Shown here piece after piece: positions 1 through 50,145 of a DNA stretch of 50,145 nt. The notes under the pieces were generated by a model, which was given only the letters and a program-made list of their open reading frames with translations, was not told the origin of the DNA and made no database searches. The translations under genes were made by a program, and so were the position numbers. The DNA comes from a virus (lineage: Duplodnaviria > Heunggongvirae > Uroviricota > Caudoviricetes). Numbering within the stretch: position 1 is the first letter of the stretch; every line of letters begins with the position of its first letter. The stretch lies in the IMG/VR virus record IMGVR_UViG_2579778539_000003. The stretch is one strand, 5' to 3'.

Positions 1-1284
1 TTACAGACTTCTGGAAGGTTGCGCAGCTCTTACAACACGCGGTTGATCTTCCGCAGCGTCTTCCAGCGCACTTAAATCACGGTCTTTCACCTCTGGCATT
101 TTCAGCGCAGAGATTAAACCAATCACTGAATATGCCATGATCATAATGGCGATCGGATACCAGGATTCCGTCATGGTGCAGAAAATACCCGCCAGGATAG
201 GACCAAAACCGGAAGCGATAAGACCACCAATTTCTTTAGAAATAGCCATCCGGGTAAAGCGGTTTTTACAGCCGAACATTTCTGCCATGGTAATGTTTTC
301 CAGAGCAAATAATCCCAGCACCGCACAGTTATGAATCACAATCAGTGCAACCATAATGGTGCTCGGGGCATAGCTTTTATCTACAATGATAGAAAGCATT
401 GGCCATGCCAGCACAATCGCGGAGGTATTCATAATAATATACGGGATCCGGCGACCAATTTTATCGGATAACCAACCAAGGAACGGAATGGTCATAAAGC
501 CGAGAATCGAACTGATCATCAATGCATCTGTTGGAATTGCTTTGTTAAACAATAACGTCTGCACTAAATAGCCTGCAAGGAAAGTCTGAATTAACCCGGA
601 GTTACCCGCCTGACCAAAACGCAGCCCTGTTGCCAGCCAGAAGGATTTGCTCTGGAACATGCTACCAGCAGGTGCAGGTTTTGCTGTCGGTTGGTTACTG
701 TCGTTAACCTTCTCAAAGACCGGGCTTTCTTTCAGATTCATACGCAACCAGATAGCAAAGACCATCACGACAACGCTCGCCAGGAACGGTATACGCCATC
801 CCCACGCCAGCAGTTCCTCTTTACTGAGAATGAAGAACATAAAGGCCCAGATTGCCGTTGCGCTCAAGGTTCCGCAGTTAGTTCCCATAGCCACAAATGA
901 GGAGATAATTCCGCGCTTACCTTTTGGCGCATATTCCGCCAGCATCGTACCGGCACCGGAAATTTCCGCACCTGCACCCAACCCCTGAATAATACGCAAC
1001 GTCACCAGCAAGATGGGTGCAAAAACACCAATCTGTGCATAGGTCGGTAACACACCAATTAAGGTGGTACAGATCCCCATCATGGTGATGGTAATAAAGA
1101 GCACTTTTTTACGCCCTATTCTGTCGCCCATTTTGCCGAAAATAAATGCTCCGACAATACGCGCCACATAACCTGCACCGTAGGTTCCCATTGCCAGAAT
1201 TAACGCCATTGCCGTTGATGATTCAGGAAAAAATATTTCATGAAACACTAACGCTGCGCCGAGCGAATATAACTGGAAATCCAT
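1..1284 (-). CDS. ydfJ: MFS (metabolite:H+ symporter family) transporter, YdfJ-like; apparently 5'-truncated at the prophage junction
   Basis: 427-aa ORF with GDRIGRKK loop motif typical of MHS transporters; first Met falls inside the conserved TM1 motif region and an in-frame TGA lies 2 codons upstream (1288-1290). Confidence 0.8.
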   Translation of the reverse strand: MDFQLYSLGAALVFHEIFFPESSTAMALILAMGTYGAGYVARIVGAFIFGKMGDRIGRKKVLFITITMMGICTTLIGVLPTYAQIGVFAPILLVTLRIIQGLGAGAEISGAGTMLAEYAPKGKRGIISSFVAMGTNCGTLSATAIWAFMFFILSKEELLAWGWRIPFLASVVVMVFAIWLRMNLKESPVFEKVNDSNQPTAKPAPAGSMFQSKSFWLATGLRFGQAGNSGLIQTFLAGYLVQTLLFNKAIPTDALMISSILGFMTIPFLGWLSDKIGRRIPYIIMNTSAIVLAWPMLSIIVDKSYAPSTIMVALIVIHNCAVLGLFALENITMAEMFGCKNRFTRMAISKEIGGLIASGFGPILAGIFCTMTESWYPIAIMIMAYSVIGLISALKMPEVKDRDLSALEDAAEDQPRVVRAAQPSRSL

Positions 1285-1391
1285 AATTCACAGGTGTTTT
1301 TTCCCATCCTGTGGTTTCCTTGGCGTTTTCTAGGTTTTTTCAGATAGTTGCATTTTTTAAAAAGCATCCTAAGTTCGATCTCAGTGTCTAT

Positions 1392-1400
1392 CTGGGGCCT
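1392..1400. repeat. IS1 target-site duplication, left copy (CTGGGGCCT)
   Basis: Identical 9-mer directly flanks both IS1 ends. Confidence 0.85.
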
Positions 1401-1455
1401 GGTGATGCTGCCAACTTACTGATTTAGTGTATGATGGTGTTTTTGAGGTGCTCCA

Positions 1456-1731
1456 GTGGCTTCTGTTTCTATCAGCTGTCCCTCCTGTTCAGCTACTGAC
1501 GGGGTGGTGCGTAACGGCAAAAGCACCGCCGGACATCAGCGCTATCTCTGCTCTCACTGCCGTAAAACATGGCAACTGCAGTTCACTTACACCGCTTCTC
1601 AACCCGGTACGCACCAGAAAATCATTGATATGGCCATGAATGGCGTTGGATGCCGGGCAACTGCCCGCATTATGGGCGTTGGCCTCAACACGATTTTACG
1701 TCACTTAAAAAACTCAGGCCGCAGTCGGTAA
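1456..1731 (+). CDS. insA: IS1 InsA
   Basis: 91-aa [27 protein letters not shown]..., recognisable IS1 InsA. Confidence 0.9.
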
Positions 1732-2153
1732 CCTCGCGCATACAGCCGGGCAGTGACGTCATCGTCTGCGCGGAAATGGACGAACAGTGGGGCTATGTCG
1801 GGGCTAAATCGCGCCAGCGCTGGCTGTTTTACGCGTATGACAGTCTCCGGAAGACGGTTGTTGCGCACGTATTCGGTGAACGCACTATGGCGACGCTGGG
1901 GCGTCTTATGAGCCTGCTGTCACCCTTTGACGTGGTGATATGGATGACGGATGGCTGGCCGCTGTATGAATCCCGCCTGAAGGGAAAGCTGCACGTAATC
2001 AGCAAGCGATATACGCAGCGAATTGAGCGGCATAACCTGAATCTGAGGCAGCACCTGGCACGGCTGGGACGGAAGTCGCTGTCGTTCTCAAAATCGGTGG
2101 AGCTGCATGACAAAGTCATCGGGCATTATCTGAACATAAAACACTATCAATAA
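1650..2153 (+). CDS. insB: IS1 InsB frame (expressed as InsAB' transposase by -1 frameshift in the A-run near 1706-1716)
   Basis: 167-aa ORF overlapping insA 3' end in -1 frame; TTAAAAAACTC slippery region. Confidence 0.85.
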
Positions 2154-2168
2154 GTTGGAGTCATTACC

Positions 2169-2177
2169 CTGGGGCCT
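2169..2177. repeat. IS1 target-site duplication, right copy (CTGGGGCCT)
   Basis: Identical 9-mer to 1392-1400. Confidence 0.85.
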
Positions 2178-2663
2178 ATTTCTGTCCCATATATGCCCCA
2201 AAAAAACTCCCCAACAGATAAGTAGTTTTTTCATGGATTTATGCGTAAAATCAAGAACGGCTGGAAATCATTCAATACTCACACTATCGAAAAATTTACC
2301 AGCCAACCGCAGCACGTTCTTGCATAAGGCGTGTCTGCGGTTTTTCAACTATTCAGATACATCACTCCCATCACATTCATTCCTCCGCATCAAAGGCATA
2401 TAGGCTATATCACCTTGATATTTTTCTTTTTCAGATAAAAACTGTTATCTATGTATACTTTTAAACCCAATCCGTGTAGAGTCTCTGCATAAGATAGTTT
2501 GCAGTTGCCGCTTCAGCTTGCGCCATAACCGCCTGATTTTTGCTGCCACCTGTTAGCATTCCTGTATACCTGAAACGACAATGTTTATCTACGAACTTTA
2601 AGAACACCCAAGATAAAAATTGTCAACTATATCATATATAACACATTACTAATTCGAGGCTAT

Positions 2664-2777
2664 ATGAACAGCATACTGATAATCACTTCTCTCCTTATCA
2701 TATTCAGCATTTTTAGTCATGCCCTAATAAAATTAGGGATTGGCATATCCAATAACCCAGACAAAACCGATGTATAA
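2664..2777 (+). CDS. Candidate 37-aa hydrophobic small protein ([37 protein letters not shown])
   Basis: ATG preceded by GAGG 5 nt upstream; single predicted TM helix; below the ORF-track size cutoff. Confidence 0.3.
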
Positions 2778-2845
2778 GTCAACATATCCTGAATCAGACA
2801 TACAATATCGCAATGAAAATCAATAATATTTTAAGGAATATCTTC

Positions 2846-3079
2846 ATGAAATCAAAAGACACCCTAAAGTGGTTCCCTGCGCAGCTTCCTGAAGTAAGAA
2901 TTATCCTAGGGGATGCTGTAGTGGAAGTAGCAAAACAGGGAAGACCTATCAATACCAGAACATTGCTTGATTACATTGAAGGAAACATAAAGAAAAAATC
3001 ATGGCTGGATAACAAAGAATTATTACAAACAGCGATATCAGTTCTTAAAGACAACCAAAATTTAAATGGTAAAATGTAA
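2846..3079 (+). CDS. ydfK: YdfK-like small protein (Qin prophage, cold-shock associated)
   Basis: 77-aa product from MKSKDTLKWFPAQL...; AAGGA RBS upstream of ATG at 2846; synteny with pin. Confidence 0.7.
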   Translation: MKSKDTLKWFPAQLPEVRIILGDAVVEVAKQGRPINTRTLLDYIEGNIKKKSWLDNKELLQTAISVLKDNQNLNGKM

Positions 3080-3395
3080 TATAATAAACTTACTTTTTTA
3101 TCATTTTTCCACTTTAACAACATTTTGCTCCACTTTTCCACGACCAAACAACTTAAAATCTGGTTAAAATAACACGAAACACTATTCTTCTTCCTTGAGT
3201 CCGCCCGGAACTCGAAAAACAAACCGAGTTAAAGCCATTTTTCACAAAATCGATTTTGGGTCTCACCAAAATTACGGGGTTGCATACGCATTCGTTTATT
3301 TTCGAACGTGTACATACAAATGTGCACAAAAATAATCAAAATTATTTTCTGCGATGCATTATGATATGAACACCAATTTCGTATAGAGTCTCACT

Positions 3396-3986
3396 ATGTC
3401 TCGAATTTTTGCTTACTGTCGGATATCAACGCTGGATCAGACCACCGAAAATCAACGCCGGGAAATCGAAAGTGCAGGTTTTAAAATCAAACCTCAGCAA
3501 ATAATCGAAGAACACATTAGCGGCTCAGCAGCAACCAGTGAGCGTCCTAGTTTTAACCGGTTGCTTGCTCGCCTGAAATGTGGTGATCAATTGATTGTGA
3601 CAAAACTGGATCGCCTTGGTTGTAATGCAATGGATATCAGGAAAACAGTGGAACAACTGACCGAAACAGGTATCAGAGTGCATTGCTTAGCATTGGGGGG
3701 CATTGACTTGACCAGTCCAACAGGAAAAATGATGATGCAAGTAATTTCAGCAGTTGCTGAATTTGAACGAGACCTTTTACTTGAACGCACTCATTCCGGG
3801 ATAGTAAGAGCCCGCGGCGCAGGGAAACGTTTTGGTCGACCACCTGTGTTAAATGAAGAACAGAAACAGGTGGTATTCGAACGAATTAAGTCAGGTGTAA
3901 GTATAAGTGCCATTGCCCGGGAATTCAAAACCTCGCGGCAAACCATTTTAAGAGCCAAAGCAAAACTTCAGACACCTGACATATAA
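3396..3986 (+). CDS. pinQ: Serine DNA invertase (Pin/Gin/Hin/Cin family)
   Basis: 196-aa [23 protein letters not shown]... with catalytic-Ser N-terminal resolvase domain and C-terminal HTH. Confidence 0.9.
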
Positions 3987-4083
3987 AAAATAATCTCGGT
4001 GTGAGATGCTTTACGTCTTCCAAGCCCCCTTCCTTGCCGTAAATGGAAAGATACATCTAATTAAAGAATTTATATGTTTTACC

Positions 4084-4659
4084 CTACGGCAGTGCTGGCC
4101 ATTCAATATCCTGTGCAGTTGACGTATCAACACGGTTCAGCAATACCCGATACTTTTTCCATGCTTCCAGCAACGAGATTTCTTCCTCCGTTGCAATTTC
4201 CAGATCTGCAGCATCCTGAAGCGGCGCAATATGCTCACTGGCTACCTGCATCAGGTTGTTTTTTGTTTCTTCCGCCTCCCGGATCCGGAACAGTTTTTCT
4301 GCTTCCGTATCCTTCACCCAGGCTGTGCCGTTCCACTTCTGAAACTCCCCTTCCGGCGATAACCAGGTAACATTTTTCGGTAACGGACCGAGTTCAGAAA
4401 TAAATAACGCGTCGCCGGAAGCCACGTCATAAACCGTTTTACCCCGATGATCTTCAACGAGATGCCACGATGACTCATCACTGTTGAAAACAGCCACGAA
4501 GCCAGCCGGAATATCTGGCGGTGCAATATCGGTACTGTTTGCTGGCAGACCTGTATGAGGCGGAATATATGCATCACCTTCACCAATAAATTCATTAGTT
4601 CCGGCCAGCAGATTATAAATTGTTATGGTCCGTGGTTGTTCACTCATTCTGAATGCCAT
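4084..4659 (-). CDS. tfaQ: Tail fibre assembly chaperone Tfa
   Basis: 191-aa [23 protein letters not shown]...; start ATG overlaps stf true-frame stop (TAATG). Confidence 0.9.
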
Positions 4660-7600
4660 TATGCAAGCCTCACAATATAGTTAAATGCGATGTTTTTGAC
4701 GGTGTTTTCCGCGTTACCAGCAGCGTTAACGGTGATGGTGTGTCCATGTGAGCCAATCGCAACGGAGTGCGTATGAGCACCAATACCGACAGTATGTGCG
4801 TGTGCACCTGCGCTTGCAGAGTACCCGATACAGAGTGCGTATGAGCGCCTGCAGAAGAAGTGTTAACACTGTATTTAGAATAATCAGGTGATCCACTTCC
4901 CGGAGCACCACTGGAACCACCTGAAACAAATGTCATCGAATGGGTATGTGCACCGGCTGAAGCAGCCGTACCGCTAACACTATGGGTATGTGCACCAGTG
5001 TTATTCGTGGATTTAGTGCCGTAATCAAACGATGATGTGGTTTTCGTCCCCAAATCCGTACTGGATGCGCTGGCGCTGTGGGTGTGCGATTTAATGCCGT
5101 CCTGTTCCTGAGACAATACGGCACGACCACTGGCGGGCTTGCCCTTAATCGTCCAGCCACGCATATCAGGAATAACGCCTGACGGATAAGCCACTGCAAG
5201 TTTCGGGTATGCAGATTTGTCAAAAGTCTGCCCCTGCATCAGGGCATAGCCAGACGGAACGGTATCTGATGGCCACGGGATTGGTGCGCCGACTGGGTAG
5301 CTTTCTGGTGGAAGATTTTTCGAGGTATAAACTTCTGCCCAGTCATCCTCAAAACCATAACCGTCTCTTGAAGAACGGTAGAACAGACCACCATTTCTGT
5401 AATGCGCCTTCATCTGCAGGGTCCGGCAACTTCCGACTCCGGTATAGAAGTTAACCAGAATATAGCTGTCGCCAGAGCGAGTGACATTGTAAGCGCCTGA
5501 TTCGGCATTCCATGGAACGCCACCATCCGCATCGGCATATGTATCCGTTGCCCTTCTGGCAAAAGCAGCCACATGCGCGGCGGTTAAAGTAATATCTTTG
5601 GAACCATCAAACTCAACACCAGAAACCCGTCTTGGCGTTTGCAGCTTTGTTGCTGTTAATGCATTACCGTTCAGACTTGCGGACAGTTTGGTTCCAATAA
5701 CCAGTTCGCCGGTTGCGTTATCAATAGCAAACGGTCTTAATGTATTCCAGCCACCATAAACATCACCTTGATTGGTAAGCAGCAGGTAAGTTTTAGCGCC
5801 ATCATTACGCCATAATGCACCATACTCTCCACCTATCATTCGAATCTGATTACCACCACGCGCTACAATTTCGTCTGTGGCAAAAAGTTTTTTGCACGAC
5901 AAGTTATCGTTAACGATTAACGAATGAGACTCATAAAAACCACGCCCACTCTTAAAATCAAGGATAACGTCCGCCGCGATACATTCAGTCGCTGGATTTG
6001 TTGCCCCAAACTTATAGGTCGTATCATTAACAACGAGATCAGCACCAGGTGCGGATATTGACAGGCCATCTTCGATAAACGCAAAAACAGGGAAAGCAGC
6101 GCCATCAACATAGAACACAGAGCGCAAATCATCGCCCTTATTACTCATCATTATTGAGTGGATGGCTCGTTCATTGTTTTGATATTGCCAGAACATTCCA
6201 TAAGCATAACGCCCCCTGTCAGTCCAGCCACCAGGCATAACAAATCCGTTAAACTCGCAGTTATTCATCGGATCGCCTGCGGTTCGCGTTGCCGTGGTGA
6301 TAATGACCCTTGATGCCAGTTCGCTTACTGAGCCAGCAGAACGCATAACAACAACAGGGTAATATTTTCCAGATGTTGCACCTGCAGGAGCGTTAACCCG
6401 CACATAACGCATACCACGCTTATCAGCAAAGTCTGTTTTACTGACCGCGTTAATGTTGTTCAGGAAGCGTCCCTTATCGGGTATATCAGTGCCGTTCTGG
6501 TCTTTCTGCAGACGTTTCTCTGCATTGTCATAGGCTGATTTTACTGCCTTTGGCGTTGCCGCCAGCGTTTCAGACGTACTGTTGGTCGCACTGCTGAGCT
6601 GTACTATCCCCTTTTTCGTCGTGCTCGCATCCTCAAGCGCCACGGCGGATGCAATATCCTCTGCCCGTTTTGCTGCTGTCTCGGCGCGCGTTGCCGCGGA
6701 TTCCGCCGTACTTTTGCTCTGAGCTGCCGCCGTCGCACTGCCAGCTGCCTATGTCGCCTTCGTGGATGCCGTCGTGGCGCTGCCCTTCGCTGCTGACGCC
6801 TGTCTGGTCGCCTCATCTTTTGAAGCAGACGCCGATGATGCCGATGACGCCGCCGAACTGGCGGACGATGCGGCAGCCGTTTTTGAGGATTCTGCGCTGG
6901 TTTCCGACGCTTTCGCGTTCGTTTCGGATGTCTTCGCTGCGGAAGCAGACCTCGCTGCTGCGCTGGCCTGTTCAGTGGCTTCGCCAGCCTTCGTTGTGGC
7001 TGTTGAAGCAGACGATGCGGCGCTTTCTGCCGATTTTCCGGCGGCGGTGGCACTGGCTGAGGCCTGCCCGGCACTTGTTGACGCTGCACTGGCAGACGAC
7101 GCAGCCGCTGTTTTTGAGCCTGCCGCAGCCGAGGCGCTCTGTCCCGCTGCCGTTTCAGAAGACCTGGCGTTCGTCTCGGACGTTTTTGCCGCCTTCGCGG
7201 AAGTTCCTGCCGCTGTTGCCGAGGAGGCTGCACGACTGGCGCTCGAGGCTGCGCTCGTTTCTGATGATTTTGCCGCCTCTTTTGAAGCCGACGCATCCCT
7301 GGCTGAGGTGGCAGCTTCTGACGCTTTCGTGGTCGCGGTGGATGCAGAAGTGGCGGCTGATTGTTCTGACGCTGCCGCATTCGTTTCTGACGTTTTCGCC
7401 GCACCGGCACTGGTAGCCGCCGCGCTTTTTGAGGACTCTGCAGCGGCAGCACTTTTTGAGGCTTCAGTGGCCTTTGTTGATGCCGTTCCTGCGCTGGAAG
7501 ACGCTGACTGAGCCGACGACGCGGCCTGTCCGGCTGACGTGCTGGCTGCACGTGCTGAATCTGCAGCATCAGTCGCACGGGTTGCCGCCTCACTGGCAGA

Positions 7601-8008
7601 TGTGCTGGCATCACTGGCTGACTTCTTTGCGGCTGCCGTGTTCTGTGCCACCACGGACGCGTTACGCGCCACCTCTTCCACCATCAGTTCAAAACGACGC
7701 AGTGCCTCCGGACGGGCATCATCCTCCGTCATGGCACCGAGAAAATCATTCAGCGTACCGGGTTGAGAATCTTCATACACGGTGATGGTCCCGGCATGTG
7801 ACGGCGGGAATCCCTCCACCAACAGAATAACGCTGTACTGACCGTACTCAACGTCCATGCTGTAACGCCCGGCTTCATCCGGATTTTCTGAGGCCAGCGT
7901 GTTCACCACCACAGTGGTACTGTTACGTTTTGCTTTCAGCTGGATTGTGCAGTTCTGTACCGGTTTTCCTGTGCCGTCTTTCAGTACACCTGAAATCTTT
8001 ACTGCCAT
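4659..8008 (-). pseudogene. stf: Side tail fibre Stf (StfR-like, about 1116 codons) disrupted by an in-frame amber (6749-6751) and a 1-nt deletion near 4819-4821
   Basis: ORFs 6749-8014 and 4670-6643 are in the same frame, separated only by TAG; C-terminal 50 codons read out of frame, the other frame gives ...[15 protein letters not shown]...[11 protein letters not shown] ending at TAA 4659-4661. Confidence 0.8.
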
Positions 8009-8018
8009 ATTCACCCCA

Positions 8019-8046
8019 CAAAAAAGCCCGCCTGAACCGGCGGGCT
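8019..8046 (-). terminator. Rho-independent terminator downstream of lom
   Basis: AGCCCGCC-TGAACC-GGCGGGCT hairpin followed by U-run on the minus strand, immediately before the stf start. Confidence 0.5.
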
Positions 8047-8072
8047 GTCATAACACTGTGTTACCTGGCTAA

Positions 8073-8672
8073 TCAGAATTTATAACCGACACCCACGATG
8101 AAACCGTCAGTGCGCCAGTCGCCACTGCCGGAGCCTTCATAAGCAATATCAATGGCCACGGATTCGGTCGGGTTAAACTGCACGCCAGCTCCCCACGCCA
8201 GAGACGTGTTGCTGTGGCGACCGTCATCACTTCCTGTCAGCACATCGTGCGTTTTCCCCGTATTGTCGGTCACCTGCAGATAATCCCCGGAGAAAGTCGA
8301 CACACGGCTGTAAGCCACACCCGCCATCGCATACGCGCTGAACCATTCATTCACGCGCACAGACGGCCCCGCCATCACGCTGAACCAGCGGTTACGCACG
8401 GAATCTTCATGCCAGCGGGTATCGCTGTAATGCGTTTTTTGCTCATCTTCAGCGTTGGCATAACTGAATGACGTAATCAGCCCCAGCGTGTCCGTAAACT
8501 CATAACGGTATTTCACGTTAATCCCGTTCAGATTATCGCTGCCGGGAGCGTTCGTACGGGCATGAAGATACCCTGCGCTCAGTGTGGCCTGCTGCTCAGA
8601 CGCCCATGCAGGCGCACCGGATACGGCCAGACAGATGGCTGTGGACAAAATGGCTGCACAAACTTTACGCAT
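8073..8672 (-). CDS. lom: Lom outer-membrane protein (Ail/Lom family beta-barrel)
   Basis: 199-aa ORF with signal peptide and C-terminal ...GVGYKF; lambda position between J and stf. Confidence 0.9.
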
Positions 8673-8694
8673 AATTACCTCTCGCTTTTCTGCA

Positions 8695-8720
8695 ATAAAA
8701 AAGGCGCCATTTCTGGCGCC
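8695..8720 (-). terminator. Rho-independent terminator between J and lom
   Basis: GGCGCC-ATTTCT-GGCGCC hairpin followed by U-run on the minus strand. Confidence 0.5.
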
Positions 8721-8739
8721 CGTAAATGGGTTATAAAAT

Positions 8740-11700
8740 TCAGCTGATACTGATGCCTGCGGTGGCTTTCTTCATCACCACAACCAGCAAATCGCTGATA
8801 CTTGCTGTGGGATACCAGTCATTTACCAGCCATGCTGACACCGAAAACTCCAGCGTCATGTGGCCGTGACCAGCTGGCATATCAATAACACCACTGTAAA
8901 TCAGCGTATTATCCAGCGCGGTACGGTTATAAATTTCAGCACCATTTTTCTTCACTATCAGGCGGCATGAGGAGTAAATATCAGTATGCTCTCTCTCATG
9001 TTTAGCACCGCTGAATGCCACCGCCGGAATAACAATCTGCCGGTCAAACGGCTGATCGTCATAAATCCTGACGGTAATGGTCCCTGATGGCCACCGCTCC
9101 GGTGCCCGGGAGTCCCGCGGGAAAGCCTTACCCACTGTTTTGACAATATCGCCTTCAATCTGGTTGGCTGACAGTTTCCCTTTAATCTGACAGTTTTCAT
9201 TTATCGTAACGTTGTTGAGCGTCCCGGCGTTCGCATTCACACTGCCACTGATAACTGCATTTTTAGCGGTCAGCTTTCCGTCCGGTGTCAGGGAAAATGC
9301 AGGAGGATTACCGCCGCTGGTAATGGTGGGAGCCGTCAGATATTTCAGGAACACTTCATTCATGAATATCTGATCACCCTGACCAACAAACATCGGTTTT
9401 GTGTTGCCATTTGCAGGATTAATCATCGCAATCCTGTCTGCCGCCAGCAGCACCTGACTCTGCATGCCGTCGGGGGTGTTCTCAATACCGGCACCGATAC
9501 CCGCAATATAAAGGCGTCCGTCCTGCATCTGCTGCAGCTTCACAGCCCACATGCTGTTCAGATTATTATTTGTATCAACCTGAACCTTCTGTATCTGCTG
9601 GATCGCTGCACTCTGGTCTTCCAGTTTCTTATTGACGGTCTGTGTGATTTCATTGCTGACATCCGTAATGGATGTCCTGATTTCAGCCAGGTCAGGCGCA
9701 AGCTGACCGTTATCAATCTGCGTCCACAGCTCCTGAGCCAGATGGGTTTTCCCTATCTCGCCTTTGAAAAAATCCAGATAGCCGGATGCGTCATCACTCG
9801 GCTGACCAACAGCCTCCACGAATGCCGATTTGCCAACGGTGTTCACACTGCGAACGTAAAAATAATAATTATGGCCCGGCCTGATATTGATACTGGCGGC
9901 TATCCAGTACAGCGCCGTGCCAAGATAGCGTGCTGTGGTTTCAACCTGCCTGATATCCGCAATCCGCTTTTCCGAGAACCAGAACTCAAACTGTACCGTC
10001 GGATCATAAACCGCAAGATGCGGCGTGGCGGTTATCTGAAAATAGCCCGGCGTCAGCTCAATCCGCGACGGCGCTGCCGGTGCGGCAATCCGGAACGATA
10101 CCGACGCCGGATCGCCCTGCTGCCCCCACGCATTTACTGCCCGGACTGTCAGCCTGTAGTTCCCCAGAGCCAGTTGTGTGAAGCGGTAAGTGGTTTCCGT
10201 CGTCCGGGCCGTGCTGACCAGCCGCTCACTGCCGTCATCCGCTGCCACGGTCAGGCGAAGCAGGAAGCTCACGCCCTTCACCACCTTCGGCGTGTCCCAG
10301 CGGGCCAGCACCTGGTATTCCCCGCTGTCTGCAGTGACTTCTGCGGTCAGGTGCTGCACCGCTGGCGGCGTGACACCGTTCACCGTGCCACTCTGTTCGC
10401 CGTCAAAGTGCGCCCCGTTATCCACGATGACCTCTTTTTCCGGCACATGCTGCACGGCGGTGATGGCATACGTGCCGTCGTCGTTCTCACGGATACTCAC
10501 GCAGCGGAACAGTCGCTGGCGCAGCCTCGGCAGCTTCAGCCCCCATACGCTGTATTCAGCAACACCGTCAGGAACACGGCTCACTTTCACCTTCACGCCG
10601 TCGGTGACGGACTGAACCTCCACGCTGACCGGATTGCCACTTCCGTCAACCAGGCTTATCAGCGTGGTACCGGAGGATGGCAGCGTGATTTCACGGTCAA
10701 GCGTCAGCGTCCGGGTCAGGCTGTTCACCGCCAGCACACGACCACCGGTGCTGATACCGGCATAGTCATCATCACAGATTTCAATAACATCGCCCGGTAC
10801 ATGGCGAAGCCCTTCCGCACCCACGCTGAAATCCACGGTCTGCGTTTCCAGCAGCTCCGTTTTAATCAGCCACAGCCCGGCTCGGTGTGCCTGCCCCCGG
10901 CTGGTACAGCCAAAGGCATCCATCTTCGTGACATTACGACCGTAACGGGCAATGGCCTGCGTGTCCTCCACAAGCTCTGTCGCCGTCTCCCAGCCGTTAT
11001 CCGGGTCAATCCAGTTCACCTCAACGGCATTATGGCGGTCCTTCAGGGCGCTGAAGCTGTAGCGGAACGGCGCGCCATCATCCGGCATCACCACATTACT
11101 GCGGTTATAGGTCCACACCTTATCCGACGGTCGGTCCTGCACGAACGTCAGCGTCTGCCCGTTCCATACCGGCATACAGCGCATCGCCGAGCAGAAATCA
11201 CTGAGCACATCCCACGCCTTGCGCTGTGTGGTCAGCCAGGCATTACAGGTGATGCGCGGCTCCGTGCTGCCAAAGCCGTCCGGCACCGACTGGTCGCAGT
11301 ACTGGCCGATGACATACAGCGCCCATTTATCCACATCCGCTGCACCAAGACGTTTCCCCATGCCGTAGCGCGGATGGGGCAGCATATCCCACAGACACCA
11401 GGCCATGTTGTTGCTGTATGCCGGTTTAAACGTTCCGTCCCAGATACCGCTGTATTGCCGCGTCTGCGGGTTATAATTCGACGGCACCTGCAGAATACGC
11501 CCGCGCAGATGATAATTACGGCTCACCTGCTGGCTGCCGAACTGCTCCGAGTCCACCTGCACGCCGAACAGTGCCGTGTTCGGGTAGCACTGTTTCACAT
11601 CGATAATTTCGGTGTATGACGACCAGAGCGTTTTGTTCTGCAGCTGGTCTGTGGTGCTGTCCGGCGTCATCCTGCGCATCCGGATACTGAACGGGCGCGG

Positions 11701-12219
11701 CGGCAGGTTATCCACCACCACCGAGGCCAGATACTGTGAAGTGGTTTTACCCTTAATGGTGATGTCTTTTTCCGTCACCCAGCCACCGTTACGTTGTATC
11801 TGAACCAGCAGGTGGACTTCCGATGGATTCCTGTCCCCCTTTGAGGTGGTTTCCACCAGTGCCTGCACGCCGAAAGTAAAACGCAGACGGTCAATGTTTG
11901 CCGACGTGATGGTCCGGGTGATCGGCGTGTCATATTTCACTTCTGTACCGAGCACCGTCTCGGAGCCGGAGGATTCAAATCCCTCCGGCGGTGTCTGCTC
12001 CTGCTCACCGGCCCGGAACACCACCGTGACGCCGGATATATTGGTATTCCCCTCACTGTCCAGCACCGGCGTACTGTTCAGCAGCACGCTTTTTAATCCA
12101 TCCACCGGACCTTCAACCGGCCCTTCGCTGATGGCATCAATCACACTCAGCAGCTGCGTGGACTTCAGGTTGTCCTTCGCTTCGCGCGGGGTATGCCCCT
12201 TACTGCTGCCTTTACCCAT
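8740..12219 (-). CDS. J: Tail tip / host specificity protein J
   Basis: 1159-aa [24 protein letters not shown]...; recognisable lambda gpJ; synteny. Confidence 0.95.
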
Positions 12220-12279
12220 TCGTCACGCTCCATAAACGACAAAACCGCCCGCAGGCGGTTTCACATAAAATGTTTTGCA

Positions 12280-12921
12280 TCAGCGACCAATCACCACAAC
12301 CTGACCACCATCCCCTTCGTCTGCCGTGCTGATCTCCTGAGAAACCACCCGTGACCCCACGCGCATTTCACCGTACAGAACAGGCAGAACATTGCCCTGG
12401 GCAACCATGTTATCCAGTGAGGAGAAATAGGTGTTCTGCTTACCGTTATCCGTTGTCTGTGTACGGGGAGTTCTGGCTTTCGGTGCCAGCATCTGCGCCA
12501 CACCACCGAGCACCATACTGGCACCGAGAGAAAACAGCAGATTACTCGCCATAATTCCTACCCCCGGCATCCATATAGCAACCGCCATAACAGCCGCCCC
12601 CAGCACAGCCTGAAACACACCGCCACTTTTGGCTCCTGCCAGACGCGGCACGATATGGATCACAGCACCATTTGCCAGCGGTTCATTAAGACGGGCTGAT
12701 AATTCATTTTCGCCTGCATCACGCCCGGCAATGCGCACCTGATACCAGCCCTCATTCAGTTTCTGGCGAAACGACGGAAGCTGCGTGGCCAGCGCCCGGA
12801 TGGCTTCGGCCCCCGTTTTCACACGAAGGTCGATGCGGCGGCCAAATCGTTGTAAATCCCCGTAAAGGCAGATGCGTGCCATGCCCGGTGACGCCAGAGG
12901 GAGTGTGTGCGTCGCTGCCAT
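12280..12921 (-). CDS. I: Tail assembly protein I (start uncertain; internal Met at 12882 possible)
   Basis: Lambda gpI-like sequence; overlaps 3' end of K. Confidence 0.8.
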   Translation of the reverse strand: MAATHTLPLASPGMARICLYGDLQRFGRRIDLRVKTGAEAIRALATQLPSFRQKLNEGWYQVRIAGRDAGENELSARLNEPLANGAVIHIVPRLAGAKSGGVFQAVLGAAVMAVAIWMPGVGIMASNLLFSLGASMVLGGVAQMLAPKARTPRTQTTDNGKQNTYFSSLDNMVAQGNVLPVLYGEMRVGSRVVSQEISTADEGDGGQVVVIGR

Positions 12922-13562
12922 TTGTCTGTATACCTCTCTCGTTTGCTCAGTTGTTCAGGAATATGGTGCAACAGCTCGCCGTCGCCGCAGTAAATGGCGG
13001 CATGATTCGGCACCGATGAACCAAAACAGCACAGCAGCACATCGCCCGGCTGCGCCGCTGACAACGGCACCTGATACAGCCCTGTGGCCTCCAGATTATC
13101 CAGATAGAGATTCTGACCGTGACGCCACCAGTCATCCTCACGATGAAAATCAGGCATCTCAATTCCCGCCAGATGGTAAGCATCCCGGAACAGCGTGTAA
13201 CAGTCCGTCACCCCGTGCTCAAAGCGCCGCCCGGTAAGATGTGGCACACAGCGGAACTTGTGAATCGCCCCCCGGCAGACCAGCCACCACGGCAAATCAC
13301 TCTGCACCTGCAGCCGCCGGTCGGCCTCACTCAGCCAGGGCAGAGCACCGGGGTGACTGTGGACCAGCGCCACAATCTCACCCTGCATTTCTGCCCGCAG
13401 CCAGTCCTCCGGAGCCATCCGGAAATACGCCTCCGGCTCACCGGAGATATTCACGCAGGGGAAATATCTTTCCCGCTCCGGCGTGCTTACCACGAAGCCG
13501 CACGACTCCGCTGGCGCACATCGCCGGGCGTGCGCCAGAATTGCTGATTCTGTCTGTGTCAT
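12819..13562 (-). CDS. K: Tail assembly protein K (NlpC/P60 plus JAB/MPN-like)
   Basis: 247-aa ORF MTQTESAILAHARRCAPAESCGF... with HSHP motif; lambda gpK-like. Confidence 0.85.
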   Translation of the reverse strand: MTQTESAILAHARRCAPAESCGFVVSTPERERYFPCVNISGEPEAYFRMAPEDWLRAEMQGEIVALVHSHPGALPWLSEADRRLQVQSDLPWWLVCRGAIHKFRCVPHLTGRRFEHGVTDCYTLFRDAYHLAGIEMPDFHREDDWWRHGQNLYLDNLEATGLYQVPLSAAQPGDVLLCCFGSSVPNHAAIYCGDGELLHHIPEQLSKRERYTDKWQRRTHSLWRHRAWHASAFTGIYNDLAAASTFV

Positions 13563-13567
13563 GGGAT

Positions 13568-14266
13568 TTACTGCGAAAGTTTGTTAATGGAAAGGAAGCC
13601 GCCAAAGTTGCCGACGTTATTGCGGAACTTACAACCGCTCAGGCATTTGCTGCATTTATCCTTCGTGATATCGGACGTTGGCTGGTCATATTCATCCGCG
13701 ACCGCCGGACCGTGATAACCGCACTCATCGCCGCGATAGGTCCAGGTGCAGGTGTTGGCCAGCATGATACGTCCCGGAAAAACAGCGCCGTCCGTTTCCG
13801 TCGGCGTGGACAGTACAAAAGAGGCACTCACCGCGCTCAGTTCGCTGCACTGCTCAATGCGCCAGCGGCTGATCACCTCCTGCTCCGGATCGGCGTCACT
13901 GTTTCCGTTGACGAAGTTCACCGCATCCAGAAAACGGGCGTAAACCTTACGCCGGACCACCGTTCCGCCGACCAGACTCTGCAGATCTTCCGCCATCCCG
14001 GTGACCATACCGTACAGGTTAGAAACCGTCAGCGTGGGGCGCGTACTGGTGCCTTTGCCATTCAGTTCAAAACCACTCCCCTGAATGGGATACGGCTGAT
14101 ACCGTCGCCCCTGCCAGGTGACCGGCTCACCTTTTTCGTTCTGCTCATTACAGAAAAAATAACGTTCTCCACCGACCTCTGTCAGATCGATTTCCCAGAG
14201 CACCACGCTGGCCGACTGCTCCGCACGGGTGCATTCATTCAGTGTTTCCTGCCGGATATCCTGCAT
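13568..14266 (-). CDS. L: Minor tail protein L
   Basis: 232-aa lambda gpL-like ORF. Confidence 0.9.
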   Translation of the reverse strand: MQDIRQETLNECTRAEQSASVVLWEIDLTEVGGERYFFCNEQNEKGEPVTWQGRRYQPYPIQGSGFELNGKGTSTRPTLTVSNLYGMVTGMAEDLQSLVGGTVVRRKVYARFLDAVNFVNGNSDADPEQEVISRWRIEQCSELSAVSASFVLSTPTETDGAVFPGRIMLANTCTWTYRGDECGYHGPAVADEYDQPTSDITKDKCSKCLSGCKFRNNVGNFGGFLSINKLSQ

Positions 14267-14595
14267 CAGTTCACCACCTGTTCAAACTCTGCGCTGAACT
14301 CAACACGCAGCATACTGACCCGCGACGACCATTTTGCGCAGGTCACCTTTATCTGCCGCCACTCATAAGGCGGCGTCCACAGAAAGGCTTTCCAGCCCCC
14401 GTGCTCAGCCAGAAACGACTCCAGCGCCGTGGCCTCCCAACGGGGAACAGAAAGCGTCACGCTGTACGTTTTCAGGTCGGCATTCAGCCCGGCAGGCGCT
14501 CGCTGGGAATAGCCATCACCAAAGCGCACTTTCCTGACGGAAGGGGCCGAAGCCACATCCATACCGGGTTTCACTTTCCAGCGGAAGGTCTTCAT
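14266..14595 (-). CDS. M: Minor tail protein M
   Basis: 109-aa lambda gpM-like ORF. Confidence 0.9.
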   Translation of the reverse strand: MKTFRWKVKPGMDVASAPSVRKVRFGDGYSQRAPAGLNADLKTYSVTLSVPRWEATALESFLAEHGGWKAFLWTPPYEWRQIKVTCAKWSSRVSMLRVEFSAEFEQVVN

Positions 14596-17171
14596 CGTCC
14601 ACCTCCGGAGAACAGACCACCATCGCGCATCTGTGCCTGAATTTCATCACGGGCACCCTTGCGGGCCATGTCATACACTGCCTTCATCATCTGTGGACCT
14701 GGCAGACCATTCGTACCGTCGTTCTGAATCACCACGTGATTGTTCTGATTAAAATTAATGCCTTCAGCCCGCCGCATCTGCGCCGGACTTCCGGCACCGC
14801 CCACATAACCACCTTCCGCATAGCCCCGCATCAGGCGGTACAGGTTGCCGACACCAATCCGGCTGGTTGCCTCCTTCGTGAAGACAAATTCACCACGGTG
14901 AACAATCCCCGCTGGCTCATATTTGCCGCCGGTTCCCGTAAATCCTCCGGTCGCAAAATGGAATTTCGCCGCAGCTGCCTGAATGGCTGTACCGCCTGAT
15001 GCGGATGCGCCGCCACCAACAGCCCCGCCAATGGCGCTACCGATACTCCCGACAATCCCCACCATTGCCTGCTTAAGCAGAATTTCTGTCATCATGGACA
15101 GCACGGAACGGGTGAAGCTGCGCCAGTTCTGCTCACTGCCGGTCAGCATCGCCGCCATATTCTGCGCAATACCATCAAAGGTCTGCGTGGCTGCACTTTT
15201 AACCTGCGACATACTGTCCGTGGCGCTCTCTTCCCACTCACTCCAGCCGGACTTCAGGCCTGCCATCCAGCTCCCGCGAAGCTGGTCTTCAGCCGTCCAG
15301 GTCTTTTTCTGCTCTGACATGACGTTATTCAGCGCCAGCGGATTATCGCCATACTGTTCCTTCAGACGCTGTTCTGTGGCTTCCCGCGCTGCCTGCCGGT
15401 CAGTCAGCCCCCGGTTTTTCGCATCAATGGCGGCCCGTTTTGCCCGTTGCTGCTGTGCGAATTTATCCGCCTGCTGCGCCAGCGCGTTCAGGCGCTCCTG
15501 ATACGTAACCTTGTCGCCAAGTGCAGCCAGCTGGCGTTTGTACTCCAGCGTCTCATCTTTATGCGCCAGCAGGGATTTCTCCTGTGCGGACAGCTGGCGA
15601 CGTTGTGCCGCCTCCTCCAGTACAGCGAACTGACTCTCCGCCTTCCACAAATCCCGGCGCTGCTGGCTGATTTTCTCATTCGCTCCGGCATGCTTCTCCA
15701 GCGTCCGGAGTTCTGCCTGAAGCGTCAGCAGGGCAGCATGAGCACTGTCTTCCTGGCGATCGCCTGCAGACACTTTCACGCCGGACTGCTTCGGCTTTTT
15801 CAGCGTCGCTTCATAATCCTTTTTCGCTGCCGCCATCAGCGTGTTGTAATCTGCCTGCAGGATTTTCCCGTCTTTCAGTGCCTTATTCAGTTCTTCCTGA
15901 CGGGCGGTATATTTCTCCAGCGGCGTCTGCAGGCGTTCGTAAGCCTTCTGCGCCTCTTCGGTATATTTCAGCCGTGATGCCTCAGACTCGACCCAGTCCT
16001 TTGCTGCCATCTCTCTGGCCTTTTCAAGATCGGCCTGCAACGTGGCGGCTGAAAGCCCAAGTTGCGCATTCGCTCTGTCCTCCCATGCTCCCCGGAGATT
16101 GGCAAGAAATGCTGAGGTTTTACCGCGCCGGTGGCTCCGGCTCTGATACCACTGCCATTTTTTGTCCGCCTCATCAAAAGCCTTTTCTGCTTTCTCCAGC
16201 ATTCCCTGGGCAGTGTCCGGGCGACCAATATCCAGCACCGAATCCCACATGGATTTGAATGCCCGTGCTGTCCTGTCTGCCCAGGTCTCCAGCGTGCCCA
16301 TGTTCTCTTTCAGGCGGCGGGTCTGGTCATCAAACCCTTTCGTTGCGGCCTCGTTCGCCGCCTGCAATGCCCCGGCTTCATCTCCGGAACGCTGCAACTG
16401 AGCAACATACGCAATCTGCTCCGCCGTCACGTTATGGAACTGACGTGCCATCGCTGTCAGTCCCGACGTCGGGTCTGTGGTCAGCTTCCCGAAGGCTTCA
16501 GCGACCTTGTCCACCTCCACGCCGGATGCAGAGGAGAAACGCGCCACACTCTGGCTGATCGCCTCAAACTGCTCACCACCACGCACACCGGCATTCACCA
16601 GCGCCGTCAGTGACTCGCTGGTCTGGTTAAACGTCAGCCCTGCCGCCTGCCCGGCTCTGGACAGGACCAGCATACGATCTGCCGTCAGTCCCGCCTGATT
16701 GCCGGAAAGGACCAGCGTTTTGTTGAAATCGGACAGGGTTGAGTTGCCCTGATACCAGGCATACGCCAGCGCACCGGTCGCCACCGCCAGCGAGGTGGCC
16801 CCCACCATCGGCAGGGTGATCGCACCGGCAAGCCCCCGGAACATGGGGATCATCCCGCCGAAGGAGTCCTTCACCTGACCCCCCTGTTGCAGCAGGATCA
16901 GCCACGGACTTTGCCCGCCTGCAAGCTGCGTGGCCACGTCGGTGAACTGCGCAGGCAGCATACGCATGGCGGCTTTATACTGCCCGACGGAAATTCCCGC
17001 TTTCTGTGCAGCCAGCGCCTGCCGGTTCATCGACTGTTCAACGACTGCCGCTGTTTTTTTCGCATCAGTTTCCGTACCGGAAAAATGACGCCTGACTCTG
17101 GCCATCTGCTCGTCAAATCTGGCCGCATCCAGACTCAAATCAACGACCAGATCGCCTACCGGTTCAGCCAT
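14592..17171 (-). CDS. H: Tail tape measure protein H
   Basis: 859-aa ORF MAEPVGDLVVDLSLDAARFDEQ...; lambda gpH-like. Confidence 0.95.
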   Translation of the reverse strand: MAEPVGDLVVDLSLDAARFDEQMARVRRHFSGTETDAKKTAAVVEQSMNRQALAAQKAGISVGQYKAAMRMLPAQFTDVATQLAGGQSPWLILLQQGGQVKDSFGGMIPMFRGLAGAITLPMVGATSLAVATGALAYAWYQGNSTLSDFNKTLVLSGNQAGLTADRMLVLSRAGQAAGLTFNQTSESLTALVNAGVRGGEQFEAISQSVARFSSASGVEVDKVAEAFGKLTTDPTSGLTAMARQFHNVTAEQIAYVAQLQRSGDEAGALQAANEAATKGFDDQTRRLKENMGTLETWADRTARAFKSMWDSVLDIGRPDTAQGMLEKAEKAFDEADKKWQWYQSRSHRRGKTSAFLANLRGAWEDRANAQLGLSAATLQADLEKAREMAAKDWVESEASRLKYTEEAQKAYERLQTPLEKYTARQEELNKALKDGKILQADYNTLMAAAKKDYEATLKKPKQSGVKVSAGDRQEDSAHAALLTLQAELRTLEKHAGANEKISQQRRDLWKAESQFAVLEEAAQRRQLSAQEKSLLAHKDETLEYKRQLAALGDKVTYQERLNALAQQADKFAQQQRAKRAAIDAKNRGLTDRQAAREATEQRLKEQYGDNPLALNNVMSEQKKTWTAEDQLRGSWMAGLKSGWSEWEESATDSMSQVKSAATQTFDGIAQNMAAMLTGSEQNWRSFTRSVLSMMTEILLKQAMVGIVGSIGSAIGGAVGGGASASGGTAIQAAAAKFHFATGGFTGTGGKYEPAGIVHRGEFVFTKEATSRIGVGNLYRLMRGYAEGGYVGGAGSPAQMRRAEGINFNQNNHVVIQNDGTNGLPGPQMMKAVYDMARKGARDEIQAQMRDGGLFSGGGR

Positions 17172-18002
17172 ACCGGACTCCTCCTGCGATCCCTTCTGAT
17201 ACTGTCATCAGCATTACGTCATCCTCCGTCATGTCCGCCACATCCGGGGAAGTAGGGATAACTTCATTCCCGTCCGGGCCAAAGCGGACACCTCCGGCAA
17301 GCCCTGCCGCTTTCTGCATCAGCACATCATCTTCAGGCTCTTCGTCAGCCTCACGCCGGTTCAGCAAACTGAAATCCAGCGGATGCATATCCGGATCGCT
17401 GAAAAACAGGCTGAGCACGGTGTACGTCAGCCCGGAAAAGTGCATATCCAGCAGAACATCATGAAAATAATGGGTACTGTAAAAGCGGTGCCAGTCGGCA
17501 TACTCCGTGGATGACATCCCGGCAAGCATGGCACGCCAGTCGGGTCGCCCCATCTCACGCGCCAGTTTCAGGGCAAAACTCAGCTCACCGTCGAAAACTT
17601 TCCCGCAGAAACAGGCTCTGCAGGCCCGGCGTCCTCTGTCTGTTCAGGGGCATTATTCACCACAAACTCAGACATTCCGGACAGACGTAACACCACGTTT
17701 TCAGCCTGAGCAATTGCCTCCGTGGGCCAGGTGGTAAGCACTTCCTGCTCAATCTGCGTAATGGCTTCATTCATGGACGGCAGCTTTGTCTTCTGTGGAT
17801 GGTTATGCCACAGAGACATCGCCACCAGAAACGCCCCGCCTCTGATAAGCTCCTCTACAGACACCTGCAGGTTGCCACTGGATTCAGCCTTTTTTTCCTG
17901 CTCTTTCAACCAGGCAAGATGCTCAATACGCTGCAGGGCTGACAGTTCAGAAAGCGTGACGGTCACACCGTTATGTTCAAATGATTCGGTTTTCAGGAAC
18001 AT
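17164..18002 (-). CDS. T: Tail assembly chaperone G-T fusion made by programmed -1 frameshift
   Basis: T frame (17164-17553) overlaps G in the -1 frame; slippery G GGA AAG at 17598-17604. Confidence 0.8.
17580..18002 (-). CDS. G: Tail assembly chaperone G
   Basis: 140-aa ORF ending ...SAGKFSTVS; lambda gpG-like. Confidence 0.9.
   Translation of the reverse strand: MFLKTESFEHNGVTVTLSELSALQRIEHLAWLKEQEKKAESSGNLQVSVEELIRGGAFLVAMSLWHNHPQKTKLPSMNEAITQIEQEVLTTWPTEAIAQAENVVLRLSGMSEFVVNNAPEQTEDAGPAEPVSAGKFSTVS
17598..17604 (-). other. Programmed -1 ribosomal frameshift slippery heptamer GGGAAAG (G to G-T)
   Basis: Heptamer in zero frame G GGA AAG, 5 codons before the G stop. Confidence 0.8.
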
Positions 18003-18017
18003 CTCTGACTCCCCGGA

Positions 18018-18758
18018 TTAACTGGCGGTGACGGTGATTTCTGCAACCGCAGCAAGTTCACCATTACCGGATACGACCGGAATGTTGACCTTGCCTGCAG
18101 CAACACCTTTCACGGTGATGGTCATACCACTGACCGACACGGTGGCTTTTGTTTTATCCGCAGACACCGCACGGAAGCTCTTGTCGGTTGCGCCTTCCGG
18201 CTGGAATGCCACGGTCAGCGTGGTGCTCTGCCCTTTCACCACCGAGGTGCTGGCAGGCGTCACGGTCATGCCGGTTGTCGCCGTCACCGTGCTGCGATCT
18301 TCTGCCATCGACGGACGTCCCACATTGGTGACCTTCACCGTGCGGGTAATCACTTCCTTCGCCGTCACCGCCTTACCGATACTGCTGACCCAGCCACGGA
18401 ACACATCGACCGTGCCGTTCGGGAAGCGGATTTTATAGGCACGGGTATCACCTTCATTAAACCACGCCAGCAGCGCCTGCTGCCCCTGCTCTCCGGGCAT
18501 CCACGCCAGCGTGAAGCTGGTATCTCCGGCAGATTTCTGCCCCTGCCCGGTCGTAGTCCAGTCTGCATCTTCATCATCGAGATAGCTGTCGTCATAGGAC
18601 TCAGCGGTCAGTTCGCCGGGCGTCAGGTCTTTAACTTTTGCCAGACGCGACCAGTCAACGTCTGAAAGCGGATTCGCATAAGGGTCACCGCTTCCCTTAT
18701 AAACCCACAGGGTGGTCCCGGCACCTTTCACCGGCATTACAGGATTTGGTACAGGCAT
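18018..18758 (-). CDS. V: Major tail protein V
   Basis: Start set at internal ATG ([16 protein letters not shown]...) matching lambda gpV length (246 aa); ORF track extends 10 codons upstream. Confidence 0.9.
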
Positions 18759-18765
18759 AGCGTCC

Positions 18766-19161
18766 TCACATTTCATAGGTAATGACATAAGTCAGATCGG
18801 CTGAACTCCACAGGCCCGCATCATCGTCGCGCCGGTAGTCATAGCCGCTGGCCACCATACTGGTGATCAAATCTGACAGTGCCGGGATATCGCTCATCAC
18901 CGGATAAATCCGGGACTCCATCCACGCATCCAGCTCTGAATCCGGCACCTGAGCAGGCAGGAAAACTTCAATATGCAGCTCCGCCTGCCAGGTATCGCTG
19001 TCCAGCTCTTCGCCCGTGTATTCAGCGCCGGTGAGATAAACGGCAATTGCCGGAAAATCTTCCTCATCAAAAACAGCGGGGCGACCATCAAAAAGCGTCG
19101 CCCCGGTGTCATGCTTCTCCAGTGCATCCAGTACGGCTGCACGGAGTTCAGTATGTTTCAT
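18766..19161 (-). CDS. U: Tail terminator protein U
   Basis: 131-aa lambda gpU-like ORF. Confidence 0.9.
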
Positions 19162-19736
19162 CGCTTTATTACCATTCTCAGTTGATGCTGCAGCGCATAG
19201 CCCAGCTCTTTCGGAAGACGTTCACGCCGTATCCGTTCAATATTTTGTTTAAACGCCGTGGTCAGCGGTACCGCCATCGGGATTTTCACCACATCAATGG
19301 GGTAACGGTTTTTCCCGGCCACACGCTGCATAACATGCCACCGGCCGTTTTTCAGTTGCTGAATAAACGCGCCGGGAATACGACGGTTACCCACCACAAG
19401 CACGCTGCCGCCACCTTTCAGGGATGAACGCTGCCCCTTTTTACGACGCCTGCGGCGGGACAGGACAACCCGCGCATTACCCAGCTTGATTACGGGCAAA
19501 TCCCCCCGGTTAACTTTGATTCTGGCCTGCGGATTTTTGACCGTGGCCCTTTTCAGCCTGGCCCTTTCCTTTACCAGTTTCCGGCGTACCTTTGTCTCAC
19601 GGGCAACCTGTGACGCAGACTGCGATATCGCGGATGAAGCAACGCGGTTAATGGCCATTGCGGCGGCACCGGGCACCGCCGTTTTGCTGATACGGCTGAG
19701 GTTTTCAACGGCCTGCTCAAGACCTTTTATGGCCAT
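19158..19736 (-). CDS. Z: Tail completion protein Z
   Basis: 192-aa lambda gpZ-like ORF. Confidence 0.9.
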   Translation of the reverse strand: MAIKGLEQAVENLSRISKTAVPGAAAMAINRVASSAISQSASQVARETKVRRKLVKERARLKRATVKNPQARIKVNRGDLPVIKLGNARVVLSRRRRRKKGQRSSLKGGGSVLVVGNRRIPGAFIQQLKNGRWHVMQRVAGKNRYPIDVVKIPMAVPLTTAFKQNIERIRRERLPKELGYALQHQLRMVIKR

Positions 19737-19747
19737 ACATCCCCCTT

Positions 19748-20101
19748 TCAGCGGCGACGGTTAACGGCAGGCGGTACGCCCCGTCCAAGCCAGAGATGAC
19801 AACTTCCGCCATCATCCGGCGAAACCCGATCTACCCAGAAATTTTCCTCACCGATGGTCAGCGTGTCTCCACGCCGCAGCTGCCGCACCTCATCAGTCCG
19901 GACAAACAGGGACGGGCTGGAGCCTTCAACGCGCACGCCCTGTCCGGCATAGCTGATATTTTCAGGGTCATCAAAAACACCACGTATCACAGCACCGGAC
20001 TGCTCACCGGATGTCATGGTGGCTGACGTTCCCATGTACCCGCGTATCGTTTCATCGGCGCGGGCAATGGCAGCATCGAACAGGTTATCGAAATCAGCCA
20101 C
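19748..20101 (-). CDS. FII: Head-tail joining protein FII
   Basis: 117-aa lambda gpFII-like ORF. Confidence 0.9.
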   Translation of the reverse strand: MADFDNLFDAAIARADETIRGYMGTSATMTSGEQSGAVIRGVFDDPENISYAGQGVRVEGSSPSLFVRTDEVRQLRRGDTLTIGEENFWVDRVSPDDGGSCHLWLGRGVPPAVNRRR

Positions 20102-20112
20102 AGCGCCTCCCG

Positions 20113-20511
20113 TTATTGCATTCTGGCCAGGCCGCGCGCTGTCATTTCAGCTGACACACCGGCAGAGACACGAAACGCCGTTCCCGGCAGCACAAATGCC
20201 ACAGGTTCATCCCGCGTGGCGTGAAGTGCATCAGTATGCAGCGTCACCAGTGCCACGACCGTGACCAGTTCAGACGTATCCAGAATCACGGTATCCGGCT
20301 GCGCTGATCCCACCTCATTTTCATGTCCGGTCAGCACATTTTCCCGGCTGAGAGGGGTGTCCTGACCGGCAGTTTCATCCGTGTCATCAAGCTCCTCTTC
20401 CAGCTCTGCCACACGGAGCGCCAGTTCTTCTTTCGTCCCCGTCAGGCTGACATCACGGTTCAGTTGTTCACCCAGCGAGCGGAGACGGGCAATCAGTTCA
20501 TCTTTCGTCAT
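20113..20511 (-). CDS. FI: DNA packaging protein FI
   Basis: Start set at internal ATG (MTKDELIARLRSLGEQ...), 132 aa. Confidence 0.85.
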   Translation of the reverse strand: MTKDELIARLRSLGEQLNRDVSLTGTKEELALRVAELEEELDDTDETAGQDTPLSRENVLTGHENEVGSAQPDTVILDTSELVTVVALVTLHTDALHATRDEPVAFVLPGTAFRVSAGVSAEMTARGLARMQ

Positions 20512-20552
20512 GGACTCCTCCACAGAGAGAAAATGGCCCCGAAGGGCCATGA

Positions 20553-21578
20553 TTACGCCAGTTGAACGGCCACGAACTCATCAGGATCAGCCAGCAGCAT
20601 CAGCGGTGCTGACTGAATCATGGTGAACTCTCGCGCCGGATCGCCGGATGTCTTCCAGTTTTTCGGATAACGGGGAGACGCATTAATACCCTCACTCAAT
20701 GCATCCGCATCCTGAATACAGCCATAGGTGCGCAGACCGCGTGCATGAGTGTTACCCAGCACCATCGTGTTGTCCGGCAGGAAGTTCTTTTTGACGCCGT
20801 TTTCCACGTACTGTCCGGAATACACGACGATGGCCACATCGCCATACATCCCCTTATAGGACACCGCTTTACCCAGGTCTTTCACCGCTGTCTCCAGCTC
20901 GGAATGAGAGCCACGACGGGTATCCAGCTTCTCCCTGACGGCTTTGAAGGAACGGAACAGCGCCCAGCCTTTCGGATCGAACACGATGATATTCACCACA
21001 CCGCTGGCGTTCAGCGCGTAGGCTTCGATATCGTCGGTCGGGTCATACGTGGACTTGTCACGCTTGCTCCACTCCGTGCTGCCGGACTGCGTGATGTTAT
21101 TCTCCTCACTGCGGCCCATATCCACCTCAACCGGATCGAAGGCTTCACCGGTCATGGTGTATTTGCCCTTAAGCACGGCAGAAACTGCCTGCATCTCTTC
21201 GACCTGAGCAATGGCCAGCTCTTCGTCACGCATGTTCTGCATGATGATGCGACGGCGGCGGTAAGCCGGGTCCGCCAGATTCTGCGGATCTTCATCCGGC
21301 AGGCGACGCAGGGTCATCTGCGGATTCACTTCATGCTTCGGCTTGACATATCCCGGCGTAAATTCAGAGGTGGAGCCGCCACGGGAACGGATAACCTCAC
21401 CGGAAACAATCGGCGAAACGTACAGCGCCATGTTTACCAGTCCCGGAATTTGTGAGAGATAGACTTTCTCCGTGGTGAAGGGATAGCTCTCACGGAAAAA
21501 GAGACGCAGAAACAGCGGATCAAACTTAAATTTCTGCTCATTTGCCGCCAGCAGCTGGGCGGTTGTGTACATCGACAT
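20553..21578 (-). CDS. E: Major capsid protein E
   Basis: Start at MSMYTTAQLLAANEQKF...; 341 aa; lambda gpE-like. Confidence 0.95.
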   Translation of the reverse strand: MSMYTTAQLLAANEQKFKFDPLFLRLFFRESYPFTTEKVYLSQIPGLVNMALYVSPIVSGEVIRSRGGSTSEFTPGYVKPKHEVNPQMTLRRLPDEDPQNLADPAYRRRRIIMQNMRDEELAIAQVEEMQAVSAVLKGKYTMTGEAFDPVEVDMGRSEENNITQSGSTEWSKRDKSTYDPTDDIEAYALNASGVVNIIVFDPKGWALFRSFKAVREKLDTRRGSHSELETAVKDLGKAVSYKGMYGDVAIVVYSGQYVENGVKKNFLPDNTMVLGNTHARGLRTYGCIQDADALSEGINASPRYPKNWKTSGDPAREFTMIQSAPLMLLADPDEFVAVQLA

Positions 21579-21633
21579 AAAAAAATCCCGTAAAAAAAGC
21601 CGCACAGGCGGCCTTTAGTGATGAAGGGTAAAG

Positions 21634-21966
21634 TTAAACGATGCTGATTGCCGTTCCGGCAAACGCGGTCCGTTTTTTCGTCTCGTCGCTGGCAGCCTCC
21701 GGCCAGAGCACATCCTCATAACGGAACGTGCCGGACTTGTAGAACGTCAGTGTGGTGCTGGTCTGGTCAGCAGCAACTGCAAGAATGCCAACGGCAGCAC
21801 CGTCGGTGGTGCCATCCCACGCAACCAGCTTACGGGTGGAGGTGTCCAGCATCAGCGGGGTCATTGCAGGCGCTTTCGCACTCAATCCGCCGGGCGCGGT
21901 TGCGGTATGAGCCGGGTCACTGTTGCCCAGCGGCTGGTAATGGGTAAAGGTTTCTTTGCTCGTCAT
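21634..21966 (-). CDS. D: Head decoration protein D
   Basis: Start at [12 protein letters not shown]...; 110 aa; lambda gpD-like. Confidence 0.9.
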
Positions 21967-21975
21967 AAACATCCC

Positions 21976-22581
21976 TTACACTGGTGTGTTCAGCAAATCG
22001 TTAACGGCATCAGATGCCGGGTTACCTGCAGCCAGCGGTGCCGGTGCCCCCTGCATCAGACGATCCAGCGCAGTGTCACTGCGCGCCTGTGCACTCTGTG
22101 GTGCTGCGGCCAGAATGCGGCGGGCCGTTTCCACGGTCATACCGGGGGTTTCTGCCAGCACGCGGGCCTGTTCTTCGCGTCCGTGAGCCTCCTCACAGTT
22201 GAGGATCCCCATAATGCGGCTGTTTTCTGCCGCAACCGCTGCGGTGATCTGCGCGTTCACGTCCGGCTGCGCCGCGCTGGCGTTTTCGCCCTCCGTCGCT
22301 GGCACCACGTCAGTAACGTCAGCCTGCGAAGCAGTGGCTGAAACAGTTGTTGATTGAGTCTCTTTGGTCATTCGCCCTCCTGAGAGACGGGATTTACGTG
22401 CATCCAGTGCATCACGCATGACGGTGATCGCATCGGTGCTGTTAACAAGTTCATCAGCCAGTCCGGCATCAATGGCCTCCTGACCGCTGTACACTGCAGC
22501 CTCGGTATCCAGCACAGCCTGCACGGACAGGCCGGTATATGCCGACACCTTCTGCGCAAACATCTGGCGGGTTGCGTCCAT
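21976..22581 (-). CDS. nu3: Scaffolding protein Nu3 (in-frame internal start within C)
   Basis: ATG at 22579-22581, 201 codons upstream of the C stop, matching the lambda Nu3 arrangement. Confidence 0.6.
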   Translation of the reverse strand: MDATRQMFAQKVSAYTGLSVQAVLDTEAAVYSGQEAIDAGLADELVNSTDAITVMRDALDARKSRLSGGRMTKETQSTTVSATASQADVTDVVPATEGENASAAQPDVNAQITAAVAAENSRIMGILNCEEAHGREEQARVLAETPGMTVETARRILAAAPQSAQARSDTALDRLMQGAPAPLAAGNPASDAVNDLLNTPV

Positions 22582-23275
22582 CCGGGACTGCAGTGTCTCC
22601 CGGACGTCATCCGGAAGATGGCTGTAGGGGTTGCCATCCACCTTATGGCTGCCGCTGTAAATCAGCGTGATTTCCACACCCTGTTTCTCCAGCGCAGCAC
22701 CGTAATTACTGTGAGCCATCATGACGCCGATGGAGCCTGTCCGGGCGGTCTGCGTGACCAGACGCCGGGAGGCGGCACTGGCAAGCAACTGACCTGCACT
22801 GCAGTTCATGTCGTTGGCAAGCGCCCATACCGGTTTTATGTCACGCACACGGGCGATGATGTCAGCGCAGTCAAATGCCCCCGCCACCATCCCGCCGGGC
22901 GTGTCCATATCGAGCAGAATGCCGTCCACCATCGGATCGCTGGCAGCCTGTTGCAGACGGGCGATAATGCCGTTGTAACCGGTCATCCCCGAGTACGGCT
23001 GCAGCGCCCGCGTCCGGCTGACCAGCGTGCCGGACACCGGCAGCACGGCGATGCCGTTCATGACCTGATAACTGCGGGCCTGTCGTGGTCCGTCATCATC
23101 ACCGGATAATGCCAGCGTCGCGAGTGCCTCCTGGGCAGGCAGGCTGTCGCCGGACACCGCATCCGTCAGGCGGCTGATCCCAAGCTGGCCTGCAAGCGCA
23201 CAAAAGAAAACCCGCGCATAGGCGGGTTCAAGCATCAGCGGCTCATTAAAGGCCATGCTGGCAATATGCGGGAGA

Positions 23276-23295
<20 letters not shown>
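21976..23295 (-). CDS. C: Capsid maturation protease / scaffold C
   Basis: 439 aa from GTG at 23295 preceded by AGGAGGAG; overlaps B 3' end by 20 nt as in lambda. Confidence 0.9.
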
Positions 23296-26976
<3,681 letters not shown>

Positions 26977-27002
<26 letters not shown>

Positions 27003-27522
27003 TCAGCAACCCCGGTATCAGTTCATCCAGCGCGGCTGCTTTGTTCATGGCTTTGATTATATCCCGTTTCAGGAAATCAACATGTCGGTTTTCCAGTTCC
27101 GGAAAACGCCGCTGCACCGACAGGGGGATCCCGTCGAGAATACTGGCAATTTCACCTGCGATCCGCGACAGCACGAAAGTACAGAATGCGGTTTCCACCA
27201 CTTCAGCGGAGTCTCTGGCATTTTTCAGCTCCTGTGCGTCGGCCTGCGCACGCGTAAGTCGATGGCGTTCGTACTCAATAGTCCCTGGCTGGAGATCTGT
27301 CTCGCTGGCCCGCCGCAGTTCTTCAACTTCCCGGCGCAGCCTTTCGTTCTCAATTTCAGCATCCCTTTCGGCATACCATCTTATAACGGCGGCAGAGTCA
27401 TAAAGCACCTCATTACCCTTGCCACCGCCTCGCAGAACGGGCATTCCCTGTTCCTGCCAGTTCTGAATGGTACGGATACTCGCACCGAAAATGTCAGCCA
27501 GCTGCTTTTTGTTGACTTCCAT
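26977..27522 (-). CDS. nu1: Terminase small subunit Nu1
   Basis: 181-aa ORF MEVNKKQLADIFGASIRTIQNWQEQG...; overlaps A start. Confidence 0.95.
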
Positions 27523-27750
27523 TGTTCATTCCACGGCCAAAAACAGAGAAAGGAAACGACAGAGGCCCAAAAGTTCGTTTTCAGCACCTGTCGTTTCCTT
27601 TCTTTTTAGGGGGTATTTTAAATAAAAACATTAAGTTACGACGAAGAAGAACGGAAACGCCTTAAACCGGAAAATTTTCATAAATAGCGAAAACCCGCGA
27701 GGTCGCCGCCCCGTAACCTGTCGGATCACCGGAAAGGACCCGTAAAGTGA
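27523..27750. other. cos site (cosB-cosN-cosQ); cosN 12-nt cohesive end AGGTCGCCGCCC at 27700-27711
   Basis: Reverse complement of lambda left end GGGCGGCGACCTCGCGGGTTTTCGCTATTTATGAAAATTTTCCGG... present immediately upstream of Nu1. Confidence 0.85.
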
Positions 27751-27910
27751 TAATGATTATCATCTACATATCACAACGTGCGTGGAGGCCATCAAACCAC
27801 GTCAAATAATCAATTATGACGCAGGTATCGTATTAATTGATCTGCATCAACTTAACGTAAAAACAACTTCAGACAATACAAATCAGCGACACTGAATACG
27901 GGGCAACCTC

Positions 27911-28144
27911 ATGTCAACGAAGAACAGAACCCGCAGAACAACAACCCGCAACATCCGCTTTCCTAACCAAATGATTGAACAAATTAACATCGCTCTTGAG
28001 CAAAAAGGGTCCGGGAATTTCTCAGCCTGGGTCATTGAAGCCTGCCGCCGGAGACTGTGCTCAGAAAAAAGAGTTTCTTCTGAAGCAAACAAAGAAAAGA
28101 GTGACATTACTGAATTGCTCAGAAAACAGGTCAGACCAGATTGA
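27911..28144 (+). CDS. ynfO: YnfO-like small protein with ribbon-helix-helix-like N-terminal region
   Basis: 77-aa ORF; RNIRFPNQMIEQINIALEQKGSGNFSAWVIEACRRRL resembles Arc/MetJ/CopG RHH fold pattern. Confidence 0.7.
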   Translation: MSTKNRTRRTTTRNIRFPNQMIEQINIALEQKGSGNFSAWVIEACRRRLCSEKRVSSEANKEKSDITELLRKQVRPD

Positions 28145-28186
28145 AGCAATTTAGATAATCGTGCAGACTACGCCCCCTCATATCAC

Positions 28187-28612
28187 ATGGAAGGTTTATC
28201 TATGGATCAGGTAGTCATTTTTAAACAAATATTTGATAAAGTTCGAAACGATTTAAACTATCAATGGTTTTATTCTGAGCTAAAACGTCACAATGTCTCA
28301 CATTACATTTACTATTTAGCCACAGAGAATGTTCATATTGTATTAAAAAATGATAATACAGTGTTATTAAAGGGCCTAAAAAACATTGCGTCTGTCAAAT
28401 TTTCAAAGGATAGGCATCTTATAGAAACGACCTCTAATAAGCTGAAATCCAGAGAGATCACATTTCAGGAATACAGAAGAAACCTTGCTAAAGCAGGAGT
28501 TTTTCGGTGGGTTACAAATATCCACGAACAAAAAAGATATTACTATACCTTTGATAATTCATTACTATTTACTGAAAGCATCCAGAAAACTACACAGATC
28601 TTACCACGCTAA
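28187..28612 (+). CDS. ydfO: YdfO-like DUF1398 protein
   Basis: 141-aa [38 protein letters not shown]...; 43 nt downstream of ynfO. Confidence 0.8.
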
Positions 28613-28763
28613 ACCATAACGTCCGGCTTCTCTCACTCCTGAGCCGGACTGCATTGGTTTAATAAAAACCATCAACAATTGTGATTTAGATATTCGGAAC
28701 CATTCAAATATAACAAAACCCCGTAAAAACGAGGTTTATGGATAAATTTTATTATTGAATACA

Positions 28764-28937
28764 TCAGATTAAATTAATCTTGACATCATAGCTTTCAAGA
28801 CCCGTCATTTTTTCCCGTGCGGTAAACTGAATACTGGTAACTTCTTTCCCGGTCTTTTTCTTAAGTTCAATAATTTTTTTTGTTATATATTCAGAAATAT
28901 CTGCTTCTGCTTTTGTTTTTAAGTTTTCAATATTCAT
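28764..28937 (-). CDS. gnsB: GnsB (GnsA/GnsB family small protein)
   Basis: 57-aa MNIENLKTKAEADISEYITKKIIELKKKTGKEVTSIQFTAREKMTGLESYDVKINLI; AAGAGGAA SD; not in ORF track (<60 aa). Confidence 0.75.
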   Translation of the reverse strand: MNIENLKTKAEADISEYITKKIIELKKKTGKEVTSIQFTAREKMTGLESYDVKINLI

Positions 28938-29108
28938 CATTTCCTCTTTTAGTCTGTTATGACTTTCCAGTTACACAGTAAGTCGATTATATGGTGCAAA
29001 CGTGTAAAAGATAAGATGAAACATCGCAATAATCAACATACGATAGTCTAAATTTTACACAAACAGACAAAGAGAATTTTCCTGAATTATCAATGCAATA
29101 GCATCAAA

Positions 29109-29339
29109 TCAACTCAAGAGCCTTATTGCTGCTTCCAGAATTTCTTCTGAAGTAACATGTCGATCCGCGGCTACATAAATGACTTTATGATCTCCGGTCA
29201 GAGATGGAAACCCTGCGGCCATTACAGTAAGGTGTGTTTTTTCGCCATTTGGATATTCACGCATGATGGTGTTAACTCCAGTCATCGCTGGCACTACCAC
29301 TGCTGGTTCAGAGTTAAAAAAAACTATGATTTTTTTCAT
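29109..29339 (-). CDS. ynfN: YnfN-like small protein (YmcE paralogue; start taken at MKKII)
   Basis: Directly upstream of gnsB on the same strand; ORF track extends to a TTG at 29381 that lies inside a terminator hairpin. Confidence 0.6.
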   Translation of the reverse strand: MKKIIVFFNSEPAVVVPAMTGVNTIMREYPNGEKTHLTVMAAGFPSLTGDHKVIYVAADRHVTSEEILEAAIRLLS

Positions 29340-29383
29340 GATGTTACCGTAGTATGTGAGTATCCATCGAATAGACACCAAGC

Positions 29384-29403
29384 AAAAAAGCTCCCGAAGG
29401 AGC
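29384..29403 (-). terminator. Rho-independent terminator between cspI and ynfN
   Basis: GCTCC-CGAA-GGAGC hairpin followed by U6 on the minus strand. Confidence 0.4.
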
Positions 29404-29610
29404 CTTCATTTTCACTTTTTTAAATCCAACGACAGACGGCTGGCATTTAAGTATTGTGAAATATTATCAAATGTAATCATCATTGATTTACAAAAGATAC
29501 ATTTTGCCCCGAAAGGATTCATGTCAGAAACATCAAAAGATGATGTTCTATACTGGGAACCATGACAACACGGGCATCTAAAGTGAATATGGTTTGTAAT
29601 ATTGTCTACC

Positions 29611-29823
29611 TCAAAGCGCCACTACATGAACAGCGGCAGGACCTTTAGGTCCGTTCTCAATACCAAATTCAACTTCCTGATTCTCAGTTAATGTTTTGAA
29701 ATCGTTGCTCTGAATTGCTGAGAAATGGACAAACACATCTTTGCTGCCATCTTTCGGCGTGATGAAACCAAAACCTTTTTCAGGGTTAAACCATTTCACT
29801 AAACCAGTCATTTTGTTAGACAT
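29611..29823 (-). CDS. cspI: Cold-shock protein CspI
   Basis: 70-aa CspA-family [26 protein letters not shown]... Confidence 0.9.
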
Positions 29824-30185
29824 AATTATTACCTTTTGAAGAAATTAGCCCTTGGGCAGAATGGTCCGAAAAAAAATATCAGAGAGAAAAACCAACAAGG
29901 AAATCTCAAGAGGTACAAATAATAAAATTATAACAATGACTGCTTCAGATAAATTTGTAACAAACCAGAACACCATTAACGCATGATTAACCACCCATAG
30001 CAAGGATTACTTTTGTAAAGAAAAACACAGCAATGAAAGAATAGCTTTATTTATTAATAAAACGTGTCATTCTGATTAAGACCTTTTATCTTACCCTTAA
30101 GATTTCAGGAATTTTGGCTCATGGAAGAGTCCTTTTTATTTAAATTTTACATTCCGCGATGTAAATGTTCCGATTTAATATTACC

Positions 30186-31209
<1,024 letters not shown>

Positions 31210-31213
<4 letters not shown>

Positions 31214-31521
31214 AGATATTTATGATGAGGACGCTCGTGCTTATTGGCAGGATTTTCAATCTTAAAGGAGTACTGATGCTGCAGATAAGACTCAACTTTT
31301 TCTGACAATTTTTCTGCTACTTCCAGGAAGACTTGCCGGACGCTCCTTCTGGCTGCTGCCTCATAAAACTCCAGCGCAGCTCCTTCAACACGGTCCATGG
31401 CGACATCCAGGTCAAAAATTTCACCGTCAAAGCGTTCTTTGTCCTGTAAGGCTACAGTTACCGTAACTTTATTCTCAAAATTACGGACTCCTTTCACAAC
31501 CAGTTCATAGTCTTGAGTCAT
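31210..31521 (-). CDS. ydfR: YdfR-like protein (DUF1327) between holin and endolysin
   Basis: 103-aa ORF; stop overlaps endolysin start. Confidence 0.7.
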
Positions 31522-31525
31522 TGGA

Positions 31526-31741
31526 TTACTCTCCTCTCGCAGCCTTACGCCTGTCTTCTTTAATCTTGAAATAAAGATTTGTCAGATACGTCAGCAGGCC
31601 AAAAACCAGGCTACCCAGCACACCGATTGCAGCCCACTGTGACGGAGTTACTTTATCGAGTAACTGCAATGCCCAGAAACCAGCATTACCCGCCGATGTG
31701 CCATAGGCAACACCTGTTGTTAACTTATCCATTGATTTCAT
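31526..31741 (-). CDS. essQ: Phage-21-type pinholin S with dual-start motif MKSM
   Basis: [26 protein letters not shown]...[30 protein letters not shown] closely resembles S21; two TM segments. Confidence 0.85.
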
Positions 31742-31960
31742 ATCCTCACCCCGATGTACACGGATGGTGCAATATGTTTGAAAAGATCGGAGTCTACGGG
31801 GTAGTTTTGACAGCACACGTTGTTCTCAACGGCGCTAAAAAAACATACACATTAAAAATGTGGGTAATTATTTTGAAAGAAAGTCATATATAAAATAATA
31901 ATACGAGAAATGTTTTCATATTTAGTGTACTGTATACGGCCATTTATACAGGAAAAGCCT

Positions 31961-32131
31961 ATGTCAGAACGTAAAAACTCAAAATCACGCCGTAATTATC
32001 TCGTTAAATGTTCCTGCCCAAACTGCACCCAAGAGTCAGAACACAGTTTTTCAAGAGTACAAAAAGGTGCCCTTTTGATCTGCCCTCATTGCAACAAAGT
32101 ATTCCAGACAAATCTTAAAGCTGTAGCCTGA
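31961..32131 (+). CDS. Small zinc-ribbon protein (CPNC...CPHC), possibly YnfQ/YmcF-like
   Basis: 56-aa product from MSERKNSK...; AGGAAAAG RBS; followed by hairpin terminator near 32195-32215. Confidence 0.5.
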   Translation: MSERKNSKSRRNYLVKCSCPNCTQESEHSFSRVQKGALLICPHCNKVFQTNLKAVA

Positions 32132-32494
32132 TTGATTTTATTAGTAACAAGTATTTTTTATATTTTAATAATATATTTAAAGCAGATAATAAAAAACCCG
32201 CCTGAGCGGGTTTGAGATTGTGGTGCTTTTTGTGGGAGTCATCCACTTACGCACTTTGTTTTGCCATGCCAGCAGTTAGCTTCTGCTGTAAAACTATTCA
32301 TGCAGCAAACCTGCACTTCACCACAATGGTTAGCATACTTTTCCTGATTAAGATTTTGCCAAATATGCTAGCCATTGTTTCATGTATTGGACCTCCTTAC
32401 TTTTTATTAAAGAGATCCAATATTCACTACTCTGTCCGTATCTCTACTCAGGCATCAGCCTTCTTCGTTATCGTATACAGACGAGCGATGAATT

Positions 32495-32710
32495 TTAATC
32501 AGTAATGATGACATTTGCTGCTGCAGGACCTTTAGCACCACTCTCTATAGAGAAGGTAACCTTTTGACCTTCAAATAAGGTTCGATAATTATCATTCTGA
32601 ATCGCAGAAAAATGCACAAACACATCTTTACTACCATCAACAGGAGAAATAAAGCCGAAACCTTTATCAGCGTTAAACCATTTTACTAAACCAGTCATTT
32701 TATTTGACAT
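32495..32710 (-). CDS. cspB: Cold-shock protein CspB
   Basis: 71-aa CspA-family ORF. Confidence 0.9.
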
Positions 32711-33010
32711 TCTACATTCCTTAACTTGAGCCTTTCGGCATAAATGGTTTGCATAACAGAAACGACTTCGTACTTAATTGGAGAGACTCAAAGAAGGAAT
32801 AAGTGAATAACACCTGAAATGAGAACTGCTTTAGTAAACTACTTCGTATATCGTCTGTTCTTCAAACCGACGCAATCATTAACGCATAGTTGAACATATG
32901 AAGCAATGTTTATTTTAGACATCCAGCCATCTTCAACCCCATCAAAAAACTATAGCTTTCTTCAGGAACGTGTGTATAGTGCGCCAAGTTATCAGTATTA
33001 AGGAATTTTT

Positions 33011-33223
33011 TTGTCCCGTAAAATGACAGGAATTGTCAAAACCTTTGACGGCAAAAGCGGCAAGGGTCTTATCACCCCATCCGATGGTCGTATCGATGTC
33101 CAGCTTCATGTTTCAGCGCTCAATCTCCGCGATGCAGAAGAAATTACCACCGGATTACGCGTGGAATTTTGCCGGATAAATGGTCTGCGTGGCCCTTCAG
33201 CTGCCAATGTTTACCTTTCATGA
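33011..33223 (+). CDS. cspF: Cold-shock-like protein CspF
   Basis: 70-aa divergent Csp-family [26 protein letters not shown]... Confidence 0.85.
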
Positions 33224-33277
33224 GCTATATTAAAGCTTTAATTTCAGGCCCCATCGGATCACACATGGAGAGTTTTT

Positions 33278-33367
33278 ATGAATAACCCCGTCTGTCTTGA
33301 TGACTGGTTGATTGGCTTTAAAAGCTTATGCTGTACTTTGGCCGTAATAGCTCTGCTAATAATATAA
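33278..33367 (+). CDS. Candidate 29-aa small membrane peptide ([29 protein letters not shown])
   Basis: GGAG SD 6 nt upstream of ATG; hydrophobic C-terminus; below the ORF-track cutoff. Confidence 0.3.
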
Positions 33368-33515
33368 TAAGCAGACTCATTGTGTTTAGGGACATTGTAC
33401 TGGAAGAAAACATTTTAAACATCAGGCAAATAACCAAGTCACCAGCTAAATAATAAGTTAACAGACATGAGTCCCGGGATGAGATTCAACATTACCATTG
33501 CCCCATTTAAAGCAC

Positions 33516-33550
33516 AAAACCCGCTCATCAGCGGGTTTTCTACTTTTTCT
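33516..33550. terminator. Bidirectional rho-independent terminator (cspF terminator / late tR'-like)
   Basis: AAAACCCGC-TCATCA-GCGGGTTTT hairpin flanked by T-runs on both strands. Confidence 0.55.
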
Positions 33551-33584
33551 TAACGTCGGGTATACAAAGCCCATCGTTGAAAAA

Positions 33585-33613
33585 ATTTCATCCATATTTT
33601 TTGAAAAATGCAA
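33585..33613 (-). promoter_or_regulatory. Candidate late promoter pR' with Q-utilisation region just downstream of Q
   Basis: Minus-strand TTGCAT-17 nt-TGAAAT, followed by CAACGATGGG resembling the lambda pR' initial transcribed region. Confidence 0.4.
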
Positions 33614-33644
33614 ACATCATGTCGCCATCTTCAGCAAAAATCAT

Positions 33645-34397
33645 TTATCTCGTCACCTTCCTCAATTGCGCTTCCGCGTATGCTTCTTCCTGCCAGCACT
33701 TTGTTACCAGTTTACCAATGACGTCCGCATACCCCTTATACCACTGATAATCGGTCAGGTCTGGTACCAGCTTCTGGACATGACGTCGTGCCAGCGTGGT
33801 CGGTAAACGACTAAACCGGTTTCCATTACAACGCCCACAAATCTTATATACCGGTACGCCATGAAACCGGGTTCTTTTTTCATCCAGAACAATCCCTTTA
33901 CCCTTACACCCTCTGCACGCTGTGCTGGCTTCGCCCTTACCATGGCAATGCTGACATAGTTCCTTCACCCATTCTTCCTTGATTAAAGATTCCCCGCGTC
34001 TGTAGTGTTTCACCACTTCGCGCAATACATTATAAAATCCCGTACCTGAACAATGCTCACAGCGAGCCTTACTTGCCGCAGACCTGGAGTAATCAGCAAA
34101 GGCAAAACTCACGAGGTAAGGAATAATCTGTAACCGGATTTCTTCACTCAATTTGTTCAATGTCGGGTTATCCAGTGCCATCGCGTAATTTAGCAGGCCT
34201 TCAATCGCAAACTGAGGGTCCTGAACACCAACTTTTGCCAGAAATAAGGCCAACCCAAGTGGTGCTTTCGACTGCACCATCCCCTGCGCTGCCATTACAT
34301 CCGTAATTGTTAAACAACCGGTGCCTGTCGCTGGAGCGTCATCGCTCAATTTTGGAGATTTTGGGGAGTAATATTTTGGTAAGGCTTCAAGGTTCAT
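33645..34397 (-). CDS. quuQ: Late antiterminator Q
   Basis: 250 aa from MNLEALPKYYSPKS...; Cys-rich zinc-binding region; GGAG SD. Confidence 0.85.
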   Translation of the reverse strand: MNLEALPKYYSPKSPKLSDDAPATGTGCLTITDVMAAQGMVQSKAPLGLALFLAKVGVQDPQFAIEGLLNYAMALDNPTLNKLSEEIRLQIIPYLVSFAFADYSRSAASKARCEHCSGTGFYNVLREVVKHYRRGESLIKEEWVKELCQHCHGKGEASTACRGCKGKGIVLDEKRTRFHGVPVYKICGRCNGNRFSRLPTTLARRHVQKLVPDLTDYQWYKGYADVIGKLVTKCWQEEAYAEAQLRKVTR

Positions 34398-34410
34398 GCT
34401 CGTTCTCCAC

Positions 34411-35460
34411 TTACGCCAGTACGCCAATTGCCAGCGCGCGATCGATAAAACGAAATATCAGCTCCAGTTGGGAGCCATACTTATCTTCAAATGCCACTGT
34501 ATCCGTATGCAGCTCGTTGTGATGCTTTCTGCACAAAGGCAACACAAAGAGATCATGTGCTTTTGTTCCCATTCCGCCCTGCCCGTGACCAATCAGATGA
34601 TGCGGATCGTCGGCTGGCATACCGCAGCAAGCACACGGCTGTGTCTTAACCCAACGTGTGTATTTCTCCTTAACCCAGCGGCGACGTTTAGGCAGCTTCA
34701 TGAAAGATTCCGGAGACTCTGGATCAACGGTGATGCTTACCACCGTCTTTTCCTGTGGTGATTTTTGTTGCTGGTGGGCGTAAGGCAACGGTGCAAGATT
34801 TTTTGTGCGTTGTTTCAATATGCTGGTGGCGGTCTGCTCTCCCGGTACGATGTCGCTTTCGCGGTACACCGAGCAGATTTTTTCCGCTGGTAATCCCAGC
34901 GAACGACGCGATACAGCCTCAGGTAGTGCATCCACCACCTGATTGCAGACCGCCCACCAGGATAATTCAGCCAAAGATAATTCCCGCTCCTGCGTACCGC
35001 TTATTGCGTGACGGATGACGTCAATCACCCATGCTGTCAGATTTTGTTGAGCAAGCAGCTCCAGTGATTCCGATGTCTGGTCACGCAGTTGGTTGTCGCA
35101 GTGCCAGCACAACACCATTGCGCCGGTACCATAACGGTGAATGACTGTTTCAGTGTGATGGTAATCGCCATTAGGCCACTGGCAGGATGTAACATGACGT
35201 AATAGCCAGTCGGACAATGCGCCAACGCCGCCAGCAGAACGAATCACCCGTTCGTTACTAAAAAACGGCAGCAATGTTTTGTCTTCCGCCAGCGGCTGGC
35301 GAACGGCAGGAACGACTCCGGATGGCAGATTACGCATGCTTTTTGGTTCCGGTTCCACCAGCACTCGAGGATTATGAAATATCTGTATGGATTCACGGCC
35401 CGGCTTAAGGACCACCAGCCCAAGCTCAGGCACCAGAACAGGTCTAAGTAATACCCGCAC
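34411..35460 (-). CDS. ydfU: YdfU-like DUF968 protein with C-terminal HNH-like Cys/His motif
   Basis: 349 aa from GTG at 35460 preceded by GGAGGT; C-terminal CACCG...PHHLIGHG...CRKHHNELH. Confidence 0.75.
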   Translation of the reverse strand: MRVLLRPVLVPELGLVVLKPGRESIQIFHNPRVLVEPEPKSMRNLPSGVVPAVRQPLAEDKTLLPFFSNERVIRSAGGVGALSDWLLRHVTSCQWPNGDYHHTETVIHRYGTGAMVLCWHCDNQLRDQTSESLELLAQQNLTAWVIDVIRHAISGTQERELSLAELSWWAVCNQVVDALPEAVSRRSLGLPAEKICSVYRESDIVPGEQTATSILKQRTKNLAPLPYAHQQQKSPQEKTVVSITVDPESPESFMKLPKRRRWVKEKYTRWVKTQPCACCGMPADDPHHLIGHGQGGMGTKAHDLFVLPLCRKHHNELHTDTVAFEDKYGSQLELIFRFIDRALAIGVLA

Positions 35461-35461
35461 G

Positions 35462-35740
35462 TTACCTCCAGATCCGTTGCTGGAAAGTGCGGGACGCACG
35501 TGGTGGGCGTTCGGAATAAGGCAGCCTGACAGAGATTATCCAGTGCCGATAGTCGAGACTGAGAGCTTTCTTAACCTCGAACCCGCGCCTGCGGTAAGAA
35601 TGAATCAGCCATTCGGCCTGTTCTGCAGTGCATGGAGGGTGCTGGAACCATTCAGACTTGAATGCGTGAGAATACCGCCCGTGCGTGCAGGCAAGAACGG
35701 GCGAATTATCAGAATTGTAATATTTTGCGTTGCGTGCCAT
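35462..35740 (-). CDS. Hypothetical 92-aa protein
   Basis: ORF MARNAKYYNSDNSPVLACTHG...; tightly packed against the ydfU start. Confidence 0.5.
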   Translation of the reverse strand: MARNAKYYNSDNSPVLACTHGRYSHAFKSEWFQHPPCTAEQAEWLIHSYRRRGFEVKKALSLDYRHWIISVRLPYSERPPRASRTFQQRIWR

Positions 35741-35806
35741 CGGTTTTCTCCGGTGGCACGGTGTTACTCAGCGGGAGTTCAGCCCCGCGCAAGATTGTAG
35801 ATGAGT

Positions 35807-36058
35807 TTATTCTCCTGAAAAAGCAGAAAAGCCAGCTTTTATTCCGATCTCTTTCAATGCCTGTAATGAAGTGACAAACTCACCTTCGCGCAAGATAAAT
35901 CCGTCCGTGACCCGAGCATCCACAAAATTAATTAACGCAGCCCCATTCTTTCGCAAACACATAATGCGGTAATGACTAACAAGATTTCCATTTTCAACGC
36001 ACACAGCATAGAGGCCATCTTCACAAAAAATTTTACGCAGTTCTTCGATGTTCATCAT
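35807..36058 (-). CDS. rem: Small acidic protein, probably Rem (83 aa)
   Basis: 83-aa ORF with own promoter-like TTGAAG-18-TAGAAT and GGAAGG SD; length and position match K-12 rem. Confidence 0.55.
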   Translation of the reverse strand: MMNIEELRKIFCEDGLYAVCVENGNLVSHYRIMCLRKNGAALINFVDARVTDGFILREGEFVTSLQALKEIGIKAGFSAFSGE

Positions 36059-36173
36059 CAGAATCCTTCCGGATAATTAGCTCTCCCCTTTAAGGGACCA
36101 TCCCTCTTATCCCTGCGCGCTACTTAAGTATTTTTGATTCTATTCCGGCACCGTCCAGAACTTCAAACGCGTT

Positions 36174-36206
36174 GAAAATAAAAACAAAAACCCGCCGAAG
36201 CGGGTT
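36174..36206 (-). terminator. Rho-independent terminator downstream of hokD
   Basis: AACCCGC-CGAA-GCGGGTT hairpin followed by a long U-run on the minus strand. Confidence 0.6.
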
Positions 36207-36274
36207 AAGTGCGGGTGCGTTGAGGATGCCTGCCACATCAGAGGTGGCGAGGGATTTCTCCCCCGCCGGGTCTC

Positions 36275-36430
36275 TTACTCCTCAGGTTCGTAAGCTGTGA
36301 AGACAGCGACCTCCGTCTGGCCGGTTCGGATTCGTACCTCGCAGAGGTCTTTCCTCGTTACCAGTGCCGTCACTATGACGGTTAAACAGATGACGATCAG
36401 GGCGATTAACATCGCCTTTTGCTGCTTCAT
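36275..36430 (-). CDS. hokD: Hok-family type I toxin HokD (RelF)
   Basis: 51-aa MKQQKAMLIALIVICLTVIVTALVTRKDLCEVRIRTGQTEVAVFTAYEPEE; not in ORF track. Confidence 0.9.
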   Translation of the reverse strand: MKQQKAMLIALIVICLTVIVTALVTRKDLCEVRIRTGQTEVAVFTAYEPEE

Positions 36431-36501
36431 AGCCTGCTTCTCCTGTCAACGCAAAGCAGAAGTGTCACCTTCGGTGCGAAACAGAGATGTCATGCTTTGG
36501 T

Positions 36502-36789
36502 TCAGAGAATGCGTTTGACCGCCTCGCTATATACTTCCGAGCGTTCTCTTTTCCCAACAGAAATCACGAAAACGACAACTTTCTCGTCTATAACCTGGTA
36601 TACAAGGCGATAGCCTGAAGACCGGAGCTTAATCTTGTAACAATCAGGCATACCACGGAGCTTGTTTGCTTCAATCCGGGGTGACTCAAGTACTTCAACC
36701 AGCTTCTTTTTCAACTGTTCACGTACCGTCGAGCCCAGCTTTCGCCATTCCTTTAGTGCCCGCTCGTCAAAATCCAGAAAATACGCCAT
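36502..36789 (-). CDS. relE: RelE toxin (mRNA interferase)
   Basis: 95-aa ORF MAYFLDFDERALKEWRKL... Confidence 0.9.
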   Translation of the reverse strand: MAYFLDFDERALKEWRKLGSTVREQLKKKLVEVLESPRIEANKLRGMPDCYKIKLRSSGYRLVYQVIDEKVVVFVISVGKRERSEVYSEAVKRIL

Positions 36790-37028
36790 CAGAGTTCATC
36801 CAGCGTCACACGTACTGGCTTAGGATTACGAAGCCGTTCTTTCACTATCTCCACAAGTTCAGCATCTTCATCACTCAGGAGTGTCTGTTTGAACGGCAAG
36901 CGTTCATTGTCAGCGATATACTCGAGCATGAGACGAAGCGCTTCAGAAGGAGTTACACCCATTTTTTCAAGCGCGGCGTAAGAACGCGCTTTAAGTTCAT
37001 CGTCAATACGCAGGTTAATGCTACCCAT
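36789..37028 (-). CDS. relB: RelB antitoxin (RHH)
   Basis: 79-aa ORF MGSINLRIDDELKARSYA...; stop/start overlap with relE. Confidence 0.9.
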   Translation of the reverse strand: MGSINLRIDDELKARSYAALEKMGVTPSEALRLMLEYIADNERLPFKQTLLSDEDAELVEIVKERLRNPKPVRVTLDEL

Positions 37029-37040
37029 GTCTTACACCTC

Positions 37041-37066
37041 TTGTAATTACAAATGTCATTACAAGT
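37041..37066. promoter_or_regulatory. relBE operator repeats (TTGTAATTACAA / TGTCATTACAAG)
   Basis: Tandem palindromic hexad repeats 13-38 nt upstream of the relB start. Confidence 0.6.
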
Positions 37067-37358
37067 ATCGCACTACAACATGCTTAGGGCAAGTCACGAA
37101 GGAAGTCAGAAAGTAGTCGTAAGAACGGTGATCACTGTCCGCTTTGTGCCAGGAGCAGCCATTGCTAAGTCCATCCTGTATTGTGCAGGTCAGCTCGTTT
37201 TTAAAGAGTCCGGCCATCATCTTACTGGTACAGACACCATATACTTTGTGACGGTCAGGCTACATATGCACAACTCAACTTATTCATCTATTTTTTGCTT
37301 TAGCATGTCAGTGTTGCTTTCTCGTCGGCGGGTGAGCGGTGACCTGACCTGTCGATAA
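37053..37358 (+). CDS. ydfV: YdfV-like 101-aa ORF (weak coding evidence)
   Basis: Length and position match K-12 ydfV annotation; no convincing RBS or domain. Confidence 0.25.
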   Translation: MSLQVSHYNMLRASHEGSQKVVVRTVITVRFVPGAAIAKSILYCAGQLVFKESGHHLTGTDTIYFVTVRLHMHNSTYSSIFCFSMSVLLSRRRVSGDLTCR

Positions 37359-37510
37359 AGGAACGTAACACGTTTTATGCAACACCCGCATGCGGCAGAA
37401 AATTATTGCCGAACGTTTACCCCTGTCAACAAGCTTTACTTTCTGAGGCGCGCCAGCCCGCGAGGAAAACAATCTGAACATCAAACAATTAATGACACAA
37501 GAAATACGAT

Positions 37511-37537
37511 TAAAGATTTTTTTGTGCATGCCGATAG
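37511..37537 (+). promoter_or_regulatory. Sigma-28 (FliA) class-3 promoter for flxA
   Basis: TAAAGATT-N11-GCCGATAG matches consensus TAAAGTTT-N11-GCCGATAA, 24 nt upstream of the flxA ATG. Confidence 0.6.
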
Positions 37538-37560
37538 TGCTTTTTTAAAAGGAGAAATCT

Positions 37561-37893
37561 ATGTCTGTCACAATTCAGGGAAATACCTCAACCGTTATTT
37601 CAAACAACTCCGCCCCGGAAGGAACATCAGAAATAGCCAAAATCACAAGACAAATTCAGGTGCTGACTGAAAAGCTTGGGAAAATCTCATCGGAAGAGGG
37701 GATGACGACACAGCAGAAAAAAGAAATGGCTGCATTGGTACAGAAGCAAATTGAAAGCCTCTGGGCTCAACTGGAGCAGTTGTTAAGGCAGCAGGCAGAG
37801 AAAAAGAATGAAGACGCGACAGTTCAGCCTGATAAAAAAGAAGAGAAAAAAGACGATACAAATACCGCTGGCACCATTGATATTTACGTCTAA
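37561..37893 (+). CDS. flxA: FlxA (FliA-regulated protein)
   Basis: 110-aa ORF MSVTIQGNTSTVISNNSAPEG...; GGAG RBS. Confidence 0.85.
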   Translation: MSVTIQGNTSTVISNNSAPEGTSEIAKITRQIQVLTEKLGKISSEEGMTTQQKKEMAALVQKQIESLWAQLEQLLRQQAEKKNEDATVQPDKKEEKKDDTNTAGTIDIYV

Positions 37894-37907
37894 GTGACAG
37901 CCGTATT

Positions 37908-37930
37908 GTGGCCCTCATCGGGCCACTTTT
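37908..37930 (+). terminator. Rho-independent terminator of flxA
   Basis: GTGGCCC-TCATC-GGGCCAC followed by TTTT. Confidence 0.7.
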
Positions 37931-38149
37931 CGCCATCAGCCTTTTCTTTAAAGACATATTATCTTTGTATCATTTCTGATAGTTAACATTACAAGATATA
38001 AGTAATGGACGCACTCCCAATTAGTCTATTTAAATCGCCACGAGTTTAACTGACAACCCATGATCAATTATGAATTGCAACTATTTCTGTAGTCACTTTT
38101 GTGGGGACAGTCCACAAAACTGCCAACTTCCGCTTCTTGCTCTTAGCGG

Positions 38150-39765
38150 ACATTAGCATAGGCTATTTACCATAACGCCTCATTACGCGCACCGCCCAGA
38201 CTGACTCAGCGCGTTTCTGGCATATCCCCGGTAAAACAAGTAACAAACCACCCGAAAATGAACACCAGAAACGCGACTTAAGAATCTACCCTATGAATGG
38301 ATATGCACTCAACCGAATCGATCTTGGTTTCAATCTTTTTTATCGGGATCAGGCTTCTTTTTAGGTAACTTCGGGGGCTTAACTTGCTGATGACTTTGCG
38401 TTCGGCGCGTAAGCCAGGGATGGTCAGCTTTAGGTTTAACATAGTATTTTGAGCGTAAATCAATACGGGCATTATCCACTCGTTCATGGACACTCTTTTC
38501 ATCATCCAGTGGTATAGGCTCCGGGCCATCAACATACTTTTCCCAGCCCAGCGCTTTCCCGTCATACAGAACGTTAATTTCACCGTCAAAGTTCTCGCAT
38601 ACAGTAACAACCGAATGCCTAAGTCGATATCCCCGGCCCTCACTGCGTACCTGAAACGCACTGCTTTTGTACTGGAAAGTGAGATTTTTAGACAGAACGC
38701 GCTTCGCCTGTAGGCTGAAGATATAACCCAGTTCCTCTTCAGAATGGTGCACATCAAGATGAGCATTATCAGTAGTACGAGGCGACGTAGCGAACCGGTT
38801 GTTATAGGCTTCAATAAAGGTCGGCAACCATGCATTTGCTGTTTCAATATCACTGATATTCTGAAGCCGCATTTCTTTGACCAGCCTGTCCTGTAGTGTC
38901 TGATTGGCGCGCTCTACCCGCCCTTTTGCCTGCGGGCTGTTGGCATGGATTGGCTCGATGCCCAGTGTCTTTATCGCACGAGTGAACTGGGTCAGCTCAC
39001 CTTCCCGCTCTGGGTTATTTACCCTGAATATACTGTGTCTATCAGAGTAGAGAGCGAGCGGTACGCCATGATCATTAAGGTAACCCCGGAGGGTTTCCAT
39101 GTAAGCCCGGGTTGTTTCAGCAGGCACAAAACGCAACGCCATCAACGCACTGGTGGCATCATCAATGAAAACGATCAGTGTACATCTGGGGCCTCGATTT
39201 TCAAACCAGTCATGAGGTGAGCCATCAATCTGGATCAGTTCACCGTAAGATGGTCGTCGCATGCGGCGTTGATATATACGGGCAATTTTACGACGGCGTT
39301 CACGCCATAACCCCTCTTCTATCATCCACTTTCTGAGAGTTTCAACGGATAAAGATAAACCGTGTATCTCGCGCAATTTTTCGCACGCAAACGTAGGTCC
39401 AAAATCAGCGTAACGGCCTTTGAGGAGTGAAATTACTGTTGCTCTGAATTCAGTAGAAAAGGAATTATTAGGACGCTTTCCACGTCGGTGGGAAACCAGA
39501 CCAGAAGGCCCTTCATTTCTATACCGTTGCACCAGACGTTTAACCTGCCGAATAGAAATGCCAATGCGTGCCGCAGCTTGTTCCTGAATAATCTGAAGTC
39601 GGTGGAGTTCCTTATGACTCATCGTAACAGTCTCTTTGATCATGAAAAATCCCCCAGAGAATTGTCTGGGGACATTTTAGAATGGTTCAAAGGGGACATT
39701 ACAGCTTGGTGTTAACAATAGCCTGCTTCTCCGTGCCTTTCGGCACGTAAGAGGCTAACCTACAT
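38150..39765 (-). mobile_element. Putative single-ORF IS element (IS481-like); boundaries approximate
   Basis: Encodes a DDE/rve transposase; ends only tentatively placed from weak terminal similarity (TAGG...GCCTC.TTACG.G). Confidence 0.4.
38330..39643 (-). CDS. DDE-type (rve integrase-core) transposase with N-terminal HTH
   Basis: 437-aa ORF; HTH GISIRQVKRLVQRYRNEG; core IQIDGSPHDWF...VFIDDATS...SDRHSIF...; Lys-rich C-terminus. Confidence 0.8.
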   Translation of the reverse strand: MIKETVTMSHKELHRLQIIQEQAAARIGISIRQVKRLVQRYRNEGPSGLVSHRRGKRPNNSFSTEFRATVISLLKGRYADFGPTFACEKLREIHGLSLSVETLRKWMIEEGLWRERRRKIARIYQRRMRRPSYGELIQIDGSPHDWFENRGPRCTLIVFIDDATSALMALRFVPAETTRAYMETLRGYLNDHGVPLALYSDRHSIFRVNNPEREGELTQFTRAIKTLGIEPIHANSPQAKGRVERANQTLQDRLVKEMRLQNISDIETANAWLPTFIEAYNNRFATSPRTTDNAHLDVHHSEEELGYIFSLQAKRVLSKNLTFQYKSSAFQVRSEGRGYRLRHSVVTVCENFDGEINVLYDGKALGWEKYVDGPEPIPLDDEKSVHERVDNARIDLRSKYYVKPKADHPWLTRRTQSHQQVKPPKLPKKKPDPDKKD

Positions 39766-39977
39766 GTGTCTAGCATGAAATTGGCCTCAGATTAATGTTA
39801 AGCGTCTTGCAGGACGCGTAATGTTAACTGGGGCTTTTCTCTATCTGCCGTTGGTGTCCATGCCCGAGGCAGATAGCCTCAAGCACCCGCAGTCATTCTA
39901 CTTAACTAAGATTTCCCCGCAAACCGTTTTTGTCCAGCACAGTAAATATCCAACTAAACCAATGGAGTTCGCTGTAT

Positions 39978-40157
39978 TTACCGCCAGTATTCAATGCACA
40001 TGACCGCCATGAACACCCCTAAAAAAAGGGCATTTATATATCCAAATATTAATATCAAAACATCAACTTTTTCCATATACCTTGCTGTGAAGATGATGGG
40101 CATACATGATGCGAACAACCAGAACGCAACAAACAAAAACTGCAATGCGTTTTTCAT
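39978..40157 (-). CDS. Candidate 59-aa two-TM small membrane protein
   Basis: ATG preceded by AGGAGG (spacer AATA); MKNALQFLFVAFWLFASCMPIIFTARYMEKVDVLILIFGYINALFLGVFMAVMCIEYWR. Confidence 0.45.
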   Translation of the reverse strand: MKNALQFLFVAFWLFASCMPIIFTARYMEKVDVLILIFGYINALFLGVFMAVMCIEYWR

Positions 40158-40399
40158 TATTCCTCCTACAATCAATGTGCAATTACATTTAAACACACCT
40201 CAATTTGGCCGGACATATAAATATCTAAACCAGAAAAAATCACTTACATAGCGTTACAAACTCTTTAGTCTAAAGGTTCATCGTAAAACATTCCCCATAC
40301 TTATCAGTCCGTTCCGCGCCAGGTAGCTCATTGCCTTATCTGGCAACCTGTAATCAGGTTTCCGCTTTTTCAGTTGGCTGGTCGTTTAACCGACATAGT

Positions 40400-41220
40400 T
40401 AATCCATTAATCTAGTTGCCGGATGTTGGTGGATTTTCGCGTTTTAGTTGTTCATAAAAGTGCACAGCTTTAACCAGTTCTTCTGATGTAACTGGGACTG
40501 GTGAGGCAGTGAATAAGGCCTGAATTTGATAGTTCGGCCTGTCGTTACAATCCTCTTTTTTCGGTACATATTTCCAGTCACCAGACCACTACTTCCCCTG
40601 AAAGTCCGTAACGCCTTTTTTCACGTAGCGATATCGCCATGCCACTGGTTTTGCTTGCCCCGCCGTTTCATGCCCTTCCTGATAATTAATCTCGCTCATT
40701 CATCGCCCCACTCATCACAATATGCTTCGACCGGAGTTTTTCCCGCTTCATAGTCATCACGCTAGGATTCGACATCAGCAGCACTTCCACCGCGTAACTC
40801 ACCATAGTCCATTAATAGTTCATCCCGCTCTTCAAAACTGATGTTATATTTAGCTGAACAAAAATCAGCCACTTTGTTCTTCCTCATCGTCTTTTATTTC
40901 GTGGTATGAGTAATTGCAGTAGTTAAAGAAAATTTCTTATGCTCCGTCATGAATTTCCTCAGGTGTTGCGTCATCGTCCACTTCGAATACATCCTCAAAA
41001 TCTCCACCAGCTATTCCCGTTTCAATAATAATTTTGAACTTTCGCATTTCACTACCGCCCTTTCGGGCGGCCTCCTGATGTTCTGAGGGTGCAGAAATCC
41101 ATCCGGTTAAGGATTAAATTTTATTTACAGAACTGAATTTAATTATTCAGATATACGTATCTGTAGCCTTACGAATCTACTCACTGGATGCCTCTTTCAT
41201 AAAAATAATCCAGTGGGTTT
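40400..41220 (-). pseudogene. Decayed nin-region small ORFs (one about 96-codon frame interrupted by in-frame TAG at 40589-40591)
   Basis: Several short overlapping minus-strand ORFs with weak RBS; ...VTDFQGK*WSGDWKYVPKK... reads through an amber. Confidence 0.3.
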
Positions 41221-41309
41221 TATCGTTTTTTCCCTGTTCGTTGACAGATAACAGGTTTTCTGTCTGTCAGTGCCAGAATCTGGCTTACCGGTATTTGCGT
41301 TTCATTCCA

Positions 41310-41666
41310 TTAAAAAATCAGAACGCCGTGCGGCCTCAACACCCGAAAGGCTTCTTTAAATCTCTGTCGCGAATCATCACGCCAGGCATCTTTATTCAGC
41401 CGTCCATATTTCTTTCCCATCCAGGCGTTATCACCAACACTCTCAAGATGCGGAGGGTCTAATACAACCATCGAAAAAGATGCGTCTGCAAATGATAATG
41501 CACGAAAATCTGCGATAATGTCAGGGCTGATAATCAAGCGTCTCCCATTGCGTAATGTGTATCCTTCTTTTCTGATATCGCTGAATATCGCCCGTTCGTC
41601 AGACTTATCGAACCAGAACATGCGGCTGCCACAGCACATATCAAGAATGGTTGCCGGTGCACTCAC
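41310..41666 (-). CDS. Small DNA N6-adenine/N4-cytosine-type methyltransferase (possibly truncated)
   Basis: 118-aa ORF with SAM-binding-like ILDMCCGSR and catalytic-like VVLDPPHL; GTG start overlaps upstream stop (GTGA). Confidence 0.6.
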   Translation of the reverse strand: MSAPATILDMCCGSRMFWFDKSDERAIFSDIRKEGYTLRNGRRLIISPDIIADFRALSFADASFSMVVLDPPHLESVGDNAWMGKKYGRLNKDAWRDDSRQRFKEAFRVLRPHGVLIF

Positions 41667-42085
41667 TGCGCCACGTCCTGAAAATTACCCTGATAGAAAG
41701 CCAGTATGCGCTGCATAACTTCGCTCTTCCGGCACTCGCGACAGATTATGTTTAGGCGACTGTCGTAGCGACGTATTTCTCCGTCAGGTGATGACCAGAT
41801 AAGGTCCGGATCAACCACAGCAGGTTTCTTCACCTTTGCCCTCGAGAGTTTTTTGCGGGCGTTTTGCCAGTCCTTACGCGCCTGTTCAGAGGGGAATAAC
41901 CCGTAGCCGGAGTTGTATACATCGCCACTGGCTACCAGCTCTCTGGCAAGAACGCTCATCAGATATCTAGTCGCACCTGTTTTAGCTTCCAGTTGCCGTA
42001 ACGTCTCACGGCCGCTCTGGCGCACGAGTTCCACCACCTGCCATTTAATTTTTTCCCGCTCTTCTTGTGTAAAAACTTTTGCCAC
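41663..42085 (-). CDS. Hypothetical 140-aa protein, translationally coupled to the MTase
   Basis: ORF MAKVFTQEEREKIKWQVVELVRQSGRETLRQLEAKTGATRYL... with possible HTH; 4-nt overlap with downstream gene. Confidence 0.6.
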   Translation of the reverse strand: MAKVFTQEEREKIKWQVVELVRQSGRETLRQLEAKTGATRYLMSVLARELVASGDVYNSGYGLFPSEQARKDWQNARKKLSRAKVKKPAVVDPDLIWSSPDGEIRRYDSRLNIICRECRKSEVMQRILAFYQGNFQDVAQ

Positions 42086-42125
42086 AAGTCCCCCTTAAAA
42101 TTACCTCATGACCTGAAATCAACAC

Positions 42126-43091
42126 TTATCCTCTGAAACCAGGCGGAATTTCTGTATCCGGTTCAGAAATATGATTAACACAACGCTGTACAGGTGAACG
42201 TCCCAGGCGGATGACCAGTTCGTCCCATTTTTCGCGGAGCTTTGACGGGCTCATGATGTTTTTTACCCAGAATGGATCTCGCTGAACCCGACCAAACATT
42301 TCGCAAATTTGTCTGTGGCTTCTGCCATCCAGCATCCGCATTGTGCGCACGTCATTGGCCCAGGCAGTCCAGTTAGGCTCTTTTGGTCGCATGATCTCGC
42401 CATCATCACTGGCTGCCTGTTCGTAGAGACCCACGATCCGCCCCCAGATCCACTGCGCACACGCCAAATCCTCCCTGCTACCCCACTGGCGTTTTTTCGC
42501 ACTAAACACAACCGCGTCGGAGTTCCGGGTTAAAAAATCCTGTTCAGTCGTCTGCGGGTCCGGTTGCGAAGCTTCCGGACGAAAAGTGTTTTTATTCTCT
42601 GTAGTAATCTCTGTTGTATTCTCTGTAAGATCATCAGGCCATTTTGACCCGATGACATTGGGTCGTTTTGAACCAATGGAGCGTTTCATTTTGACCTCTT
42701 CCATCGTGTCATTTTGACCTGATGGAGCGGCGCATTTTGAACCGATGGATTCGCTCAATTTGCCACCATCTAAAAGCTCGCTCCCATAGTTGATCGTGTA
42801 GAAATTGGTCATATCGCGCTTTGATTTATTGAGCTTTTCACAACGCAAAAGCCCCAGCGTTTTCAGACTTGCAAACGCGCGCTTTAACGTTGACTCTGAC
42901 CAGAATGGGAACTGTTCCAGCCATTGTTCCGTTGTGTTATAAATCCAGCGAACACCATCACATTCCATGCCGGAGATGGTATCTCTCAACCAGTAGTGCA
43001 GTTGTTGCAAAACAATGGCTTCGTTTAAGCCAATTTTCATTGCCAGCTGCGTGTTTATAACCAGTGGGCGTTCAGCAAAAAGAAGGCTCAT
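42126..43091 (-). CDS. Replication initiator, O-like (start taken at internal ATG; ORF track starts at TTG 43145)
   Basis: Iteron array lies in the middle of the ORF (linker SIGSK repeats); lambda-O-like organisation; C-terminal region resembles primosomal DnaT-like domain. Confidence 0.6.
   Translation of the reverse strand: MSLLFAERPLVINTQLAMKIGLNEAIVLQQLHYWLRDTISGMECDGVRWIYNTTEQWLEQFPFWSESTLKRAFASLKTLGLLRCEKLNKSKRDMTNFYTINYGSELLDGGKLSESIGSKCAAPSGQNDTMEEVKMKRSIGSKRPNVIGSKWPDDLTENTTEITTENKNTFRPEASQPDPQTTEQDFLTRNSDAVVFSAKKRQWGSREDLACAQWIWGRIVGLYEQAASDDGEIMRPKEPNWTAWANDVRTMRMLDGRSHRQICEMFGRVQRDPFWVKNIMSPSKLREKWDELVIRLGRSPVQRCVNHISEPDTEIPPGFRG
42631..42742. repeat. Origin iterons: 4-5 copies of ATTTTGA(A/C)C(C/T)GATGGAGCG at about 23-25 bp spacing, adjacent AT-rich tract at 42588-42630
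   Basis: Direct repeats at 42631, 42656, (degenerate 42678), 42701, 42724. Confidence 0.6.
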
Positions 43092-43593
43092 AATTCCATC
43101 CAGCTTTTTGTTGGTATTGCTGTCGATACGCAAGTTTGAAAGCAATTGCTTTTTCTATAAGTTCGTCAGTTTCACGATCCACTACGGCAGGATCAGCAAA
43201 AAGCAGTCCGGACTCCACCACATCGCCATATTCTTTGTTTAACCCGGCGATCATGCACGTGATGCTTTTTCCGTCAGTAATTTCACGATACAACCTGAAA
43301 TCATTAATCCGGATAGCCTCCATAATTGCAGGCACTAGCGCCGTGAACTTTTCACGCTTATCCCTGGTGTCGATAGCCTTCCAGCGTTCAAATATCTTCA
43401 CTCGATTAACGCCAAGCGCTCGCTGATCAATCGCGCCACCTTCATATGTGACACGCTGAACATCGATGTTCGGGCGCTCTTTCAAAGCCCAGAATGCTTC
43501 AGTGATTAATATCGTCGCCTGCTCCTGTGTCATTCCTGGTCGACATATCCAGGCATCCAGAGCCTCACGAGCCTGTTCAGGAGTGATTTTCAT
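43072..43593 (-). CDS. Hypothetical 173-aa protein downstream of dicC (cII-position gene)
   Basis: ORF MKITPEQAREALDAWICRPGMTQ...; overlaps dicC 3' end by 17 nt. Confidence 0.6.
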   Translation of the reverse strand: MKITPEQAREALDAWICRPGMTQEQATILITEAFWALKERPNIDVQRVTYEGGAIDQRALGVNRVKIFERWKAIDTRDKREKFTALVPAIMEAIRINDFRLYREITDGKSITCMIAGLNKEYGDVVESGLLFADPAVVDRETDELIEKAIAFKLAYRQQYQQKAGWNYEPSFC

Positions 43594-43807
43594 TGTTCAA
43601 CCGCCCCGCCCGCTTCGTCTTACGATATTCATCATAAACTTTGGGATCATACTGAAGCTCCCCGCCAGATGCCTCCTGTAGACGCATCGCGCGACCTTCG
43701 GGAACTAAATCCCCTTTCCAGCTATAAAGCGAAGCCAAACGAATACCTGCTGCTTGTGCAAGTTTTGTTTTTGAACCGAAATACAAAAGAGCGTCAGTTT
43801 TAAGCAT
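43577..43807 (-). CDS. dicC: DicC (Cro-like regulator)
   Basis: 76-aa MLKTDALLYFGSKTKLAQAAGIRLASLYSWKGDL... divergent from dicA. Confidence 0.85.
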   Translation of the reverse strand: MLKTDALLYFGSKTKLAQAAGIRLASLYSWKGDLVPEGRAMRLQEASGGELQYDPKVYDEYRKTKRAGRLNNENHS

Positions 43808-43821
43808 TTAAAACACCTTTA

Positions 43822-43841
43822 TTGTTAGTCATAACTAACAA
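43822..43841. promoter_or_regulatory. Palindromic operator in dicA-dicC intergenic region (TTGTTAGTCATAACTAACAA)
   Basis: 20-bp near-perfect palindrome between divergent dicC and dicA. Confidence 0.45.
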
Positions 43842-43890
43842 GATAGATGTTAACAAAAACATAGTCAATACGATTTAGCATTAGCTAACT

Positions 43891-44298
43891 ATGGAAACAA
43901 AAAATTTAACTATCGGCGAACGCATCAGGTATCGTCGGAAAAACCTCAAACACACCCAAAGGTCTCTTGCTAAAGCCCTGAAAATCTCCCATGTGTCTGT
44001 ATCACAATGGGAACGGGGTGATAGTGAACCTACAGGGAAGAACCTTTTTGCCCTCAGCAAAGTATTGCAATGCTCACCAACATGGATTCTATTTGGCGAT
44101 GAAGACAAGCAACCAACACCACCTGTTGAGAAGCCAGTTGCCTTATCCCCCAAAGAACTAGAGCTCCTTGAGCTGTTTAATGCACTGCCAGAATCAGAAC
44201 AGGATACCCAGCTCGCCGAAATGCGAGCTCGAGTAAAAAACTTCAATAAACTCTTTGAAGAATTACTAAAAGCCCGTCAGCGGACAAATAAAAGATAA
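43891..44298 (+). CDS. dicA: DicA (CI-like HTH repressor)
   Basis: 135-aa METKNLTIGERIRYRRKNLKHTQRSLAKALKISHVSVSQWERG... Confidence 0.9.
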   Translation: METKNLTIGERIRYRRKNLKHTQRSLAKALKISHVSVSQWERGDSEPTGKNLFALSKVLQCSPTWILFGDEDKQPTPPVEKPVALSPKELELLELFNALPESEQDTQLAEMRARVKNFNKLFEELLKARQRTNKR

Positions 44299-44464
44299 CA
44301 TCATCAATGAGTTATCTTTTACCACATCAATTATGTTAGCTATAGCATACAAAATCACTTGACCGATATGTTAGTCATGGCTAATCTTGTTTGCATCAAC
44401 ACACCGCACGGTGTTCTCAGCAAACAGTTCCGCTACCCCAGCGTTAAGGGGAAATGAGGTCAGC

Positions 44465-44620
44465 ATGGATACTATCGATCTTGGCAACAACGAATCTCTG
44501 GTGTACGGCGTGTTTCCAAACCAGGACGGCACGTTCACCGCAATGACGTATACCAAAAGCAAAACGTTTAAAACCGAAAATGGTGCCCGTCGCTGGCTGG
44601 AAAGAAACTCAGGTGAGTGA
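44465..44620 (+). CDS. ydfA: YdfA small protein
   Basis: 51-aa MDTIDLGNNESLVYGVFPNQDG...; GAGG RBS; ORF track extends upstream. Confidence 0.7.
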   Translation: MDTIDLGNNESLVYGVFPNQDGTFTAMTYTKSKTFKTENGARRWLERNSGE

Positions 44621-44621
44621 T

Positions 44622-44750
44622 ATGGATTTCGACACAATCATGGAAAAGGCTTACGAAGAATACTTCGAAGGCCTTGCCGAAGGCGAAGAAGCTCTCAGCT
44701 TCAGTGAGTTTAAACAGGCGCTTTCCAGTTCGGCAAAATCTAACGGCTGA
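44622..44750 (+). CDS. ydfB: YdfB small protein
   Basis: 42-aa MDFDTIMEKAYEEYFEGLAEGEEALSFSEFKQALSSSAKSNG; 1 nt after ydfA stop; not in ORF track. Confidence 0.65.
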   Translation: MDFDTIMEKAYEEYFEGLAEGEEALSFSEFKQALSSSAKSNG

Positions 44751-44779
44751 TAAGCGAAACAGCACCGCGAGGAATCAGT

Positions 44780-44998
44780 ATGCAGAAACGAGAACCCGTC
44801 ATCATCGCGCCAGACTATACCGATGATGAACTTTATGAGTGGATGCGCCAGAAAATTAATGCAGCGCAGGATCTGAAATGGGCTAATGAAGCCAGGGCTA
44901 AGCAGGCTGAAAATCTGTCCGCTCTGGAGCAGGATATCACCAATCTGGAAAAAGCAGCGGCATTAAGCATTGCCAGAATGATTACATACCCGCGTTAG
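44780..44998 (+). CDS. ydfC: YdfC small protein
   Basis: 72-aa MQKREPVIIAPDYTDDELYEWMRQKIN... Confidence 0.7.
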   Translation: MQKREPVIIAPDYTDDELYEWMRQKINAAQDLKWANEARAKQAENLSALEQDITNLEKAAALSIARMITYPR

Positions 44999-45337
44999 TA
45001 GCTAATCAACAAAGCTAAGGTTAGTAATTAAGGAGTTCTCCACGGGTGAGGTGGAGTGCGTGCGCCGGACACGGGTGCGCATCCGGAACTGACAGTTTAC
45101 TGAAAGGATATTTCCCTGAAAAGTCAGACCATAACGCGAAAGCGCACGGCGAGGTAGCTGGTTCATAGATAGCCTGTCGTTAAATTTTCGTCGACCGTGC
45201 GCTTCCGGTTGTGGCAACCCGCGAAATGGCGCGGCGGTAAGTATGGCGGGGTTATTCCTTCCCCGTTGAGGACACCGGGTTGTCAGGTTGACCATACGCT
45301 TAAGTGACAACCCCGCTGCAACGCCCTCTGTTATCAA

Positions 45338-45396
45338 TTTTCTGGTGACGTTTGGCGGTATCAGTTTTACTCCGTGACTGCTCTGCCGCCCTTTTT
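45338..45396 (+). ncRNA. dicF: DicF sRNA (ftsZ-targeting, processed from the ydfABC-dicF-dicB transcript); ends approximate
   Basis: TTTCTGGTGACGTTTGGCGGTATCAGTTTTACTCCGTGACTGCTCTGCCGCCCTTTTT matches DicF including the terminator hairpin GGCGG...CCGCC plus T-run. Confidence 0.75.
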
Positions 45397-45565
45397 AAAG
45401 TGAATTTTGTGATGTGGTGAATGCGGCTGAGCGCACGCGGAACAGTTAAAACCAAAAACAGTGTTATGGGTGGATTCTCTGTATCCGGCGTTAATTGTTA
45501 ACTGGTTAACGTCACCTGGAGGCACCAGGCACTGCATCACAAAATTCATTGTTGAGGACGCGATA

Positions 45566-45754
45566 ATGAAAACGTTATTACCAAACGTTAATACGTCTGA
45601 AGGTTGTTTTGAAATTGGTGTCACTATCAGTAACCCAGTATTTACTGAAGATGCCATTAACAAGAGAAAACAAGAACGGGAGCTATTAAATAAAATATGC
45701 ATTGTTTCAATGCTGGCTCGTTTACGTCTGATGCCAAAAGGATGTGCACAATGA
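45566..45754 (+). CDS. dicB: DicB cell-division inhibitor
   Basis: 62-aa MKTLLPNVNTSEGCFEIGVTISNPVF...; GAGGA RBS. Confidence 0.85.
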   Translation: MKTLLPNVNTSEGCFEIGVTISNPVFTEDAINKRKQERELLNKICIVSMLARLRLMPKGCAQ

Positions 45755-45942
45755 ATTCAGCATTTGTGCTTGTTCTGACAGTTTTTCTTGTTTCCGGAGA
45801 GCCAGTTGATATTGCAGTCAGTGTTCACAGGACAATGCAGGAGTGTATGACTGCAGCAACCGAACAGAAAATTCCCGGTAACTGTTACCCGGTCGATAAA
45901 GTTATTCACCAGGATAATATCGAAATCCCGGCAGGTCTTTAA
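45751..45942 (+). CDS. ydfD: YdfD small membrane (lysis-associated) protein
   Basis: 63-aa MNSAFVLVLTVFLVSGEPVD...; ATGA overlap with dicB stop. Confidence 0.75.
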   Translation: MNSAFVLVLTVFLVSGEPVDIAVSVHRTMQECMTAATEQKIPGNCYPVDKVIHQDNIEIPAGL

Positions 45943-46034
45943 AACAGTTCCGTAATAAATATCCGGTTTCATTCTTATATGCCAGCAATGGCAGGGATTT
46001 GTTCATCCTTAAATCTGTCATGAGGTTAAAACAA

Positions 46035-48506
46035 ATGAGTAAAGTCTTTATTTGCGCCGCTATTCCTGACGAACTGGCAACAAGGGAAGAAGGCGCTGTG
46101 GCTGTAGCCACAGCCATTGAAGCTGGCGACGAACGCCGTGCTCGAGCAAAATTTCACTGGCAATTCCTGGAACATTATCCGGCTGCTCAGGACTGCGCTT
46201 ATAAATTTATTGTCTGCGAGGATAAACCTGGCATACCCCGCCCTGCCCTCGATTCATGGGATGCTGAATATATGCAGGAAAACCGCTGGGATGAGGAGTC
46301 TGCTTCTTTTGTCCCGGTTGAGACTGAATCCGATCCGATGAACGTCACTTTTGACAAGCTGGCCCCTGAAGTACAGAACGCTGTCATGGTTAAGTTCGAC
46401 ACATGTGAAAACATCACCGTTGATATGGTTATTAGCGCACAGGAATTGTTGCAGGAAGACATGGCAACATTCGACGGACATATCGTTGAAGCGTTGATGA
46501 AAATGCCAGAAGTTAACGCCATGTATCCGGAGCTTAAGTTGCACGCCATTGGGTGGGTTAAGCATAAATGTATTCCTGGTGCTAAATGGCCCGAAATTCA
46601 GGCAGAGATGCGCATCTGGAAAAAACGTCGCGAAGGTGAACGCAAGGAAACCGGAAAATACACGTCTGTTGTTGATCTCGCCCGCGCCAGAGCCAATCAA
46701 CAGTACACTGAAAATTCAACAGGAAAAATCAGCCCGGTCATTGCTGCCATTCATCGCGAATACAAGCAGACATGGAAAACACTGGATGACGAACTGGCCT
46801 ACGCTCTCTGGCCTAGTGATGTGGATGCCGGAAACATTGACGGCAGCATCCATCGCTGGGCAAAAAAAGAAGTTATCGACAACGACCGCGAAGACTGGAA
46901 GCGTATCTCGGCATCAATGCGCAAACAGCCTGATGCCCTTCACTACGACCGCCAAACTATTTTTGGCCTTGTCCGTGAGCGTCCGATCGACATTCACAAA
47001 GATCCCGTAGCACTGAACAAATATATCTGCGAATACCTGACGACAAAGGGCGTGTTTGAGAATGAAGAAACAGACCTGGGCACTGTTGATGTTCTCCAGT
47101 CATCAGAAACACAAACTGATGCAGTGGAAACTGAGGTATCTGATATCCCAAAAAATGAAACCGCGCCGGAAGCTGAACCATCTGTAGAGCGTGAGGGGCC
47201 GTTCTATTTCCTCTTCGCAGATAAGGACGGAGAAAAATACGGTCGCGCAAACAAACTCTCTGGTCTGGATAAGGCACTGGCTGCTGGCGCCACTGAAATC
47301 ACAAAAGAAGAATATTTTGCCCGAAAAAATGGCACATACACGGGCTTACCGCAAAATGTAGATACCGCTGAAGATTCAGAACAACCAGAGCCGATAAAAG
47401 TTACCGCTGACGAAGTAAACAAAATTATGCAGGCAGCCAATATCAGCCAGCCTGACGCCGATAAGTTGCTTGCTGCATCACGTGGTGAATTTGTTGAAGG
47501 GATTAGTGACCCGAATGATCCGAAATGGGTTAAGGGGCTCCAGACCCGCGATTCTGTGAACCAGAACCAGCATGAATCGGAACGGAACTACCAAAAAGCG
47601 GAACAAAACAGTCCAAATGCGTTACAAAACGAGCCAGAAACGAAACAGCCTGAACCAGTAGCGCAACAGGAAGTGGAAAAAGTCTGCACCGCCTGCGGTC
47701 AGACCGGCGGCGGCAACTGCCCTGATTGTGGCGCGGTGATGGGCGACGCAACATACCAAGAAACATTCGATGAAGAGTATCAGGTTGAAGTTCAGGAAGA
47801 TGATCCGGAGGAAATGGAAGGCGCTGAACATCCACACAAGGAGAACACTGGCGGCAATCAGCATCACAATAGCGATAATGAAACTGGCGAGACGGCAGAT
47901 CACCCAATTAAGGTGAACGGTCATCACGAAATCACATCCACCAGCAGGACGTGTGACCATCTAATGATCGACCTTGAAACCATGGGAAAAAATCCTGATG
48001 CCCCGATCATCTCAATAGGTGCAATATTTTTCGATCCGCAAACCGGAGATATGGGACCGGAATTTAGTAAGACTATCGATCTGGAAACTGCTGGCGGAGT
48101 CATTGATCGGGACACCATTAAATGGTGGCTTAAGCAATCACGCGAAGCGCAATCTGCCATTATGACCGATGAAATCCCGTTAGATGATGCACTGTTACAA
48201 TTGCGAGAATTTATCGACGAAAACTCCGGTGAATTTTTTGTTCAGGTTTGGGGAAATGGAGCCAACTTCGACAACACGATTTTGCGCCGTTCATACGAAC
48301 GGCAGGGGATCCCCTGCCCGTGGCGTTACTACAACGATCGCGATGTACGCACAATCGTTGAGCTGGGGAAAGCCATAGACTTCGATGCCAGAACGGCTAT
48401 TCCATTCGAAGGTGAGCGCCATAATGCACTTGATGACGCCCGTTACCAGGCAAAATACGTTTCAGTTATCTGGCAAAAACTGATCCCGAGTCAGGCTGAT
48501 TCTTAA
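46035..48506 (+). CDS. ydfE: Large multi-domain protein with C-terminal DnaQ-like DEDDh 3'-5' exonuclease domain (intact YdfE-like)
   Basis: 823 aa from MSKVFICAA...; Exo I DLETMG, Exo II WGNGANFD, Exo III HNALDDARYQAKY; CxxC...CxxC zinc ribbon and His-rich acidic linker. Confidence 0.8.
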   Translation: MSKVFICAAIPDELATREEGAVAVATAIEAGDERRARAKFHWQFLEHYPAAQDCAYKFIVCEDKPGIPRPALDSWDAEYMQENRWDEESASFVPVETESDPMNVTFDKLAPEVQNAVMVKFDTCENITVDMVISAQELLQEDMATFDGHIVEALMKMPEVNAMYPELKLHAIGWVKHKCIPGAKWPEIQAEMRIWKKRREGERKETGKYTSVVDLARARANQQYTENSTGKISPVIAAIHREYKQTWKTLDDELAYALWPSDVDAGNIDGSIHRWAKKEVIDNDREDWKRISASMRKQPDALHYDRQTIFGLVRERPIDIHKDPVALNKYICEYLTTKGVFENEETDLGTVDVLQSSETQTDAVETEVSDIPKNETAPEAEPSVEREGPFYFLFADKDGEKYGRANKLSGLDKALAAGATEITKEEYFARKNGTYTGLPQNVDTAEDSEQPEPIKVTADEVNKIMQAANISQPDADKLLAASRGEFVEGISDPNDPKWVKGLQTRDSVNQNQHESERNYQKAEQNSPNALQNEPETKQPEPVAQQEVEKVCTACGQTGGGNCPDCGAVMGDATYQETFDEEYQVEVQEDDPEEMEGAEHPHKENTGGNQHHNSDNETGETADHPIKVNGHHEITSTSRTCDHLMIDLETMGKNPDAPIISIGAIFFDPQTGDMGPEFSKTIDLETAGGVIDRDTIKWWLKQSREAQSAIMTDEIPLDDALLQLREFIDENSGEFFVQVWGNGANFDNTILRRSYERQGIPCPWRYYNDRDVRTIVELGKAIDFDARTAIPFEGERHNALDDARYQAKYVSVIWQKLIPSQADS

Positions 48507-48578
48507 TGTTCAACTGTCGCCGGTTGTGACTGGTATTCTGCAACCGGCGCTCGTCTGATGTAAGAGATAAAGAAATCG

Positions 48579-48830
48579 ATGAGCGAAGTAATCATGATTG
48601 TCTCTCCCGGCAAATGGGTATCCGAAGAGCAGTTAATTGCGCTGAAAGGAATAAAAAAAGGTACGTTAAAAAAGGCCCGGGAAAAATCGTTTATGGAAGG
48701 AAGGGAATATAAGCATGTCGCTCATGACGGTATGCCATGGGATAACAGTCCATGCTTTTACAACCTGGAAGAAATTGATCGCTGGATTGAGCGCCAGGCA
48801 TCAGCAAGACCAAGACGTCATCTTACTTGA
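48579..48830 (+). CDS. xis: Excisionase-like protein
   Basis: 83-aa ORF immediately upstream of integrase; winged-helix-like pattern. Confidence 0.6.
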   Translation: MSEVIMIVSPGKWVSEEQLIALKGIKKGTLKKAREKSFMEGREYKHVAHDGMPWDNSPCFYNLEEIDRWIERQASARPRRHLT

Positions 48831-48864
48831 CTAAAAGCCACACTAACTAATGAGAGAAGTTGAA

Positions 48865-50145
48865 ATGAAATATCCGACAGGCGTGGAAAACCATGGAGGG
48901 AAATTACGTATCTGGTTTGTTTATAAAGGCGTAAGAGTCAGGGAAAACCTGGGGGTTCCTGACACAGCAAAAAACAGGCGCGTTGCAGGTGAGCTACGCG
49001 CCTCTGTTTGTTACGCAATAAAAACTGGTGTTTTCGACTATGCAAAACAGTTTCCCTCCTCACGCAATCTGGAAAAATTTGGTGAGACTCGACAAGATTT
49101 AACCATAAAAGAACTGGCTGAAAAATTTCTGGCACTGAAAGAAACTGAAGTCGCAAAAACATCACTCAACACATACCGTGCCGTCATCAAAAATATCCTG
49201 AGCATAATCGGTGAAAAAAATCTTGCCTCATCGATTAATAAAGAAAAATTACTGGAGGTTCGTAAAGAGCTACTGACTGGATACCAGATCCCCAAAAGTA
49301 ACTATATTGTTACACAACCAGGGAGATCGGCTGTAACTGTAAATAATTACATGACAAATCTTAACGCCGTGTTCCAGTTTGGTGTTGATAACGGTTACCT
49401 GGCAGATAACCCGTTTAAGGGGATCTCGCCATTAAAGGAATCAAGAACCATTCCGGATCCTCTTTCGCGGGAGGAATTCATCCGTCTTATCGGTGCGTGC
49501 AGAAATCAGCAAGCCAAAAATTTATGGTGTGTTTCTGTTTATACTGGCGTTCGCCCTGGTGAGCTGTGTGCACTTGGATGGGAGGACATAGATCTGAAAA
49601 ATGGAACAATGATGATCAGGAGAAATTTAGCAAAAGACCGTTTCACGGTACCAAAAACACAGGCGGGAACCAATCGGGTCATTCATCTTATTAAGCCAGC
49701 AATCGACGCTCTCCGGAGTCAGATGACATTAACGAGACTGAGCAAAGAGCATATCATTGATGTTCACCTCAGAGAGTATGGCAGAACAGAAAAACATAAA
49801 TGCACCTTTGTTTTTCAACCTGAAGTGTCAGCGAGAGTAAAAAATTATGGTGACCATTTTACCGTTGACTCAATAAGGCAGATGTGGGACGCAGCGATAA
49901 AACGTGCCGGACTCCGCCATCGAAAATCATATCAGTCGAGACATACTTATGCCTGCTGGTCGCTGACAGCTGGTGCTAACCCGGCATTTATAGCAAACCA
50001 GATGGGCCATGCAGATGCGCAAATGGTATTTCAGGTATACGGAAAATGGATGTCTGAAAACAATAATGCACAGGTAGCTTTGTTAAATACACAGTTAAGC
50101 GAGTTTGCCCCAACCATGCCCCATAACGAAGCAATGAAAAATTAA
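48865..50145 (+). CDS. intQ: Tyrosine integrase (lambda Int family)
   Basis: 426 aa from MKYPTGVENHGGKLRIWF...; C-terminal R...HxxR...Y motifs (RHTYACWSL..VYGKW); GAGAG RBS; stop at window end. Confidence 0.9.
   Translation: MKYPTGVENHGGKLRIWFVYKGVRVRENLGVPDTAKNRRVAGELRASVCYAIKTGVFDYAKQFPSSRNLEKFGETRQDLTIKELAEKFLALKETEVAKTSLNTYRAVIKNILSIIGEKNLASSINKEKLLEVRKELLTGYQIPKSNYIVTQPGRSAVTVNNYMTNLNAVFQFGVDNGYLADNPFKGISPLKESRTIPDPLSREEFIRLIGACRNQQAKNLWCVSVYTGVRPGELCALGWEDIDLKNGTMMIRRNLAKDRFTVPKTQAGTNRVIHLIKPAIDALRSQMTLTRLSKEHIIDVHLREYGRTEKHKCTFVFQPEVSARVKNYGDHFTVDSIRQMWDAAIKRAGLRHRKSYQSRHTYACWSLTAGANPAFIANQMGHADAQMVFQVYGKWMSENNNAQVALLNTQLSEFAPTMPHNEAMKN

Follow-up and report, generated by a model that had tools for sequence, protein, structure and literature searches.

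Gene layout of the stf region

The window (the whole 50,145-nt stretch of DNA that was analysed) is a segment of an Escherichia coli chromosome carrying a complete lambdoid prophage, about 46 kb long, that sits within ydfJ at the Qin locus. On the minus strand the order is ydfJ' (1..1284), IS1 (1401..2168), ynfT, ydfK, pinQ, tfaQ, stf, lom, and J, and beyond J lie tail and head genes, lysis genes, the dicA/dicB region, an exonuclease gene, and int. The side tail fibre gene, stf, is flanked by J and lom upstream and by tfa immediately downstream, which is the position of a lambdoid stf, and a gene order with J, lom, stf, and tfa is likewise annotated in the relative ETEC1734. The features that matter for what follows are these:

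4084..4659, minus strand: tfaQ, tail fibre assembly chaperone gene, intact (PF02413 Caudo_TAP, E = 7e-43)
4659..8008, minus strand: stf, pseudogene of a side tail fibre, with its ATG at 8008 and its native TAA at 4661..4659; 1116 amino acids if both lesions are repaired
8073..8672, minus strand: lom
8740..12219, minus strand: J
6749..6751, minus strand: amber codon TAG, codon 420 of stf (from GAG, by a coding-strand G-to-T change at 6751)
4819..4820, minus strand: site of the 1-nt deletion in stf, one G missing after codon 1063
4670..4819, minus strand: out-of-frame stf tail, 49 codons ending SHLTIL, plus a TGA stop at 4672..4670
4659..4819, minus strand: native stf C-terminal coding sequence, now out of frame, 53 codons plus TAA
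4740..5086, minus strand: His-box region, seven HxH motifs in the restored protein
4670..6643, minus strand: open reading frame as annotated in the source genome, 657 amino acids, with a GTG start after the amber codon and a frameshifted end

Translated from the ATG at 8008 (minus-strand translation of 8014 to 4650), the stf frame begins with MAVKISGVLKDGTGKPV and continues into a long Ala/Ser-rich repeat region. At its other end, the stop codon of stf overlaps the tfa ATG (4659..4657) as TAATG in the restored frame only. The first-pass annotation had proposed that a shifted frame ends at this TAA, and its reading agrees with the intact stf relatives in RefSeq, in which the identical 1-nt overlap with tfa is annotated.

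The prophage around stf is well preserved. Over 48 kb the window is 99.8% identical to ETEC1734, with 93 substitutions and three single-base indels, and tfaQ is 100% identical to its ETEC1734 counterpart. Of 65 coding sequences intact in ETEC1734, 64 have their full length in the window, free of gaps and internal stops, and stf alone is broken; two further open reading frames in the window are pseudogenes already in that reference relative.

Based on an exact-sequence look-up, the 657-residue frameshifted open reading frame is ESL22102.1, "hypothetical protein" L476_01576 of Escherichia coli BIDMC 39, a clinical isolate (assembly GCA_000492235.1, scaffold KI535383.1), and the NCBI locus is 100% identical to the window over the 12.6 kb compared. 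The entry filed as a hypothetical protein is really the product of the 3' part of an stf pseudogene, frameshifted tail included. The source annotation leaves the 419-codon N-terminal open reading frame uncalled and calls a 245-residue open reading frame on the opposite strand instead. The 419-residue amber-truncated N-terminal product had no exact match in the same type of look-up, a result that says nothing about the lesion itself.

Two lesions in stf

We defined the lesions by alignment to the RefSeq-annotated intact stf genes of E. coli 1303 and GB089, and ETEC1734 was also aligned. In a full-gene alignment with E. coli 1303, whose intact stf has 3351 nt (1116 codons), identity is 99.2% and there is a single gap. 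The gap is one G absent between 4820 and 4819, such that ACT GCT GCA AGC in E. coli 1303 and GB089 reads ACT CTG CAA GC in the window; the lost base is the G of the GCT codon, the surrounding sequence (ACTGCTGCA) is not a homopolymer, and re-inserting the G gives a 1116-codon gene. A single-base indel of this type, as in the lambda PaPa stf pseudogene, is found relative to E. coli 1303, GB089, ETEC1734, and the 138 intact-junction contigs described below. The first-pass annotation had located a 1-nt deletion in the His-rich 3' region of stf within 4811-4825, which is where the base is missing, and had called the end of the open reading frame implausible; minus-strand translation reproduces the tail that it quoted, with its stop at 4672..4670. 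It had further argued that an upstream paralogous repeat displays the missing base. This also holds, in that aligning the internal repeat at 5001..4940 (GGTACGGCTGCTTCAGCCGGTGCACAT) with 4860..4795 requires a 1-nt gap at the deletion spot; this repeat includes AGCGGTACGGCTGCTTCAGCCGGTGCACAT.

The other lesion claimed at the outset, an independent amber codon, is present as an in-frame TAG at 6751..6749. In the alignment that defined the deletion, a G-to-T change at 6751 converts Glu420 (GAG) to TAG, 1.9 kb upstream of the missing base. A lambdoid stf is expected to be one uninterrupted open reading frame; because this one has a stop (TAG) as its codon 420 and shifts by -1 after codon 1063, the feature is a pseudogene of the stf family. 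Apart from the two lesions, the window does not differ from ETEC1734 between the amber codon and the end of tfa, which argues that both are recent.

Is there further damage in the gene? A cluster of mismatches at 6863-7166 was considered in this light and rejected, given that it is in frame and 100% identical in strain OkiPb01685; it is also 99.7% identical in other top-listed matches. By sequence comparison, this patch is a recombined standing allele, a product of mosaic recombination rather than of decay.

Neither mutant junction recurred in the collections that we searched. A 25-mer spanning the deletion junction had 0 exact matches in 185,579 species-representative genomes, JGI/ENA metagenome contigs, and IMG/VR, and a 27-mer spanning the amber junction had no match in IMG/VR viral contigs, the only collection scanned for it. 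No 100% match to a short query centred on either lesion was found in 5,426 complete E. coli genomes. For the amber site, 3,613 complete E. coli genomes matched the interval 6650-6850 at a coverage of at least 80%, and the best of these differ by one base (99.5%), with none at 100%; in the three relatives that were directly aligned, the differing base is the G at 6751. For the deletion, a 501-nt query matched 670 complete E. coli genomes at a coverage of at least 80%, and the best of those 670 (99.8%) have 502 record bases per 501 query bases, that is, one extra base. The 25-mer search for the deletion yielded no independent isolates.

The intact junction, searched as a 26-mer, was matched in 138 contigs, 65 of them viral and 73 metagenomic. 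Of these, 126 continue past the gene's 3' terminus; in 125 the distance between junction and stop is exactly 56 codons, a shared length which indicates that the restored stf frame is not a product of chance, and 124 of the 126 keep the native C-terminal ending. Frame-breaking indels within the last 300 nt were limited to two contigs, one of them a metagenome contig at 1.2x coverage. On these comparisons, both lesions are private to isolate BIDMC 39.

Could stf truly be intact, with errors made in a repeat-rich region accounting for the missing G, for the T at 6751, or for both? The deletion site does lie within internal His-box repeats (repeat family D5), whose coding units (GAHTHS) are detectably repeated at 4762, 4830, and 4935. 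Moreover, the allele is known from one isolate only, and its genome is a scaffold-level short-read assembly. Against an error, Logan assemblies of public reads encode the 657-residue product as well. In the Logan contig of run SRR850824 (29.5 kb), a second assembler working on those reads reproduced both the deleted junction and the TAG, at 100% identity over 15.5 kb, although this contig breaks at IS1. The data behind it are probably Illumina reads of that one isolate; the contig rules out an artefact of the assembler, though not one of the library nor a mutation that arose in culture, and we do not count the agreement as an independent biological observation. Repeat collapse during assembly is ruled out because the paralogous His-box repeats, at about 65-70% identity at the DNA level, are too divergent. 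The deletion context is non-homopolymeric, whereas the only two other indels relative to ETEC1734 in 48 kb are run-length differences in A/T runs (A7/A8 and T6/T7). Given just two such differences from a 99.8%-identical relative, we reject the idea that the window assembly is error-rich in general. The first-pass annotation had itself named an assembly error in a repeat as the outcome that would overturn its claim; the Logan assembly makes this unlikely, and overall we consider an artefact improbable.

Might a full-length fibre nonetheless be made by recoding, with a suppressor reading the amber codon and programmed slippage bypassing the frameshift? Nothing speaks directly for this, beyond the facts that the native 3' frame is still open and that tfa is intact. 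The window encodes no tRNA, so a suppressor tRNA carried by the prophage was rejected, and TCG GGT ACT CTG CAA at the deletion offers no slippery X XXY YYZ heptamer. Because neither lesion occurs in any relative or in any collection searched, whereas sites of programmed recoding are shared among relatives, we regard this reading as effectively refuted; a programmed frameshift was rejected on the same two grounds, the missing slippery site and the lack of any conservation of the arrangement in the collections searched. A further candidate, an invertible tail fibre cassette beside pinQ as a source of an alternative C terminus, was also discarded: no convincing inverted repeats were found around tfa and stf, and the best inverted pair was 21 nt long at 76%.

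In total, these observations lead us to conclude with high confidence that stf has undergone a recent, strain-private, double-lesion inactivation within a full-length lambdoid prophage at the Qin locus of BIDMC 39.

The fibre tip and what the frameshift removes

With both lesions repaired, the protein has the composition of a side tail fibre. It carries the N-terminal domain typical of Stf, PF08400 (phage_tail_N), at residues 1-134 (E = 1e-71), and its other Pfam matches are PF21446, PF07484 Collar (residues 907-954), and PF03335; besides the N-terminal and Collar domains, these matches represent a Gp34_trimer-like domain and phage fibre repeats. Over their whole length, the final 216 residues of the restored protein align with residues ~810-1026 of T4 gp37, in the crystal structure of its receptor-binding tip (PDB 2XGF chain A, E = 3.2e-90; query 44-259, chain 26-242), and the last ~55 residues are almost identical to the C terminus of T4 gp37. 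With a solved homologue at E = 3e-90, structure prediction was unnecessary.

In T4 gp37, seven iron atoms are coordinated by HxH motifs along the needle (PMC6957217, PMC11705849), iron coordination is described as critical for folding of the fibre (PMC6957217), and two separate stretches, residues 811-881 and the C-terminal residues 1010-1026, make up the collar domain D10 (PMC6957217). In the restored protein, HxH motifs lie at residues 975, 1007, 1021, 1056, 1070, 1079, and 1088, seven in all, in agreement with the seven iron atoms of the gp37 needle. In gp37 numbering, the frameshift after codon 1063 falls at about residue 973; it replaces the last 53 residues with 49 unrelated ones, such that HxH motifs 5 to 7 are lost. 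The encoded frame keeps four native HxH motifs and gains one fortuitous VHTHI, which appears in the shifted tail because the sequence is CAC-rich, and the strand that completes the collar in gp37 is present in out-of-frame form only. The case shows where truncation of a gp37-type tip strips three of the seven iron-binding motifs.

Two independent point lesions, GAG to TAG at codon 420 and loss of a single G after codon 1063, thus affect a protein whose native form ends in a T4 gp37-type receptor-binding tip. In a fold of this type, the chain goes out along a trimeric needle and returns, and the final ~17 residues complete the collar domain. The amber codon alone confines translation to a 419-residue N-terminal fragment, and the deletion strips away HxH motifs 5 to 7 along with the residues equivalent to the end of gp37 that closes its collar. 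From the loss of both, we infer that a read-through product, for example in an amber-suppressor host, would still misfold; amber suppression notwithstanding, the tip is predicted to fail to trimerise or fold. Virions of this prophage, if any are made, would by analogy with lambda PaPa lack side fibres and adsorb via J alone. If the prophage is inducible, it would offer a natural fibreless/repairable pair for adsorption studies.

Decay, selection, and comparison with known fibres

How does the BIDMC 39 allele compare with other Qin prophages? As in BIDMC 39, the prophages of K-12 (Qin) and of VG888-46E9, the nearest complete-genome relative, are in ydfJ, flanked by ydfK, pinQ, and tfaQ. In VG888-46E9 the same gene at the same locus is dead, but by an IS1 insertion that splits stf, whereas BIDMC 39 has two point lesions in an otherwise complete 46-kb prophage. 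In K-12, the defective Qin remnant presumably retains stfQ (ydfN) as a pseudogene only, the gene having been lost by a large deletion. Taking BIDMC 39, the IS1 insertion in VG888-46E9, and the K-12 remnant together, inactivation of stf at the Qin locus is recurrent.

Does this recurrence reflect selection? In such a scenario, fast-adsorbing fibres would be costly, or Stf would harm the lysogen, and the double hit would record recurrent selection for loss. The gene is the sole one disrupted among the 65 compared coding sequences, and it was struck twice; with two lesions placed randomly in proportion to gene length, both would fall in stf with P = 0.007 and in any one gene with P = 0.036. VG888-46E9 carries an independent IS1 insertion inside stf, and laboratory lambda has lost stf by frameshift (PMC12617516). 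A high Stf-driven adsorption rate is reported to be detrimental in biofilm-like settings (PMC2762979). However, once the first lesion had occurred, a second in the same gene would be neutral and bring no added benefit, and the sample is effectively one lineage plus anecdotes. The C-terminal module is also nearly always in frame in the 138 public contigs, so that loss of stf is not the common state. Because neutral decay predicts a second hit in the broken gene as long as the other genes stay constrained, we consider adaptive loss unlikely in BIDMC 39, and we are similarly doubtful of its generalisation, in which selection would repeatedly favour the inactivation of stf in Qin-type prophages of resident lysogens. 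Were it true, the locus would be a natural mirror of the laboratory loss of stf in lambda PaPa, and a cost would be implied for carrying or expressing a T4-like fast-adsorbing fibre. The stf case is ordinary prophage gene decay in a known gene family, with no new mechanism or system.

The first-pass annotation had likened the deletion to the stf frameshift of lambda, and the likeness is apt in kind (PMC12617516, PMC9659904). Laboratory lambda differs from Ur-lambda in a frameshift that blocks side fibre synthesis, and in lambda PaPa this frameshift divides stf into orf-401 and orf-314; the side fibres of Ur-lambda bind OmpC and speed adsorption (PMC12617516, PMC9659904). Lambda orf-314 and tfa are among the DNA matches to the present region, at 90% identity over part of the query. 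BIDMC 39 and lambda PaPa share a single-base stf frameshift with J, lom, and tfa left intact, as well as the order J-lom-stf-tfa and the N-terminal PF08400 domain. They differ in that the BIDMC 39 frameshift lies 53 codons from the 3' end while that of PaPa is mid-gene, and in that BIDMC 39 has a second lesion, the amber at codon 420. The centre of the BIDMC 39 gene is, unlike that of PaPa, a long Ala/Ser-rich repeat module of the stfR/stfQ type. Moreover, the setting is a clinical isolate with a resident prophage for BIDMC 39 and a laboratory-passaged phage for PaPa; the case is a clean natural counterpart of the lambda PaPa frameshift.

Like T4 gp37, the restored tip has all seven HxH motifs and a near-identical C-terminal ending, but in BIDMC 39 the stretch separating HxH motifs 3 and 4 is divergent. 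In T4 this part makes up the head or tip in contact with the receptor, and receptor specificity may differ from that of T4 gp37 for this reason. The downstream chaperone is of the lambda Tfa type (PF02413), in contrast to T4, and in the BIDMC 39 genome the tip is not translatable in frame.

Mosaic and antisense features of stf

Within its Ala/Ser-rich repeats, stf differs from the intact alleles of ETEC1734, E. coli 1303 and GB089 by in-frame substitutions that are densely clustered in two places:

Window 6863-7166, first in-frame substitution cluster
Window 7578-7702, second in-frame substitution cluster

The first of these holds 23 substitutions in about 300 nt. Given that the stf gene of OkiPb01685 is 100% identical across window 6850-7200, the interval containing this cluster, the cluster is a mosaic segment acquired by recombination rather than by new mutation. 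Antisense to the Ala/Ser-rich part of the gene, the source annotation places an ORF that lacks a Pfam match:

Window 6774-7511, (+), 245-aa ORF

This antisense ORF was probably called in error, in a repeat that is rich in GC and poor in stop codons. Missing from the same annotation is the N-terminal stf fragment of 419 codons (8008..6749, minus strand).

pinQ and an IS1 insertion

Adjoining tfa is an intact invertase gene:

Window 3396-3986, (+), pinQ, serine invertase (Resolvase plus HTH_7)

A check of window 2700-8100 for inverted repeats or an alternative fibre-tip cassette yielded nothing convincing, and thus the invertase encoded by pinQ seems to have no segment to invert. Window 1401-2168, flanked by ydfJ' on one side and ynfT on the other, is 768 bp of extra sequence compared with ETEC1734. 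Its ORFs resemble InsA/InsB, and the source annotation gives them the Pfam domains Zn_ribbon_InsA and DDE_Tnp_IS1, which makes this insertion an IS1 copy; an end of the Logan short-read contig, assembled from run SRR850824, falls within it.

Other indels in the window and lesions in its relatives

Besides the stf deletion, the window differs from ETEC1734 by single-base indels at only two positions, both of which fall outside coding sequences as compared:

Window 29876, run-length indel, A8 versus A7, near cspI
Window 33012, run-length indel, T7 versus T6, adjoining the cspF start

These could be real or could be homopolymer miscalls. Although ETEC1734 serves as the intact reference, its own prophage has annotated early-region pseudogenes (locus 9114-11561, corresponding to about window 38600-41050):

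DUF7167 gene with an internal stop
Frameshifted hypothetical gene
Partial ISNCY transposase

Whatever the state of stf, this lineage of prophages may therefore be less than fully functional. In E. coli VG888-46E9 (NZ_CP128581.1, locus 7385-11511), the nearest relative of the window prophage among complete genomes, an IS1B insertion divides stf, an inactivation of this gene at this locus that is independent of the one in the window.

Follow-up and report, generated by a model that had tools for sequence, protein, structure and literature searches.

Introduction

In Ur-lambda, residues 1-94 of the side tail fibre protein gpStf form a collar round the gpV/gpM junction and residues 102-393 the proximal rod, followed by a hinge, a distal coiled coil and an OmpC-binding tip (PMC12617516). 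These side fibres are dispensable for plaque formation by lambda (PMC12617516). Lambda PaPa carries a frameshift in stf and makes no side fibres, and it plates normally because J binds LamB (PMC12617516); its stf lesion is the split between orf-401 and orf-314 (Hendrix & Duda 1992, as cited in PMC12617516). Moreover, loss of Stf raises the plaque size of lambda and its spread in soft agar (PMC2762979; PMC3945230).

We analysed an interrupted stf gene in a DNA stretch of 50,145 nucleotides (hereafter, the window), which corresponds to a complete Qin-site lambdoid prophage of E. coli, from a truncated ydfJ to the integrase. A previous annotation made from the letters of the window alone (the sequence-only reading) had drawn attention to a stop codon in this gene.

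Results

The prophage and its late operon

The window is colinear with the ETEC1732 prophage, with 99.8% identity over 48 kb. The late operon has the order J-lom-stf-tfaQ-pinQ; the first four genes are read from the minus strand, and stf and tfaQ meet in a TAATG junction. The J gene (8740-12219, minus strand), encoding the central tail fibre or tail tip protein, is intact (1159 aa), with two private substitutions at the protein level. A lom homologue (8073-8672, minus strand; Ail/Lom outer-membrane protein) is located directly upstream of stf. An intact tail-fibre assembly chaperone of 191 aa is encoded by tfaQ (4084-4659, minus strand), as indicated by Caudo_TAP domains and by the annotation of the relatives, and pinQ (3396-3986, plus strand), encoding a serine invertase, is found downstream of tfaQ.

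Elsewhere in the window, ynfT and the truncated ydfJ are separated by an IS1 of 768 bp with InsA and InsB' ORFs (1401-2168, plus strand). This element is flanked by a 9-bp target-site duplication, CTGGGGCCT, at 1392-1400 and 2169-2177, and the site is empty in ETEC1732, HCP6S3_I2 and VG888-46E9. In relE (around 36553), ETEC1732 has an extra A and is frameshifted, while this base is absent from the window and from HCP6S3_I2 and VG888-46E9, where relE is annotated as intact; the gene also appears intact in the window.

Identity of the interrupted gene

The closest relatives carry stf as a single CDS of 3351 nt (1116 codons plus the stop, i.e. 1116 aa), annotated as "prophage tail fiber N-terminal domain-containing protein" and having one base in common with the tfaQ CDS. 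The stfQ-type pseudogene of the window (4659-8008, minus strand) is 3350 nt long and 99.1-99.3% identical to these relatives at the DNA level. With both lesions described below corrected, its translation (the "repaired" protein, 1116 aa) differs from the intact orthologues by 6-8 residues out of 1116.

Using Pfam, we found in the repaired protein a phage_tail_N domain (PF08400) at residues 1-134 (E = 1e-71, whole profile covered), a Gp34_trimer trimerisation domain at 663-762, a Collar domain at 907-954 and a Phage_fiber repeat near residue 1002. The last 215 residues match the tip of T4 gp37 (PDB 2XGF) up to the final residue (E = 6e-90). A tblastn comparison with lambda gave 81% identity to orf-401 for the N-terminal 352 residues, and 68% identity to orf-314 for the C-terminal 213. 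The gene thus combines the N-terminal domain, the late-operon position and the gp37-like tip of lambda-type side tail fibres, the tip being present at the DNA level, with its last 53 residues out of frame as encoded. Because near-identical intact orthologues and a match to a solved structure are both available, we consider the identity of the gene as settled: judged by homology, it belongs by descent to the StfR/StfQ family of lambda-type side tail fibre genes, and yet it is a pseudogene. The domains, the operon position and the orthologues all agree with the StfR-type side tail fibre gene proposed by the sequence-only reading.

Two lesions in stf

On the minus strand, positions 6751-6749 read TAG, in the context ACG AAG GCG ACA TAG GCA GCT GGC. 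This amber codon (6749-6751, minus strand) is in frame with stf and corresponds to E420* (GAG to TAG), T having replaced G at 6751 (coding strand). When 8008-4660 was translated in one frame, codon 420 was the sole stop and the frame was open elsewhere. The ORFs 6749-8014 and 4670-6643 share this frame (8014-6643 = 1371 = 457 x 3), and the 35 codons between them (6748-6644) are free of stops. Going by this common frame, the two ORFs are one split gene, a chance juxtaposition being excluded since the lesion-repaired stretch of 3.35 kb encodes a near-copy of the uninterrupted stf proteins of 1116 aa. Codon 420 is GAG (Glu) in 4/4 aligned relatives. The minus-strand reading, the frame arithmetic and the translation therefore bear out the initial description of an in-frame TAG splitting the gene, with 35 open codons between two ORFs of one frame, and the aligned relatives confirm the GAG that it had given for the StfR homologue.

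This description had also taken the TAG as the only interruption, which does not hold. Alignment with the relatives revealed a 1-bp deletion (minus strand, between 4820 and 4819, outside homopolymer runs), in which the loss of a G changes GGTACTGCTGCAAGC to GGTACTCTGCAAGC and produces a -1 frameshift at codon 1064. As a result, the 53 C-terminal residues of the normal protein are swapped for 49 out-of-frame residues, and the shifted frame terminates at a TGA (4672-4670). The original TAA stop (4659-4661, minus strand), which overlaps the tfaQ start in the TAATG junction, is no longer reached in frame. The region put out of frame is the gp37-like HxH tip segment, and three conserved HxH motifs are displaced. 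In gp37, HxH motifs bind iron, as seen in the 2XGF structure. Since the normal C-terminus matches the T4 gp37 tip through its last residue, the frameshifted tail removes a conserved structure. The two lesions are 1.9 kb apart; instead of a single uninterrupted frame of about 1116 aa, the gene shows an amber codon at position 420 and a -1 frameshift at codon 1064.

The frame that a ribosome would translate (6749-8008, minus strand) is an N-terminal fragment of 419 aa, which comprises the tail-collar domain and the greater part of the Ala/Ser-rich proximal rod. The downstream remnant (4670-6643, minus strand) is an ORF of 657 aa from a GTG, with its last 49 codons out of frame; it is found in GenBank as ESL22102.1, "hypothetical protein L476_01576 [Escherichia coli BIDMC 39]". 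An exact-protein look-up of the N-terminal fragment (versions of 419 and 421 aa) found neither on record, because gene callers never called it. Where this fragment is omitted, both the GenBank and the Logan annotations of BIDMC 39 have an antisense ORF of 245 aa (6774-7511, plus strand), situated in the Ala/Ser-rich region of stf with its GC-rich codons. By analogy with orf206b opposite orf-401 in lambda, this antisense ORF is probably spurious. The GenBank annotation of BIDMC 39 can be corrected accordingly: the "hypothetical protein" of 657 aa and the antisense ORF of 245 aa stand for one stf pseudogene.

Source strain and occurrence of the lesions

We traced the source of the window with the exact sequence of its J protein, which led to scaffold KI535383.1 of E. 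coli BIDMC 39 (GCA_000492235.1), a clinical (hospital) isolate, and to a Logan assembly of run SRR850824. Over the 22 kb compared, window and scaffold show 100% identity, and both lesions are included. The window is also identical over 20 kb, again with both lesions, to this Logan assembly, the reads of which are possibly the same as those of the GenBank assembly. The sequence-only reading had proposed a check of the reads at codon 420; at the assembly level, the Logan data have TAG and not GAG. A literature search on BIDMC 39 found nothing.

To find carriers of the amber allele, we compared a 61-nt query centred on the TAG with 5,426 complete E. coli genomes, a carrier being defined by a match of at least 99%. 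Among the 2,975 records that matched in these genomes, none reached this threshold. Homologues that end naturally at this point, the case that could have overturned the sequence-only reading, were thus not found (0/2,975 matching records with the TAG 61-mer). Likewise, no exact match to the deletion allele was detected in the 5,426 complete E. coli genomes; 632 records matched the deletion site at 95-99% and, among the matches listed, the span is 62 nt, i.e. the G is kept. Exact 30/31-mers of either lesion gave zero matches in IMG/VR, in GTDB genome contigs and in JGI metagenome contigs, while the control 30-mer with GAG matched at least 120 viral contigs. The GAG codon and the undeleted G are both present in the loci compared (L001-L005, L127 and L128). 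On these comparisons, both lesions are taken as derived, and they are found in one strain only among the genomes searched.

Changes private to the window

We counted the private changes of the window by comparison with ETEC1732, HCP6S3_I2 and VG888-46E9. There are 40 private substitutions, of which 21 fall in one patch of 220 bp and 19 are scattered. The patch is located in stf (6947-7166, minus strand); all of its 21 SNPs match the Rac-type stfR allele (locus L004) and its flanks match Qin-type alleles, which indicates that paralogous side-fibre genes underwent gene conversion over a short tract. Against four relatives, the changes private to the window in stf are a synonymous A-to-C at 6863, the G-to-T at 6751 and the G lost at 4820/4819.

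The 19 scattered SNPs comprise 12 missense, 4 synonymous, 1 nonsense and 2 intergenic changes. For random substitutions in stf, the expected missense-to-synonymous ratio is 2.8:1 and 3.6% of the changes create stops, i.e. about 0.6 nonsense mutation per 17 coding SNPs. The pattern of private SNPs fits an unconstrained (neutral) accumulation of mutations. Three of the 20 private changes are in stf, which represents 7% of the sequence, numbers too small to tell selection from drift.

Disruptions of stf were also observed in close relatives. In HCP6S3_I2 (loci L002/L127), stf has a different frameshift, caused by a 1-bp deletion at the equivalent of window position 7745; in VG888-46E9 (locus L128), it is interrupted by an IS1B insertion, and in TOE3 by an IS3 insertion. 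These knock-outs are independent of those in the window. Among the IMG/VR contigs carrying the GAG allele, about 6-8 of 51 stf genes are disrupted: the usual C-terminus is missing from 8 of the 51 complete stf genes, with a frame break or an insertion seen in 5-6 of the eight. In the same collection, frame breaks in J were found in 3 out of 39 cases. In this small sample (6-8/51 vs. 3/39), there is no clear excess of stf loss over J loss.

Discussion

Origin of the lesions

The stf gene has derived lesions alongside intact close orthologues, and two lesions together with a neutral substitution pattern, as is found in pseudogenes. We conclude that stf of the Qin-site prophage of BIDMC 39 is very probably an ordinary prophage pseudogene with two independent, lineage-specific lesions, most likely acquired by neutral accumulation. 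A G-to-T change would have turned Glu420 into an amber codon and a 1-bp deletion would have frameshifted the last 53 residues, both events being specific to the lineage of the strain. The likeliest cause would be the piling up of neutral mutations in a resident prophage, whose side fibres would be unneeded by the host and dispensable even for the phage. That one or both lesions are artefacts of sequencing, assembly or culture, the natural gene being intact, is very doubtful. The confinement of both lesions to one strain and the origin of the data in a 2013-era draft assembly would agree with artefacts, but the separate Logan assembly of SRR850824 is identical over 20 kb and neither lesion is in a homopolymer. 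In addition, comparison with the three close relatives over 48 kb shows a single private indel, namely the stf deletion, which speaks against an assembly rich in errors. It is unlikely that the assembler produced the lesions, whereas a mutation in the sequenced culture would still be compatible with the agreement of the Logan assembly. Selection deserves more attention, since it accepts the lesions as real and disputes only their neutrality: loss of side fibres might have been favoured in the lysogen, or else in the phage, which would spread more easily in structured habitats when it adsorbs less. Two independent inactivating lesions in stf, in a set of late genes otherwise free of disruptions when compared with ETEC1732, the other knock-outs in close relatives and the rapid rise of lambda stf loss-of-function mutants, which win in soft agar (PMC2762979; PMC3945230), are all in line with this idea. 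However, the rate of stf disruption in IMG/VR is about that of the essential J gene, a second lesion is expected under pure drift once a first knock-out is present, and the spectrum of private SNPs fits neutrality, so that an adaptive knock-out appears unlikely. We similarly find it improbable that the repeated stf knock-outs in natural E. coli prophages, i.e. that of BIDMC 39 and the frameshift, IS1 and IS3 of its relatives, are parallel adaptive events; if they were, the advantage might come from reduced adsorption in the structured habitats of the gut, or from some gain for the lysogen.

The remaining alternatives suppose that a useful fibre is still made, and they meet the same difficulty downstream of codon 420. 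The sequence-only reading had suggested that a supE-type host would read through the TAG. A suppressible amber would have to be the sole defect, and here the frameshift at codon 1064 is a second one: the read-through protein would still be abnormal, with 49 wrong C-terminal residues replacing the conserved gp37-like tip segment of 53 residues. Three conserved HxH motifs of this tip are lost to the frameshifted tail; for this reason, amber suppression alone could not, as predicted from the frame, restore a normal fibre. The TAG is followed by a G, and a purine after a stop codon is permissive for suppression; natural coliforms carrying suppressors have also been reported. On the other hand, no tRNA gene was found within the window, the TAG is conserved in no relative and, since BIDMC 39 is a hospital isolate, the host is not a laboratory suppressor strain. 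A search of the literature yielded no useful report on amber suppressors in natural isolates, and nothing points to a suppressor host. A conditional allele, in which a host amber-suppressor tRNA reads codon 420 and a useful fibre results, is consequently highly improbable. Even less credible is a functional split, either by designed read-through or by the assembly into one fibre of a separate collar/rod protein of 419 aa and a distal protein of 657 aa. The 657-aa ORF is admittedly called as a gene by the GenBank and Logan callers, and its GTG is preceded, at a distance of 13 nt, by a weak AGGA, but the stop is conserved nowhere, the orthologues are single ORFs, and the 657-aa product would combine the absence of a tail-docking domain with a frameshifted tail. 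Programmed read-through of the Q-beta A1 type implies a conserved stop, which was found in 0 of 2,975 records, with no matches in the three contig collections.

We also considered other in-frame stops in the window as a sign of a suppressor host, and this was rejected, the genes concerned having the same pseudogene annotation in three relatives. They are a DUF7167 gene (40865-41047, minus strand), with an internal TAA, and a neighbouring hypothetical gene of the early region (40278-40699, minus strand), with an internal TAG at 40590-40592 and a frameshift. These lesions are older, since both genes are likewise annotated as pseudogenes in ETEC1732, HCP6S3_I2 and VG888-46E9.

Expected consequences and comparison with known side fibre genes

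In BIDMC 39, translation of stf would stop after 419 residues. By homology, the product would keep the tail-docking N-terminal collar and most of the Ala/Ser-rich proximal rod, and would be devoid of the hinge, the distal shaft and the gp37-like receptor-binding tip. Particles, if made, would be PaPa-like, without working side fibres but still with the J fibre, the J gene being intact. The side-fibre gene of this prophage thus seems dead, with no rescue by suppression, and a released phage would adsorb via J alone, like laboratory lambda. This is one more natural case of a known tendency for stf loss, and it matters little beyond annotation: stf of BIDMC 39 is an undescribed instance of a well-known kind, the prophage tail-fibre pseudogene.

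The intact E. coli StfR/StfQ fibres (for instance WP_282835438.1 in ETEC1732 and WP_226473506.1 in HCP30S3_I2), to which the identity values given above apply, have the same neighbours as stf of the window (lom, tfaQ, pinQ, ydfK and ydfJ'). Their genes are uninterrupted, whereas that of the window has E420* and the frameshift at codon 1064. The C-terminal 215 residues of the repaired protein can be aligned from end to end with the T4 gp37 tip (2XGF), HxH repeats included; in the window, however, out-of-frame sequence takes the place of the final 53. Outside the tip, the protein (N-terminal collar and Ala/Ser-rich rod) is of the lambda type and not of the T4 type. Laboratory amber alleles of lambda such as Sam7 resemble the present case by an in-frame TAG in a gene of a lambdoid phage. 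Lambda Sam7 is grown on supF hosts. Alleles of this type have a single lesion and are kept deliberately in suppressor hosts, in contrast to the stf of the window, with its second, non-suppressible lesion and no suppressor in evidence.

By analogy of gene, position and outcome, the orf-401/orf-314 split of lambda PaPa is the closest precedent. It concerns the same gene family at the same position (J-lom-stf-tfa), and each of the two proteins is cut short by one mutation some 400 residues from its start, so that the collar and the proximal rod are left and the receptor-binding part is lost; lambda PaPa is otherwise viable through receptor binding by J. The PaPa lesion is a single frameshift that arose in laboratory stocks and lies near the equivalent of residue 500 of the window protein, whereas the gene of the window, in a prophage of a clinical isolate, combines a nonsense codon at residue 420 with a separate frameshift 1.9 kb downstream.

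Follow-up and report, generated by a model that had tools for sequence, protein, structure and literature searches.

The 50,145-nucleotide stretch of DNA analysed here (hereafter the window) is a full-length E. coli lambdoid prophage of the Qin type. Within it, positions 36444–39717 (3274 bp) very probably constitute a single mobile unit, a DDE transposon of the IS1202 family and ISEsa1 type that took the start codon of hokD as its insertion site. In order, the unit consists of a left inverted repeat (IRL), the transposase gene (tnp), a cargo segment that varies between elements (here flxA and ydfV), relB and relE, and a right inverted repeat (IRR). Its mobility, like the rest of this account, is deduced from sequence comparison. 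A first-pass annotation had reported a lone DDE-transposase element at this position. The insertion itself is upheld by the uninterrupted site present in two related prophages (L011 and L094), which argues for an inserted transposable element and against a resident phage gene, but the transposase gene is only the left-end component of a 3.3-kb transposon and not the whole element, since a 15-bp target-site duplication flanks all 3274 bp.

Insertion site and ends

The features of the region are listed by position in the window.

36275–36430, minus strand: hokD (relF) coding sequence; open reading frame with a Hok family match, collinear with hokD of L011 and L094
36429–36443, minus: target-site duplication, right-hand copy; GGAGAAGCAGGCTAT on the minus strand, giving hokD back a ribosome-binding site and the 'AT' of its ATG
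36444–36494, minus: IRR, bipartite, ...CATGACA-N17-GGTGACACTTCTGCTTTGCGTTGACA-3', its final ACA at 36444
36444–37155, minus: conserved right module; ~130 bp upstream of relB, relB, relE and IRR
36502–36789, minus: relE toxin gene (TIGR02385)
36789–37028, minus: relB antitoxin gene (NF008412)
37053–37358, plus: ydfV, mostly within the variable cargo
37156–38124, no strand assigned: variable cargo segment; most of ydfV, flxA and the GGGGACA hairpin
37561–37893, plus: flxA (FlxA domain)
38089–38127: inverted repeat forming a hairpin with GGGGACA, within the variable cargo
38125–39717, minus: conserved left module; IRL, tnp and a 205-bp tail ending ...GCGGA(CA); equals the catalogued 'ISEsa1'
38330–39643, minus: tnp, 437 aa (open reading frame, Pfam, NCBIfam, alignment)
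39644–39717, minus: IRL, 5'-TGTTAACACCAAGCTGTAATGTCCCC-N17-ATGTCCCC; sharp homology boundary at 39717 in many loci
39718–39732, minus: target-site duplication, left-hand copy (exact 15-mer match)
39717–39888, minus: displaced sok antisense-RNA gene and hok mRNA leader (Rfam RF01794)

A perfect 15-bp direct repeat, GGAGAAGCAGGCTAT, lies immediately outside both termini, and the 15-mer occurs nowhere else in the window. It is single-copy in the empty sites of L011 and L094, which are collinear with the window on both sides of the insertion at 95.6–98.4% and 94.7–98.4% identity, respectively. Alignment to insertion-free prophages, which had been proposed at first pass, thus defined the ends, the duplication and the target, hokD. 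The duplicated bases span the ribosome-binding site of hokD and include the "AT" of its start codon. Apart from the hok/sok locus, this precise insertion leaves every phage ORF undisturbed; the earlier idea that part of the replication/nin module had been inactivated fails, as the target is the hokD start codon and hok/sok is the only phage locus hit.

The target gene now lies downstream of relBE, severed from its own leader. Rfam RF01794 matches the displaced sok gene and leader over the full model (104.1 bits against a gathering score of 59, E = 1.3e-23), and the leader is 98.4% identical to that of the intact hokD locus in L011, its start codon now reading ATT owing to the transposon's first base. 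Full sok/hok leaders running to the transposon's first base were found by Rfam in the window and in five other loci. The sok gene and leader of a hok/sok locus lie directly upstream of a Hok ORF, the arrangement seen intact in L011 and L094; in the window these halves are 3274 bp apart. In a self-BLAST, the hok leader and the hokD region had nothing in common beyond the 15-bp duplication. Transcription of tnp from the hok promoter is unlikely: a terminator-like hairpin (39651–39672) stands directly ahead of the tnp ATG, and no leader ORF enters tnp.

Both termini have the form described for the IS1202 family (5'-TGT...ACA-3', imperfect inverted repeats of 24–29 bp, a second block near position 20). 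IRL reads TGTTAAC...TAATGTCCCC and IRR reads ...GGTGACACTTCTGCTTTGCGTTGACA, matching at 22 of 30 positions when counted by eye; the bipartite layout of IRR was likewise read directly from the sequence. The TGTCCCC/GGTGACA block occupies positions 20–26 of the inverted repeats and a second repeat lies 24 nt further in, giving paired subterminal repeats: two copies of TGTCCCC, 24 nt apart, at the left end, and GGTGACA and CATGACA at the right. The IRR 26-mer also matches the right ends of plasmid transposons and of simple multi-copy relatives in Hahella, Rhabdochlamydiaceae and Chromatiales. The Hahella relative is a 1449-bp IS in 10 copies with 15–17-bp duplications and the same TGTTA...GTTGACA tips. 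Duplications of 15–17 bp characterize ISTde1-like elements; that of the window is 15 bp, and those of four other loci (L093, L095, L045 and L102) are 15–16 bp.

Recurring GGGGACA motifs had been remarked at 38103, 39666 and 39690. The copy at 38103 is there, and the other two begin at 39668 and 39692. The motif is not over-represented (four in the window against 4.8 expected), and these three copies are all in direct orientation and therefore do not delimit an IS; those at 39668 and 39692, 24 nt apart, form the subterminal repeats of IRL and are conserved across the family. No inverted repeat brackets the 437-aa ORF within 37800–40100.

Transposase, cargo and flanking tract

The 437-aa ORF, correctly recognized at first pass as an HTH plus DDE (rve-type) protein lying between flxA and a methyltransferase gene (41310–41666), is a transposase of the ISEsa1 type of the IS1202 family. 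It contains Pfam HTH_32/29/28 domains and rve_3, and matches the NCBIfam model 'ISNCY family transposase' at 456 bits (cutoff 250). Its catalytic residues are D140, D201 and E244, accompanied by an extra DD at 161–162 and Q251 at E+7, all conserved in alignment with relatives down to ~50% identity. This signature, D..DD..D..E-N6-Q, with the N-terminal HTH, reproduces the features by which the family's transposases are defined: an N-terminal HTH, two extra Asp and a Gln seven residues after the Glu (Siguier et al., bioRxiv 10.1101/2022.12.17.520857). The protein equals the plasmid 'ISEsa1 family transposase' WP_004196353.1 save for nine residues (QESINRHIT) near its N-terminus, lost through a 27-bp deletion between ATTAYTCAGGA repeats. 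Two thirds of the sampled E. coli copies, the window's included, have this deletion in the N-terminal DNA-binding region, and neither allele, of 437 or 446 aa, has its reading frame interrupted; in other genera many relatives have a frameshifted tnp. The 25–28 extra bases in some E. coli matches, considered as a long target duplication, proved to be the 27-bp in-frame indel within tnp, and one strain has an unrelated 25-bp indel near flxA.

The limits of the left module were set by homology boundaries in ~25 loci from other genera. Its terminal GCGGACA hairpin resembles an inner end-repeat, and the present structure could therefore derive from an earlier 1.6-kb IS whose own tip was lost. At the other end, blocks of the right module are 90–99% identical, with the same limits, in L093, L085, L029, L025, L032 and L054. 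Its relB and relE are adjacent, overlap by 1 nt and match curated models of a type II system (RelB, NF008412, 133 bits, cutoff 96; RelE, TIGR02385, 54.7 bits, cutoff 27.9); RelE carries the accession WP_000323025.1 in both Qin-type E. coli records and plasmid transposons. Between the two modules, 37156–38124 has no homology to other family members. The cargo there is swappable and relBE, next to the right end, fixed; flxA and ydfV arrived on the same element as relBE, which may serve as an addiction module for the replicon carrying the transposon.

The same ends, with relBE adjoining IRR, bound 12.8–14.3-kb nickel/chromate-resistance transposons on plasmids. A 12,843-bp element on a Phytobacter plasmid lies inside a plasmid hok, flanked by the duplication GGAGAAGTCAGCTAT, and its in-silico empty site has a 99.7% match in plasmid CP025983.1. 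On a Citrobacter plasmid a 14,336-bp element with a 16-bp duplication, ATCACGGGGCACGATA, interrupts a non-hok gene; 106 plasmids cover at least 80% of its reconstructed empty site, and the full-length matches among those listed are 100% identical. Four more complete copies (L045, L102, L172 and L085) have duplications matching at 15/15, 16/16, 14/15 and 13/15 positions, and among metagenome contigs the window's duplication flanks both an identical element of 3274 bp and a version of 3301 bp. Cargo larger than 10 kb consists of ncr nickel and chr chromate resistance genes. An early impression from the plasmid copies that the IS always adjoins ncrY gave way once ncrY proved to be cargo; what always adjoins the right end is a toxin-antitoxin pair, either relBE or, in L045, a GNAT/DUF1778 pair. 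In L029 and L120, IRR and IRL stand in tandem with 10 bp between them, junctions that may point to circular intermediates or to repeated targeting.

The first-pass annotation had also described an AT-rich, decayed tract with only short ORFs next to the transposase. The tract, 39733–41309, indeed holds short ORFs only, at 42% GC against 49.9% for the window, and the in-frame TAG reported at 40589–40591 exists, breaking a minus-strand frame that starts at 40699. The decay is genuine, in the form of three small pseudogenes outside the transposon:

40278–40699, minus: pseudogene of a ~140-codon phage gene (TAG at 40589–40591 and a frameshift)
40696–40887, minus: pseudogene of a 58-aa phage gene (TGG to TAG at 40762–40764; intact in L094)
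40865–41047, minus: DUF7167 pseudogene (Lys to stop at 40937–40939; intact in L094)

We rejected the reading of this tract as insertion debris, as it is conserved in a prophage without the element. Its first 170 nt are the intact sok/hok leader, and the remainder is 94.7% identical to its counterpart in transposon-free L094, where the first of the pseudogenes, annotated by PGAP as 'frameshifted; internal stop' in identical DNA, is already a pseudogene. The decay is older than the insertion and independent of it.

By analogy with the family, the transposase would bind the paired subterminal repeats and the element would insert via a 15–16-bp staggered cut. The transposon landed on the hokD start codon, where the duplicated ribosome-binding site and 'AT' rebuild a full hokD translation start directly behind relE; the resulting arrangement is the classic relB-relE-relF(hokD) operon, with the sok gene and hok leader left 3.3 kb away beside the transposase end. 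Later, K-12 lost the left 1.2 kb of the transposon through a 4.8-kb deletion. Collinearity between K-12 and the window extends to 38514 and is restored at 43314 (99.97% identity over window positions 34950–38514), and therefore K-12 ydfW corresponds to the last 49 codons of the transposase gene, in line with the earlier suggestion that small K-12 fragments are remnants of the same event. K-12 ydfW and flxA-ydfV-relBE are what the deletion left of the transposon, and K-12 intK is presumably a remnant of the same kind.

Target preference and alternative explanations

Start codons of hok genes account for roughly half of the 60 distinct insertion contexts: hok leaders make up 29 of the 60 distinct left-flank clusters, and most of them end 0–2 nt from IRL. 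Complete, duplication-flanked copies in non-hok DNA number three (L095, L045 and L085). As a pattern among the sequences compared, the transposon family inserts preferentially at one exact hok position and in one orientation, with some hok-site copies possibly stemming from homologous recombination between hok flanks and not from fresh targeted insertion. On balance we think it more likely than not that ISEsa1-type elements are not 1.6-kb ISs but toxin-antitoxin-stabilized cargo transposons that home, in one orientation, to hok translation starts, each insertion severing hok from Sok control and fusing it to relBE; that relBE(F) and the flagellar-regulon gene flxA of K-12 are relics of such an element; and that such elements also disseminate resistance to nickel and chromate among plasmids of Klebsiella, Enterobacter and Citrobacter.

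An account in which the transposon is real and its hok pattern reflects spread through recombination between homologous hok flanks, or selection favouring positions where an insertion does a mobile replicon no harm, instead of target recognition by the transposase, is the most serious competitor, though we consider it unlikely. The hok leaders and coding regions of different loci are 75–90% similar and could support recombination, and the roughly half of contexts that are non-hok, with the three complete copies among them, also speak for it. Against this, the duplication copies in both hok cases tested carry the local empty-site sequence (GCAGG in Qin, GTCAG in the plasmid), most of the 29 clusters agree on the insertion point to within 2 nt even though some are only ~75% identical to one another, orientation is uniform across hok-site copies apart from the reversed L028, and hok loci occupy very little of these genomes. 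A plain 1.6-kb ISEsa1 at 38125–39717, as catalogued, sitting beside the hok leader and joined by relBE, ydfV and flxA in one or more separate events, is already largely refuted and retains very little probability. No target duplication and no family-type terminus (GTTGACA) exists at 38125, and for an element with these limits the literature likewise reports no duplication (PMC10132070), even if the catalogued length of 1609 bp, the end of homology common to many loci at ~38125 and the motif there that resembles an end repeat would suit such a history. The consensus right end is found only beside relE, the 15-bp duplication brackets the entire 3274 bp, and the same two termini bracket the 12.8-kb and 14.3-kb elements, which have other duplications and matching empty sites.

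That tnp is now a domesticated, resident gene of the Qin prophage, kept for a phage or host function, strikes us as equally improbable. It is present in 802 of 5426 complete E. coli genomes (796 at ≥99% identity), single-copy, at a fixed position and with its ORF open in both alleles. A same-site gene in homologous prophages, named at first pass as the mark of a resident phage gene, is therefore superficially what is seen; the presence in ~800 genomes is one old insertion inherited with the prophage, and recent common descent of the prophage explains the high identity more simply. The gene is also dispensable, being deleted in K-12 and many other strains; secondary IS insertions in or around this region are common in other strains, frameshifted copies abound in relatives from other genera, and empty-site prophages exist. 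In E. coli the element is essentially single-copy, always in Qin, and gives no sign of recent movement (802 genomes, a median of one place per genome and a maximum of three); the Qin copy of the inserted transposon is old, single and fixed.

Relation to known elements

Among toxin-antitoxin systems, relBE counts as a founding member and as one of those studied most, and hokD/relF has for years been recognized as a hok gene that lacks its regulators. A single transposon insertion with defined ends now gives both a concrete origin. In the IS1202 family, site-specific targeting had been described for dif sites only; a type I toxin gene, hit at its start codon, would be a second kind of target. 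The data further indicate that ISEsa1 has been mis-delimited, which would explain why no target or duplication was found; hundreds of clinical plasmids have metal-resistance genes on this same backbone, and its correct delimitation therefore matters for annotating and tracking them.

The left module is ISEsa1 as catalogued (IS1202 family, formerly ISNCY/IS1202 group): its 1593 bp here, plus the 27 bp lost in the deletion, agree in length with the entry, which gives 1609 bp, 15/22 inverted repeats and neither a target duplication nor a target (PMC10132070). In published trees ISEsa1 and ISCARN112 fall together in a small group of their own, and a conserved target was not found for IS1202 members with long or no duplications (PMC10132070). 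In contrast to the entry, we find a 15–16-bp duplication and a strong preference for hok start codons, neither duplication nor family-type tip at 38125, and a functional right end 1.7–12 kb further on, beside relE; every complete, duplication-flanked copy ends next to a toxin-antitoxin operon 1–12 kb past the catalogued end. The published description thus appears to cover the left module only.

Within the family, the element resembles the ISTde1 subgroup in its 15–17-bp duplication, 5'-TGT tips and conserved inverted-repeat block around position 20 (bioRxiv 10.1101/2022.12.17.520857), and in a DDE transposase with an extra DD pair and a Q at E+7; the ISEsa1-type elements of Enterobacteriaceae differ from it in adding a toxin-antitoxin operon and kilobases of cargo. 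With the ISAjo2/ISAba32 subgroup, the dif/pdif 'site hunters', it shares the family, insertion in one orientation at a set distance from a short conserved genetic signal and the lack of encoded accessory targeting proteins, but theirs are XerC/D sites with 5-bp duplications and here the hok translation start is used with 15–16-bp duplications; xrs targeting has been reported for the ISAba32 subgroup only (Siguier et al., bioRxiv 10.1101/2022.12.17.520857). Like transporter IS (tIS) such as ISKpn21, ISKpn65 and ISRel10, it is an IS1202-family element with passenger genes inside its inverted repeats, but these carry one extra ORF, whereas the cargo here ranges from ~1 kb (flxA, ydfV) to >10 kb, plus the toxin-antitoxin pair.

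The Qin relBEF operon of K-12, with its truncated hokD (relF) locus, is the same DNA as that of the window. In PMC5120126, relBE is described as co-transcribed with hokD, and in PMC6379469 (citing Ramisetty & Santhosh 2016) as of plasmid origin and integrated into an ancestral hokD locus. The vehicle of this integration is not named in the searchable literature, and a search for ISEsa1, IS1202 or ISNCY together with hok or relE returned nothing relevant. Compared with the published K-12 account, the integration is resolved here as a transposon with ends, a duplication and an empty site, and it includes flxA and ydfV.

The transposase gene and the ends of its transposon

The region aligns collinearly with the E. 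coli Qin prophage (cspB, cspF, ydfT, ydfU, rem, hokD, relE, relB, ydfV and flxA through to dicC and dicA), the minus strand being the coding strand of the phage early-right genes, and PhiR42_1, a 48.7-kb phage record from ECOR13, is 99.9% identical to the window over 13 kb. The 437-aa rve-type transposase ORF described in the first-pass annotation (tnp; 38330–39643, minus strand) is real: it combines HTH domains with an rve-type core, scores 456 bits with the NCBI ISNCY transposase model (cutoff 250) and carries the IS1202-family signature (D140, DD161-162, D201, E244 and Gln at E+7). Its sole difference from WP_004196353.1 (446 aa, 'IS1202-like element ISEsa1 family transposase'), the same protein encoded by Klebsiella, Enterobacter, Citrobacter and other plasmids, is a 9-aa loss, QESINRHIT after RLQII, arising from a 27-bp deletion between ATTAYTCAGGA repeats. 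On identical DNA, PGAP follows K-12 naming and annotates two CDSs, a 'partial' transposase and ydfW, in place of the single intact ORF. In NZ_CP032992.1, NZ_CP015995.1 and NZ_CP080235.1 (RefSeq, DNA identical to the window), it is likewise labelled 'partial', C-terminus missing, because its last 49 codons are assigned to the separate YdfW of K-12. ISEsa1 was published as a 1609-bp element with 15/22 inverted repeats, for which neither a target duplication nor a target could be recognised (PMC10132070).

Across about 25 loci from other genera, the left end (IRL) is a razor-sharp boundary at 39717 (minus strand 5'-TGTTAACACCAAGCTGTAATGTCCCC), and the shared transposase module ends near 38125, at ...GCGGA(CA), beyond which each locus differs. 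No inverted repeat bracketing the tnp ORF was found locally. The GGGGACA motif noted earlier does recur, in one orientation throughout, at 38103, 39668 and 39692 (the last two 2 nt from the earlier positions, 39666 and 39690), at a frequency no higher in the window than chance.

Alignment to two related prophages with an uninterrupted hokD site, L011 (E. coli ACN001) and L094, identified a 15-bp duplication and the interrupted locus, hokD. The left flank (39718–39908) is 98.4% identical to the intact hokD leader of L011, the similarity ending at the 'AT' of the hok ATG, and 35000–36444, from hokD downward, is collinear with the L011 hokD locus. The 15-mer GGAGAAGCAGGCTAT occurs in the window at 39718–39732 and 36429–36443 only, and once in each of the two empty-site prophages. 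Directly inside the second copy lies the right end (IRR; ...GGTGACACTTCTGCTTTGCGTTGACA-3', final ACA), which shares 22 of 30 positions with IRL. In Hahella, a 1449-bp relative with 62% protein identity is present in 10 copies, with TGTTAGCCC...GGGGACATTTTAGAATTGGGTTGACA ends and 15–17-bp duplications, and the same right-end tip recurs in Rhabdochlamydiaceae and Chromatiales relatives. On these comparisons, the relE-side end carries the right-end consensus of the family, and we delimit the transposon as 36444–39717, 3274 bp holding relE, relB, ydfV, flxA and tnp. The insertion proposed in the first-pass annotation thus stands, but its borders had been drawn too tight, leaving out relBE, ydfV and flxA.

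Modules, cargo and other copies

Two conserved modules flank a variable middle:

38125–39717, left module
36444–37155, right module: about 130 bp upstream of relB, then relB, relE and the bipartite IRR
Variable middle: 969 bp in the window (flxA and most of ydfV), 2–10 kb in other copies

The sequences give good support for redefining the catalogued ISEsa1 as the left module alone, part of a relBE-carrying transposon, which would explain why a duplication was never found for it. On the minus strand of 38125–38160 (...TAATGTCCGCTAAGAGCAAGAAGCGGA) the transposase module terminates in an inverted repeat, TGTCCGC...GCGGACA, resembling an inner end-repeat that lacks the outer 19 bp, and cargo diverges between lineages exactly from the GCGGACA hairpin.

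The same IRL-tnp and relB-relE-IRR modules recur on a Phytobacter plasmid, 12,843 bp apart and enclosing nickel (ncr) and chromate (chr) resistance genes. GGAGAAGTCAGCTAT flanks this element, whose left neighbour is a hok leader and whose right neighbour is a plasmid hok ORF, and the two flanks joined in silico find an uninterrupted match in plasmid CP025983.1 (99.7% identity). A 14,336-bp version on a Citrobacter freundii plasmid lies inside an unrelated gene with a 16-bp duplication, ATCACGGGGCACGATA; 106 plasmids cover at least 80% of the reconstructed empty site, and the full-length matches among those listed are 100% identical. As judged from sequence, these large plasmid elements with the same modules prove independently that the unit moves as a whole. 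In metagenome contigs, the Qin-type element takes two forms, of 3274 bp and 3301 bp.

Further complete elements, with length and agreement between duplication copies
L045: 4275 bp; 15/15; GNAT/DUF1778 toxin-antitoxin pair instead of relBE
L102: 7694 bp; 16/16
L172: 4600 bp; 14/15
L085: 2575 bp; 13/15

The GNAT-toxin/DUF1778-antitoxin-like pair in L045, a Scandinavium element, was assigned by reading ORF sequences (L045:6275-7020) and adjoins the right end; because of it, a toxin-antitoxin operon beside IRR may be a general feature of these transposons.

The segment of tnp that K-12 lacks occurs in 802 of the 5426 complete E. coli genomes, nearly always as one chromosomal copy (796 best matches at least 99% identical); in an evenly spaced sample of matches, about two thirds share the window's 27-bp deletion and one third have the full 446-aa gene. 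A 4799-bp deletion in K-12 (window 38515–43313) removed IRL, five sixths of tnp, the sok leader, the pseudogene tract, the methyltransferase, the DUF977 gene, the replication gene and part of a ydaT-like gene. K-12 ydfW is the transposase C-terminus left by this deletion, bearing out the earlier suggestion that it is a remnant of the insertion; the intK pseudogene is presumably the same fragment. That the K-12 relBE-hokD-flxA neighbourhood represents a transposon remnant is well supported. Another deletion derivative, with limits different from those of K-12, occurs in E. coli S1-INA-02-B (L009, about window 37950–38155): what remains is part of ydfV, flxA and some 30 bp from the end of the transposase module, followed by unrelated DNA.

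Effects on hokD and the neighbouring tract

The right-hand duplication copy restores GGAG-N9-ATG before hokD, 71 nt past relE, giving the relB-relE-hokD(relF) arrangement, which has been described as co-transcribed (PMC5120126). Next to IRL remain the sok gene and the hok leader, cut off from hokD and with ATT in place of ATG. A terminator-like hairpin directly precedes the tnp ATG and makes transcription from the hok promoter into tnp unlikely. PMC6379469, citing Ramisetty & Santhosh 2016, relates that relBE is of plasmid origin and integrated in an ancestral hokD locus; in the searchable literature, a scope outside which the full text of the 2016 article lies, we found no description of the vehicle. 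Just downstream of hokD, a weak match to the Hfq-binding sRNA isrK (36185–36266, minus strand; 25 bits, below the Rfam gathering score of 50) ends in a terminator-like hairpin and is probably hok mRNA 3' structure.

Beyond the duplication, three small accessory genes have become pseudogenes through point mutations:

40865–41047, DUF7167 pseudogene, Lys-to-stop
40696–40887, 58-aa gene, TGG to TAG
40278–40699, gene of about 140 codons, nonsense/frameshift, also a pseudogene in L094

The in-frame TAG reported at 40589–40591 is real and breaks the minus-strand frame starting at 40699. The decay was therefore correctly recognised, but its tie to the insertion does not hold: apart from the sok leader, 39733–41150 is 94.7% identical to the equivalent tract of transposon-free L094, where one gene is a pseudogene too, which argues for decay independent of the insertion. 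Nor did the insertion interrupt any gene of the replication/nin module, part of which had been considered possibly inactivated.

The stretch richest in AT (36% GC) contains a strongly hydrophobic 72-aa ORF (39978–40196, minus strand), which lies immediately upstream of the sok leader and matches nothing in Pfam or NCBIfam; in L011, another small hydrophobic ORF occupies this place. Annotation of the 118-aa methyltransferase ORF (41310–41666) varies between strains, from intact to 'frameshifted; internal stop', and L011 and L094 have unrelated genes at its position.

The hok start codon as a preferred insertion site

The Rfam sok model RF01794 matches 39717–39888 over its full length (104 bits), and its terminal AUG coincides with the first base of the transposon, as in five other loci. 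We pooled left flanks from genome, plasmid and metagenome copies (97 flanks, 60 clusters at 92% identity). Hok leaders make up 29 of the 60 clusters, most ending 0–2 nt from IRL, and several further clusters keep the ribosome-binding site and ATG of hok but not the complete leader; one of them (L028) is the same 15-mer in reverse orientation. A transposon that makes a 15–16-bp duplication and prefers hok start codons is well supported by these flanks. Recombination may be the source of some hok-site copies. In both testable hok cases, the two copies of the duplication are identical to the sequence of the local empty site, which favours fresh insertion over recombinational spread.

Tandem junctions, in which the relE-side right end is followed after about 10–14 bp by a left end, occur in a Leclercia genome (L029:2891-2952) and in the left flank of IRL in a metagenome contig (L120), with spacers GAAGGCTATG / GGGAGGTAAGGCCAT. 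Either the regenerated hok start was targeted more than once, or these could be circle-junction-like structures that became fixed. At L008:1400-1427, L102 and L168 the flank adjoining IRL reads ...GTATGGGTCC, with the common ending GGAG(A/T)TGTATGGGTCC; it belongs to a genuine 16/16 duplication in L102 and lies beside an ISKpn28 transposase gene in L008. In a Kluyvera genome (L025:2837-2950), the left flank and first 24 nt of IRL match the Rfam sRNA isrO above threshold (58.8 bits).

An analogy for hok targeting comes from the ISAjo2/ISAba32 subgroup of the same family, whose elements insert 5 bp away from XerC sites in a single orientation and do so without accessory proteins.

What the first reader, a model, noticed from the sequence alone, without database searches (positions are those of the whole stretch)
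41310..42085. Translationally coupled 140-aa protein and small MTase without a restriction partner
The MTase ORF (118 aa; motif I-like then DPPH motif IV-like) starts with GTG overlapping the stop of the upstream 140-aa gene and ends at TAA; a further 29-codon frame is open beyond it. No restriction endonuclease is nearby, so this is more likely an anti-restriction or epigenetic orphan MTase, possibly truncated.
Basis: inference. Interest (0 to 1): 0.45.

Follow-up and report, generated by a model that had tools for sequence, protein, structure and literature searches.

The report
Decayed methyltransferase pseudogene in Qin prophage
The small "methyltransferase" is the broken remnant of a common 160-residue phage gene, disabled by a stop codon and a frameshift, in the well-known Qin prophage of E. 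coli; it is an ordinary, already annotated feature.

Summary
On the minus strand a 140-aa ORF (41663-42085) and a 118-aa ORF (41310-41666) overlap by GTGA. The second ends at TAA, and 29 more codons stay open in frame.

The 140-aa protein is a DUF977/"LygF" protein. The 118-aa ORF is the 5' part of a pseudogene spanning 41177-41666. Intact relatives are 156-162 aa. The window copy carries two lesions:
- AAA>TAA at codon 119, a Lys invariant in 84 homologues.
- A one-base insertion in a G run (41232-41234).

Reverting both restores a 162-aa ORF. The copy also has substitutions at three other almost invariant positions. NCBI's PGAP pipeline flags a 98.8%-identical allele as "frameshifted; internal stop".

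A confident model of an intact relative shows that the truncation removes the end of strand 5 and all of strands 6 and 7 of the methyltransferase fold. Activity is therefore very unlikely.

The window is a full-length Qin prophage, and this segment is 100% identical in many complete E. coli genomes. No restriction enzyme is annotated in the prophage, so the ancestral gene was an orphan.

A working anti-restriction or epigenetic enzyme is not supported. The substrate of the intact family could not be determined here.

The parts
41663..42085 (-). Intact 140-aa gene for a DUF977 family protein, also annotated 'LygF' and PHROG 142 'Ren-like exclusion protein'. It lies directly downstream of the O-like replication gene.
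   Evidence: ORF. Pfam PF06163 at E=5.1e-29, covering profile positions 1-134 of 134. PHROG 142 at E=1.6e-47. RefSeq protein WP_001151262.1. Found in 24 Escherichia/Shigella phage records.
41177..41666 (-). Whole methyltransferase pseudogene: the ancestral 162-codon reading frame from the GTG start to the ancestral TAG stop.
   Evidence: DNA alignments with intact genes (A1, A5). The in-silico repair restores 162 aa and ends at TAG 41177-41179. tblastn shows that the read-through part aligns in 244 phage records.
41310..41666 (-). The remaining 118-codon ORF, i.e. the N-terminal 73% of the enzyme. It carries motif I (ILDMCCGS) and motif IV (DPPH).
   Evidence: PHROG 954 profile positions 52-165 of 229. 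RefSeq WP_001310834.1 'class I SAM-dependent methyltransferase'.
41310..41312 (-). Lesion 1: nonsense codon TAA in place of AAA (Lys119). The changed base is 41312.
   Evidence: Window ...ATT TTT TAA TGG... against ...ATT TTT AAA TGG... in intact genes. K119 is invariant in 84 homologues.
41232..41234 (-). Lesion 2: a one-base insertion in a G run (GGG where intact genes have GG). It shifts the frame near codon 145.
   Evidence: Gap column in the intact sequences of alignments A1 and A5. Deleting one G restores ...GKNDKTHWIIFMKEASSE.
41220..41222 (-).
41663..41666 (-). GTGA overlap: the GTG start of the methyltransferase frame and the TGA stop of the DUF977 gene.
   Evidence: The same 4-nt overlap is present in the intact DUF977-methyltransferase pair of E. 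coli 95NR1.
41676..41679 (-). AGGA, a Shine-Dalgarno-like sequence 9 nt upstream of the GTG start and inside the DUF977 coding region.
   Evidence: Read directly from the sequence. Its function is inferred.

Best explanation
The locus is the early-gene region of a full-length Qin (lambdoid) prophage of E. coli.

The 140-aa gene is an intact DUF977/LygF gene of unknown function. It follows the O-like replication gene.

The ORF after it is the decayed remnant of a widespread accessory gene of temperate phages. That gene encodes a roughly 160-aa, single-domain, class I SAM-dependent methyltransferase with a DPPH motif IV. It sits beside replication genes and never has a partner endonuclease. In intact phages it is presumably made early, together with the replication proteins. 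It is annotated as, and by its motifs resembles, a nucleic-acid amino-methyltransferase.

In this prophage the gene is dead. A single-base change turned the invariant Lys119 codon into TAA. A one-base insertion shifts the frame near codon 145. Three further almost invariant residues have been replaced.

If a 118-aa product is made at all, via the GTGA overlap, it lacks the end of strand 5 and strands 6-7 of the seven-stranded fold. It should therefore neither fold stably nor methylate anything.

What is shown: the lesions, their homology-based interpretation, the fold mapping and the prophage identity. What is inferred: loss of activity, translational coupling, and a nucleic-acid substrate for the ancestral enzyme.
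For: Family and length:
- PHROG 954 at E=6.7e-58, but only profile positions 52-165 of 229 are covered.
- Intact relatives are 156-162 aa: phage genes of 160, 158 and 156 aa, E. coli proteins P0001, P0002 and P0004 of 161-162 aa, and a 157-aa gene in E. coli 95NR1.
- The 29 codons after the TAA still align with homologues in 244 phage records.

Lesions:
- The DNA alignments show the single-base AAA>TAA change and the extra G.
- Repairing both restores 162 aa.
- K119 is invariant in 84 sequences, and 9 of the 51 columns conserved at 90% or more lie beyond residue 118.
- The window allele also deviates at P58, F69 and G102. Thirty intact members checked deviate at 0-3 such columns, against 4 for the window.
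- A 98.8%-identical allele shares both lesions and is flagged 'frameshifted; internal stop' by PGAP.

Structure:
- The AlphaFold model of intact P0001 has pLDDT 86 and pTM 0.84. Strand 5 spans residues 110-121, strand 6 spans 138-141 and strand 7 spans 150-156.

Context:
- Neighbouring genes downstream are also pseudogenes: DUF7167 with an internal stop, a hypothetical gene with a frameshift, and a partial ISNCY transposase.
- The isolated phage HannyBb keeps only a roughly 50-residue N-terminal remnant of the gene, so it appears dispensable in that phage.
- The gene names in the E. coli W annotation identify the prophage as Qin.
Against: - PGAP annotates the 118-aa ORF as an ordinary CDS (WP_001310834.1) in most genomes.
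- The allele is 100% identical in many complete genomes listed. That could be read as conservation, but clonal inheritance of a chromosomal prophage explains it equally well.
- Motifs I-IV and a start with a Shine-Dalgarno-like sequence are retained, so a truncated polypeptide may still be produced.
- No expression or methylome data were available.
Confidence: 0.9

Rival explanations
1. The 118-aa product is a functional truncated protein: either a minimal methyltransferase or a SAM-binding or regulatory fragment that is kept by selection.
For: The ORF keeps its start, a Shine-Dalgarno-like AGGA, motif I and DPPH. It is annotated as a normal CDS in most genomes and is identical in many of them.
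Against: - It lacks strands 6-7 and 9 of the 51 most conserved family positions, including the invariant K119-W120, P138, W152 and F155.
- It has non-conservative changes at conserved P58, F69 and G102.
- After the two Qin alleles split, the window allele gained two more amino-acid changes, R76S and L99S, in the remaining ORF, alongside two synonymous differences between the alleles there. With so few changes this is compatible with relaxed constraint but does not demonstrate it.
- The identity across genomes is expected from vertical inheritance of a chromosomal prophage.
Confidence: 0.05
2. The full-length enzyme is still made by recoding: read-through of the TAA plus a ribosomal frameshift at the G/A run.
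For: The insertion lies in a homopolymer-rich stretch, GGGAAAAAAC. Everything after the two lesions still encodes the conserved family sequence.
Against: - Two independent recoding events would be needed in one short gene.
- TAA is an efficient stop codon in E. coli (established knowledge).
- In the reading frame that follows the TAA, the G/A stretch does not form a canonical X XXY YYZ slippery heptamer, and a +1 shift would be required (read directly from the sequence).
- Intact relatives have neither feature, so these are mutations and not a conserved signal.
Confidence: 0.01
3. The stop codon and frameshift are sequencing or assembly errors in an otherwise intact gene.
For: Homopolymer indels are a common error type. 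One ENA-derived variant (P0006) reads GAA rather than TAA at codon 119.
Against: The same sequence occurs at 100% identity in many independently sequenced complete genomes, including E. coli W, ATCC 8739, IAI39, 042 and CE10. Both lesions are also present in a diverged 98.8% allele. P0006 still carries the frameshift and ends ...TGKKR.
Confidence: 0.01

Closest known systems
Phage/prophage ~160-aa 'class I SAM-dependent methyltransferase' family (PHROG 954). Examples: E. coli P0001 (162 aa), Klebsiella phage ST846-OXA48phi9.2 QBP07693.1, Pectobacterium phage ZF40 gp20, Streptococcus phage T12 gp28, Listeria phage A006 gp44.
   Same: 77-88% amino-acid identity to enterobacterial members and 45-64% to members from phages of other phyla. 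The motif order and start position are the same, as is the location downstream of replication genes. No partner endonuclease is present.
   Different: The window copy is interrupted by TAA at the invariant Lys119 and by a one-base insertion. It also carries substitutions at conserved P58, F69 and G102. It is a pseudogene of the family, not a working member.
Intact DUF977-methyltransferase gene pair in the lambdoid prophage of E. coli 95NR1 (WP_001151127.1 + WP_000004203.1)
   Same: The same two genes in the same order, with the same 4-nt start/stop overlap, followed by a DUF7167 gene.
   Different: In 95NR1 the methyltransferase is a complete 157-aa gene and the downstream DUF7167 and ead/Ea22-like genes are intact. 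In the window all of these are degraded.
Nucleic-acid amino-methyltransferases with a (D/N/S)PP(Y/F/W) motif IV, such as the DNA N6-adenine enzyme M.TaqI, tRNA m2G Trm11/TrmN and rRNA m2G RsmC
   Same: Class I Rossmann-like fold with motif I followed by a DPP-aromatic-like motif on strand 4. These proteins appear among the structural neighbours of the intact homologue.
Non-specific phage m6A methyltransferases (PhiARM81ld_p56 / PhiOS31_p25 group; PMC7556043)
   Same: Small orphan phage methyltransferases without a restriction partner. A homologue is present in Morganella phage IME1369_02, which also carries a member of the present family.
   Different: A different gene and family. The homologue cited in the paper is ARM67989.1, whereas the member of the present family in that phage is ARM68010.1. 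Their demonstrated activity therefore cannot be transferred.
Qin cryptic prophage of E. coli K-12
   Same: The same prophage by gene content: dicA, dicC, dicB, DicF, ydfA-D, relBE, hokD, flxA, ydfU/T, cspB/F/I, essD, rrrQ, nohA, tfaQ and pinQ, inserted next to a truncated ydfJ.
   Different: The window version is near full length, at roughly 46 kb with a complete head and tail module. It retains the ydaT-like, O-like, DUF977 and methyltransferase-remnant genes. From my own knowledge, the K-12 version has lost most of these.

Membership tests
Phage ~160-aa class I SAM-dependent methyltransferase family (PHROG 954) | Significant sequence homology to the family profile | tested here: met
   PHROG 954 at E=6.7e-58. 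88% identity to the intact E. coli P0001. 254 phage records found by tblastn.
Phage ~160-aa class I SAM-dependent methyltransferase family (PHROG 954) | N-terminal SAM-binding motif I (ILDxCCGS) and motif IV (DPPH) | tested here: met
   Residues 7-14 and 70-73 are present and match invariant family columns.
Phage ~160-aa class I SAM-dependent methyltransferase family (PHROG 954) | Uninterrupted 156-162-aa reading frame that includes the conserved C-terminal K119-W120, P138, T-H-W150-152, F155 and K157 | tested here: not met
   TAA at codon 119 and a one-base insertion near codon 145. The locus is therefore a pseudogene derived from the family.
DNA amino-methyltransferase (N6-adenine / N4-cytosine) | Catalytic (D/N/S)PP(Y/F/W) motif on strand 4 | tested here: inconclusive
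   DPPH is present at the end of strand 4 (residues 64-70) in the model of the intact homologue. His replaces the canonical aromatic residue.
DNA amino-methyltransferase (N6-adenine / N4-cytosine) | Match to a curated DNA methyltransferase family, or a target-recognition domain | tested here: not met
   Only weak Methyltransf_11/25 matches in Pfam, and nothing above cut-off in NCBIfam. No PDB relative by sequence. The single-domain 160-aa model has no extra domain.
DNA amino-methyltransferase (N6-adenine / N4-cytosine) | Demonstrated methylation of DNA | not testable with these tools
   No experimental characterisation of this family was found in the paper library.
Restriction-modification system | A cognate restriction endonuclease gene next to the methyltransferase | tested here: not met
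   No endonuclease is annotated in the whole prophage, nor next to family members in five unrelated phages. The ancestral gene is therefore an orphan.
DUF977 (Pfam PF06163) for the 140-aa protein | Full-length match above Pfam's gathering score | tested here: met
   101.5 bits against a cut-off of 22.1, covering profile positions 1-134 of 134.
Translationally coupled gene pair | Start codon overlapping the upstream stop codon, with a ribosome-binding site inside the upstream gene | tested here: met
   GTGA at 41663-41666 and AGGA 9 nt upstream. The same overlap is present in an intact relative. Actual coupling of translation was not measured.

The most novel reading that the evidence does not exclude
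The truncated 118-aa N-terminal fragment (SAM-binding half plus DPPH) might be retained in Qin-bearing E. coli because it has acquired a non-catalytic role, for example SAM binding or interference with incoming phages that carry the intact enzyme. The data do not exclude this, but nothing positively supports it.
Probability: 0.04. Interest if true: 0.4.

Novelty: already known. Interest (0 to 1): 0.08.

Why it matters
It matters little beyond annotation hygiene. RefSeq protein WP_001310834.1 is named as an ordinary "class I SAM-dependent methyltransferase" in the genomes examined, yet it is the 5' fragment of a pseudogene. It should not be counted as an active orphan methyltransferase in E. 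coli methylome or anti-restriction surveys.

The one point of wider interest is indirect. The intact parent family is a roughly 160-aa enzyme without a recognition domain, conserved at 45-65% identity in temperate phages of several bacterial phyla, and always beside replication genes. I found no experimentally known substrate for it.

Tried and rejected
1. A first AlphaFold run of the intact homologue used 39 close enterobacterial sequences and gave an unusable model (pLDDT 61.5). A profile-based protein search returned the same close relatives again. Adding Firmicutes homologues found with the phage T12 protein raised the model to pLDDT 86.

4. Lead: the experimentally non-specific m6A methyltransferase PhiOS31_p25 has a homologue in Morganella phage IME1369_02, which is also a hit for this family. 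It was rejected because the paper's homologue is ARM67989.1, whereas the family member is ARM68010.1.

5. Literature searches turned up no functional study of the methyltransferase family or of DUF977. The terms tried were DUF977, LygF, DPPH with motif IV, Qin prophage with methyltransferase, ZF40 with methylase, and PhiR42_1. The group A Streptococcus methylome paper discusses other (m5C) prophage methyltransferases.

6. Recoding by read-through plus frameshift, and sequencing error, were both considered and rejected. See the rival explanations.

7. The PDB sequence search for the DUF977 protein gave nothing significant.

Full report
**Observation.** One is a 140-aa ORF at 41663-42085 and the other a 118-aa ORF at 41310-41666; both start with GTG. 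They overlap by four bases, GTGA at 41663-41666, and an AGGA lies 9 nt upstream of the second start. The 118-aa frame ends at TAA (41310-41312). It is followed in the same frame by exactly 29 sense codons, up to a TAA at 41220-41222. The protein carries ILDMCCGS (motif I-like) and VVLDPPH (motif IV-like). Neither ORF is a chance ORF: the 118-aa ORF matches PHROG 954 "DNA methyltransferase" at E=6.7e-58, and the 140-aa ORF matches Pfam DUF977 at E=5.1e-29 over the whole profile.

**Where this is.** The 1.2-kb segment around the finding is 100% identical in many complete E. coli genomes, including W, ATCC 8739, IAI39, 042 and CE10. It is 99.9% identical in the deposited phage record PhiR42_1 from ECOR13. 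The RefSeq annotation of E. coli W has feature coordinates that coincide with the window's ORFs from about 17 kb onward. It shows that the window is a near full-length Qin prophage:
- a truncated ydfJ at the insertion site;
- pinQ, tfaQ and a complete tail, head and terminase module;
- the lysis genes essD, rrrQ and rzpQ;
- cspB, cspF and cspI; ydfT and ydfU; rem, hokD, relBE and flxA;
- a partial ISNCY transposase, followed by two pseudogenes;
- the methyltransferase ORF, DUF977, an O-like replication gene, a YdaT-like gene, dicC and dicA;
- ydfA-D, dicB, an exonuclease, an excisionase and an integrase.

Rfam finds DicF at 45340-45391. No restriction endonuclease is annotated anywhere in the element.

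**The methyltransferase ORF is the 5' part of a pseudogene.**
- The PHROG match covers only profile positions 52-165 of 229.
- Translated searches show that the 29 codons beyond the TAA still align with homologues: 244 of 254 phage records cover at least 80% of a 148-residue read-through query.
- Intact relatives are 156-162 aa. Examples are Klebsiella phage phi9.2 (160 aa), Pectobacterium phage ZF40 gp20 (158 aa), Erwinia phage 49 (156 aa), E. coli proteins P0001, P0002 and P0004 (161-162 aa) and a 157-aa gene in E. coli 95NR1.
- DNA alignments with three intact genes show two lesions. The first is ATT TTT TAA TGG in place of ATT TTT AAA TGG, a single base change at 41312. The second is an extra G in the run at 41232-41234.
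- Changing the T back to A and deleting one G restores a 162-codon frame. It ends ...GKNDKTHWIIFMKEASSE with TAG at 41177-41179, the same length as P0001.

**Conservation shows that the missing part matters.** I aligned 84 homologues from Enterobacteria and Firmicutes. Lys119 is invariant, and 9 of the 51 columns conserved at 90% or more lie after residue 118: K119, W120, Q124, P138, T150, H151, W152, F155 and K157. The same residues are invariant in a nine-sequence alignment spanning phages of Streptococcus, Gordonia, Listeria, Vibrio and Porphyromonas. Inside the remaining ORF the window allele also departs from three columns that are 99-100% conserved: P58S, F69L and G102R. Thirty intact members that I checked depart at 0-3 such columns, against 4 for the window.

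A second Qin allele, 98.8% identical, from strain 13E0767, shares both lesions. PGAP marks it "frameshifted; internal stop". Since the two alleles diverged, the window allele has gained two more amino-acid changes, R76S and L99S. Two synonymous differences between the alleles also lie in the remaining ORF. These counts are too small to prove relaxed constraint but are compatible with it. One ENA variant (P0006) has GAA at codon 119 but retains the frameshift.

**Structure.** An AlphaFold model of the intact P0001, built on the 84-sequence alignment, is confident (pLDDT 86.2, pTM 0.84). It shows a single-domain class I methyltransferase fold:
- strand 1 at residues 7-11;
- strand 4 at residues 64-70, leading into DPPH;
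- a long helix at residues 95-109;
- strand 5 at 110-121, strand 6 at 138-141 and strand 7 at 150-156.

Truncation at residue 118 therefore removes the end of strand 5 and all of strands 6 and 7. From this I infer that the fragment cannot form the seven-stranded sheet and is catalytically dead.

**What the intact family is.** It is very widespread: 6694 and 5012 clusters at E<=1e-5 in two searches. It occurs in temperate phages of at least five phyla at 45-64% identity. In every case examined it lies just downstream of replication genes, namely a DnaD-like loader, an O-like initiator, a primase or a helicase. None has a partner endonuclease.

One promising lead came from experimentally non-specific m6A methyltransferases described in PMC7556043. 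It proved to concern a different gene in the same Morganella phage: ARM67989.1, not ARM68010.1.

**The 140-aa partner and the coupling.** DUF977/"LygF"/PHROG 142 proteins occur in 24 Escherichia and Shigella lambdoid phage records, in the position that follows the replication gene. I found no function for them in the library and no solved relative. The same DUF977-methyltransferase pair, with the same 4-nt overlap, exists intact in a prophage of E. coli 95NR1. Family members in other phages also overlap whatever gene precedes them by RTGA. The overlap is therefore ordinary phage gene packing and not a specific two-protein system.

The methyltransferase appears dispensable in at least one viable phage. 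The isolated phage HannyBb keeps DUF977 followed by only a roughly 50-residue N-terminal remnant that lacks DPPH.

**Verdict.** A functioning anti-restriction or epigenetic enzyme at this locus is not supported. The feature is an already sequenced and annotated pseudogene in a well-known prophage. Its only practical consequence is that WP_001310834.1 should not be counted as an active methyltransferase.

Noticed in passing
window 40278-41047 (- strand): Immediately downstream of the methyltransferase remnant, two more early-region genes are degraded. One is a DUF7167 gene with an internal stop (40865-41047). The other is a hypothetical gene with a frameshift and an internal stop (40278-40699), according to RefSeq annotation of identical sequence in E. 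coli W. Their counterparts are intact in the 95NR1 prophage.
   Followed up: partly
window 38330-39643 (- strand) and 39717-39888 (- strand): A 437-aa ORF corresponds to what PGAP calls a partial ISNCY-family transposase plus ydfW; I believe this is the intQ/ydfW region of K-12. Directly beside it, Rfam finds a sok antitoxin RNA (104 bits) with no obvious intact hok ORF. This suggests a hok/sok locus disrupted by the insertion.
   Followed up: no
window 45340-45391 (+ strand): The DicF small RNA (Rfam RF00039, 76.7 bits) lies between ydfC and dicB, as expected for Qin.
   Followed up: no
window 1-12300 against E. coli W (L017): ORF coordinates match the E. coli W annotation exactly from about 17 kb onward. 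They differ in the tail-fibre and tail-tip region: the window has ORFs at 4670-6643, 6749-8014 and 8740-12219, whereas W has 4985-8059 and 8794-12207. The source strain therefore carries a different tail-fibre allele from W.
   Followed up: no
window 42126-43145 (- strand): The replication gene combines an O-like or replisome-organiser N-terminus with C-terminal matches to DnaD-like helicase-loader families. The window has no separate P/DnaC-like gene between it and DUF977, whereas 95NR1 has an ATP-binding protein there.
   Followed up: no
related loci L005-L007, L011-L015 (intact family members): The intact ~160-aa methyltransferase family has no recognition domain. It is 45-64% identical across phages of Proteobacteria, Firmicutes, Actinobacteria, Bacteroidetes and Verrucomicrobia, and it always sits beside replication genes. 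Some enterobacterial members are 248-251 aa, with an added C-terminal extension. I found no experimental substrate for the family.
   Followed up: partly
window 29584-29969 and 32479-32871 (- strand); 4118-4316 (- strand): Two cspA-type thermoregulator leaders lie upstream of the prophage cold-shock genes cspI and cspB. An IS009 RNA lies near pinQ/tfaQ.
   Followed up: no

Follow-up and report, generated by a model that had tools for sequence, protein, structure and literature searches.

A lambdoid replication module without a helicase-loader gene carries a DnaT-type tail on its initiator, a candidate docking peptide for DnaC-type loaders

The locus described here is a replication module belonging to a lambdoid prophage of the Qin/DicB type, located in a window of 50,145 nucleotides (the whole stretch of viral DNA that was analyzed; IMG/VR record IMGVR_UViG_2579778539_000003). 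Judging from its internal repeats, the initiator gene very probably contains the origin, and no gene for a helicase loader was found beside it. The likeliest answer to the puzzle of the missing loader is the C-terminal tail of the initiator, which resembles the end of E. coli DnaT; on balance, this tail appears to dock a DnaC-type loader, which in the present case would be that of the host. The lambdoid origin in the window is in itself ordinary; what makes it interesting is the mechanism, in that the tail would offer a sequence-level explanation of how loader-less lambda-type replicons can work. The initiator gene and the parts of its product are the following:

42126..43091 (−): gene for the replication initiator (321 aa), from the ATG at 43091 to the stop codon at 42126-42128
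42792..43064 (−): N-terminal winged-helix DNA-binding domain, presumed iteron reader; aa 10-100, AF2 pLDDT 80-91
42201..42545 (−): C-terminal helical domain, homologue of the lambda O C-domain; aa 183-297, AF2 pLDDT about 90
42129..42188 (−): DnaT-type C-terminal tail QRCVNHISEPDTEIPPGFRG; aa 302-321, predicted to be disordered

The ORF originally assigned to the initiator (42126-43145, minus strand) is present in the ORF list. Its TTG start at 43145 is an artefact of the ORF caller; all homologues of the initiator begin with MSLL, and they, together with three phage annotations that use the ATG at 43091 (PhiR42_1, mEp460_ev081, and HannyBb), point to this codon, which is almost certainly the real start. 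The protein matches PHROG 391 (“replication initiation O-like”; E 1.2e-91), and comparison with Pfam and NCBIfam returned no family except for a 20-residue match to NCBIfam DnaT. Structure prediction with AF2 was poor when based on an alignment of 12 sequences (pLDDT 52) and yielded usable domains with 33 sequences; the resulting domain plan consists of the winged-helix N-domain, a disordered linker, a C-domain of the lambda O type, and the tail. In the PDB, Foldseek matched the N-domain best to those of plasmid initiators of the RepA_N type (4pql, and 5kbj, a Rep-DNA complex), with a probability of 1.00, a TM(target) of 0.56-0.58, and 16-18% identity, but with E values of 0.01-0.05, which makes the match a weak one. 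Phage_rep_O (PF04492), which scores 1e-30 to 1e-36 on lambda O and Gifsy-1 O, did not match the N-domain at E<0.1; thus, the likeness to lambda O that had been proposed for the protein does not extend to this domain. For the C-terminus it was borne out, as hhalign aligned the C-domain with lambda O 179-273 at a probability of 99.7% (E 1.7e-26, 41% identity). Since the C-domain had no structural match in the Foldseek search against the PDB, where only the N-domain was matched, and weakly, its identity was settled by this profile comparison and not by structure search. Probing the window with lambda O in tblastn also retrieved the initiator (E 1.5e-21).

The last 20 residues of the initiator are identical to residues 160-179 of E. 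coli DnaT at 14 of 20 positions (70%); they match positions 160-179 of NCBIfam DnaT, and the extreme C-terminus RDVNxxSEPDxxIPPGFRG is present. The resemblance is confined to this part: when the initiator was compared with DnaT by hhalign, just the last 19 residues were aligned, and the three-helix DNA-binding domain of DnaT (PF17948), which does match E. coli DnaT and the initiator of SPN1S, found no Pfam match in the initiator. DnaT-type tails occur on four unrelated C-domain families, namely that of lambda O, that of DnaT itself (PF17948, in SPN1S), that of Gifsy/YdaU, and that of 75/02/Tritos. Across 57 distinct coding sequences, the P, G, F, R, and G of the tail are invariant; for the P and the first G, each of the four synonymous codons occurs. 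Literature searches on the motif string, on DnaT together with lambdoid phages, and on the function of the DnaT tail found no discussion of the tail.

Across the related sequences compared, tail type tracks loader type. In a sample of one genome per species, all 28 initiators with a lambda-type tail were accompanied by P, versus none of the 14 with a DnaT-type tail (Fisher p = 1.6e-10, calculated on 23 versus 14 as binned by regular expression). Among IMG/VR viral contigs, 77 of 80 lambda-tail contigs carried P, a sample that is redundant because it consists of the 80 nearest relatives of the query sequence; diversity was supplied by the one-genome-per-species scan and by single look-ups, and all of these counts come from related, not fully independent, sequences. 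Conversely, 73 of 74 phage DnaC-like genes were preceded by an ORF ending in IPxGFRG, with at least five different N-termini represented. A DnaC-like neighbor was found for none of the 14 DnaT-type tails of the genome sample, so that the link to DnaC rests on the other samples. Loader families at a greater distance are paired with still different tails. In the genome sample, a third type of tail (WxxIWKQ…) was loader-less as well; a tail is therefore not the only possible route.

The relatives amount to a natural domain-swap experiment, in which the initiators are near-identical and the short tail predicts whether P, a DnaC-like gene, or nothing comes next. P0036 and P0038 are 80% identical up to the tail, and their similarity breaks exactly at the border between domain and tail; the former has a lambda-type tail and a Phage_lambda_P gene, the latter a DnaT-type tail and no loader. 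Likewise, P0140 and P0136 combine lambda-type tails with P, P0130 combines a DnaT-type tail with an IstB/DnaC-like gene, and P0133, P0137, and P0261 have DnaT-type tails without a loader. On the tree of C-domains, the tail has switched independently at least five times. The genes following the tail in loader-less modules are unrelated to each other (DUF977, PerC-like, Dam, ParB-like, DUF1064, and DUF1627). Two sets of apparent exceptions were discarded. ORFs of 438-445 aa behind certain tail-bearing initiators, considered as helicases, are ParB-like (DGHHR motif; PF17762) and not DnaB, and two Xenorhabdus loci with lambda-type tails seemed to lack P owing to ORF calling only, as tblastn finds P-homologous sequence there.

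How the module might operate can be outlined from these comparisons. The initiator would bind the five or six 23-bp iterons inside its own gene via the N-terminal winged helix and open the AT-rich tract of 12-mers next to them, in the manner of lambda O at ori-lambda. The tail would serve as a short peptide on which DnaC-type loaders dock: in modules with a phage dnaC-like gene, it would engage the protein encoded there, and in modules without one, such as this, it would bring host DnaB6-DnaC6 to the opened origin. Origin activity of the repeats, contact of the tail with DnaC (or with DnaB-DnaC), and dependence on host DnaC are what we infer from sequence. A more general notion, to be taken as tentative, is that initiators may carry an exchangeable C-terminal “loader code”, that is, a disordered tail of 12-20 residues which chooses the helicase loader, with DnaT holding the code of the DnaC type. 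How that code might be read is equally tentative: …W…W..L could specify lambda P, …IPxGFRG true DnaC-type loaders, and other tails other IstB-like families. In practice, the tail would provide a simple rule for predicting the host-factor dependence of prophage replicons.

A different partner for the tail has to be considered, although we regard it as unlikely. The tail could plug the initiator into the PriA-PriB restart primosome instead of DnaC, making it a DnaT mimic for which DnaB is loaded by the restart route. It is copied from a restart protein, after all, and initiators of the SPN1S type carry the whole DnaT DNA-binding domain in addition to the tail; furthermore, the initiator has an acidic linker, a feature it shares with the linker by which DnaT binds PriB (PMC13377028). 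However, preprimosome structures assign the contact with PriA to the surface of the DnaT C-domain and that with PriB to the acidic linker, and the tail stands before all but one of the phage DnaC-like genes and never before P, which is the pattern expected of a loader-specific peptide.

The association between tail and loader might also be one of hitch-hiking, for which we see still less probability: the final 40-60 nt of the initiator would include the ribosome-binding site for the gene that follows and would recombine together with that gene as one cassette, while recruitment would be achieved by direct binding of DnaB or DnaC to the O-type C-domain, or by an unknown host factor. The last three codons of the tail (TTC AGR GGG) indeed double as the Shine-Dalgarno sequence of dnaC and dnaC-like genes, in phages as well as in E. 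coli, and the genes sharing it start 2-3 nt after the stop of the tail gene, with AGRGGG thus lying in the last codons just ahead of their ATG. Codon use is strongly skewed at the F-R-G of the tail, and the point at which P0036 and P0038 diverge would suit such a cassette. Against this stands that the motif spans 19 residues with synonymous variation at invariant positions, that the tail is retained in loader-less modules before unrelated genes, and that it is found on host DnaT and on C-domains of four unrelated kinds; in the window, moreover, 41 nt separate the initiator gene from the next one, which has a Shine-Dalgarno sequence of its own. Because of the double use of TTC AGR GGG, selection acting on the nucleotides, or plain physical linkage, could account for part of the conservation of the tail and of its linkage to DnaC.

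If the tail does dock DnaC-type loaders, the implications reach beyond the phage. How DnaT recruits DnaB/DnaC “remains unknown” (PMC13377028); a 2026 paper on the preprimosome suggests, by analogy to DnaA, that the N-terminal domain of DnaT is responsible, and leaves the tail undiscussed. As DnaT shares its tail with the DnaC-associated class, the present data nominate a peptide of 13-20 residues as the element that recruits DnaB/DnaC in the restart primosome; were this true, the C-terminal tail of DnaT would be the long-sought DnaB-DnaC recruiter in replication restart. The shared tail also explains why annotation pipelines label such phage genes “primosomal protein I”.

The neighborhood of the initiator gene is made up as follows:

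41310..41666 (−): truncated SAM-dependent DNA methyltransferase fragment; 118 aa, PHROG 954 positions 52-165 of 229
41663..42085 (−): DUF977/LygF protein, counterpart of lambda Ren; 140 aa, Pfam DUF977 E 5e-29
43072..43593 (−): cII/YdaT-like gene, upstream in the same rightward operon, overlapping the initiator start by 20 nt
43577..43807 (−): Cro/DicC-like gene, upstream in the same rightward operon as the initiator
43891..44298 (+): divergent repressor

An IS element and the truncated methyltransferase gene, whose Pfam methyltransferase matches are weak, lie just downstream of the replication module. It had originally been noted that no lambda P-like or DnaC-like ATPase is encoded downstream, and all searches agreed with this: no helicase loader was found among the downstream genes by comparison with Pfam, NCBIfam, and PHROG, the full annotation of a 100% identical phage record contains no loader gene, and a six-frame tblastn of the entire window gave no match when lambda P, E. 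coli DnaC, and four DnaC-like proteins of phages served as queries. The 140-aa protein, which occupies the slot after the initiator, is very unlikely to be a novel loader in place of P. It proved to be a homologue of Ren, matching PHROG 142 (“Ren-like exclusion protein”; E 1.6e-47) and, locally, the C-terminus of lambda Ren; apart from DUF977 and PHROG 142 it has no matches, and neither AAA+ ATPase motifs nor homology to the P family were detected in it (PF01695, PF06992). In sister modules, DUF977 genes lie downstream of real loaders, in the order O-P-DUF977 in L173 and O-DnaC-like-...-DUF977 in Rac, 75/02 Stx, and L179, and DUF977 is therefore not the missing loader; it is also absent from other loader-less modules.

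The prophage could, in principle, be a decaying remnant that has lost its loader gene and can no longer use its origin. The IS element and the truncated methyltransferase downstream would fit such a scenario, and decayed variants of the initiator gene exist elsewhere (e.g., P0011 and P0001). The same gene order, however, is found in mEp460_ev081 and HannyBb, which are plaque-forming (HannyBb being an isolated phage), and, with the same 41-nt spacer, in 54 of the 80 nearest IMG/VR viral contigs; moreover, the initiator has an intact ORF with 95-100% conservation. Decay is thus highly improbable: the loader-less design is viable, and an initiator with an origin inside it and neither a loader nor a helicase gene alongside is common to the window, both phages, and those 54 contigs. 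Weigel and Seitz (2006) reportedly named this category “initiator-solo”. In 12 other contigs, a DnaC-like gene starts 7 nt behind initiators that are 93-95% identical over all 321 aa, so that a phage loader can be regarded as an optional cassette.

The putative origin consists of these elements, to which no strand is assigned:

42632..42770: iteron array of six 23-nt units in register, core GGTCAAAATG on the coding strand
42748-70 (degenerate), 42725-47, 42702-24, 42679-01, 42656-78, and 42632-54: individual iteron units
42589..42628: AT-rich tract, candidate DNA-unwinding element; 28% GC
42593..42628: three 12-nt AT-rich repeats, of the TATTCTCTGTAG type on the plus strand

Direct repeats with an adjacent AT-rich tract in the middle of the initiator gene, following the ori-within-O logic of lambda, had been predicted, and both were found, at the same place in the linker as in lambda and next to a homologous C-domain. 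The array contains five good copies and one degenerate copy of a 23-nt unit, spaced by 23, 23, 23, 23, and 24 nt, with certain units being partly palindromic (CATCnGG...CCnGATG). The repeat consensus as first proposed held in its core, which fits five copies, whereas its 20-nt version fits merely two to three. Exact matches to the 10-nt core CATTTTGAMC number four in the whole window, both strands counted together, all within 42640-42742, against ∼0.2 expected by chance according to our own arithmetic; a fifth copy with one mismatch is in register with the others. The repeats had also been read as encoding SIGSK-type linker repeats; three copies do encode (S/V)IGSK, but the other two encode GQND and EVKM, and the cores lie in reading frames 1, 0, 2, 1, and 1. 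With three frames in use, it is the DNA and not the protein in which the repeat is kept. Core and spacing recur in the homologues L173 and L174 (70-80% identical), and in the variant P0018 a 31-aa (93-nt) deletion removes four units. The iterons co-vary with the type of N-domain, relatives with other N-domains carrying other repeats at the same place. Read along the gene, the iterons are immediately followed by the AT-rich tract, the 40-nt stretch of lowest GC content in the gene (48% as a whole); it recurs in relatives with different iterons (e.g., L179). Iterons and tract together fall into the disordered inter-domain linker (33-52% of the gene), and the relative position of the tract (48%) is that of the known AT-rich element of lambda. 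As a positive control, the same tools recovered the annotated iterons and AT-rich element of lambda. DnaA boxes do not accumulate by the iterons: one TTWTNCACA match is nearby (42066-42074), and the window has 4 in total versus 5.3 expected. That the repeats are nothing but a repetitive protein linker or a slippage product can practically be discarded, since, despite their location in coding DNA and the three (S/V)IGSK copies, the frames differ, the cores are conserved as DNA in a fixed 23-nt phase, relatives with other N-domains have other repeats there, and the proven iterons of lambda behave identically under the same tool.

Among known systems, lambda O/ori-lambda shares with the window an origin inside the initiator gene, with four to six iterons and then an AT-rich element in the inter-domain linker, the homologous C-domain, and a Ren-like gene downstream. 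In contrast to lambda, the N-domain is not of the PF04492 type, the iteron sequence differs, there is no P gene (PF06992), and the lambda O tail …TNTDWIYGVDL, which always travels with P, is replaced by the DnaT-type …SEPDxxIPPGFRG. The iteron plasmid initiators of the RepA_N type (pSK41/pTZ2162 RepA), the closest, if weak, structural match of the N-domain, bind iterons, as is presumed for the window's initiator. Such plasmid initiators rely on host helicase-loading proteins; their C-domain is unrelated, and the window has no cluster of DnaA boxes. Rac YdaU-YdaV, Gifsy-1/2 O-DnaC, and Stx 75/02 “primosomal protein I”-DnaC also have initiators or organizers with a DnaT-type tail, often DUF977/LygF downstream, and the same layout of the immunity region, but they carry a phage DnaC-like loader (YdaV shares 49% identity with DnaC) and other C-domains, neither of which is the case in the window. 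Tritos, SPN1S, and Klebsiella ST11-OXA245phi3.2 resemble the window in having a tail-bearing initiator without an adjoining loader or helicase gene, and differ from it in their N- and C-domains, SPN1S having the full DnaT C-domain. DopC, which together with DopE represents a domesticated lambda O/P pair (Brezellec et al, 2017; PMC5509034), is an O-like protein in which the C-terminal part of lambda O is replaced by a DnaT-C-like element; unlike the window's initiator, it is chromosomal, lacks iterons, and is paired with the P-like DopE (PMC5509034). The latter pairing would count against the model linking tail and DnaC if DopC ends in the terminal IPxGFRG. E. coli DnaT itself shares with the window's protein the SEPDxxIPPGFRG at the very C-terminus, and differs from it in possessing PF17948 and the DnaT N-domain and in being a restart factor, whereas the phage protein is predicted to be a sequence-specific origin binder. 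The dnaT-dnaC operon, in which dnaC starts 2 nt after dnaT, is mirrored by the sister phage modules, where a dnaC homologue begins 3-7 nt behind the tail gene; if the docking model is true, dnaT-dnaC would be a domesticated phage organizer-loader pair, and loader-less phages would exploit that host interface directly.

The region around the initiator gene (41300-44300) matches Escherichia phage PhiR42_1 (ECOR13) at 100%, and the element is a lambdoid prophage of the Qin/DicB type. ORF and family annotation bore out the predicted order downstream of the initiator (140-aa protein, methyltransferase, IS) within the following early-right operon:

43577-43807, minus strand: Cro/DicC-like gene, first in the operon
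43072-43593, minus strand: cII/YdaT-like gene, second
42126-43091, minus strand: replication initiator, 321 aa, third
41663-42085, minus strand: DUF977 protein, 140 aa, fourth
41310-41666, minus strand: truncated methyltransferase, fifth, with the IS element next
38330-39643, minus strand: IS transposase ORF, 437 aa, an insertion that separates the truncated methyltransferase from the flxA/relBE/hokD region

The stretches concerned by this insertion are 38330-39643 (minus strand) and 39700-41300, and the deposited "complete" PhiR42_1 genome carries the same IS. The TTG start of the initiator ORF at 43145 is an ORF-caller artefact; the ATG at 43091 is the start in three phage records and in all homologues, which gives 321 aa. 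GenBank already includes this sequence, with the annotation "replication protein O" or "primosomal protein I".

Pfam returned no match for the initiator, and PHROG 391 ("O-like") matched it at 1e-91. In an AF2 model based on a 33-sequence alignment, a winged-helix N-domain (aa 10-100) and a helical C-domain (aa 183-296) were confidently predicted on either side of a disordered linker (aa 110-178), the coding DNA of which contains the iterons and the AT-rich tract; the C-terminal tail was also predicted to be disordered. The C-domain is, as judged by profile alignment, homologous to lambda O 179-273 (hhalign 99.7%, E 1.7e-26), which is why the label "O-like" of the original prediction is right for this part. 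It does not fit the N-domain, which is of another kind, the nearest solved folds (weakly matched) being the N-domains of RepA_N plasmid initiators.

The repeats and the adjacent AT-rich tract predicted within the gene are both real. The repeats form six 23-nt units in register (42632-42770), five of which have a good core (coding strand: GGTCAAAATG). Across the 50-kb window, CATTTTGAMC is matched exactly at four sites, all within ~100 nt, and a fifth copy, with one mismatch, is in phase with them. The predicted SIGSK-type peptide repeats were found for three copies, encoding (S/V)IGSK, but not for the rest, where the frames differ; as all three reading frames of the initiator gene are represented among the cores, selection on the DNA is indicated. 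A natural variant (P0018) lacks exactly 31 codons, equalling four iteron units. Directly 3′ of the array in gene orientation, three 12-nt repeats (42593-42628) make up the AT-rich minimum (42589-42628), whose 28% GC is lower than in any other 40-nt stretch of the gene. They encode T-E-x-T-T-E, and because the 12-nt period keeps the reading frame, DNA and an acidic, ssDNA-like peptide are indistinguishable as the selected level. This peptide/DNA motif recurs in initiators with other N-domains and other iterons (alignment A3 of the homologues). When lambda was analyzed with the same tools, its annotated iterons and AT-rich element were recovered at the same relative positions, in line with the ori-within-O logic proposed for this candidate origin. 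Homologues sharing the N-domain type keep iteron core and spacing; those with other N-domains have different repeats at the same place in the gene. This co-variation is the pattern expected of cognate, if so far putative, initiator-iteron pairs.

P0018 is one of three rearranged homologues of window 42126-43593. The others are P0001 (448 aa, on 56 contigs), an in-frame YdaT/cII-like-initiator fusion at a shared "LLFA" microhomology, and P0011, in which the initiator is fused to the methyltransferase, with loss of tail and DUF977.

The predicted lack of a lambda P-like or DnaC-like gene downstream held for every frame of the window and for the full annotation of the matching phage. This absence is not by decay. 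Among the 80 nearest IMG/VR relatives listed (C-domain at least 95% identical to that of the initiator), 54 have the initiator-DUF977 order with the same 41-nt spacer, an order also present in mEp460_ev081 and HannyBb. A DnaC-like gene follows 7 nt after the initiator in 22 of the 80, and in 12 of these the initiator is 93-95% identical over its full length; thus, the phage dnaC-like gene is an optional cassette of one and the same replicon. The 140-aa protein, whose being a helicase loader would have refuted the original prediction, could be ruled out as such: it is DUF977/LygF, labelled "Ren-like" in PHROG and locally similar to lambda Ren, it comes after genuine loaders in other modules (O-P-DUF977 in L173; O-DnaC-like-…-LygF in Rac, 75/02 Stx, and L179), and it is missing from other loader-less modules. 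Two contigs titled as Bacillota and Veillonella parvula MAGs (L197 and L199) carry a near-identical E. coli-type initiator-DUF977 module, most likely through enterobacterial contamination or mis-binning.

The last 20 residues of the initiator (QRCVNHISEPDTEIPPGFRG) are identical to E. coli DnaT 160-179 at 14 positions; the rest of the protein bears no resemblance to DnaT. This DnaT-type tail ends initiators/organisers with at least four unrelated C-domains:

lambda-O type: window initiator
full DnaT domain (PF17948): SPN1S
Gifsy-1/2 O, Rac YdaU, and Klebsiella type
75/02 Stx and Tritos type

Across 57 distinct coding sequences, the IPxGFRG motif of this tail has an invariant P, G, F, R, and G, with all four synonymous codons in use for P and the first G. 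The last codons are nearly always TTC AGR GGG TAA, with the dnaC(-like) ATG 2-3 nt on, so that F-R-G doubles as the dnaC ribosome-binding site, both in E. coli (dnaT-dnaC junction, L092 2476-2500) and in phages (L241-L320); part of the pattern may, therefore, stem from linkage and translational coupling. That the tail is kept before unrelated genes, that in the window (42126-42146; TTC AGA GGA) 41 nt separate it from a next gene with its own Shine-Dalgarno sequence, and that the conserved motif extends 19 residues argue for a role at the protein level. No literature on the motif or on a link between tail and loader was found.

Lambda O ends in …TNTDWIYGVDL, and many proteins with its C-domain type end in related W…W..L tails. 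P0036 and P0038 are 80% identical over residues 1-301, and similarity breaks exactly at the tail: the former ends in a lambda-type tail, its stop codon overlapped by a Phage_lambda_P gene, the latter in a DnaT-type tail with no loader. Likewise, P0140 and P0136 combine lambda-type tails with P, P0130 a DnaT-type tail with an IstB/DnaC-like gene, and P0133, P0137, and P0261 DnaT-type tails with no loader. Among Enterobacterales (one genome per species), P-homologous sequence lay directly downstream of 28/28 lambda-type but 0/14 DnaT-type tails (Fisher p = 1.6e-10, computed on the automatically binned 23 vs 14). The tail types are interleaved on the C-domain core tree, which implies at least five independent switches. 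P was present in 77/80 of the lambda-tail viral contigs listed. Conversely, 73 of 74 phage DnaC-like genes have an ORF that ends in IPxGFRG 3 nt upstream, and these ORFs show at least five different N-termini; in E. coli, dnaC begins 2 nt after dnaT, and DnaC shares 49% identity with phage YdaV. IstB-like loaders that are more distant and have zinc-ribbon N-termini are paired with other conserved tails.

Tails paired with other loaders
…(K)DYGQTxxPxWA(Q/E): distant loader, mEpX1 (L324) and Hafnia yong1 (L326)
…EREDGTYGF, listed also as …DRDYTAGLIEREDGTYGF: distant loader, Pseudomonas phage Fyn8 (L325)
…HRRGFD: distant IstB/DnaC-like loader, Bcep22 (L323)
…KPPGFN: true-DnaC-type loader, Aeromonas pAEv1818 (L321)

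These pairings hint that each loader family may have its own cognate tail. DopC, which is DnaT-C-like, is paired with the P-like DopE (PMC5509034). A third, amphipathic tail on lambda-O-type C-domains (…W(N/S)SIWKQAxEMxQExQ, in some …IW(T/A)E..QR…) occurs in Edwardsiella, Sodalis-like, and Proteus prophages (L207-L209, L212, L214, L216, L218-L219, and L221-L222), with P or DnaC-like genes downstream in 0 of the 10 loci examined. In Citrobacter sp. Cu233 (L203), a DUF1627 gene comes after an initiator with a DnaT-type tail, and three ORFs further on lies a 73-aa lambda P-like fragment, which may be a relic of loader replacement.

From the observed anatomy, homologies, loader absence, and tail-loader co-variation, we infer that the N-domain would bind the iterons and that the complex would open the 12-mer AT tract, as is established for the O-some in lambda. 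The disordered DnaT-type tail would then dock a DnaC-type loader bound to DnaB which, with no phage copy in the window, would be that of the host. Origin and initiator add a further example to a well-known type. Lambda genetics by Furth et al. in 1978 reportedly mapped the specificity for P to the C-terminal portion of O; the present comparisons suggest that it resides largely in the last dozen residues. For DnaT, the mechanism of DnaB/DnaC recruitment was stated as unknown in a 2026 preprimosome paper, which, by analogy with DnaA, favoured recruitment through the N-domain (PMC13377028). If our reading is right, the tail would be the part of DnaT that brings in DnaB/DnaC.

Follow-up and report, generated by a model that had tools for sequence, protein, structure and literature searches.

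A conserved, cloverleaf-like RNA fold upstream of DicF appears to be a common front end for variable-seed prophage sRNAs

The untranslated tract between ydfC and the DicF sRNA of a Qin-type lambdoid prophage contains a 115-nt fold, a four-way junction with a pseudoknot, which is supported by covariation, lies outside the known Rfam families and is apparently undescribed. By coordinate arithmetic this fold, a 16-nt linker and DicF together constitute the known 190-nt "long DicF." The fold also precedes DicF-like sRNAs with other seeds in related prophages and in phage P1, and it appears to be the common front end for a family of variable-seed sRNAs; this is the new point. We favor the interpretation that the fold is a portable precursor scaffold which frames sRNA processing, and would assign a probability of about one half to this reading.

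In the window, the whole stretch of 50,145 nt that was analyzed (IMG/VR record IMGVR_UViG_2579778539_000003), the segment from 43.5 to 48.5 kb belongs to a Qin-type lambdoid prophage, of which it is the immunity and early-left region. Its genes run in the order dicC (minus strand), dicA (43891-44298), ydfA, ydfB, ydfC (44780-44998), a 340-nt gap and DicF, followed on the 3′ side by dicB (45567-45754), ydfD and an intact 835-aa recE-like gene. Few bacterial sRNAs have been known for as long as DicF, which occurs in about 80% of complete E. coli genomes, sometimes in several copies, and affects virulence in EHEC. It is annotated in K-12 (RefSeq) and in phage Tritos; nothing is annotated in the ydfC-dicF interval of either. 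The features of the region are as follows.

44999-45338, plus strand: ydfC-DicF tract, 340 nt, beginning directly after the ydfC stop codon (44996-44998)
44999-45128, plus strand: 5′ part of the tract with lineage-specific hairpins, among them GUGCGCCGGA...UCCGG (45065-69/45082-86) and CUGA-AAAG-UCAG
45129-45214, plus strand: long hairpin with a variable apical part; 5′ strand CCAUAAC (45129-35) and GCGCACGG (45142-49), 3′ strand CCGUGCGC (45195-45202) and GGUUGUGG (45207-14)
45208-45322, plus strand: the fold, 115 nt, a cloverleaf-like four-way junction with a pseudoknot; 161.6 bits with covariance model R1; K-12 coordinates 1649251-1649365
45208-45215 (GUUGUGGC) with 45315-45322 (GCUGCAAC), plus strand: closing helix P1; changes on both sides in seven of eight pairs
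45219-45234, plus strand: helix P2, CCGCG (45219-23)/CGCGG (45230-34), loop AAAUGG
45236-45276, plus strand: arm P3, outer GGU (45236-38)/ACC (45274-76), inner CGGGG (45247-51)/CCCCG (45261-65)
45241-45246 (GUAUGG, P3 internal loop) with 45292-45297 (CCAUAC, P4 loop), plus strand: pseudoknot, 6 bp
45277-45313, plus strand: arm P4, GGGUUGUCA (45277-85)/UGACAACCC (45305-13), 19-nt loop
45323-45338, plus strand: linker, 16 nt, AU-rich and single-stranded; ..AUCAA|UUUUC.. holds the RNase E site of the DicF 5′-end
45339-45391, plus strand: DicF sRNA (seed and intrinsic terminator), a 53-nt RNA from 45339; Rfam RF00039, 76.7 bits at 45340-45391
45399-45550, plus strand: STnc100-like region between DicF and dicB, bracketed by a long-range stem, AGUGAAUUUUGUGAUG/CAUCACAAAAUUCAUU, whose complementarity was read from the sequence
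45002-45337, minus strand: 111-codon ORF with a TTG start; not a gene

The tract is an untranslated leader connecting ydfABC with DicF in the transcript of the early-left (dicBF) operon, and it consists of three layers: the lineage-specific hairpins (44999-45128), the likely RNase III hairpin (45129-45214) and the conserved fold (45208-45322). A sequence-only reading had described it as a GC-rich, highly structured, noncoding tract of 330 nt. Its statement that the plus strand holds no ORF of 60 aa or more is correct, those overlapping the tract measuring 40, 36 and 29 aa. The GC content of the tract, 53.3% (58.6% in the core), does exceed the window average of 49.9%, but only modestly. Folding energy gives z = -2.67 for 44999-45400 (two of 100 shuffles were as good) and z = -1.06 for the core alone; by itself it is weak evidence, and composition and energy together would not single out this tract.

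The structure seen by that reading at the 3′ side proved to be conserved, but the pseudoknot, the four-way junction and the link to phage P1 had been missed, and conserved structure extends beyond the E. coli lineage in the last ~195 nt of the tract and not in the rest. All three stems which it quoted are present. GGGTTGTCA/TGACAACCC lies at 45277-45285/45305-45313, within the range given for it, and is arm P4; CCGGA/TCCGG lies at 45065-69/45082-86, and GGTTG-TGGC-AACC at 45207-45219. Two of the three are kept in related prophages, CCGGA/TCCGG within the E. coli type only, but GGTTG/CAACC is not, other copies having CAATC or CACTC in place of CAACC. The stems of the 5′ part of the tract are likewise kept within the E. 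coli type, with zero compensatory changes, and the sequences upstream of the fold fall into 22 different clusters.

At gathering thresholds over the whole window Rfam left the tract unmatched, DicF being the only family in the neighborhood; a scan of 44700-45700 at E ≤ 10 yielded, besides DicF and noise, only an STnc100 match below threshold, which lies downstream. As RF00039 matches 45340-45391 only and leaves 44999-45338 unmatched, the tract is an upstream precursor and not part of DicF. The STnc100-like region scores 34.4 bits here, under the gathering score of 47, and 42.4 bits in variant L179. The stem that brackets this region is likely the RNase III site producing the 3′-end of the 72-nt DicF species known from published work.

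The four arms of the fold are joined by linkers of 3, 1, 0 and 1 nt. Helix P1 is formed by quite different complementary sequences in variants L168 and L188. Helix P2 is paired in 95.6% of cells, with several G-U wobbles and a single compensatory change, CCGCA/UGCGG in L179. The outer pairs of P3 are invariant and hence uninformative on covariation; its inner stem is the most variable in sequence and keeps its pairing throughout (GC, CG, AU and UA), three of the five pairs being compensatory. The P3 loop, UUAUUCCUU, is pyrimidine-rich and resembles an anti-Shine-Dalgarno sequence, with UCCUU or CCUCC in most copies. Compensatory changes affect six of the nine P4 pairs, for instance GGGUAACCA/UGGUUACCC in Izhakiella and GGAUCACCA/UGGUGAUCC in L188, and the bases AGGUUGACCAU.CGC of the P4 loop are invariant. 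The pseudoknot is paired in 99.6% of cells and has a single covarying position, where U-A is replaced by C-G in phages P1 and P7 and, separately, in the lambdoid variant L235, L034 and L047 having U-G as an intermediate. Conservation is stronger in loops and junctions than in stems, with the proviso that the search patterns fixed parts of two loops, so that conservation of those bases is not claimable from the scans alone; the BLAST matches to P1 and P7 are independent of these patterns. An alternative pseudoknot of the H type, formed by UCCUU of the P3 loop and the GAGGA which follows, was rejected, GAGGA being missing in phage P1, Erwinia, Izhakiella, Trabulsiella and the L016 type.

Statistical support for the fold comes from two alignments. 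The first, of 72 distinct sequences and made with MAFFT only, pairs 95.4% of cells, and 12 of its 36 pairs have changed on both sides; shuffles of this alignment yielded 4.0 ± 1.6 such pairs, and none of 500 reached the observed 12. The covariance model R1 was built from the fold and used for realignment and for searches. With 45 more diverse sequences realigned to it, 94.9% of cells are paired and 18 of the 36 pairs are compensatory, an alignment of this kind leaning towards the model to which it was fitted; a control in which the partners were slid gave 32-55%. Covariation is found in five of the six helices, and most of the signal resides in P4 (6/9), P1 (7/8) and the inner stem of P3 (3/5). 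The scan for Rfam families and covariation thus returned no family but 18 compensatory pairs, and the suggestion that the tract may form an independent structured RNA is borne out to the extent that the 115 nt near its end are a conserved fold backed by covariation.

Some part of the 341-nt tract used as query occurs in 4326 of 5426 complete E. coli genomes. The 5′ edge of homology is mosaic, falling at query positions 1, 21, 43, 61, 121 or 210 in E. coli genomes and phages, and wide recurrence in the phage collection is confined to the final ~100-130 nt (query 210-332). Query positions 221-317 are 77-82% identical to a block in P1 and P7. The fold is present in lambdoid phages, in P1 and P7, in 511 plasmid records (mostly P1-like) and in lambdoid prophages of seven enterobacterial genera: Escherichia, Shigella, Citrobacter, Serratia (S. 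symbiotica), Trabulsiella, Erwinia (E. tracheiphila) and Izhakiella, this list deriving from pattern scans in which viral contigs and a single genome for each species were searched. Roughly half of the matches in the genome scans (Smithella, Anaerolineae, Mycobacterium and others) arose by chance in unrelated sequence, lacked the rest of the fold and were discarded. R1 found exactly one copy per locus, no further copy in the window and none in the immunity region of HK022 (20000-32000). In phage P1 the fold starts ~36 nt after the start site of Pban, a promoter repressed by C1, and overlaps a feature annotated as "dicF-like region"; a strong terminator, tRNA genes, tciABC and ban follow. The P1 unit would be a primary transcript of ~175 nt.

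The sequences downstream of the fold form 16 clusters, all beginning with the 3′ strand of helix P1, usually CCACAAC. This strand is followed by 11-56 variable nt, a hairpin of the form (U)UGGCGG...CCGCC and a U run, and the coupling to an sRNA holds in 14 of the 16 clusters. Many terminators, such as those of the L013 type, were missed by the automatic detector and were rechecked by eye; a terminator is truly absent nearby only in L168 and L188, which also lack an adjacent sRNA. In these two variants a good sigma-70 promoter precedes a structured leader of ~880 nt, the fold occupies the middle of this leader, and what comes next after the fold is another bracketed module. DicF itself is one of the payloads, the rest being DicF-like sRNAs whose seeds differ; in other prophages, and in phage P1 as well, the same scaffold and the same terminator type enclose at least a dozen different seeds. 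The sRNA of L002 is duplicated in tandem.

Upstream of the fold, all lambdoid variants carry a CACAAC-type strand which, together with further complementary bases, is paired to the strand containing GUUGUG(G) around a variable insert; in the window this strand is CCAUAAC. The long hairpin so formed is the minimum-energy fold of 45125-45330 and is the likely RNase III substrate. GGUUGUGG, which contains GUUGUGG, has two mutually exclusive partners, namely the upstream box and the downstream strand GCUGCAAC. When upstream sequence is included, the predicted fold pairs GGUUGUGG with CCAUAAC and P2-P4 remain intact; when it is left out, helix P1 forms in the prediction. Structure prediction for the tract thus returned the long hairpin together with P2-P4 as the minimum-energy state.

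The sequence-only reading had further proposed that the tract is cotranscribed with DicF and may be the substrate of RNase III and RNase E. Primer extension and RT-PCR revealed no internal promoter, and transcripts of ydfABC-dicF, but none longer, were detected (Ragunathan et al. 2023, bioRxiv 10.1101/2023.04.14.536235). Our promoter scan likewise found no plus-strand promoter-like site in 44250-45800, in keeping with cotranscription. The same authors, confirming the two DicF species of Faubladier et al. 1990, report that the 190-nt species, missing when RNase III is lacking, has its 5′-end between +813 and +814 of the dicBp transcript, and that the 53-nt species needs RNase E and is lost upon RNase E inactivation (10.1101/2023.04.14.536235).

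We located the RNase III cut in the window by arithmetic, either subtracting 190 nt from the 3′-end of DicF, taken as 45391 with its U tail, or taking position +813 relative to the dicBp start as predicted (-10 element TAATCT at 44382-87). This puts it at ~45202-45208, approximately 137 nt upstream of DicF and 0-6 nt before helix P1, in the GGUUGUGG duplex at the foot of that helix. The RNase E cut (45338/45339) lies 16 nt past helix P1. Since both cuts flank 45208-45322, the fold is the 5′ domain of the 190-nt "long DicF." So placed, the published cuts bracket the fold as expected of a processing substrate, and the RNase III-dependent 190-nt species is the corresponding intermediate. Two other origins for the RNA were considered and rejected: a self-cleaving ribozyme, given that the 53-nt species needs RNase E and that Rfam shows no match to a ribozyme family, and the prophage sRNA svsR, which belongs to a different locus (the 3′-end of cI).

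Processing of the tract was thus already known, whereas the conserved fold and its spread to phage P1 and seven genera appear to be new. The 190-nt long DicF has been seen on gels since 1990, with the 137 extra nt treated as spacer; it is the same molecule as described here, and by arithmetic the fold fills these 137 nt. Those papers on long DicF that were consulted regard the upstream part as an untranslated spacer and mention no secondary structure, pseudoknot, conservation beyond E. coli, link to P1 or sharing of the region among seeds. Literature searches with exact sequences, for DicF with putL and for RNAs of the P1 ban operon returned nothing relevant.

How the precursor scaffold might operate can be sketched as follows. 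Before RNase III acts, GUUGUGG would be paired with the upstream CCAUAAC box; cleavage at the foot of this duplex would free GUUGUGG, allowing helix P1 to close with GCUGCAAC. The rigid, pseudoknotted cloverleaf would then insulate the seed and the AU-rich linker from upstream pairing, leaving the linker alone single-stranded, so that RNase E would cut at one defined place and presumably release DicF with a 5′-monophosphate, whatever the seed. The helix switch and the insulating or cut-directing role are inferred and the two cuts are known from published work, whereas the fold, its conservation and its coupling to sRNA and terminator modules are results of the present analysis. The scaffold reading accounts for the position of both cuts, for the exchange of seeds and for the fact that scaffold, seed and terminator always come in this order.

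Several observations fit the scaffold reading less well. RNase E normally needs no fold so elaborate, and the invariant loop and junction bases (GGCGGUAAG, AGGUUGACCAU and CGC) point to a specific partner which the model does not name. L168 and L188 keep the fold without an adjacent sRNA or terminator, and four variants (phage P1, L002, L011 and L054/L139) lack the 5′ strand of helix P1 while keeping the rest. In the minimum-energy fold of the 190-nt RNA, moreover, GGCGGUA of the fold pairs with the 3′ strand of the DicF terminator, a competing pairing; it is probably not the cause of the conservation, phage P1 keeping GGCGGUA despite an unrelated terminator. Because the scaffold reading leaves the elaborate fold and the cases of L168 and L188 unexplained, two rival roles are retained.

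The first of these, unlikely in our view though it survives best among the alternatives, is that the fold is itself the functional RNA: a tRNA-like mimic or a protein- or RNA-binding domain, present as a ~135-nt fragment once RNase E has removed DicF. Such an RNA might recruit a host factor or titrate it, or its CU-rich P3 loop, usually containing UCCUU or CCUCC, might bind Shine-Dalgarno sequences, and the sRNA would be a mere neighbor. Loops and junctions that are better conserved than stems are the pattern of partner-binding RNAs, and the occurrence of the fold by itself in L168 and L188 also suits this explanation; against it, the fold is tightly coupled to an sRNA in 14 of the 16 downstream clusters. 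The published northern blots used DicF probes.

The short linkers give the fold the topology of a cloverleaf, and L179 has, immediately upstream of it, a tRNA-like module (40.1 bits with the Rfam tRNA model) with an acceptor stem, GUUGUGGUG/CACCACAGC, and a T arm, CCGGGUU..CCCGG, which resemble helix P1 and the base of P4. Like tRNA, the fold has a four-way junction, short linkers and a contact between arms, which is a resemblance and not membership. It differs from tRNA in its longer anticodon-like and T-like arms, in the tertiary lock between P3 and P4 and in lacking CCA, no consistent CCA following helix P1. The fold is recognized neither by ARAGORN, which found no tRNA or tmRNA in the window or in eight related loci, nor by the Rfam tRNA model, which gave no match at E ≤ 10. 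A tRNA origin is only suggested, by the tRNA-like neighbor in L179.

Two groups of RNAs have a comparable arrangement. The TMERs of the herpesvirus MHV68 consist of a tRNA-like fold fused to pre-miRNAs and are cut by tRNase Z, and certain bacterial sRNAs, for example 3′ETS-leuZ, are cut from tRNA trailers; RNase E is the endonuclease which starts the processing of tRNA 3′ trailers in E. coli. In these as in the present case a cloverleaf lies directly upstream of a regulatory RNA and a constant scaffold carries a varying payload, the cut between the two being made here by RNase E. A more speculative extension, which we regard as rather improbable, is that the fold is a tRNA-derived cloverleaf mimic, a phage counterpart of the TMERs in bacteria. 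It might serve as a launch pad that borrows host tRNA processing, with a 5′ entry by RNase III or of the RNase P type and a 3′ trailer cut by RNase E, to free sRNAs with interchangeable seeds and a 5′-monophosphate. Through its invariant loops and the anti-Shine-Dalgarno-like P3 loop it may also be a sensor or decoy, balancing the sRNA against toxic dicB/kil read-through.

Control of the DicF terminator is the second rival role, doubtful and less probable than either of the foregoing proposals. The fold would here decide whether transcription terminates, which yields the sRNA, or reads on through dicB/kil and the recombination genes; conceivable modes are a riboswitch-like sensor and a processive antiterminator acting in cis, like HK022 put RNA or a nut site. 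The architecture is that of an aptamer, with a four-way junction, a pseudoknot, invariant junction bases and variable, covarying stems, but it matches none of the Rfam riboswitch families. An intrinsic terminator lies 30-120 nt downstream in nearly all cases, in an operon type without a recognizable N protein, and in phage P1 the fold is situated between Pban and a strong terminator which has to be passed for the tRNA genes and ban to be transcribed. No longer read-through species was seen, however (Ragunathan et al. 2023), which indicates that the terminator behind the fold is efficient.

Pairing that might mediate such control is likewise ambiguous. In some variants GGCGG of the terminator 5′ strand has a possible partner in CCCCGCC, at the 3′ edge of the fold, but this antiterminator pairing does not seem to be kept: judged by eye, CCCGCC/GGCGGG can form in the L002 type, is weak in the DicF type and is missing from L047. 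Covariation of the classical terminator/antiterminator kind looked inconsistent among variants. A boxA-like UGCUCU(C/U)U stands 6-7 nt ahead of the fold in eight variants, all outside the E. coli type, but these bases lie in a duplex and the E. coli type differs there in a complementary way, so that pairing, rather than boxA, seems to be conserved.

The putL and putR elements of HK022 are likewise structured cis-acting RNAs of an early operon without N protein and stand upstream of terminators. The put RNA is ~70 nt long, with a V-shaped pair of stem-loops and a triplex, and follows both PL and PR, whereas the present fold has 115 nt, a four-way junction and a pseudoknot, occurs once per phage and precedes a terminator which works in vivo. 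Homology to put was rejected, R1 having no match in HK022 20000-32000 and the published put structure being different.

Among other phage early-operon RNAs, C4 and IsrK (RF01695 and RF01394) are similarly cut from longer transcripts by host RNases, and phage P1 has both systems; they nevertheless belong to different families, mature through RNase P and have their antisense targets in their own operon. Neither RF01695 nor RF01394 has a match in the tract, and members of these families lie downstream of the fold in L085 and L054, at a distance of 300-400 nt, and likewise downstream of it in L013. A likeness to rRNA operons may also be noted, in that long-range duplexes cut by RNase III bracket structured RNA units there, and boxA-like and GU-rich motifs adjoin the stems in some variants of the tract; the processing stems of rRNA operons differ in scale and in products.

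That the stems are chance features of a mildly GC-rich spacer merely linking ydfC to dicF is very improbable: the core reaches a z of only -1.06 and the 5′ 130 nt lack covariation, so that the explanation is possible for parts of 44999-45128, but it is refuted for 45208-45322 by covariation in five of six helices, by occurrence in seven genera and phage P1 and by the constant position relative to the sRNA modules. There is practically no prospect that the minus-strand ORF encodes a protein, although the frame exists and some deposited phage genomes label it "hypothetical protein," as it starts with TTG, overlaps the RNA fold, where substitutions keep base pairs and not codons, and loses homology to other phages at various points inside. 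It is frame-shifted or truncated, mostly by 1-nt indels, in 16 of 33 distinct homologs (≥90% identical, all but one ≥96%), and its 111-aa product has no Pfam match at E ≤ 1. Its earlier dismissal as a probable artefact was well founded; it is an artefact of a GC-rich, structured RNA.

The fold is a candidate for a new Rfam family, with a working covariance model in hand, and it allows new prophage sRNAs to be found through the scaffold instead of through the variable sRNA itself. If it is indeed a processing scaffold that works independently of context, it would be a natural part for the expression of synthetic sRNAs. For the biology of these prophages, it provides a concrete, mutable structure with which to probe the maturation of their sRNAs and the choice between sRNA and toxic genes.

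In the long hairpin that lies just 5′ of the fold (window 45129-45214, plus strand) and is a likely substrate of RNase III, the 5′ half at 45133-45165 (CAUAACGCGAAAGCGCACGGCGAGGUAGCUGG) is a diverged repeat of 45217-45249, a unit comprising hairpin P2 of the fold and the junction that follows it. Three related phage or prophage loci (L011, L054, and L139) are without the 5′ strand of the closing helix P1, and these look like deletions between the two repeats. Locus L179 carries, at 4506-4632 (minus strand), immediately upstream of the fold, a tRNA-like module that scores 40.1 bits against the Rfam tRNA model with a 69-nt insertion, and its acceptor stem (GUUGUGGUG/CACCACAGC) and CCG flank resemble P1. 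The inserts upstream of the fold in L047, L152, and L153 likewise contain T-arm-like sequences (GGUUCGAUUCC and GUCCGUUCAAUUCGGAC).

Several of the variants from outside E. coli possess a boxA-like motif, UGCUCU(C/U)U, situated 6-7 nt upstream of the GUUGUGG contained in the P1 5′ strand; in several of the same variants it recurs 217-283 nt past GGUAAG, beyond the terminator.

boxA-like motif, 38 nt before GGUAAG: loci L152, L153, L149, L047, L032, L013, and L143

The window counterpart is UGCGCUUCC at 45197-45205. The succession of this motif and GUUGUGG is reminiscent of the rrn and lambda arrangement, in which boxA is followed by the GU-rich boxC. The motif sits in a strand of a duplex, and may therefore have been kept for pairing only.

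Downstream of the fold, the variants from Erwinia, Izhakiella, Trabulsiella, and Serratia, together with L047, have a mini-ORF in the terminator hairpin loop of the DicF-like sRNA; it is preceded by a Shine-Dalgarno sequence and starts with AUG or GUG.

L152 4713, terminator-loop mini-ORF
L153 2569, terminator-loop mini-ORF
L149 1952, minus strand, terminator-loop mini-ORF
L136 6590, minus strand, terminator-loop mini-ORF
L047 1385, minus strand, terminator-loop mini-ORF

The mini-ORFs read MFYRGTA or MFCR at their start, and the 3′ strand of the terminator constitutes the first codons. Translation should melt the terminator, which suggests that read-through is coupled to translation. In L002 (3100-3260) there is one copy of the fold, and the sRNA that follows it immediately, seed and terminator together, is tandemly duplicated. 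The L002 record bears the name of an Actinobacillus phage, but the sequence at 3100-3260 matches enterobacterial lambdoid loci.

The spacer between DicF and dicB is closed by a perfect 16-nt long-range duplex (45399-45414 with 45535-45550), where RNase III probably cuts to generate the reported 72-nt DicF 3′ end. Window 45389-45598 resembles the Salmonella sRNA family STnc100 at 34.4 bits, and L179 does so at 42.4 bits; neither value reaches the gathering score of 47. Rfam matches elsewhere in the window are all on the minus strand:

4118-4316, minus strand, IS009 (220.9 bits)
29584-29969, minus strand, cspA thermoregulator leader (112.8 bits)
32479-32871, minus strand, cspA thermoregulator leader (158.8 bits)
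39717-39888, minus strand, sok antitoxin RNA (104.1 bits)

Further RNAs or candidate RNAs accompany the fold in related loci. At 5394-5481 the long leader of L168 contains another module, which shows 81.5% identity to an unannotated stretch of virulent Dickeya Limestone-like phages (for instance, LIMEstone1 128907-128997) and may be a further undescribed phage ncRNA. An immI-like module made up of the antisense RNAs IsrK and C4 is present in three loci:

L085 1171-1359, IsrK and C4
L054 4732-4920, minus strand, IsrK and C4
L013 5052-5240, IsrK and C4

The two RNAs follow the fold and its sRNA on the same strand in L085 and L054, a few hundred nucleotides further 3′. Early operons with the fold and IsrK/C4 carry several processed RNAs in series.

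Follow-up and report, generated by a model that had tools for sequence, protein, structure and literature searches.

The locus analysed here raises the question of what the intact form of a YdfE-type protein does for its phage. Phage DNA-end processing, recombination antagonism and exclusion all come into consideration, and the answer would fill an annotation gap for a very common prophage gene. The window, that is, the whole 50,145-nt stretch of viral DNA that was analysed, carries the gene on the + strand at 46035..48506 as an intact ORF of 823 aa. The complete CDS was assigned to an intact YdfE-type exonuclease, as its product matched PHROG 2082 ‘exonuclease’ from end to end (1-822 of 823 aa). 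Genes annotated as ‘exonuclease’ or ‘3′-5′ exonuclease’, whose products are 100% identical to it, occur in phage PhiR42_1 and in numerous E. coli genomes. It is not a new sequence, being catalogued and annotated as ‘exonuclease’ in most E. coli genomes.

The gene and its place in the DicA-controlled operon

The ATG at 46035 is the start annotated for ydfE of K-12, and a Shine-Dalgarno sequence, GAGG (46022..46025, +), was read directly 9 nt 5′ of it. A longer form starting from the TTG at 45999 is possible, but the ATG at 46035 was preferred because of its ribosome-binding site. In a crude consensus scan, no sigma-70-like promoter was found on the + strand between ydfD and the exonuclease gene. 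In K-12, ydfE is a pseudogene, in which 256 of 256 residues are identical to the N-terminus of the intact protein and the match then stops at IS2E, confirming the IS2 truncation given in the initial annotation. That the intact form is little studied was also borne out, as a literature search for ydfE returned incidental mentions only and no functional study. A match to the gene was present in 4800 of the 5426 complete E. coli genomes, and 3537 of them retain the gene over at least 80% of its length. In the PPompW phages the gene is frameshifted, which, together with the IS2 inactivation in K-12, indicates that the lysogen can do without it.

The early-left block, in which the exonuclease gene comes last, begins with a dicA-type repressor gene (43891..44298, +), an ORF with annotated equivalents in K-12 Qin and PhiR42_1. 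The same operon also encodes, upstream of the exonuclease gene, the sRNA DicF (45340..45391, +; Rfam RF00039, 76.7 bits vs. the gathering score of 48). The ORF translations placed dicB and ydfD directly upstream of the exonuclease gene (45566..45942, +) in the same layout as in K-12 Qin, and xis and int directly downstream of it (48579..50145, +), the latter two supported also by the annotation of the identical phage. The exonuclease gene is the last one of a Qin-like, DicA-controlled early-left operon (dicA…dicF-dicB-ydfD-exo-xis-int) and directly precedes xis-int, instead of occupying the lambda b/ea-type accessory position to which it had been ascribed. Neither recT nor any other annealase gene was found between the exonuclease gene and xis-int, and no annealase or Gam is annotated across the whole identical phage. 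Since the N-terminal two thirds of the protein are homologous to RecE (see below) and the gene is the last before xis-int, we assigned it to the recE/exo slot, that is, to the recombination module. This term denotes ancestry and position only, because annealase and Gam are not annotated and the usual effect of cellular 3′-5′ exonucleases is to inhibit recombination, not to promote it (PMC12315714). A search with PADLOC (PADLOC-DB) detected no defence system; apart from a weak effector fragment, the single match was to a generic DEDDh model associated with Cas (E 1.8e-5, 23 bits).

The C-terminal DEDDh domain

The C-terminal domain (aa 642-813; 47958..48473, +) matched Pfam PF16473 (Rv2179c-like) with an E-value of 2.4e-67 and 226.5 bits vs. 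a cutoff of 27, covering profile positions 2-177 of 177, and was classified as a DexA/Rv2179c-like DEDDh 3′-5′ exonuclease domain. The ISG20/RNase_T-type DEDDh profile PF00929, which is the type of the TONDO exonucleases, scored 21.4 bits vs. a cutoff of 24. The catalytic residues D646 and E648 (Exo I, D-x-E), D746 (Exo II) and H796 and D801 (Exo III, H-x4-D) are all present, and the three DnaQ-family motifs lie where the initial annotation had placed them, namely DLETMG at aa 646-651, WGNGANFD at 739-746 and HNALDDARYQAKY at 796-808. When the homologues were aligned, the catalytic acidic residues proved to be retained: the pentad is invariant in every full-length diverged homologue, at 27-60% identity to the window's protein. 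The DEDDh domains of those homologues gave phmmer E-values from 1e-66 to 3e-96, compared with 2e-132 for the closest representative. On these alignments, the intact 823-aa multi-domain protein described by the initial annotation can securely be regarded as ending in a complete DEDDh exonuclease.

The sole PDB chain matched by sequence (phmmer, E <= 1) was that of T4 DexA, 8KEL (E 1.6e-6), and DexA was also the top Foldseek PDB match, while a PDB chain of Rv2179c, if one is deposited, gave no phmmer match even at E <= 1. The structural neighbours detected by Foldseek include RNase T and oligoribonucleases such as Orn. Judging from the family, the domain would have nuclease activity with 3′-5′ polarity, and, DexA being the closest relative, its substrate is most probably DNA. 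RNA may also serve as a substrate, because PF16473 is named for an exoribonuclease and RNase T and oligoribonucleases are among the structural neighbours. An exoribonuclease resembling Rv2179c, which would act in mRNA turnover during lytic growth or in trimming, for example, of the DicF precursor, would be in accordance with these close neighbours, with the definition of PF16473, with the name ‘3′-5′ exoribonuclease’ given to many NCBI copies and with the origin of DicF from the same transcript. Nevertheless, this seems improbable, as the one PDB chain that sequence searches matched is that of a DNA exonuclease, dicF is annotated as a functional sRNA in K-12 although this strain has only the IS2-truncated gene, and the neighbouring genes and fusion partners are without exception connected with DNA recombination.

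Two further explanations were considered. The protein could be a prophage defence or superinfection-exclusion nuclease, which degrades invading phage DNA (e.g., modified DNA, as has been proposed for EcD) or trims the genomes of RNA phages, with the scaffold acting as an auxiliary or sensor part. DexA is the closest characterised relative, the DexA-family enzyme EcD, expressed from a plasmid, digested T4 DNA and protected the cells against T4 (PMC12153337), and TONDO/ISG20-like DEDDh exonucleases, which have auxiliary domains and are prophage- or plasmid-borne, defend against MS2 and Qbeta (PMC13344964). The very wide distribution of the gene (4800 of 5426 genomes) also suits a defence function. 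However, EcD is a different, stand-alone protein without a match in the window, and W152 and D169 of DexA, proposed to recognise 5hmC, align with Tyr and Thr here (MAFFT; positions approximate at 27% identity). Furthermore, PADLOC matched no system, and the gene lies inside a repressed early operon with no promoter of its own detected, which is unusual for a defence gene expressed in the lysogen. The scaffold, moreover, is common to RecE and to annealase-like proteins, and on balance we regard defence as an unlikely but live rival. In an anti-defence or host-takeover role, the enzyme would break down host DNA, or else small nucleic acids that act as signals or components of immunity, soon after induction. 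The early-operon location, the presence among the structural neighbours of Orn-type DEDDh enzymes, which cleave short oligonucleotides, and the scavenging of host DNA by DexA (PMC12153337) are compatible with such a role. It is very improbable all the same: the domain has no close relationship to the anti-CBASS, anti-Pycsar or ring nucleases that are known, the neighbourhood gives no pointer to it, and the long RecE-like scaffold would be left unaccounted for.

The RecE-like scaffold and its interchangeable heads

Domain analysis with AlphaFold, which the initial annotation had proposed, yielded an AF2 model with three folded modules upstream of the DEDDh domain. Module 1 (aa 1-205; 46035..46649, +) is alpha/beta and helical, and is specific to the YdfE_N type. 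The helical module 2 (aa 245-340; 46767..47054, +; pLDDT ~90) is common to RecE (~278-340) according to BLASTP and NF007259, and is followed by an acidic disordered segment (aa 341-387; 47055..47195, +) with 32% D+E and pLDDT < 50. The small module 3 (aa 388-435; 47196..47339, +; pLDDT ~90) consists of beta-hairpins and helices. Structure searches gave no informative relative for the N-terminal modules, and these are acidic (net charge -65, in RecE -63); consequently, any role ascribed to them is a guess. The Pfam families YdfE_N (PF27430) and YdfE_C (PF27432) are precomputed matches on the 92%-identical cluster representative P0010, not on the window's own protein, and the Pfam scan of the protein found no match to the PD-(D/E)XK nuclease domain PF12684.

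Besides the zinc ribbon and the His-rich segment, about 550 aa upstream of the exonuclease domain had been described as having no obvious motif, which did not hold: aa 262-627 aligned in BLASTP with residues 278-592 of RecE, part of the non-catalytic N-terminal portion of the Rac protein. The NCBIfam RecE equivalog NF007259 scored 282 bits vs. a cutoff of 1269, matching only aa 246-623 with model positions 271-600 of 877. The similarity extends to the DNA level in a linker block (47459..47901, +), which shares 78% identity with Rac recE (blastn) and whose protein product is nearly identical to RecE 455-592. A regex search located here the putative zinc ribbon CTACGQTGGGNCPDC (aa 551-565; 47685..47729, +). 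Its cysteines are arranged as C551-x2-C554-x7-C562-x2-C565, thus the CxxC pairs noticed earlier are present, while the spacer is x7 and not x10. This motif is kept in RecE and in all close homologues (101/101) and is missing from several diverged family members; the zinc-ribbon fold is only putative, as the AF2 confidence is low there. The acidic His-rich segment was found as described, forming a disordered tether (aa 571-640; 47745..47954, +) with 27% D+E, 7 His and pLDDT ~30.

Blastn showed that the homology to Rac recE, and also to the hybrid YdfE_N+RecE_C gene of L004, ends abruptly at nt 47901 (aa 623), while the RecE_N+DEDDh gene of L009 shows homology from 47481 to 48514. The RecE-homologous aa 262-627 and this break at nt 47901 indicate that the protein is a mosaic, in which the linker block 47459..47901 is the recombination joint. 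The possibility that the YdfE_N+RecE_C hybrids are assembly chimeras was rejected, as NCBI genome records contain such proteins too (P0009, P0112) and the context of L004 is coherent. The DEDDh cassette was found on two different scaffolds, and in all five contexts examined (the window, L009, Evi, PPompW and PhiR42_1) it occurs without recT; the RecE-type nuclease head is followed by recT in L004 and K-12 Rac. A third cassette, resembling Rad52-type annealases, is located after a Gam-like gene and before Sipho_Gp157. The Rad52-like call is based on sub-threshold Pfam matches in seven of nine members and on the annotation that depositors gave to stand-alone homologues in phages. Neither sequence nor profile searches of PDB and NCBIfam with this cassette gave a match, and hhalign against the N-terminus of human RAD52 aligned the expected motif, but with a probability of 2.5%. 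The third cassette is probably a Rad52-like annealase. From the sequence comparisons, the RecE/YdfE scaffold carries interchangeable C-terminal heads, namely the DexA-like 3′-5′ exonuclease, the 5′-3′ nuclease of RecE or, probably, the Rad52-like annealase. While the initial annotation had recognised the intact DEDDh protein and the IS2-cut K-12 copy, its positional argument failed, and the RecE homology and the mosaic structure had escaped it.

Such a mosaic could also be a functionless leftover of module shuffling, whose frame is open only because the prophage is young. The IS2 truncation in K-12, the frameshift in the PPompW phages and the mosaic joints, taken as signs of recent recombination, would agree with this. 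However, the at least 80% complete copies in 3537 genomes, the invariance of the catalytic pentad in full-length homologues at 27-60% identity and the capture of one cassette by two different scaffolds argue against this, and a remnant is quite improbable.

How the protein is built, that its catalytic residues are intact and that it is homologous to RecE and DexA were established directly, as were the limits of the cassettes and the surroundings of the gene. Our preferred explanation, held with somewhat less than even confidence, is that the modular Qin-type YdfE is a DNA 3′-end-processing enzyme of the phage recombination module. In this protein, an acidic, largely non-catalytic, RecE-like scaffold of three folded modules is joined by a disordered acidic tether of ~200 aa with the CxxC-x7-CxxC motif to a DexA/Rv2179c-family DEDDh domain, which stands in place of the PD-(D/E)XK 5′-3′ nuclease of RecE, no RecT partner being encoded. 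As the operon position suggests, the gene would be transcribed with dicF-dicB-ydfD once DicA repression is lifted upon induction or infection. The C-terminal domain would then remove nucleotides from 3′-OH ends, most probably those of DNA, by two-metal DEDDh catalysis, and the scaffold would serve targeting, assembly or partner binding, presumably likewise for its other heads. Such a head-independent role is indicated by the natural combination of this kind of scaffold with nucleases of both polarities and, probably, with an annealase as well. The company in which the scaffold and the stand-alone homologues of the DEDDh domain are found suggests that the protein has a role in processing DNA ends or in recombination.

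A broader and more speculative idea, which we consider unlikely at present, is that the RecE/YdfE N-terminal scaffold is a general delivery platform for DNA-end transactions with swappable heads, the DEDDh version representing an unrecognised RecT-independent activity. If this were true, one candidate activity would be the trimming of 3′-tails for anti-recombination or end-protection, in lambdoid phages that carry Chi sites and, having no Red/RecET, depend on the RecBCD of the host, and another would be that of a nuclease with a second use in excluding other phages. It would also open a direct experimental route to the function of the first 600 residues of RecE. The locus itself provides natural chimeras for testing the role of the scaffold, and knowing what the DEDDh version does may be of use in recombineering or in the engineering of phage resistance.

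Comparison with known nucleases

Rv2179c of M. tuberculosis, the namesake of PF16473, belongs to the same Pfam family and is a single-domain cellular exoribonuclease. In the preprint on the TONDO exonucleases (PMC13344964), YdfE, RecE-like and DexA-like proteins are not mentioned. EcD (‘HREX’, PMC12153337) is a DEDDh exonuclease of the DexA family and is also found in genomes of E. coli, but it is short, stand-alone and of other sequence; its published primers encode MIDTET… and …TIPETYD. The identity of the window's gene with EcD was rejected, as a search of the window with the published primer sequence gave no match. T4 DexA (exonuclease A; PDB 8KEL/8KEN) shares the DEDDh fold and the catalytic residues and is also a phage-encoded 3′-5′ exonuclease, but its identity is only ~27%, and it comes from a lytic phage and is a stand-alone protein of 227 aa with extra loops.

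According to an independent survey (PMC12315714), DnaQ-like 3′-5′ nucleases occur near int and in the Rec modules of lambdoid phages. The stand-alone representatives, such as that of epsilon34, as cited in that paper, and Bas106_0031, have ~180 aa, no scaffold and an annealase nearby. Bas106_0031 is 59% identical to the C-terminal domain and is encoded in phage Bas106 amid erf, ssb, an endonuclease gene and abc2. Here, in contrast, the DEDDh domain is fused to a scaffold of ~620 aa and the phage has no annotated annealase.

The closest parallel in overall design is RecE, exodeoxyribonuclease VIII of Rac, which likewise occupies an early-left slot next to xis-int and is also extremely acidic. 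The middle module and the linker of the two proteins are homologous, and the zinc ribbon and the acidic His-rich tether nearly identical. They differ in the first 205-260 aa, which are of the YdfE_N type here and of the PF06630 Exonuc_VIII type in RecE, and in the head, which in RecE is the PD-(D/E)XK 5′-3′ nuclease (PF12684) followed by recT, whereas here it is the DEDDh 3′-5′ domain without recT. The N-terminal ~560-600 residues of RecE have been called a ‘domain of unknown function’, yet they improve linear-linear recombineering (PMC11611040).

Domain architecture of the ydfE-type protein

The ydfE-type ORF on the + strand was uninterrupted up to the end of its stop codon at 48506 and comprised 823 aa counted from the ATG at 46035, which lies 9 nt downstream of a GAGG (46022–46025) and is the start annotated in K-12 ydfE. 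The intact multi-domain ORF with three exonuclease motifs described in the initial annotation was recovered, the motifs being located at aa 646–651, 739–746, and 796–808. Pfam family PF16473 ("3′-5′ exoribonuclease Rv2179c-like") matched this C-terminal head end-to-end (aa 642–813, E 2.4e-67), and D646, E648, D746, H796, and D801 constitute a complete DEDDh set. None of the catalytic acidic residues was lost on alignment, and the set was kept in every full-length homologue examined, diverged ones included. T4 DexA (8KEL/8KEN), annotated in T4 as a 3′-5′ DNA exonuclease, was the only PDB chain detected by sequence (E 1.6e-6) and ranked top in Foldseek, followed by RNase T and oligoribonucleases. 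An RNA-directed activity, as the Pfam name would imply, is considered less likely.

A putative zinc ribbon was also present upstream of the head, although its cysteine motif reads C551-x2-C554-x7-C562-x2-C565, with a spacer of seven residues rather than the ten originally claimed. The acidic His-rich segment reported next to it was confirmed (27% Asp+Glu and 7 His over the 70 residues after the cysteine motif). In contrast, the preceding 550 aa, which had been regarded as free of motifs, proved to be homologous to RecE in part. The NCBIfam RecE (exodeoxyribonuclease VIII) model matched aa 246–623 with a score far under the full-length cutoff, and in BLASTP aa 262–627 aligned with residues 278–592 of K-12 RecE, which from about aa 473 on is near-identical to the window protein; both the zinc-ribbon motif and the His-rich acidic segment fall within this near-identical part. 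The recent Pfam families PF27430 (YdfE_N) and PF27432 (YdfE_C) were found in a 92%-identical cluster representative. We consider the architecture and the family assignments secure.

Exchange of C-terminal heads at the conserved linker

Searching with aa 1–640 showed that a 97%-identical scaffold is fused to PF16473 in proteins of 812–826 aa (one cluster containing 23,183 sequences) and instead to PF12684, the PD-(D/E)XK domain of RecE, in 900-aa proteins. Locus L004 carries such a natural hybrid gene (1632–5136; YdfE_N scaffold 97% identical to that of the window), which follows dicB-ydfD and precedes recT, DUF1187, xis, and a Rac-type int adjoining ttcA. The DNA of the window and L004 was 97.6% identical over 45119–47901 and unrelated past 47901, and the homology to Rac recE (78%, 47459–47901) ended at the same base. 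The reciprocal combination was represented by P0128, an 805-aa protein of locus L009, in which RecE's own N-terminus (PF06630) is joined to the DEDDh head; here 93.7% identity covered 47481–48514, from within the linker to slightly beyond the stop codon. Since homology ends at 47901 in two comparisons and begins at 47481 in the third, the conserved linker is, as judged from these alignments, the joint where heads are exchanged. P0201 (703 aa), in which the RecE N-terminus and part of the linker continue straight into RecT sequence, represents a fusion by deletion or else another natural exchange of heads.

An exhaustive search among 1.84 billion cluster representatives yielded only 249 related clusters. 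These are built of YdfE_N or RecE_N, a middle module, and the linker, in which the cysteines may be lacking; at the C-terminus they bear DEDDh, RecE_C, or a third cassette (about 280 aa). The latter was exemplified by P0129 (L010:5650–7986), with relatives P0134, P0135, P0154, P0168, P0187, P0189, P0193, P0211, P0231, P0234, P0258, and P0262. Pfam gave no match to it at normal thresholds; Rad52_Rad22 scored slightly under threshold in seven of nine members, exactly at the motif KKSLTDAxKKALSxLGFSADVxLGLYD. Alignment with the corresponding part of human RAD52 was weak. PHROGs labels the cassette "exonuclease". Stand-alone homologues in phages bear the annotation "RAD52-like annealing protein" or "DNA repair protein". 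One gene with the cassette is preceded by a Gam-like gene and followed by Sipho_Gp157, xis, and int. These features are suggestive of a Rad52-type single-strand annealing domain, and the proteins probably correspond to "RecE-2", listed in PMC12315714 as "lacking a nuclease domain".

The sequence itself is already catalogued ("exonuclease", "3′-5′ exoribonuclease", PHROG 2082, YdfE_N/YdfE_C). The searchable literature contained no description of the RecE-scaffold/DEDDh chimera as such or of head-swapping at the conserved linker, nor any experiment on the protein.

Distribution and operon context

The window represents a complete Qin-like lambdoid prophage, and its ydfE-type gene was 100% identical (2472/2472 bases) to that of phage PhiR42_1 from ECOR13. 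Of 5426 complete E. coli genomes, 4800 gave a match to the gene, which was covered to 80% or more in 3537. The truncation of K-12 ydfE by IS2 (L002:6079–6999) was verified: the first 256 residues of the pseudogene product are identical to the window protein and are followed by IS2E. In PPompW and Stx2a-converting phage relatives the gene is frameshifted (L012:7001–9468). Because it was independently inactivated in some lineages, the gene is dispensable for maintaining the lysogen; that it is a decaying remnant is deemed less likely.

The gene order is dicC | dicA, ydfA/B/C, DicF, dicB, ydfD, exonuclease, xis, int. The intact DicF sRNA (45340–45391, +; Rfam 76.7 bits) is followed by dicB and ydfD (45566–45942, +), directly 5′ of the exonuclease gene and within one operon with it, as in K-12 Qin, and a promoter scan found no promoter-like site on the + strand 5′ of that gene. 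On the − strand, Rfam matched two cspA-type thermoregulator leaders, which come from copies of the cold-shock gene in the prophage, together with an antitoxin RNA of the sok/hok type and an IS009 RNA (listed at 29584–29969, 32479–32871, 39717–39888, and 4118–4316). An insertion-sequence transposase pair near relBE, hokD, and flxA, annotated at 11567–12880 of the PhiR42_1 record, would accordingly lie at about 38330–39643 of the otherwise Qin-like window.

Possible function and relation to known recombination modules

We favour the reading that the protein would be an enzyme processing 3′ ends of DNA, assigned by ancestry and location to the phage recombination module and expressed once the early-left operon is derepressed, though this function is not secure. 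It is supported by the RecE origin of the scaffold, by the scaffold's other heads (one a nuclease of recombination, the other probably an annealase), and by the close stand-alone relatives of the head that lie within Rec modules. The head domain occurs in 1292 phage records, and phage Bas106 has a 59%-identical stand-alone copy between erf, ssb, and endonuclease genes and abc2. DnaQ-like 3′-5′ nucleases are reported as members of lambdoid Rec modules and sporadically "very near int" (PMC12315714). However, such nucleases usually inhibit recombination (PMC12315714), and the normal opposition of 3′-5′ exonucleases to annealing-based recombination is a weak point, as are the want of an annealase in this phage and the presumed role of the scaffold. 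recT was not adjacent to the DEDDh version in any of five contexts inspected; it followed the PD-(D/E)XK version in both of two.

The main rival is a defence nuclease. For EcD, a DexA homologue from E. coli, digestion of T4 DNA and protection of cells have been reported (PMC12153337, 2025). EcD, however, is a different, stand-alone protein, the residue proposed for reading 5hmC is not conserved here, PADLOC detected no system, and the place of the gene in the operon is unusual for a defence gene expressed in the lysogen. The proposed placement in a lambda b/ea-type accessory region found no support, and an anti-defence role is regarded as less likely.

Seven Chi sites (GCTGGTGG) are present in the window (30788, 34770, 34822, 35355, 35412, 41004, and 47938) against 1.5 expected from shuffles. 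The last one (47938–47945, −) is only 37 bp away from the junction of the cassettes (47901), perhaps by coincidence. The annotation of the whole phage lists no annealase, Gam, or Abc2. In its Chi excess and its lack of an annotated annealase or RecBCD inhibitor, the window is similar to the lambdoid phages classed as "no Rec module, Chi-rich" (PMC12315714), although members of that class typically carry still more Chi sites than seven, LLS having 23.
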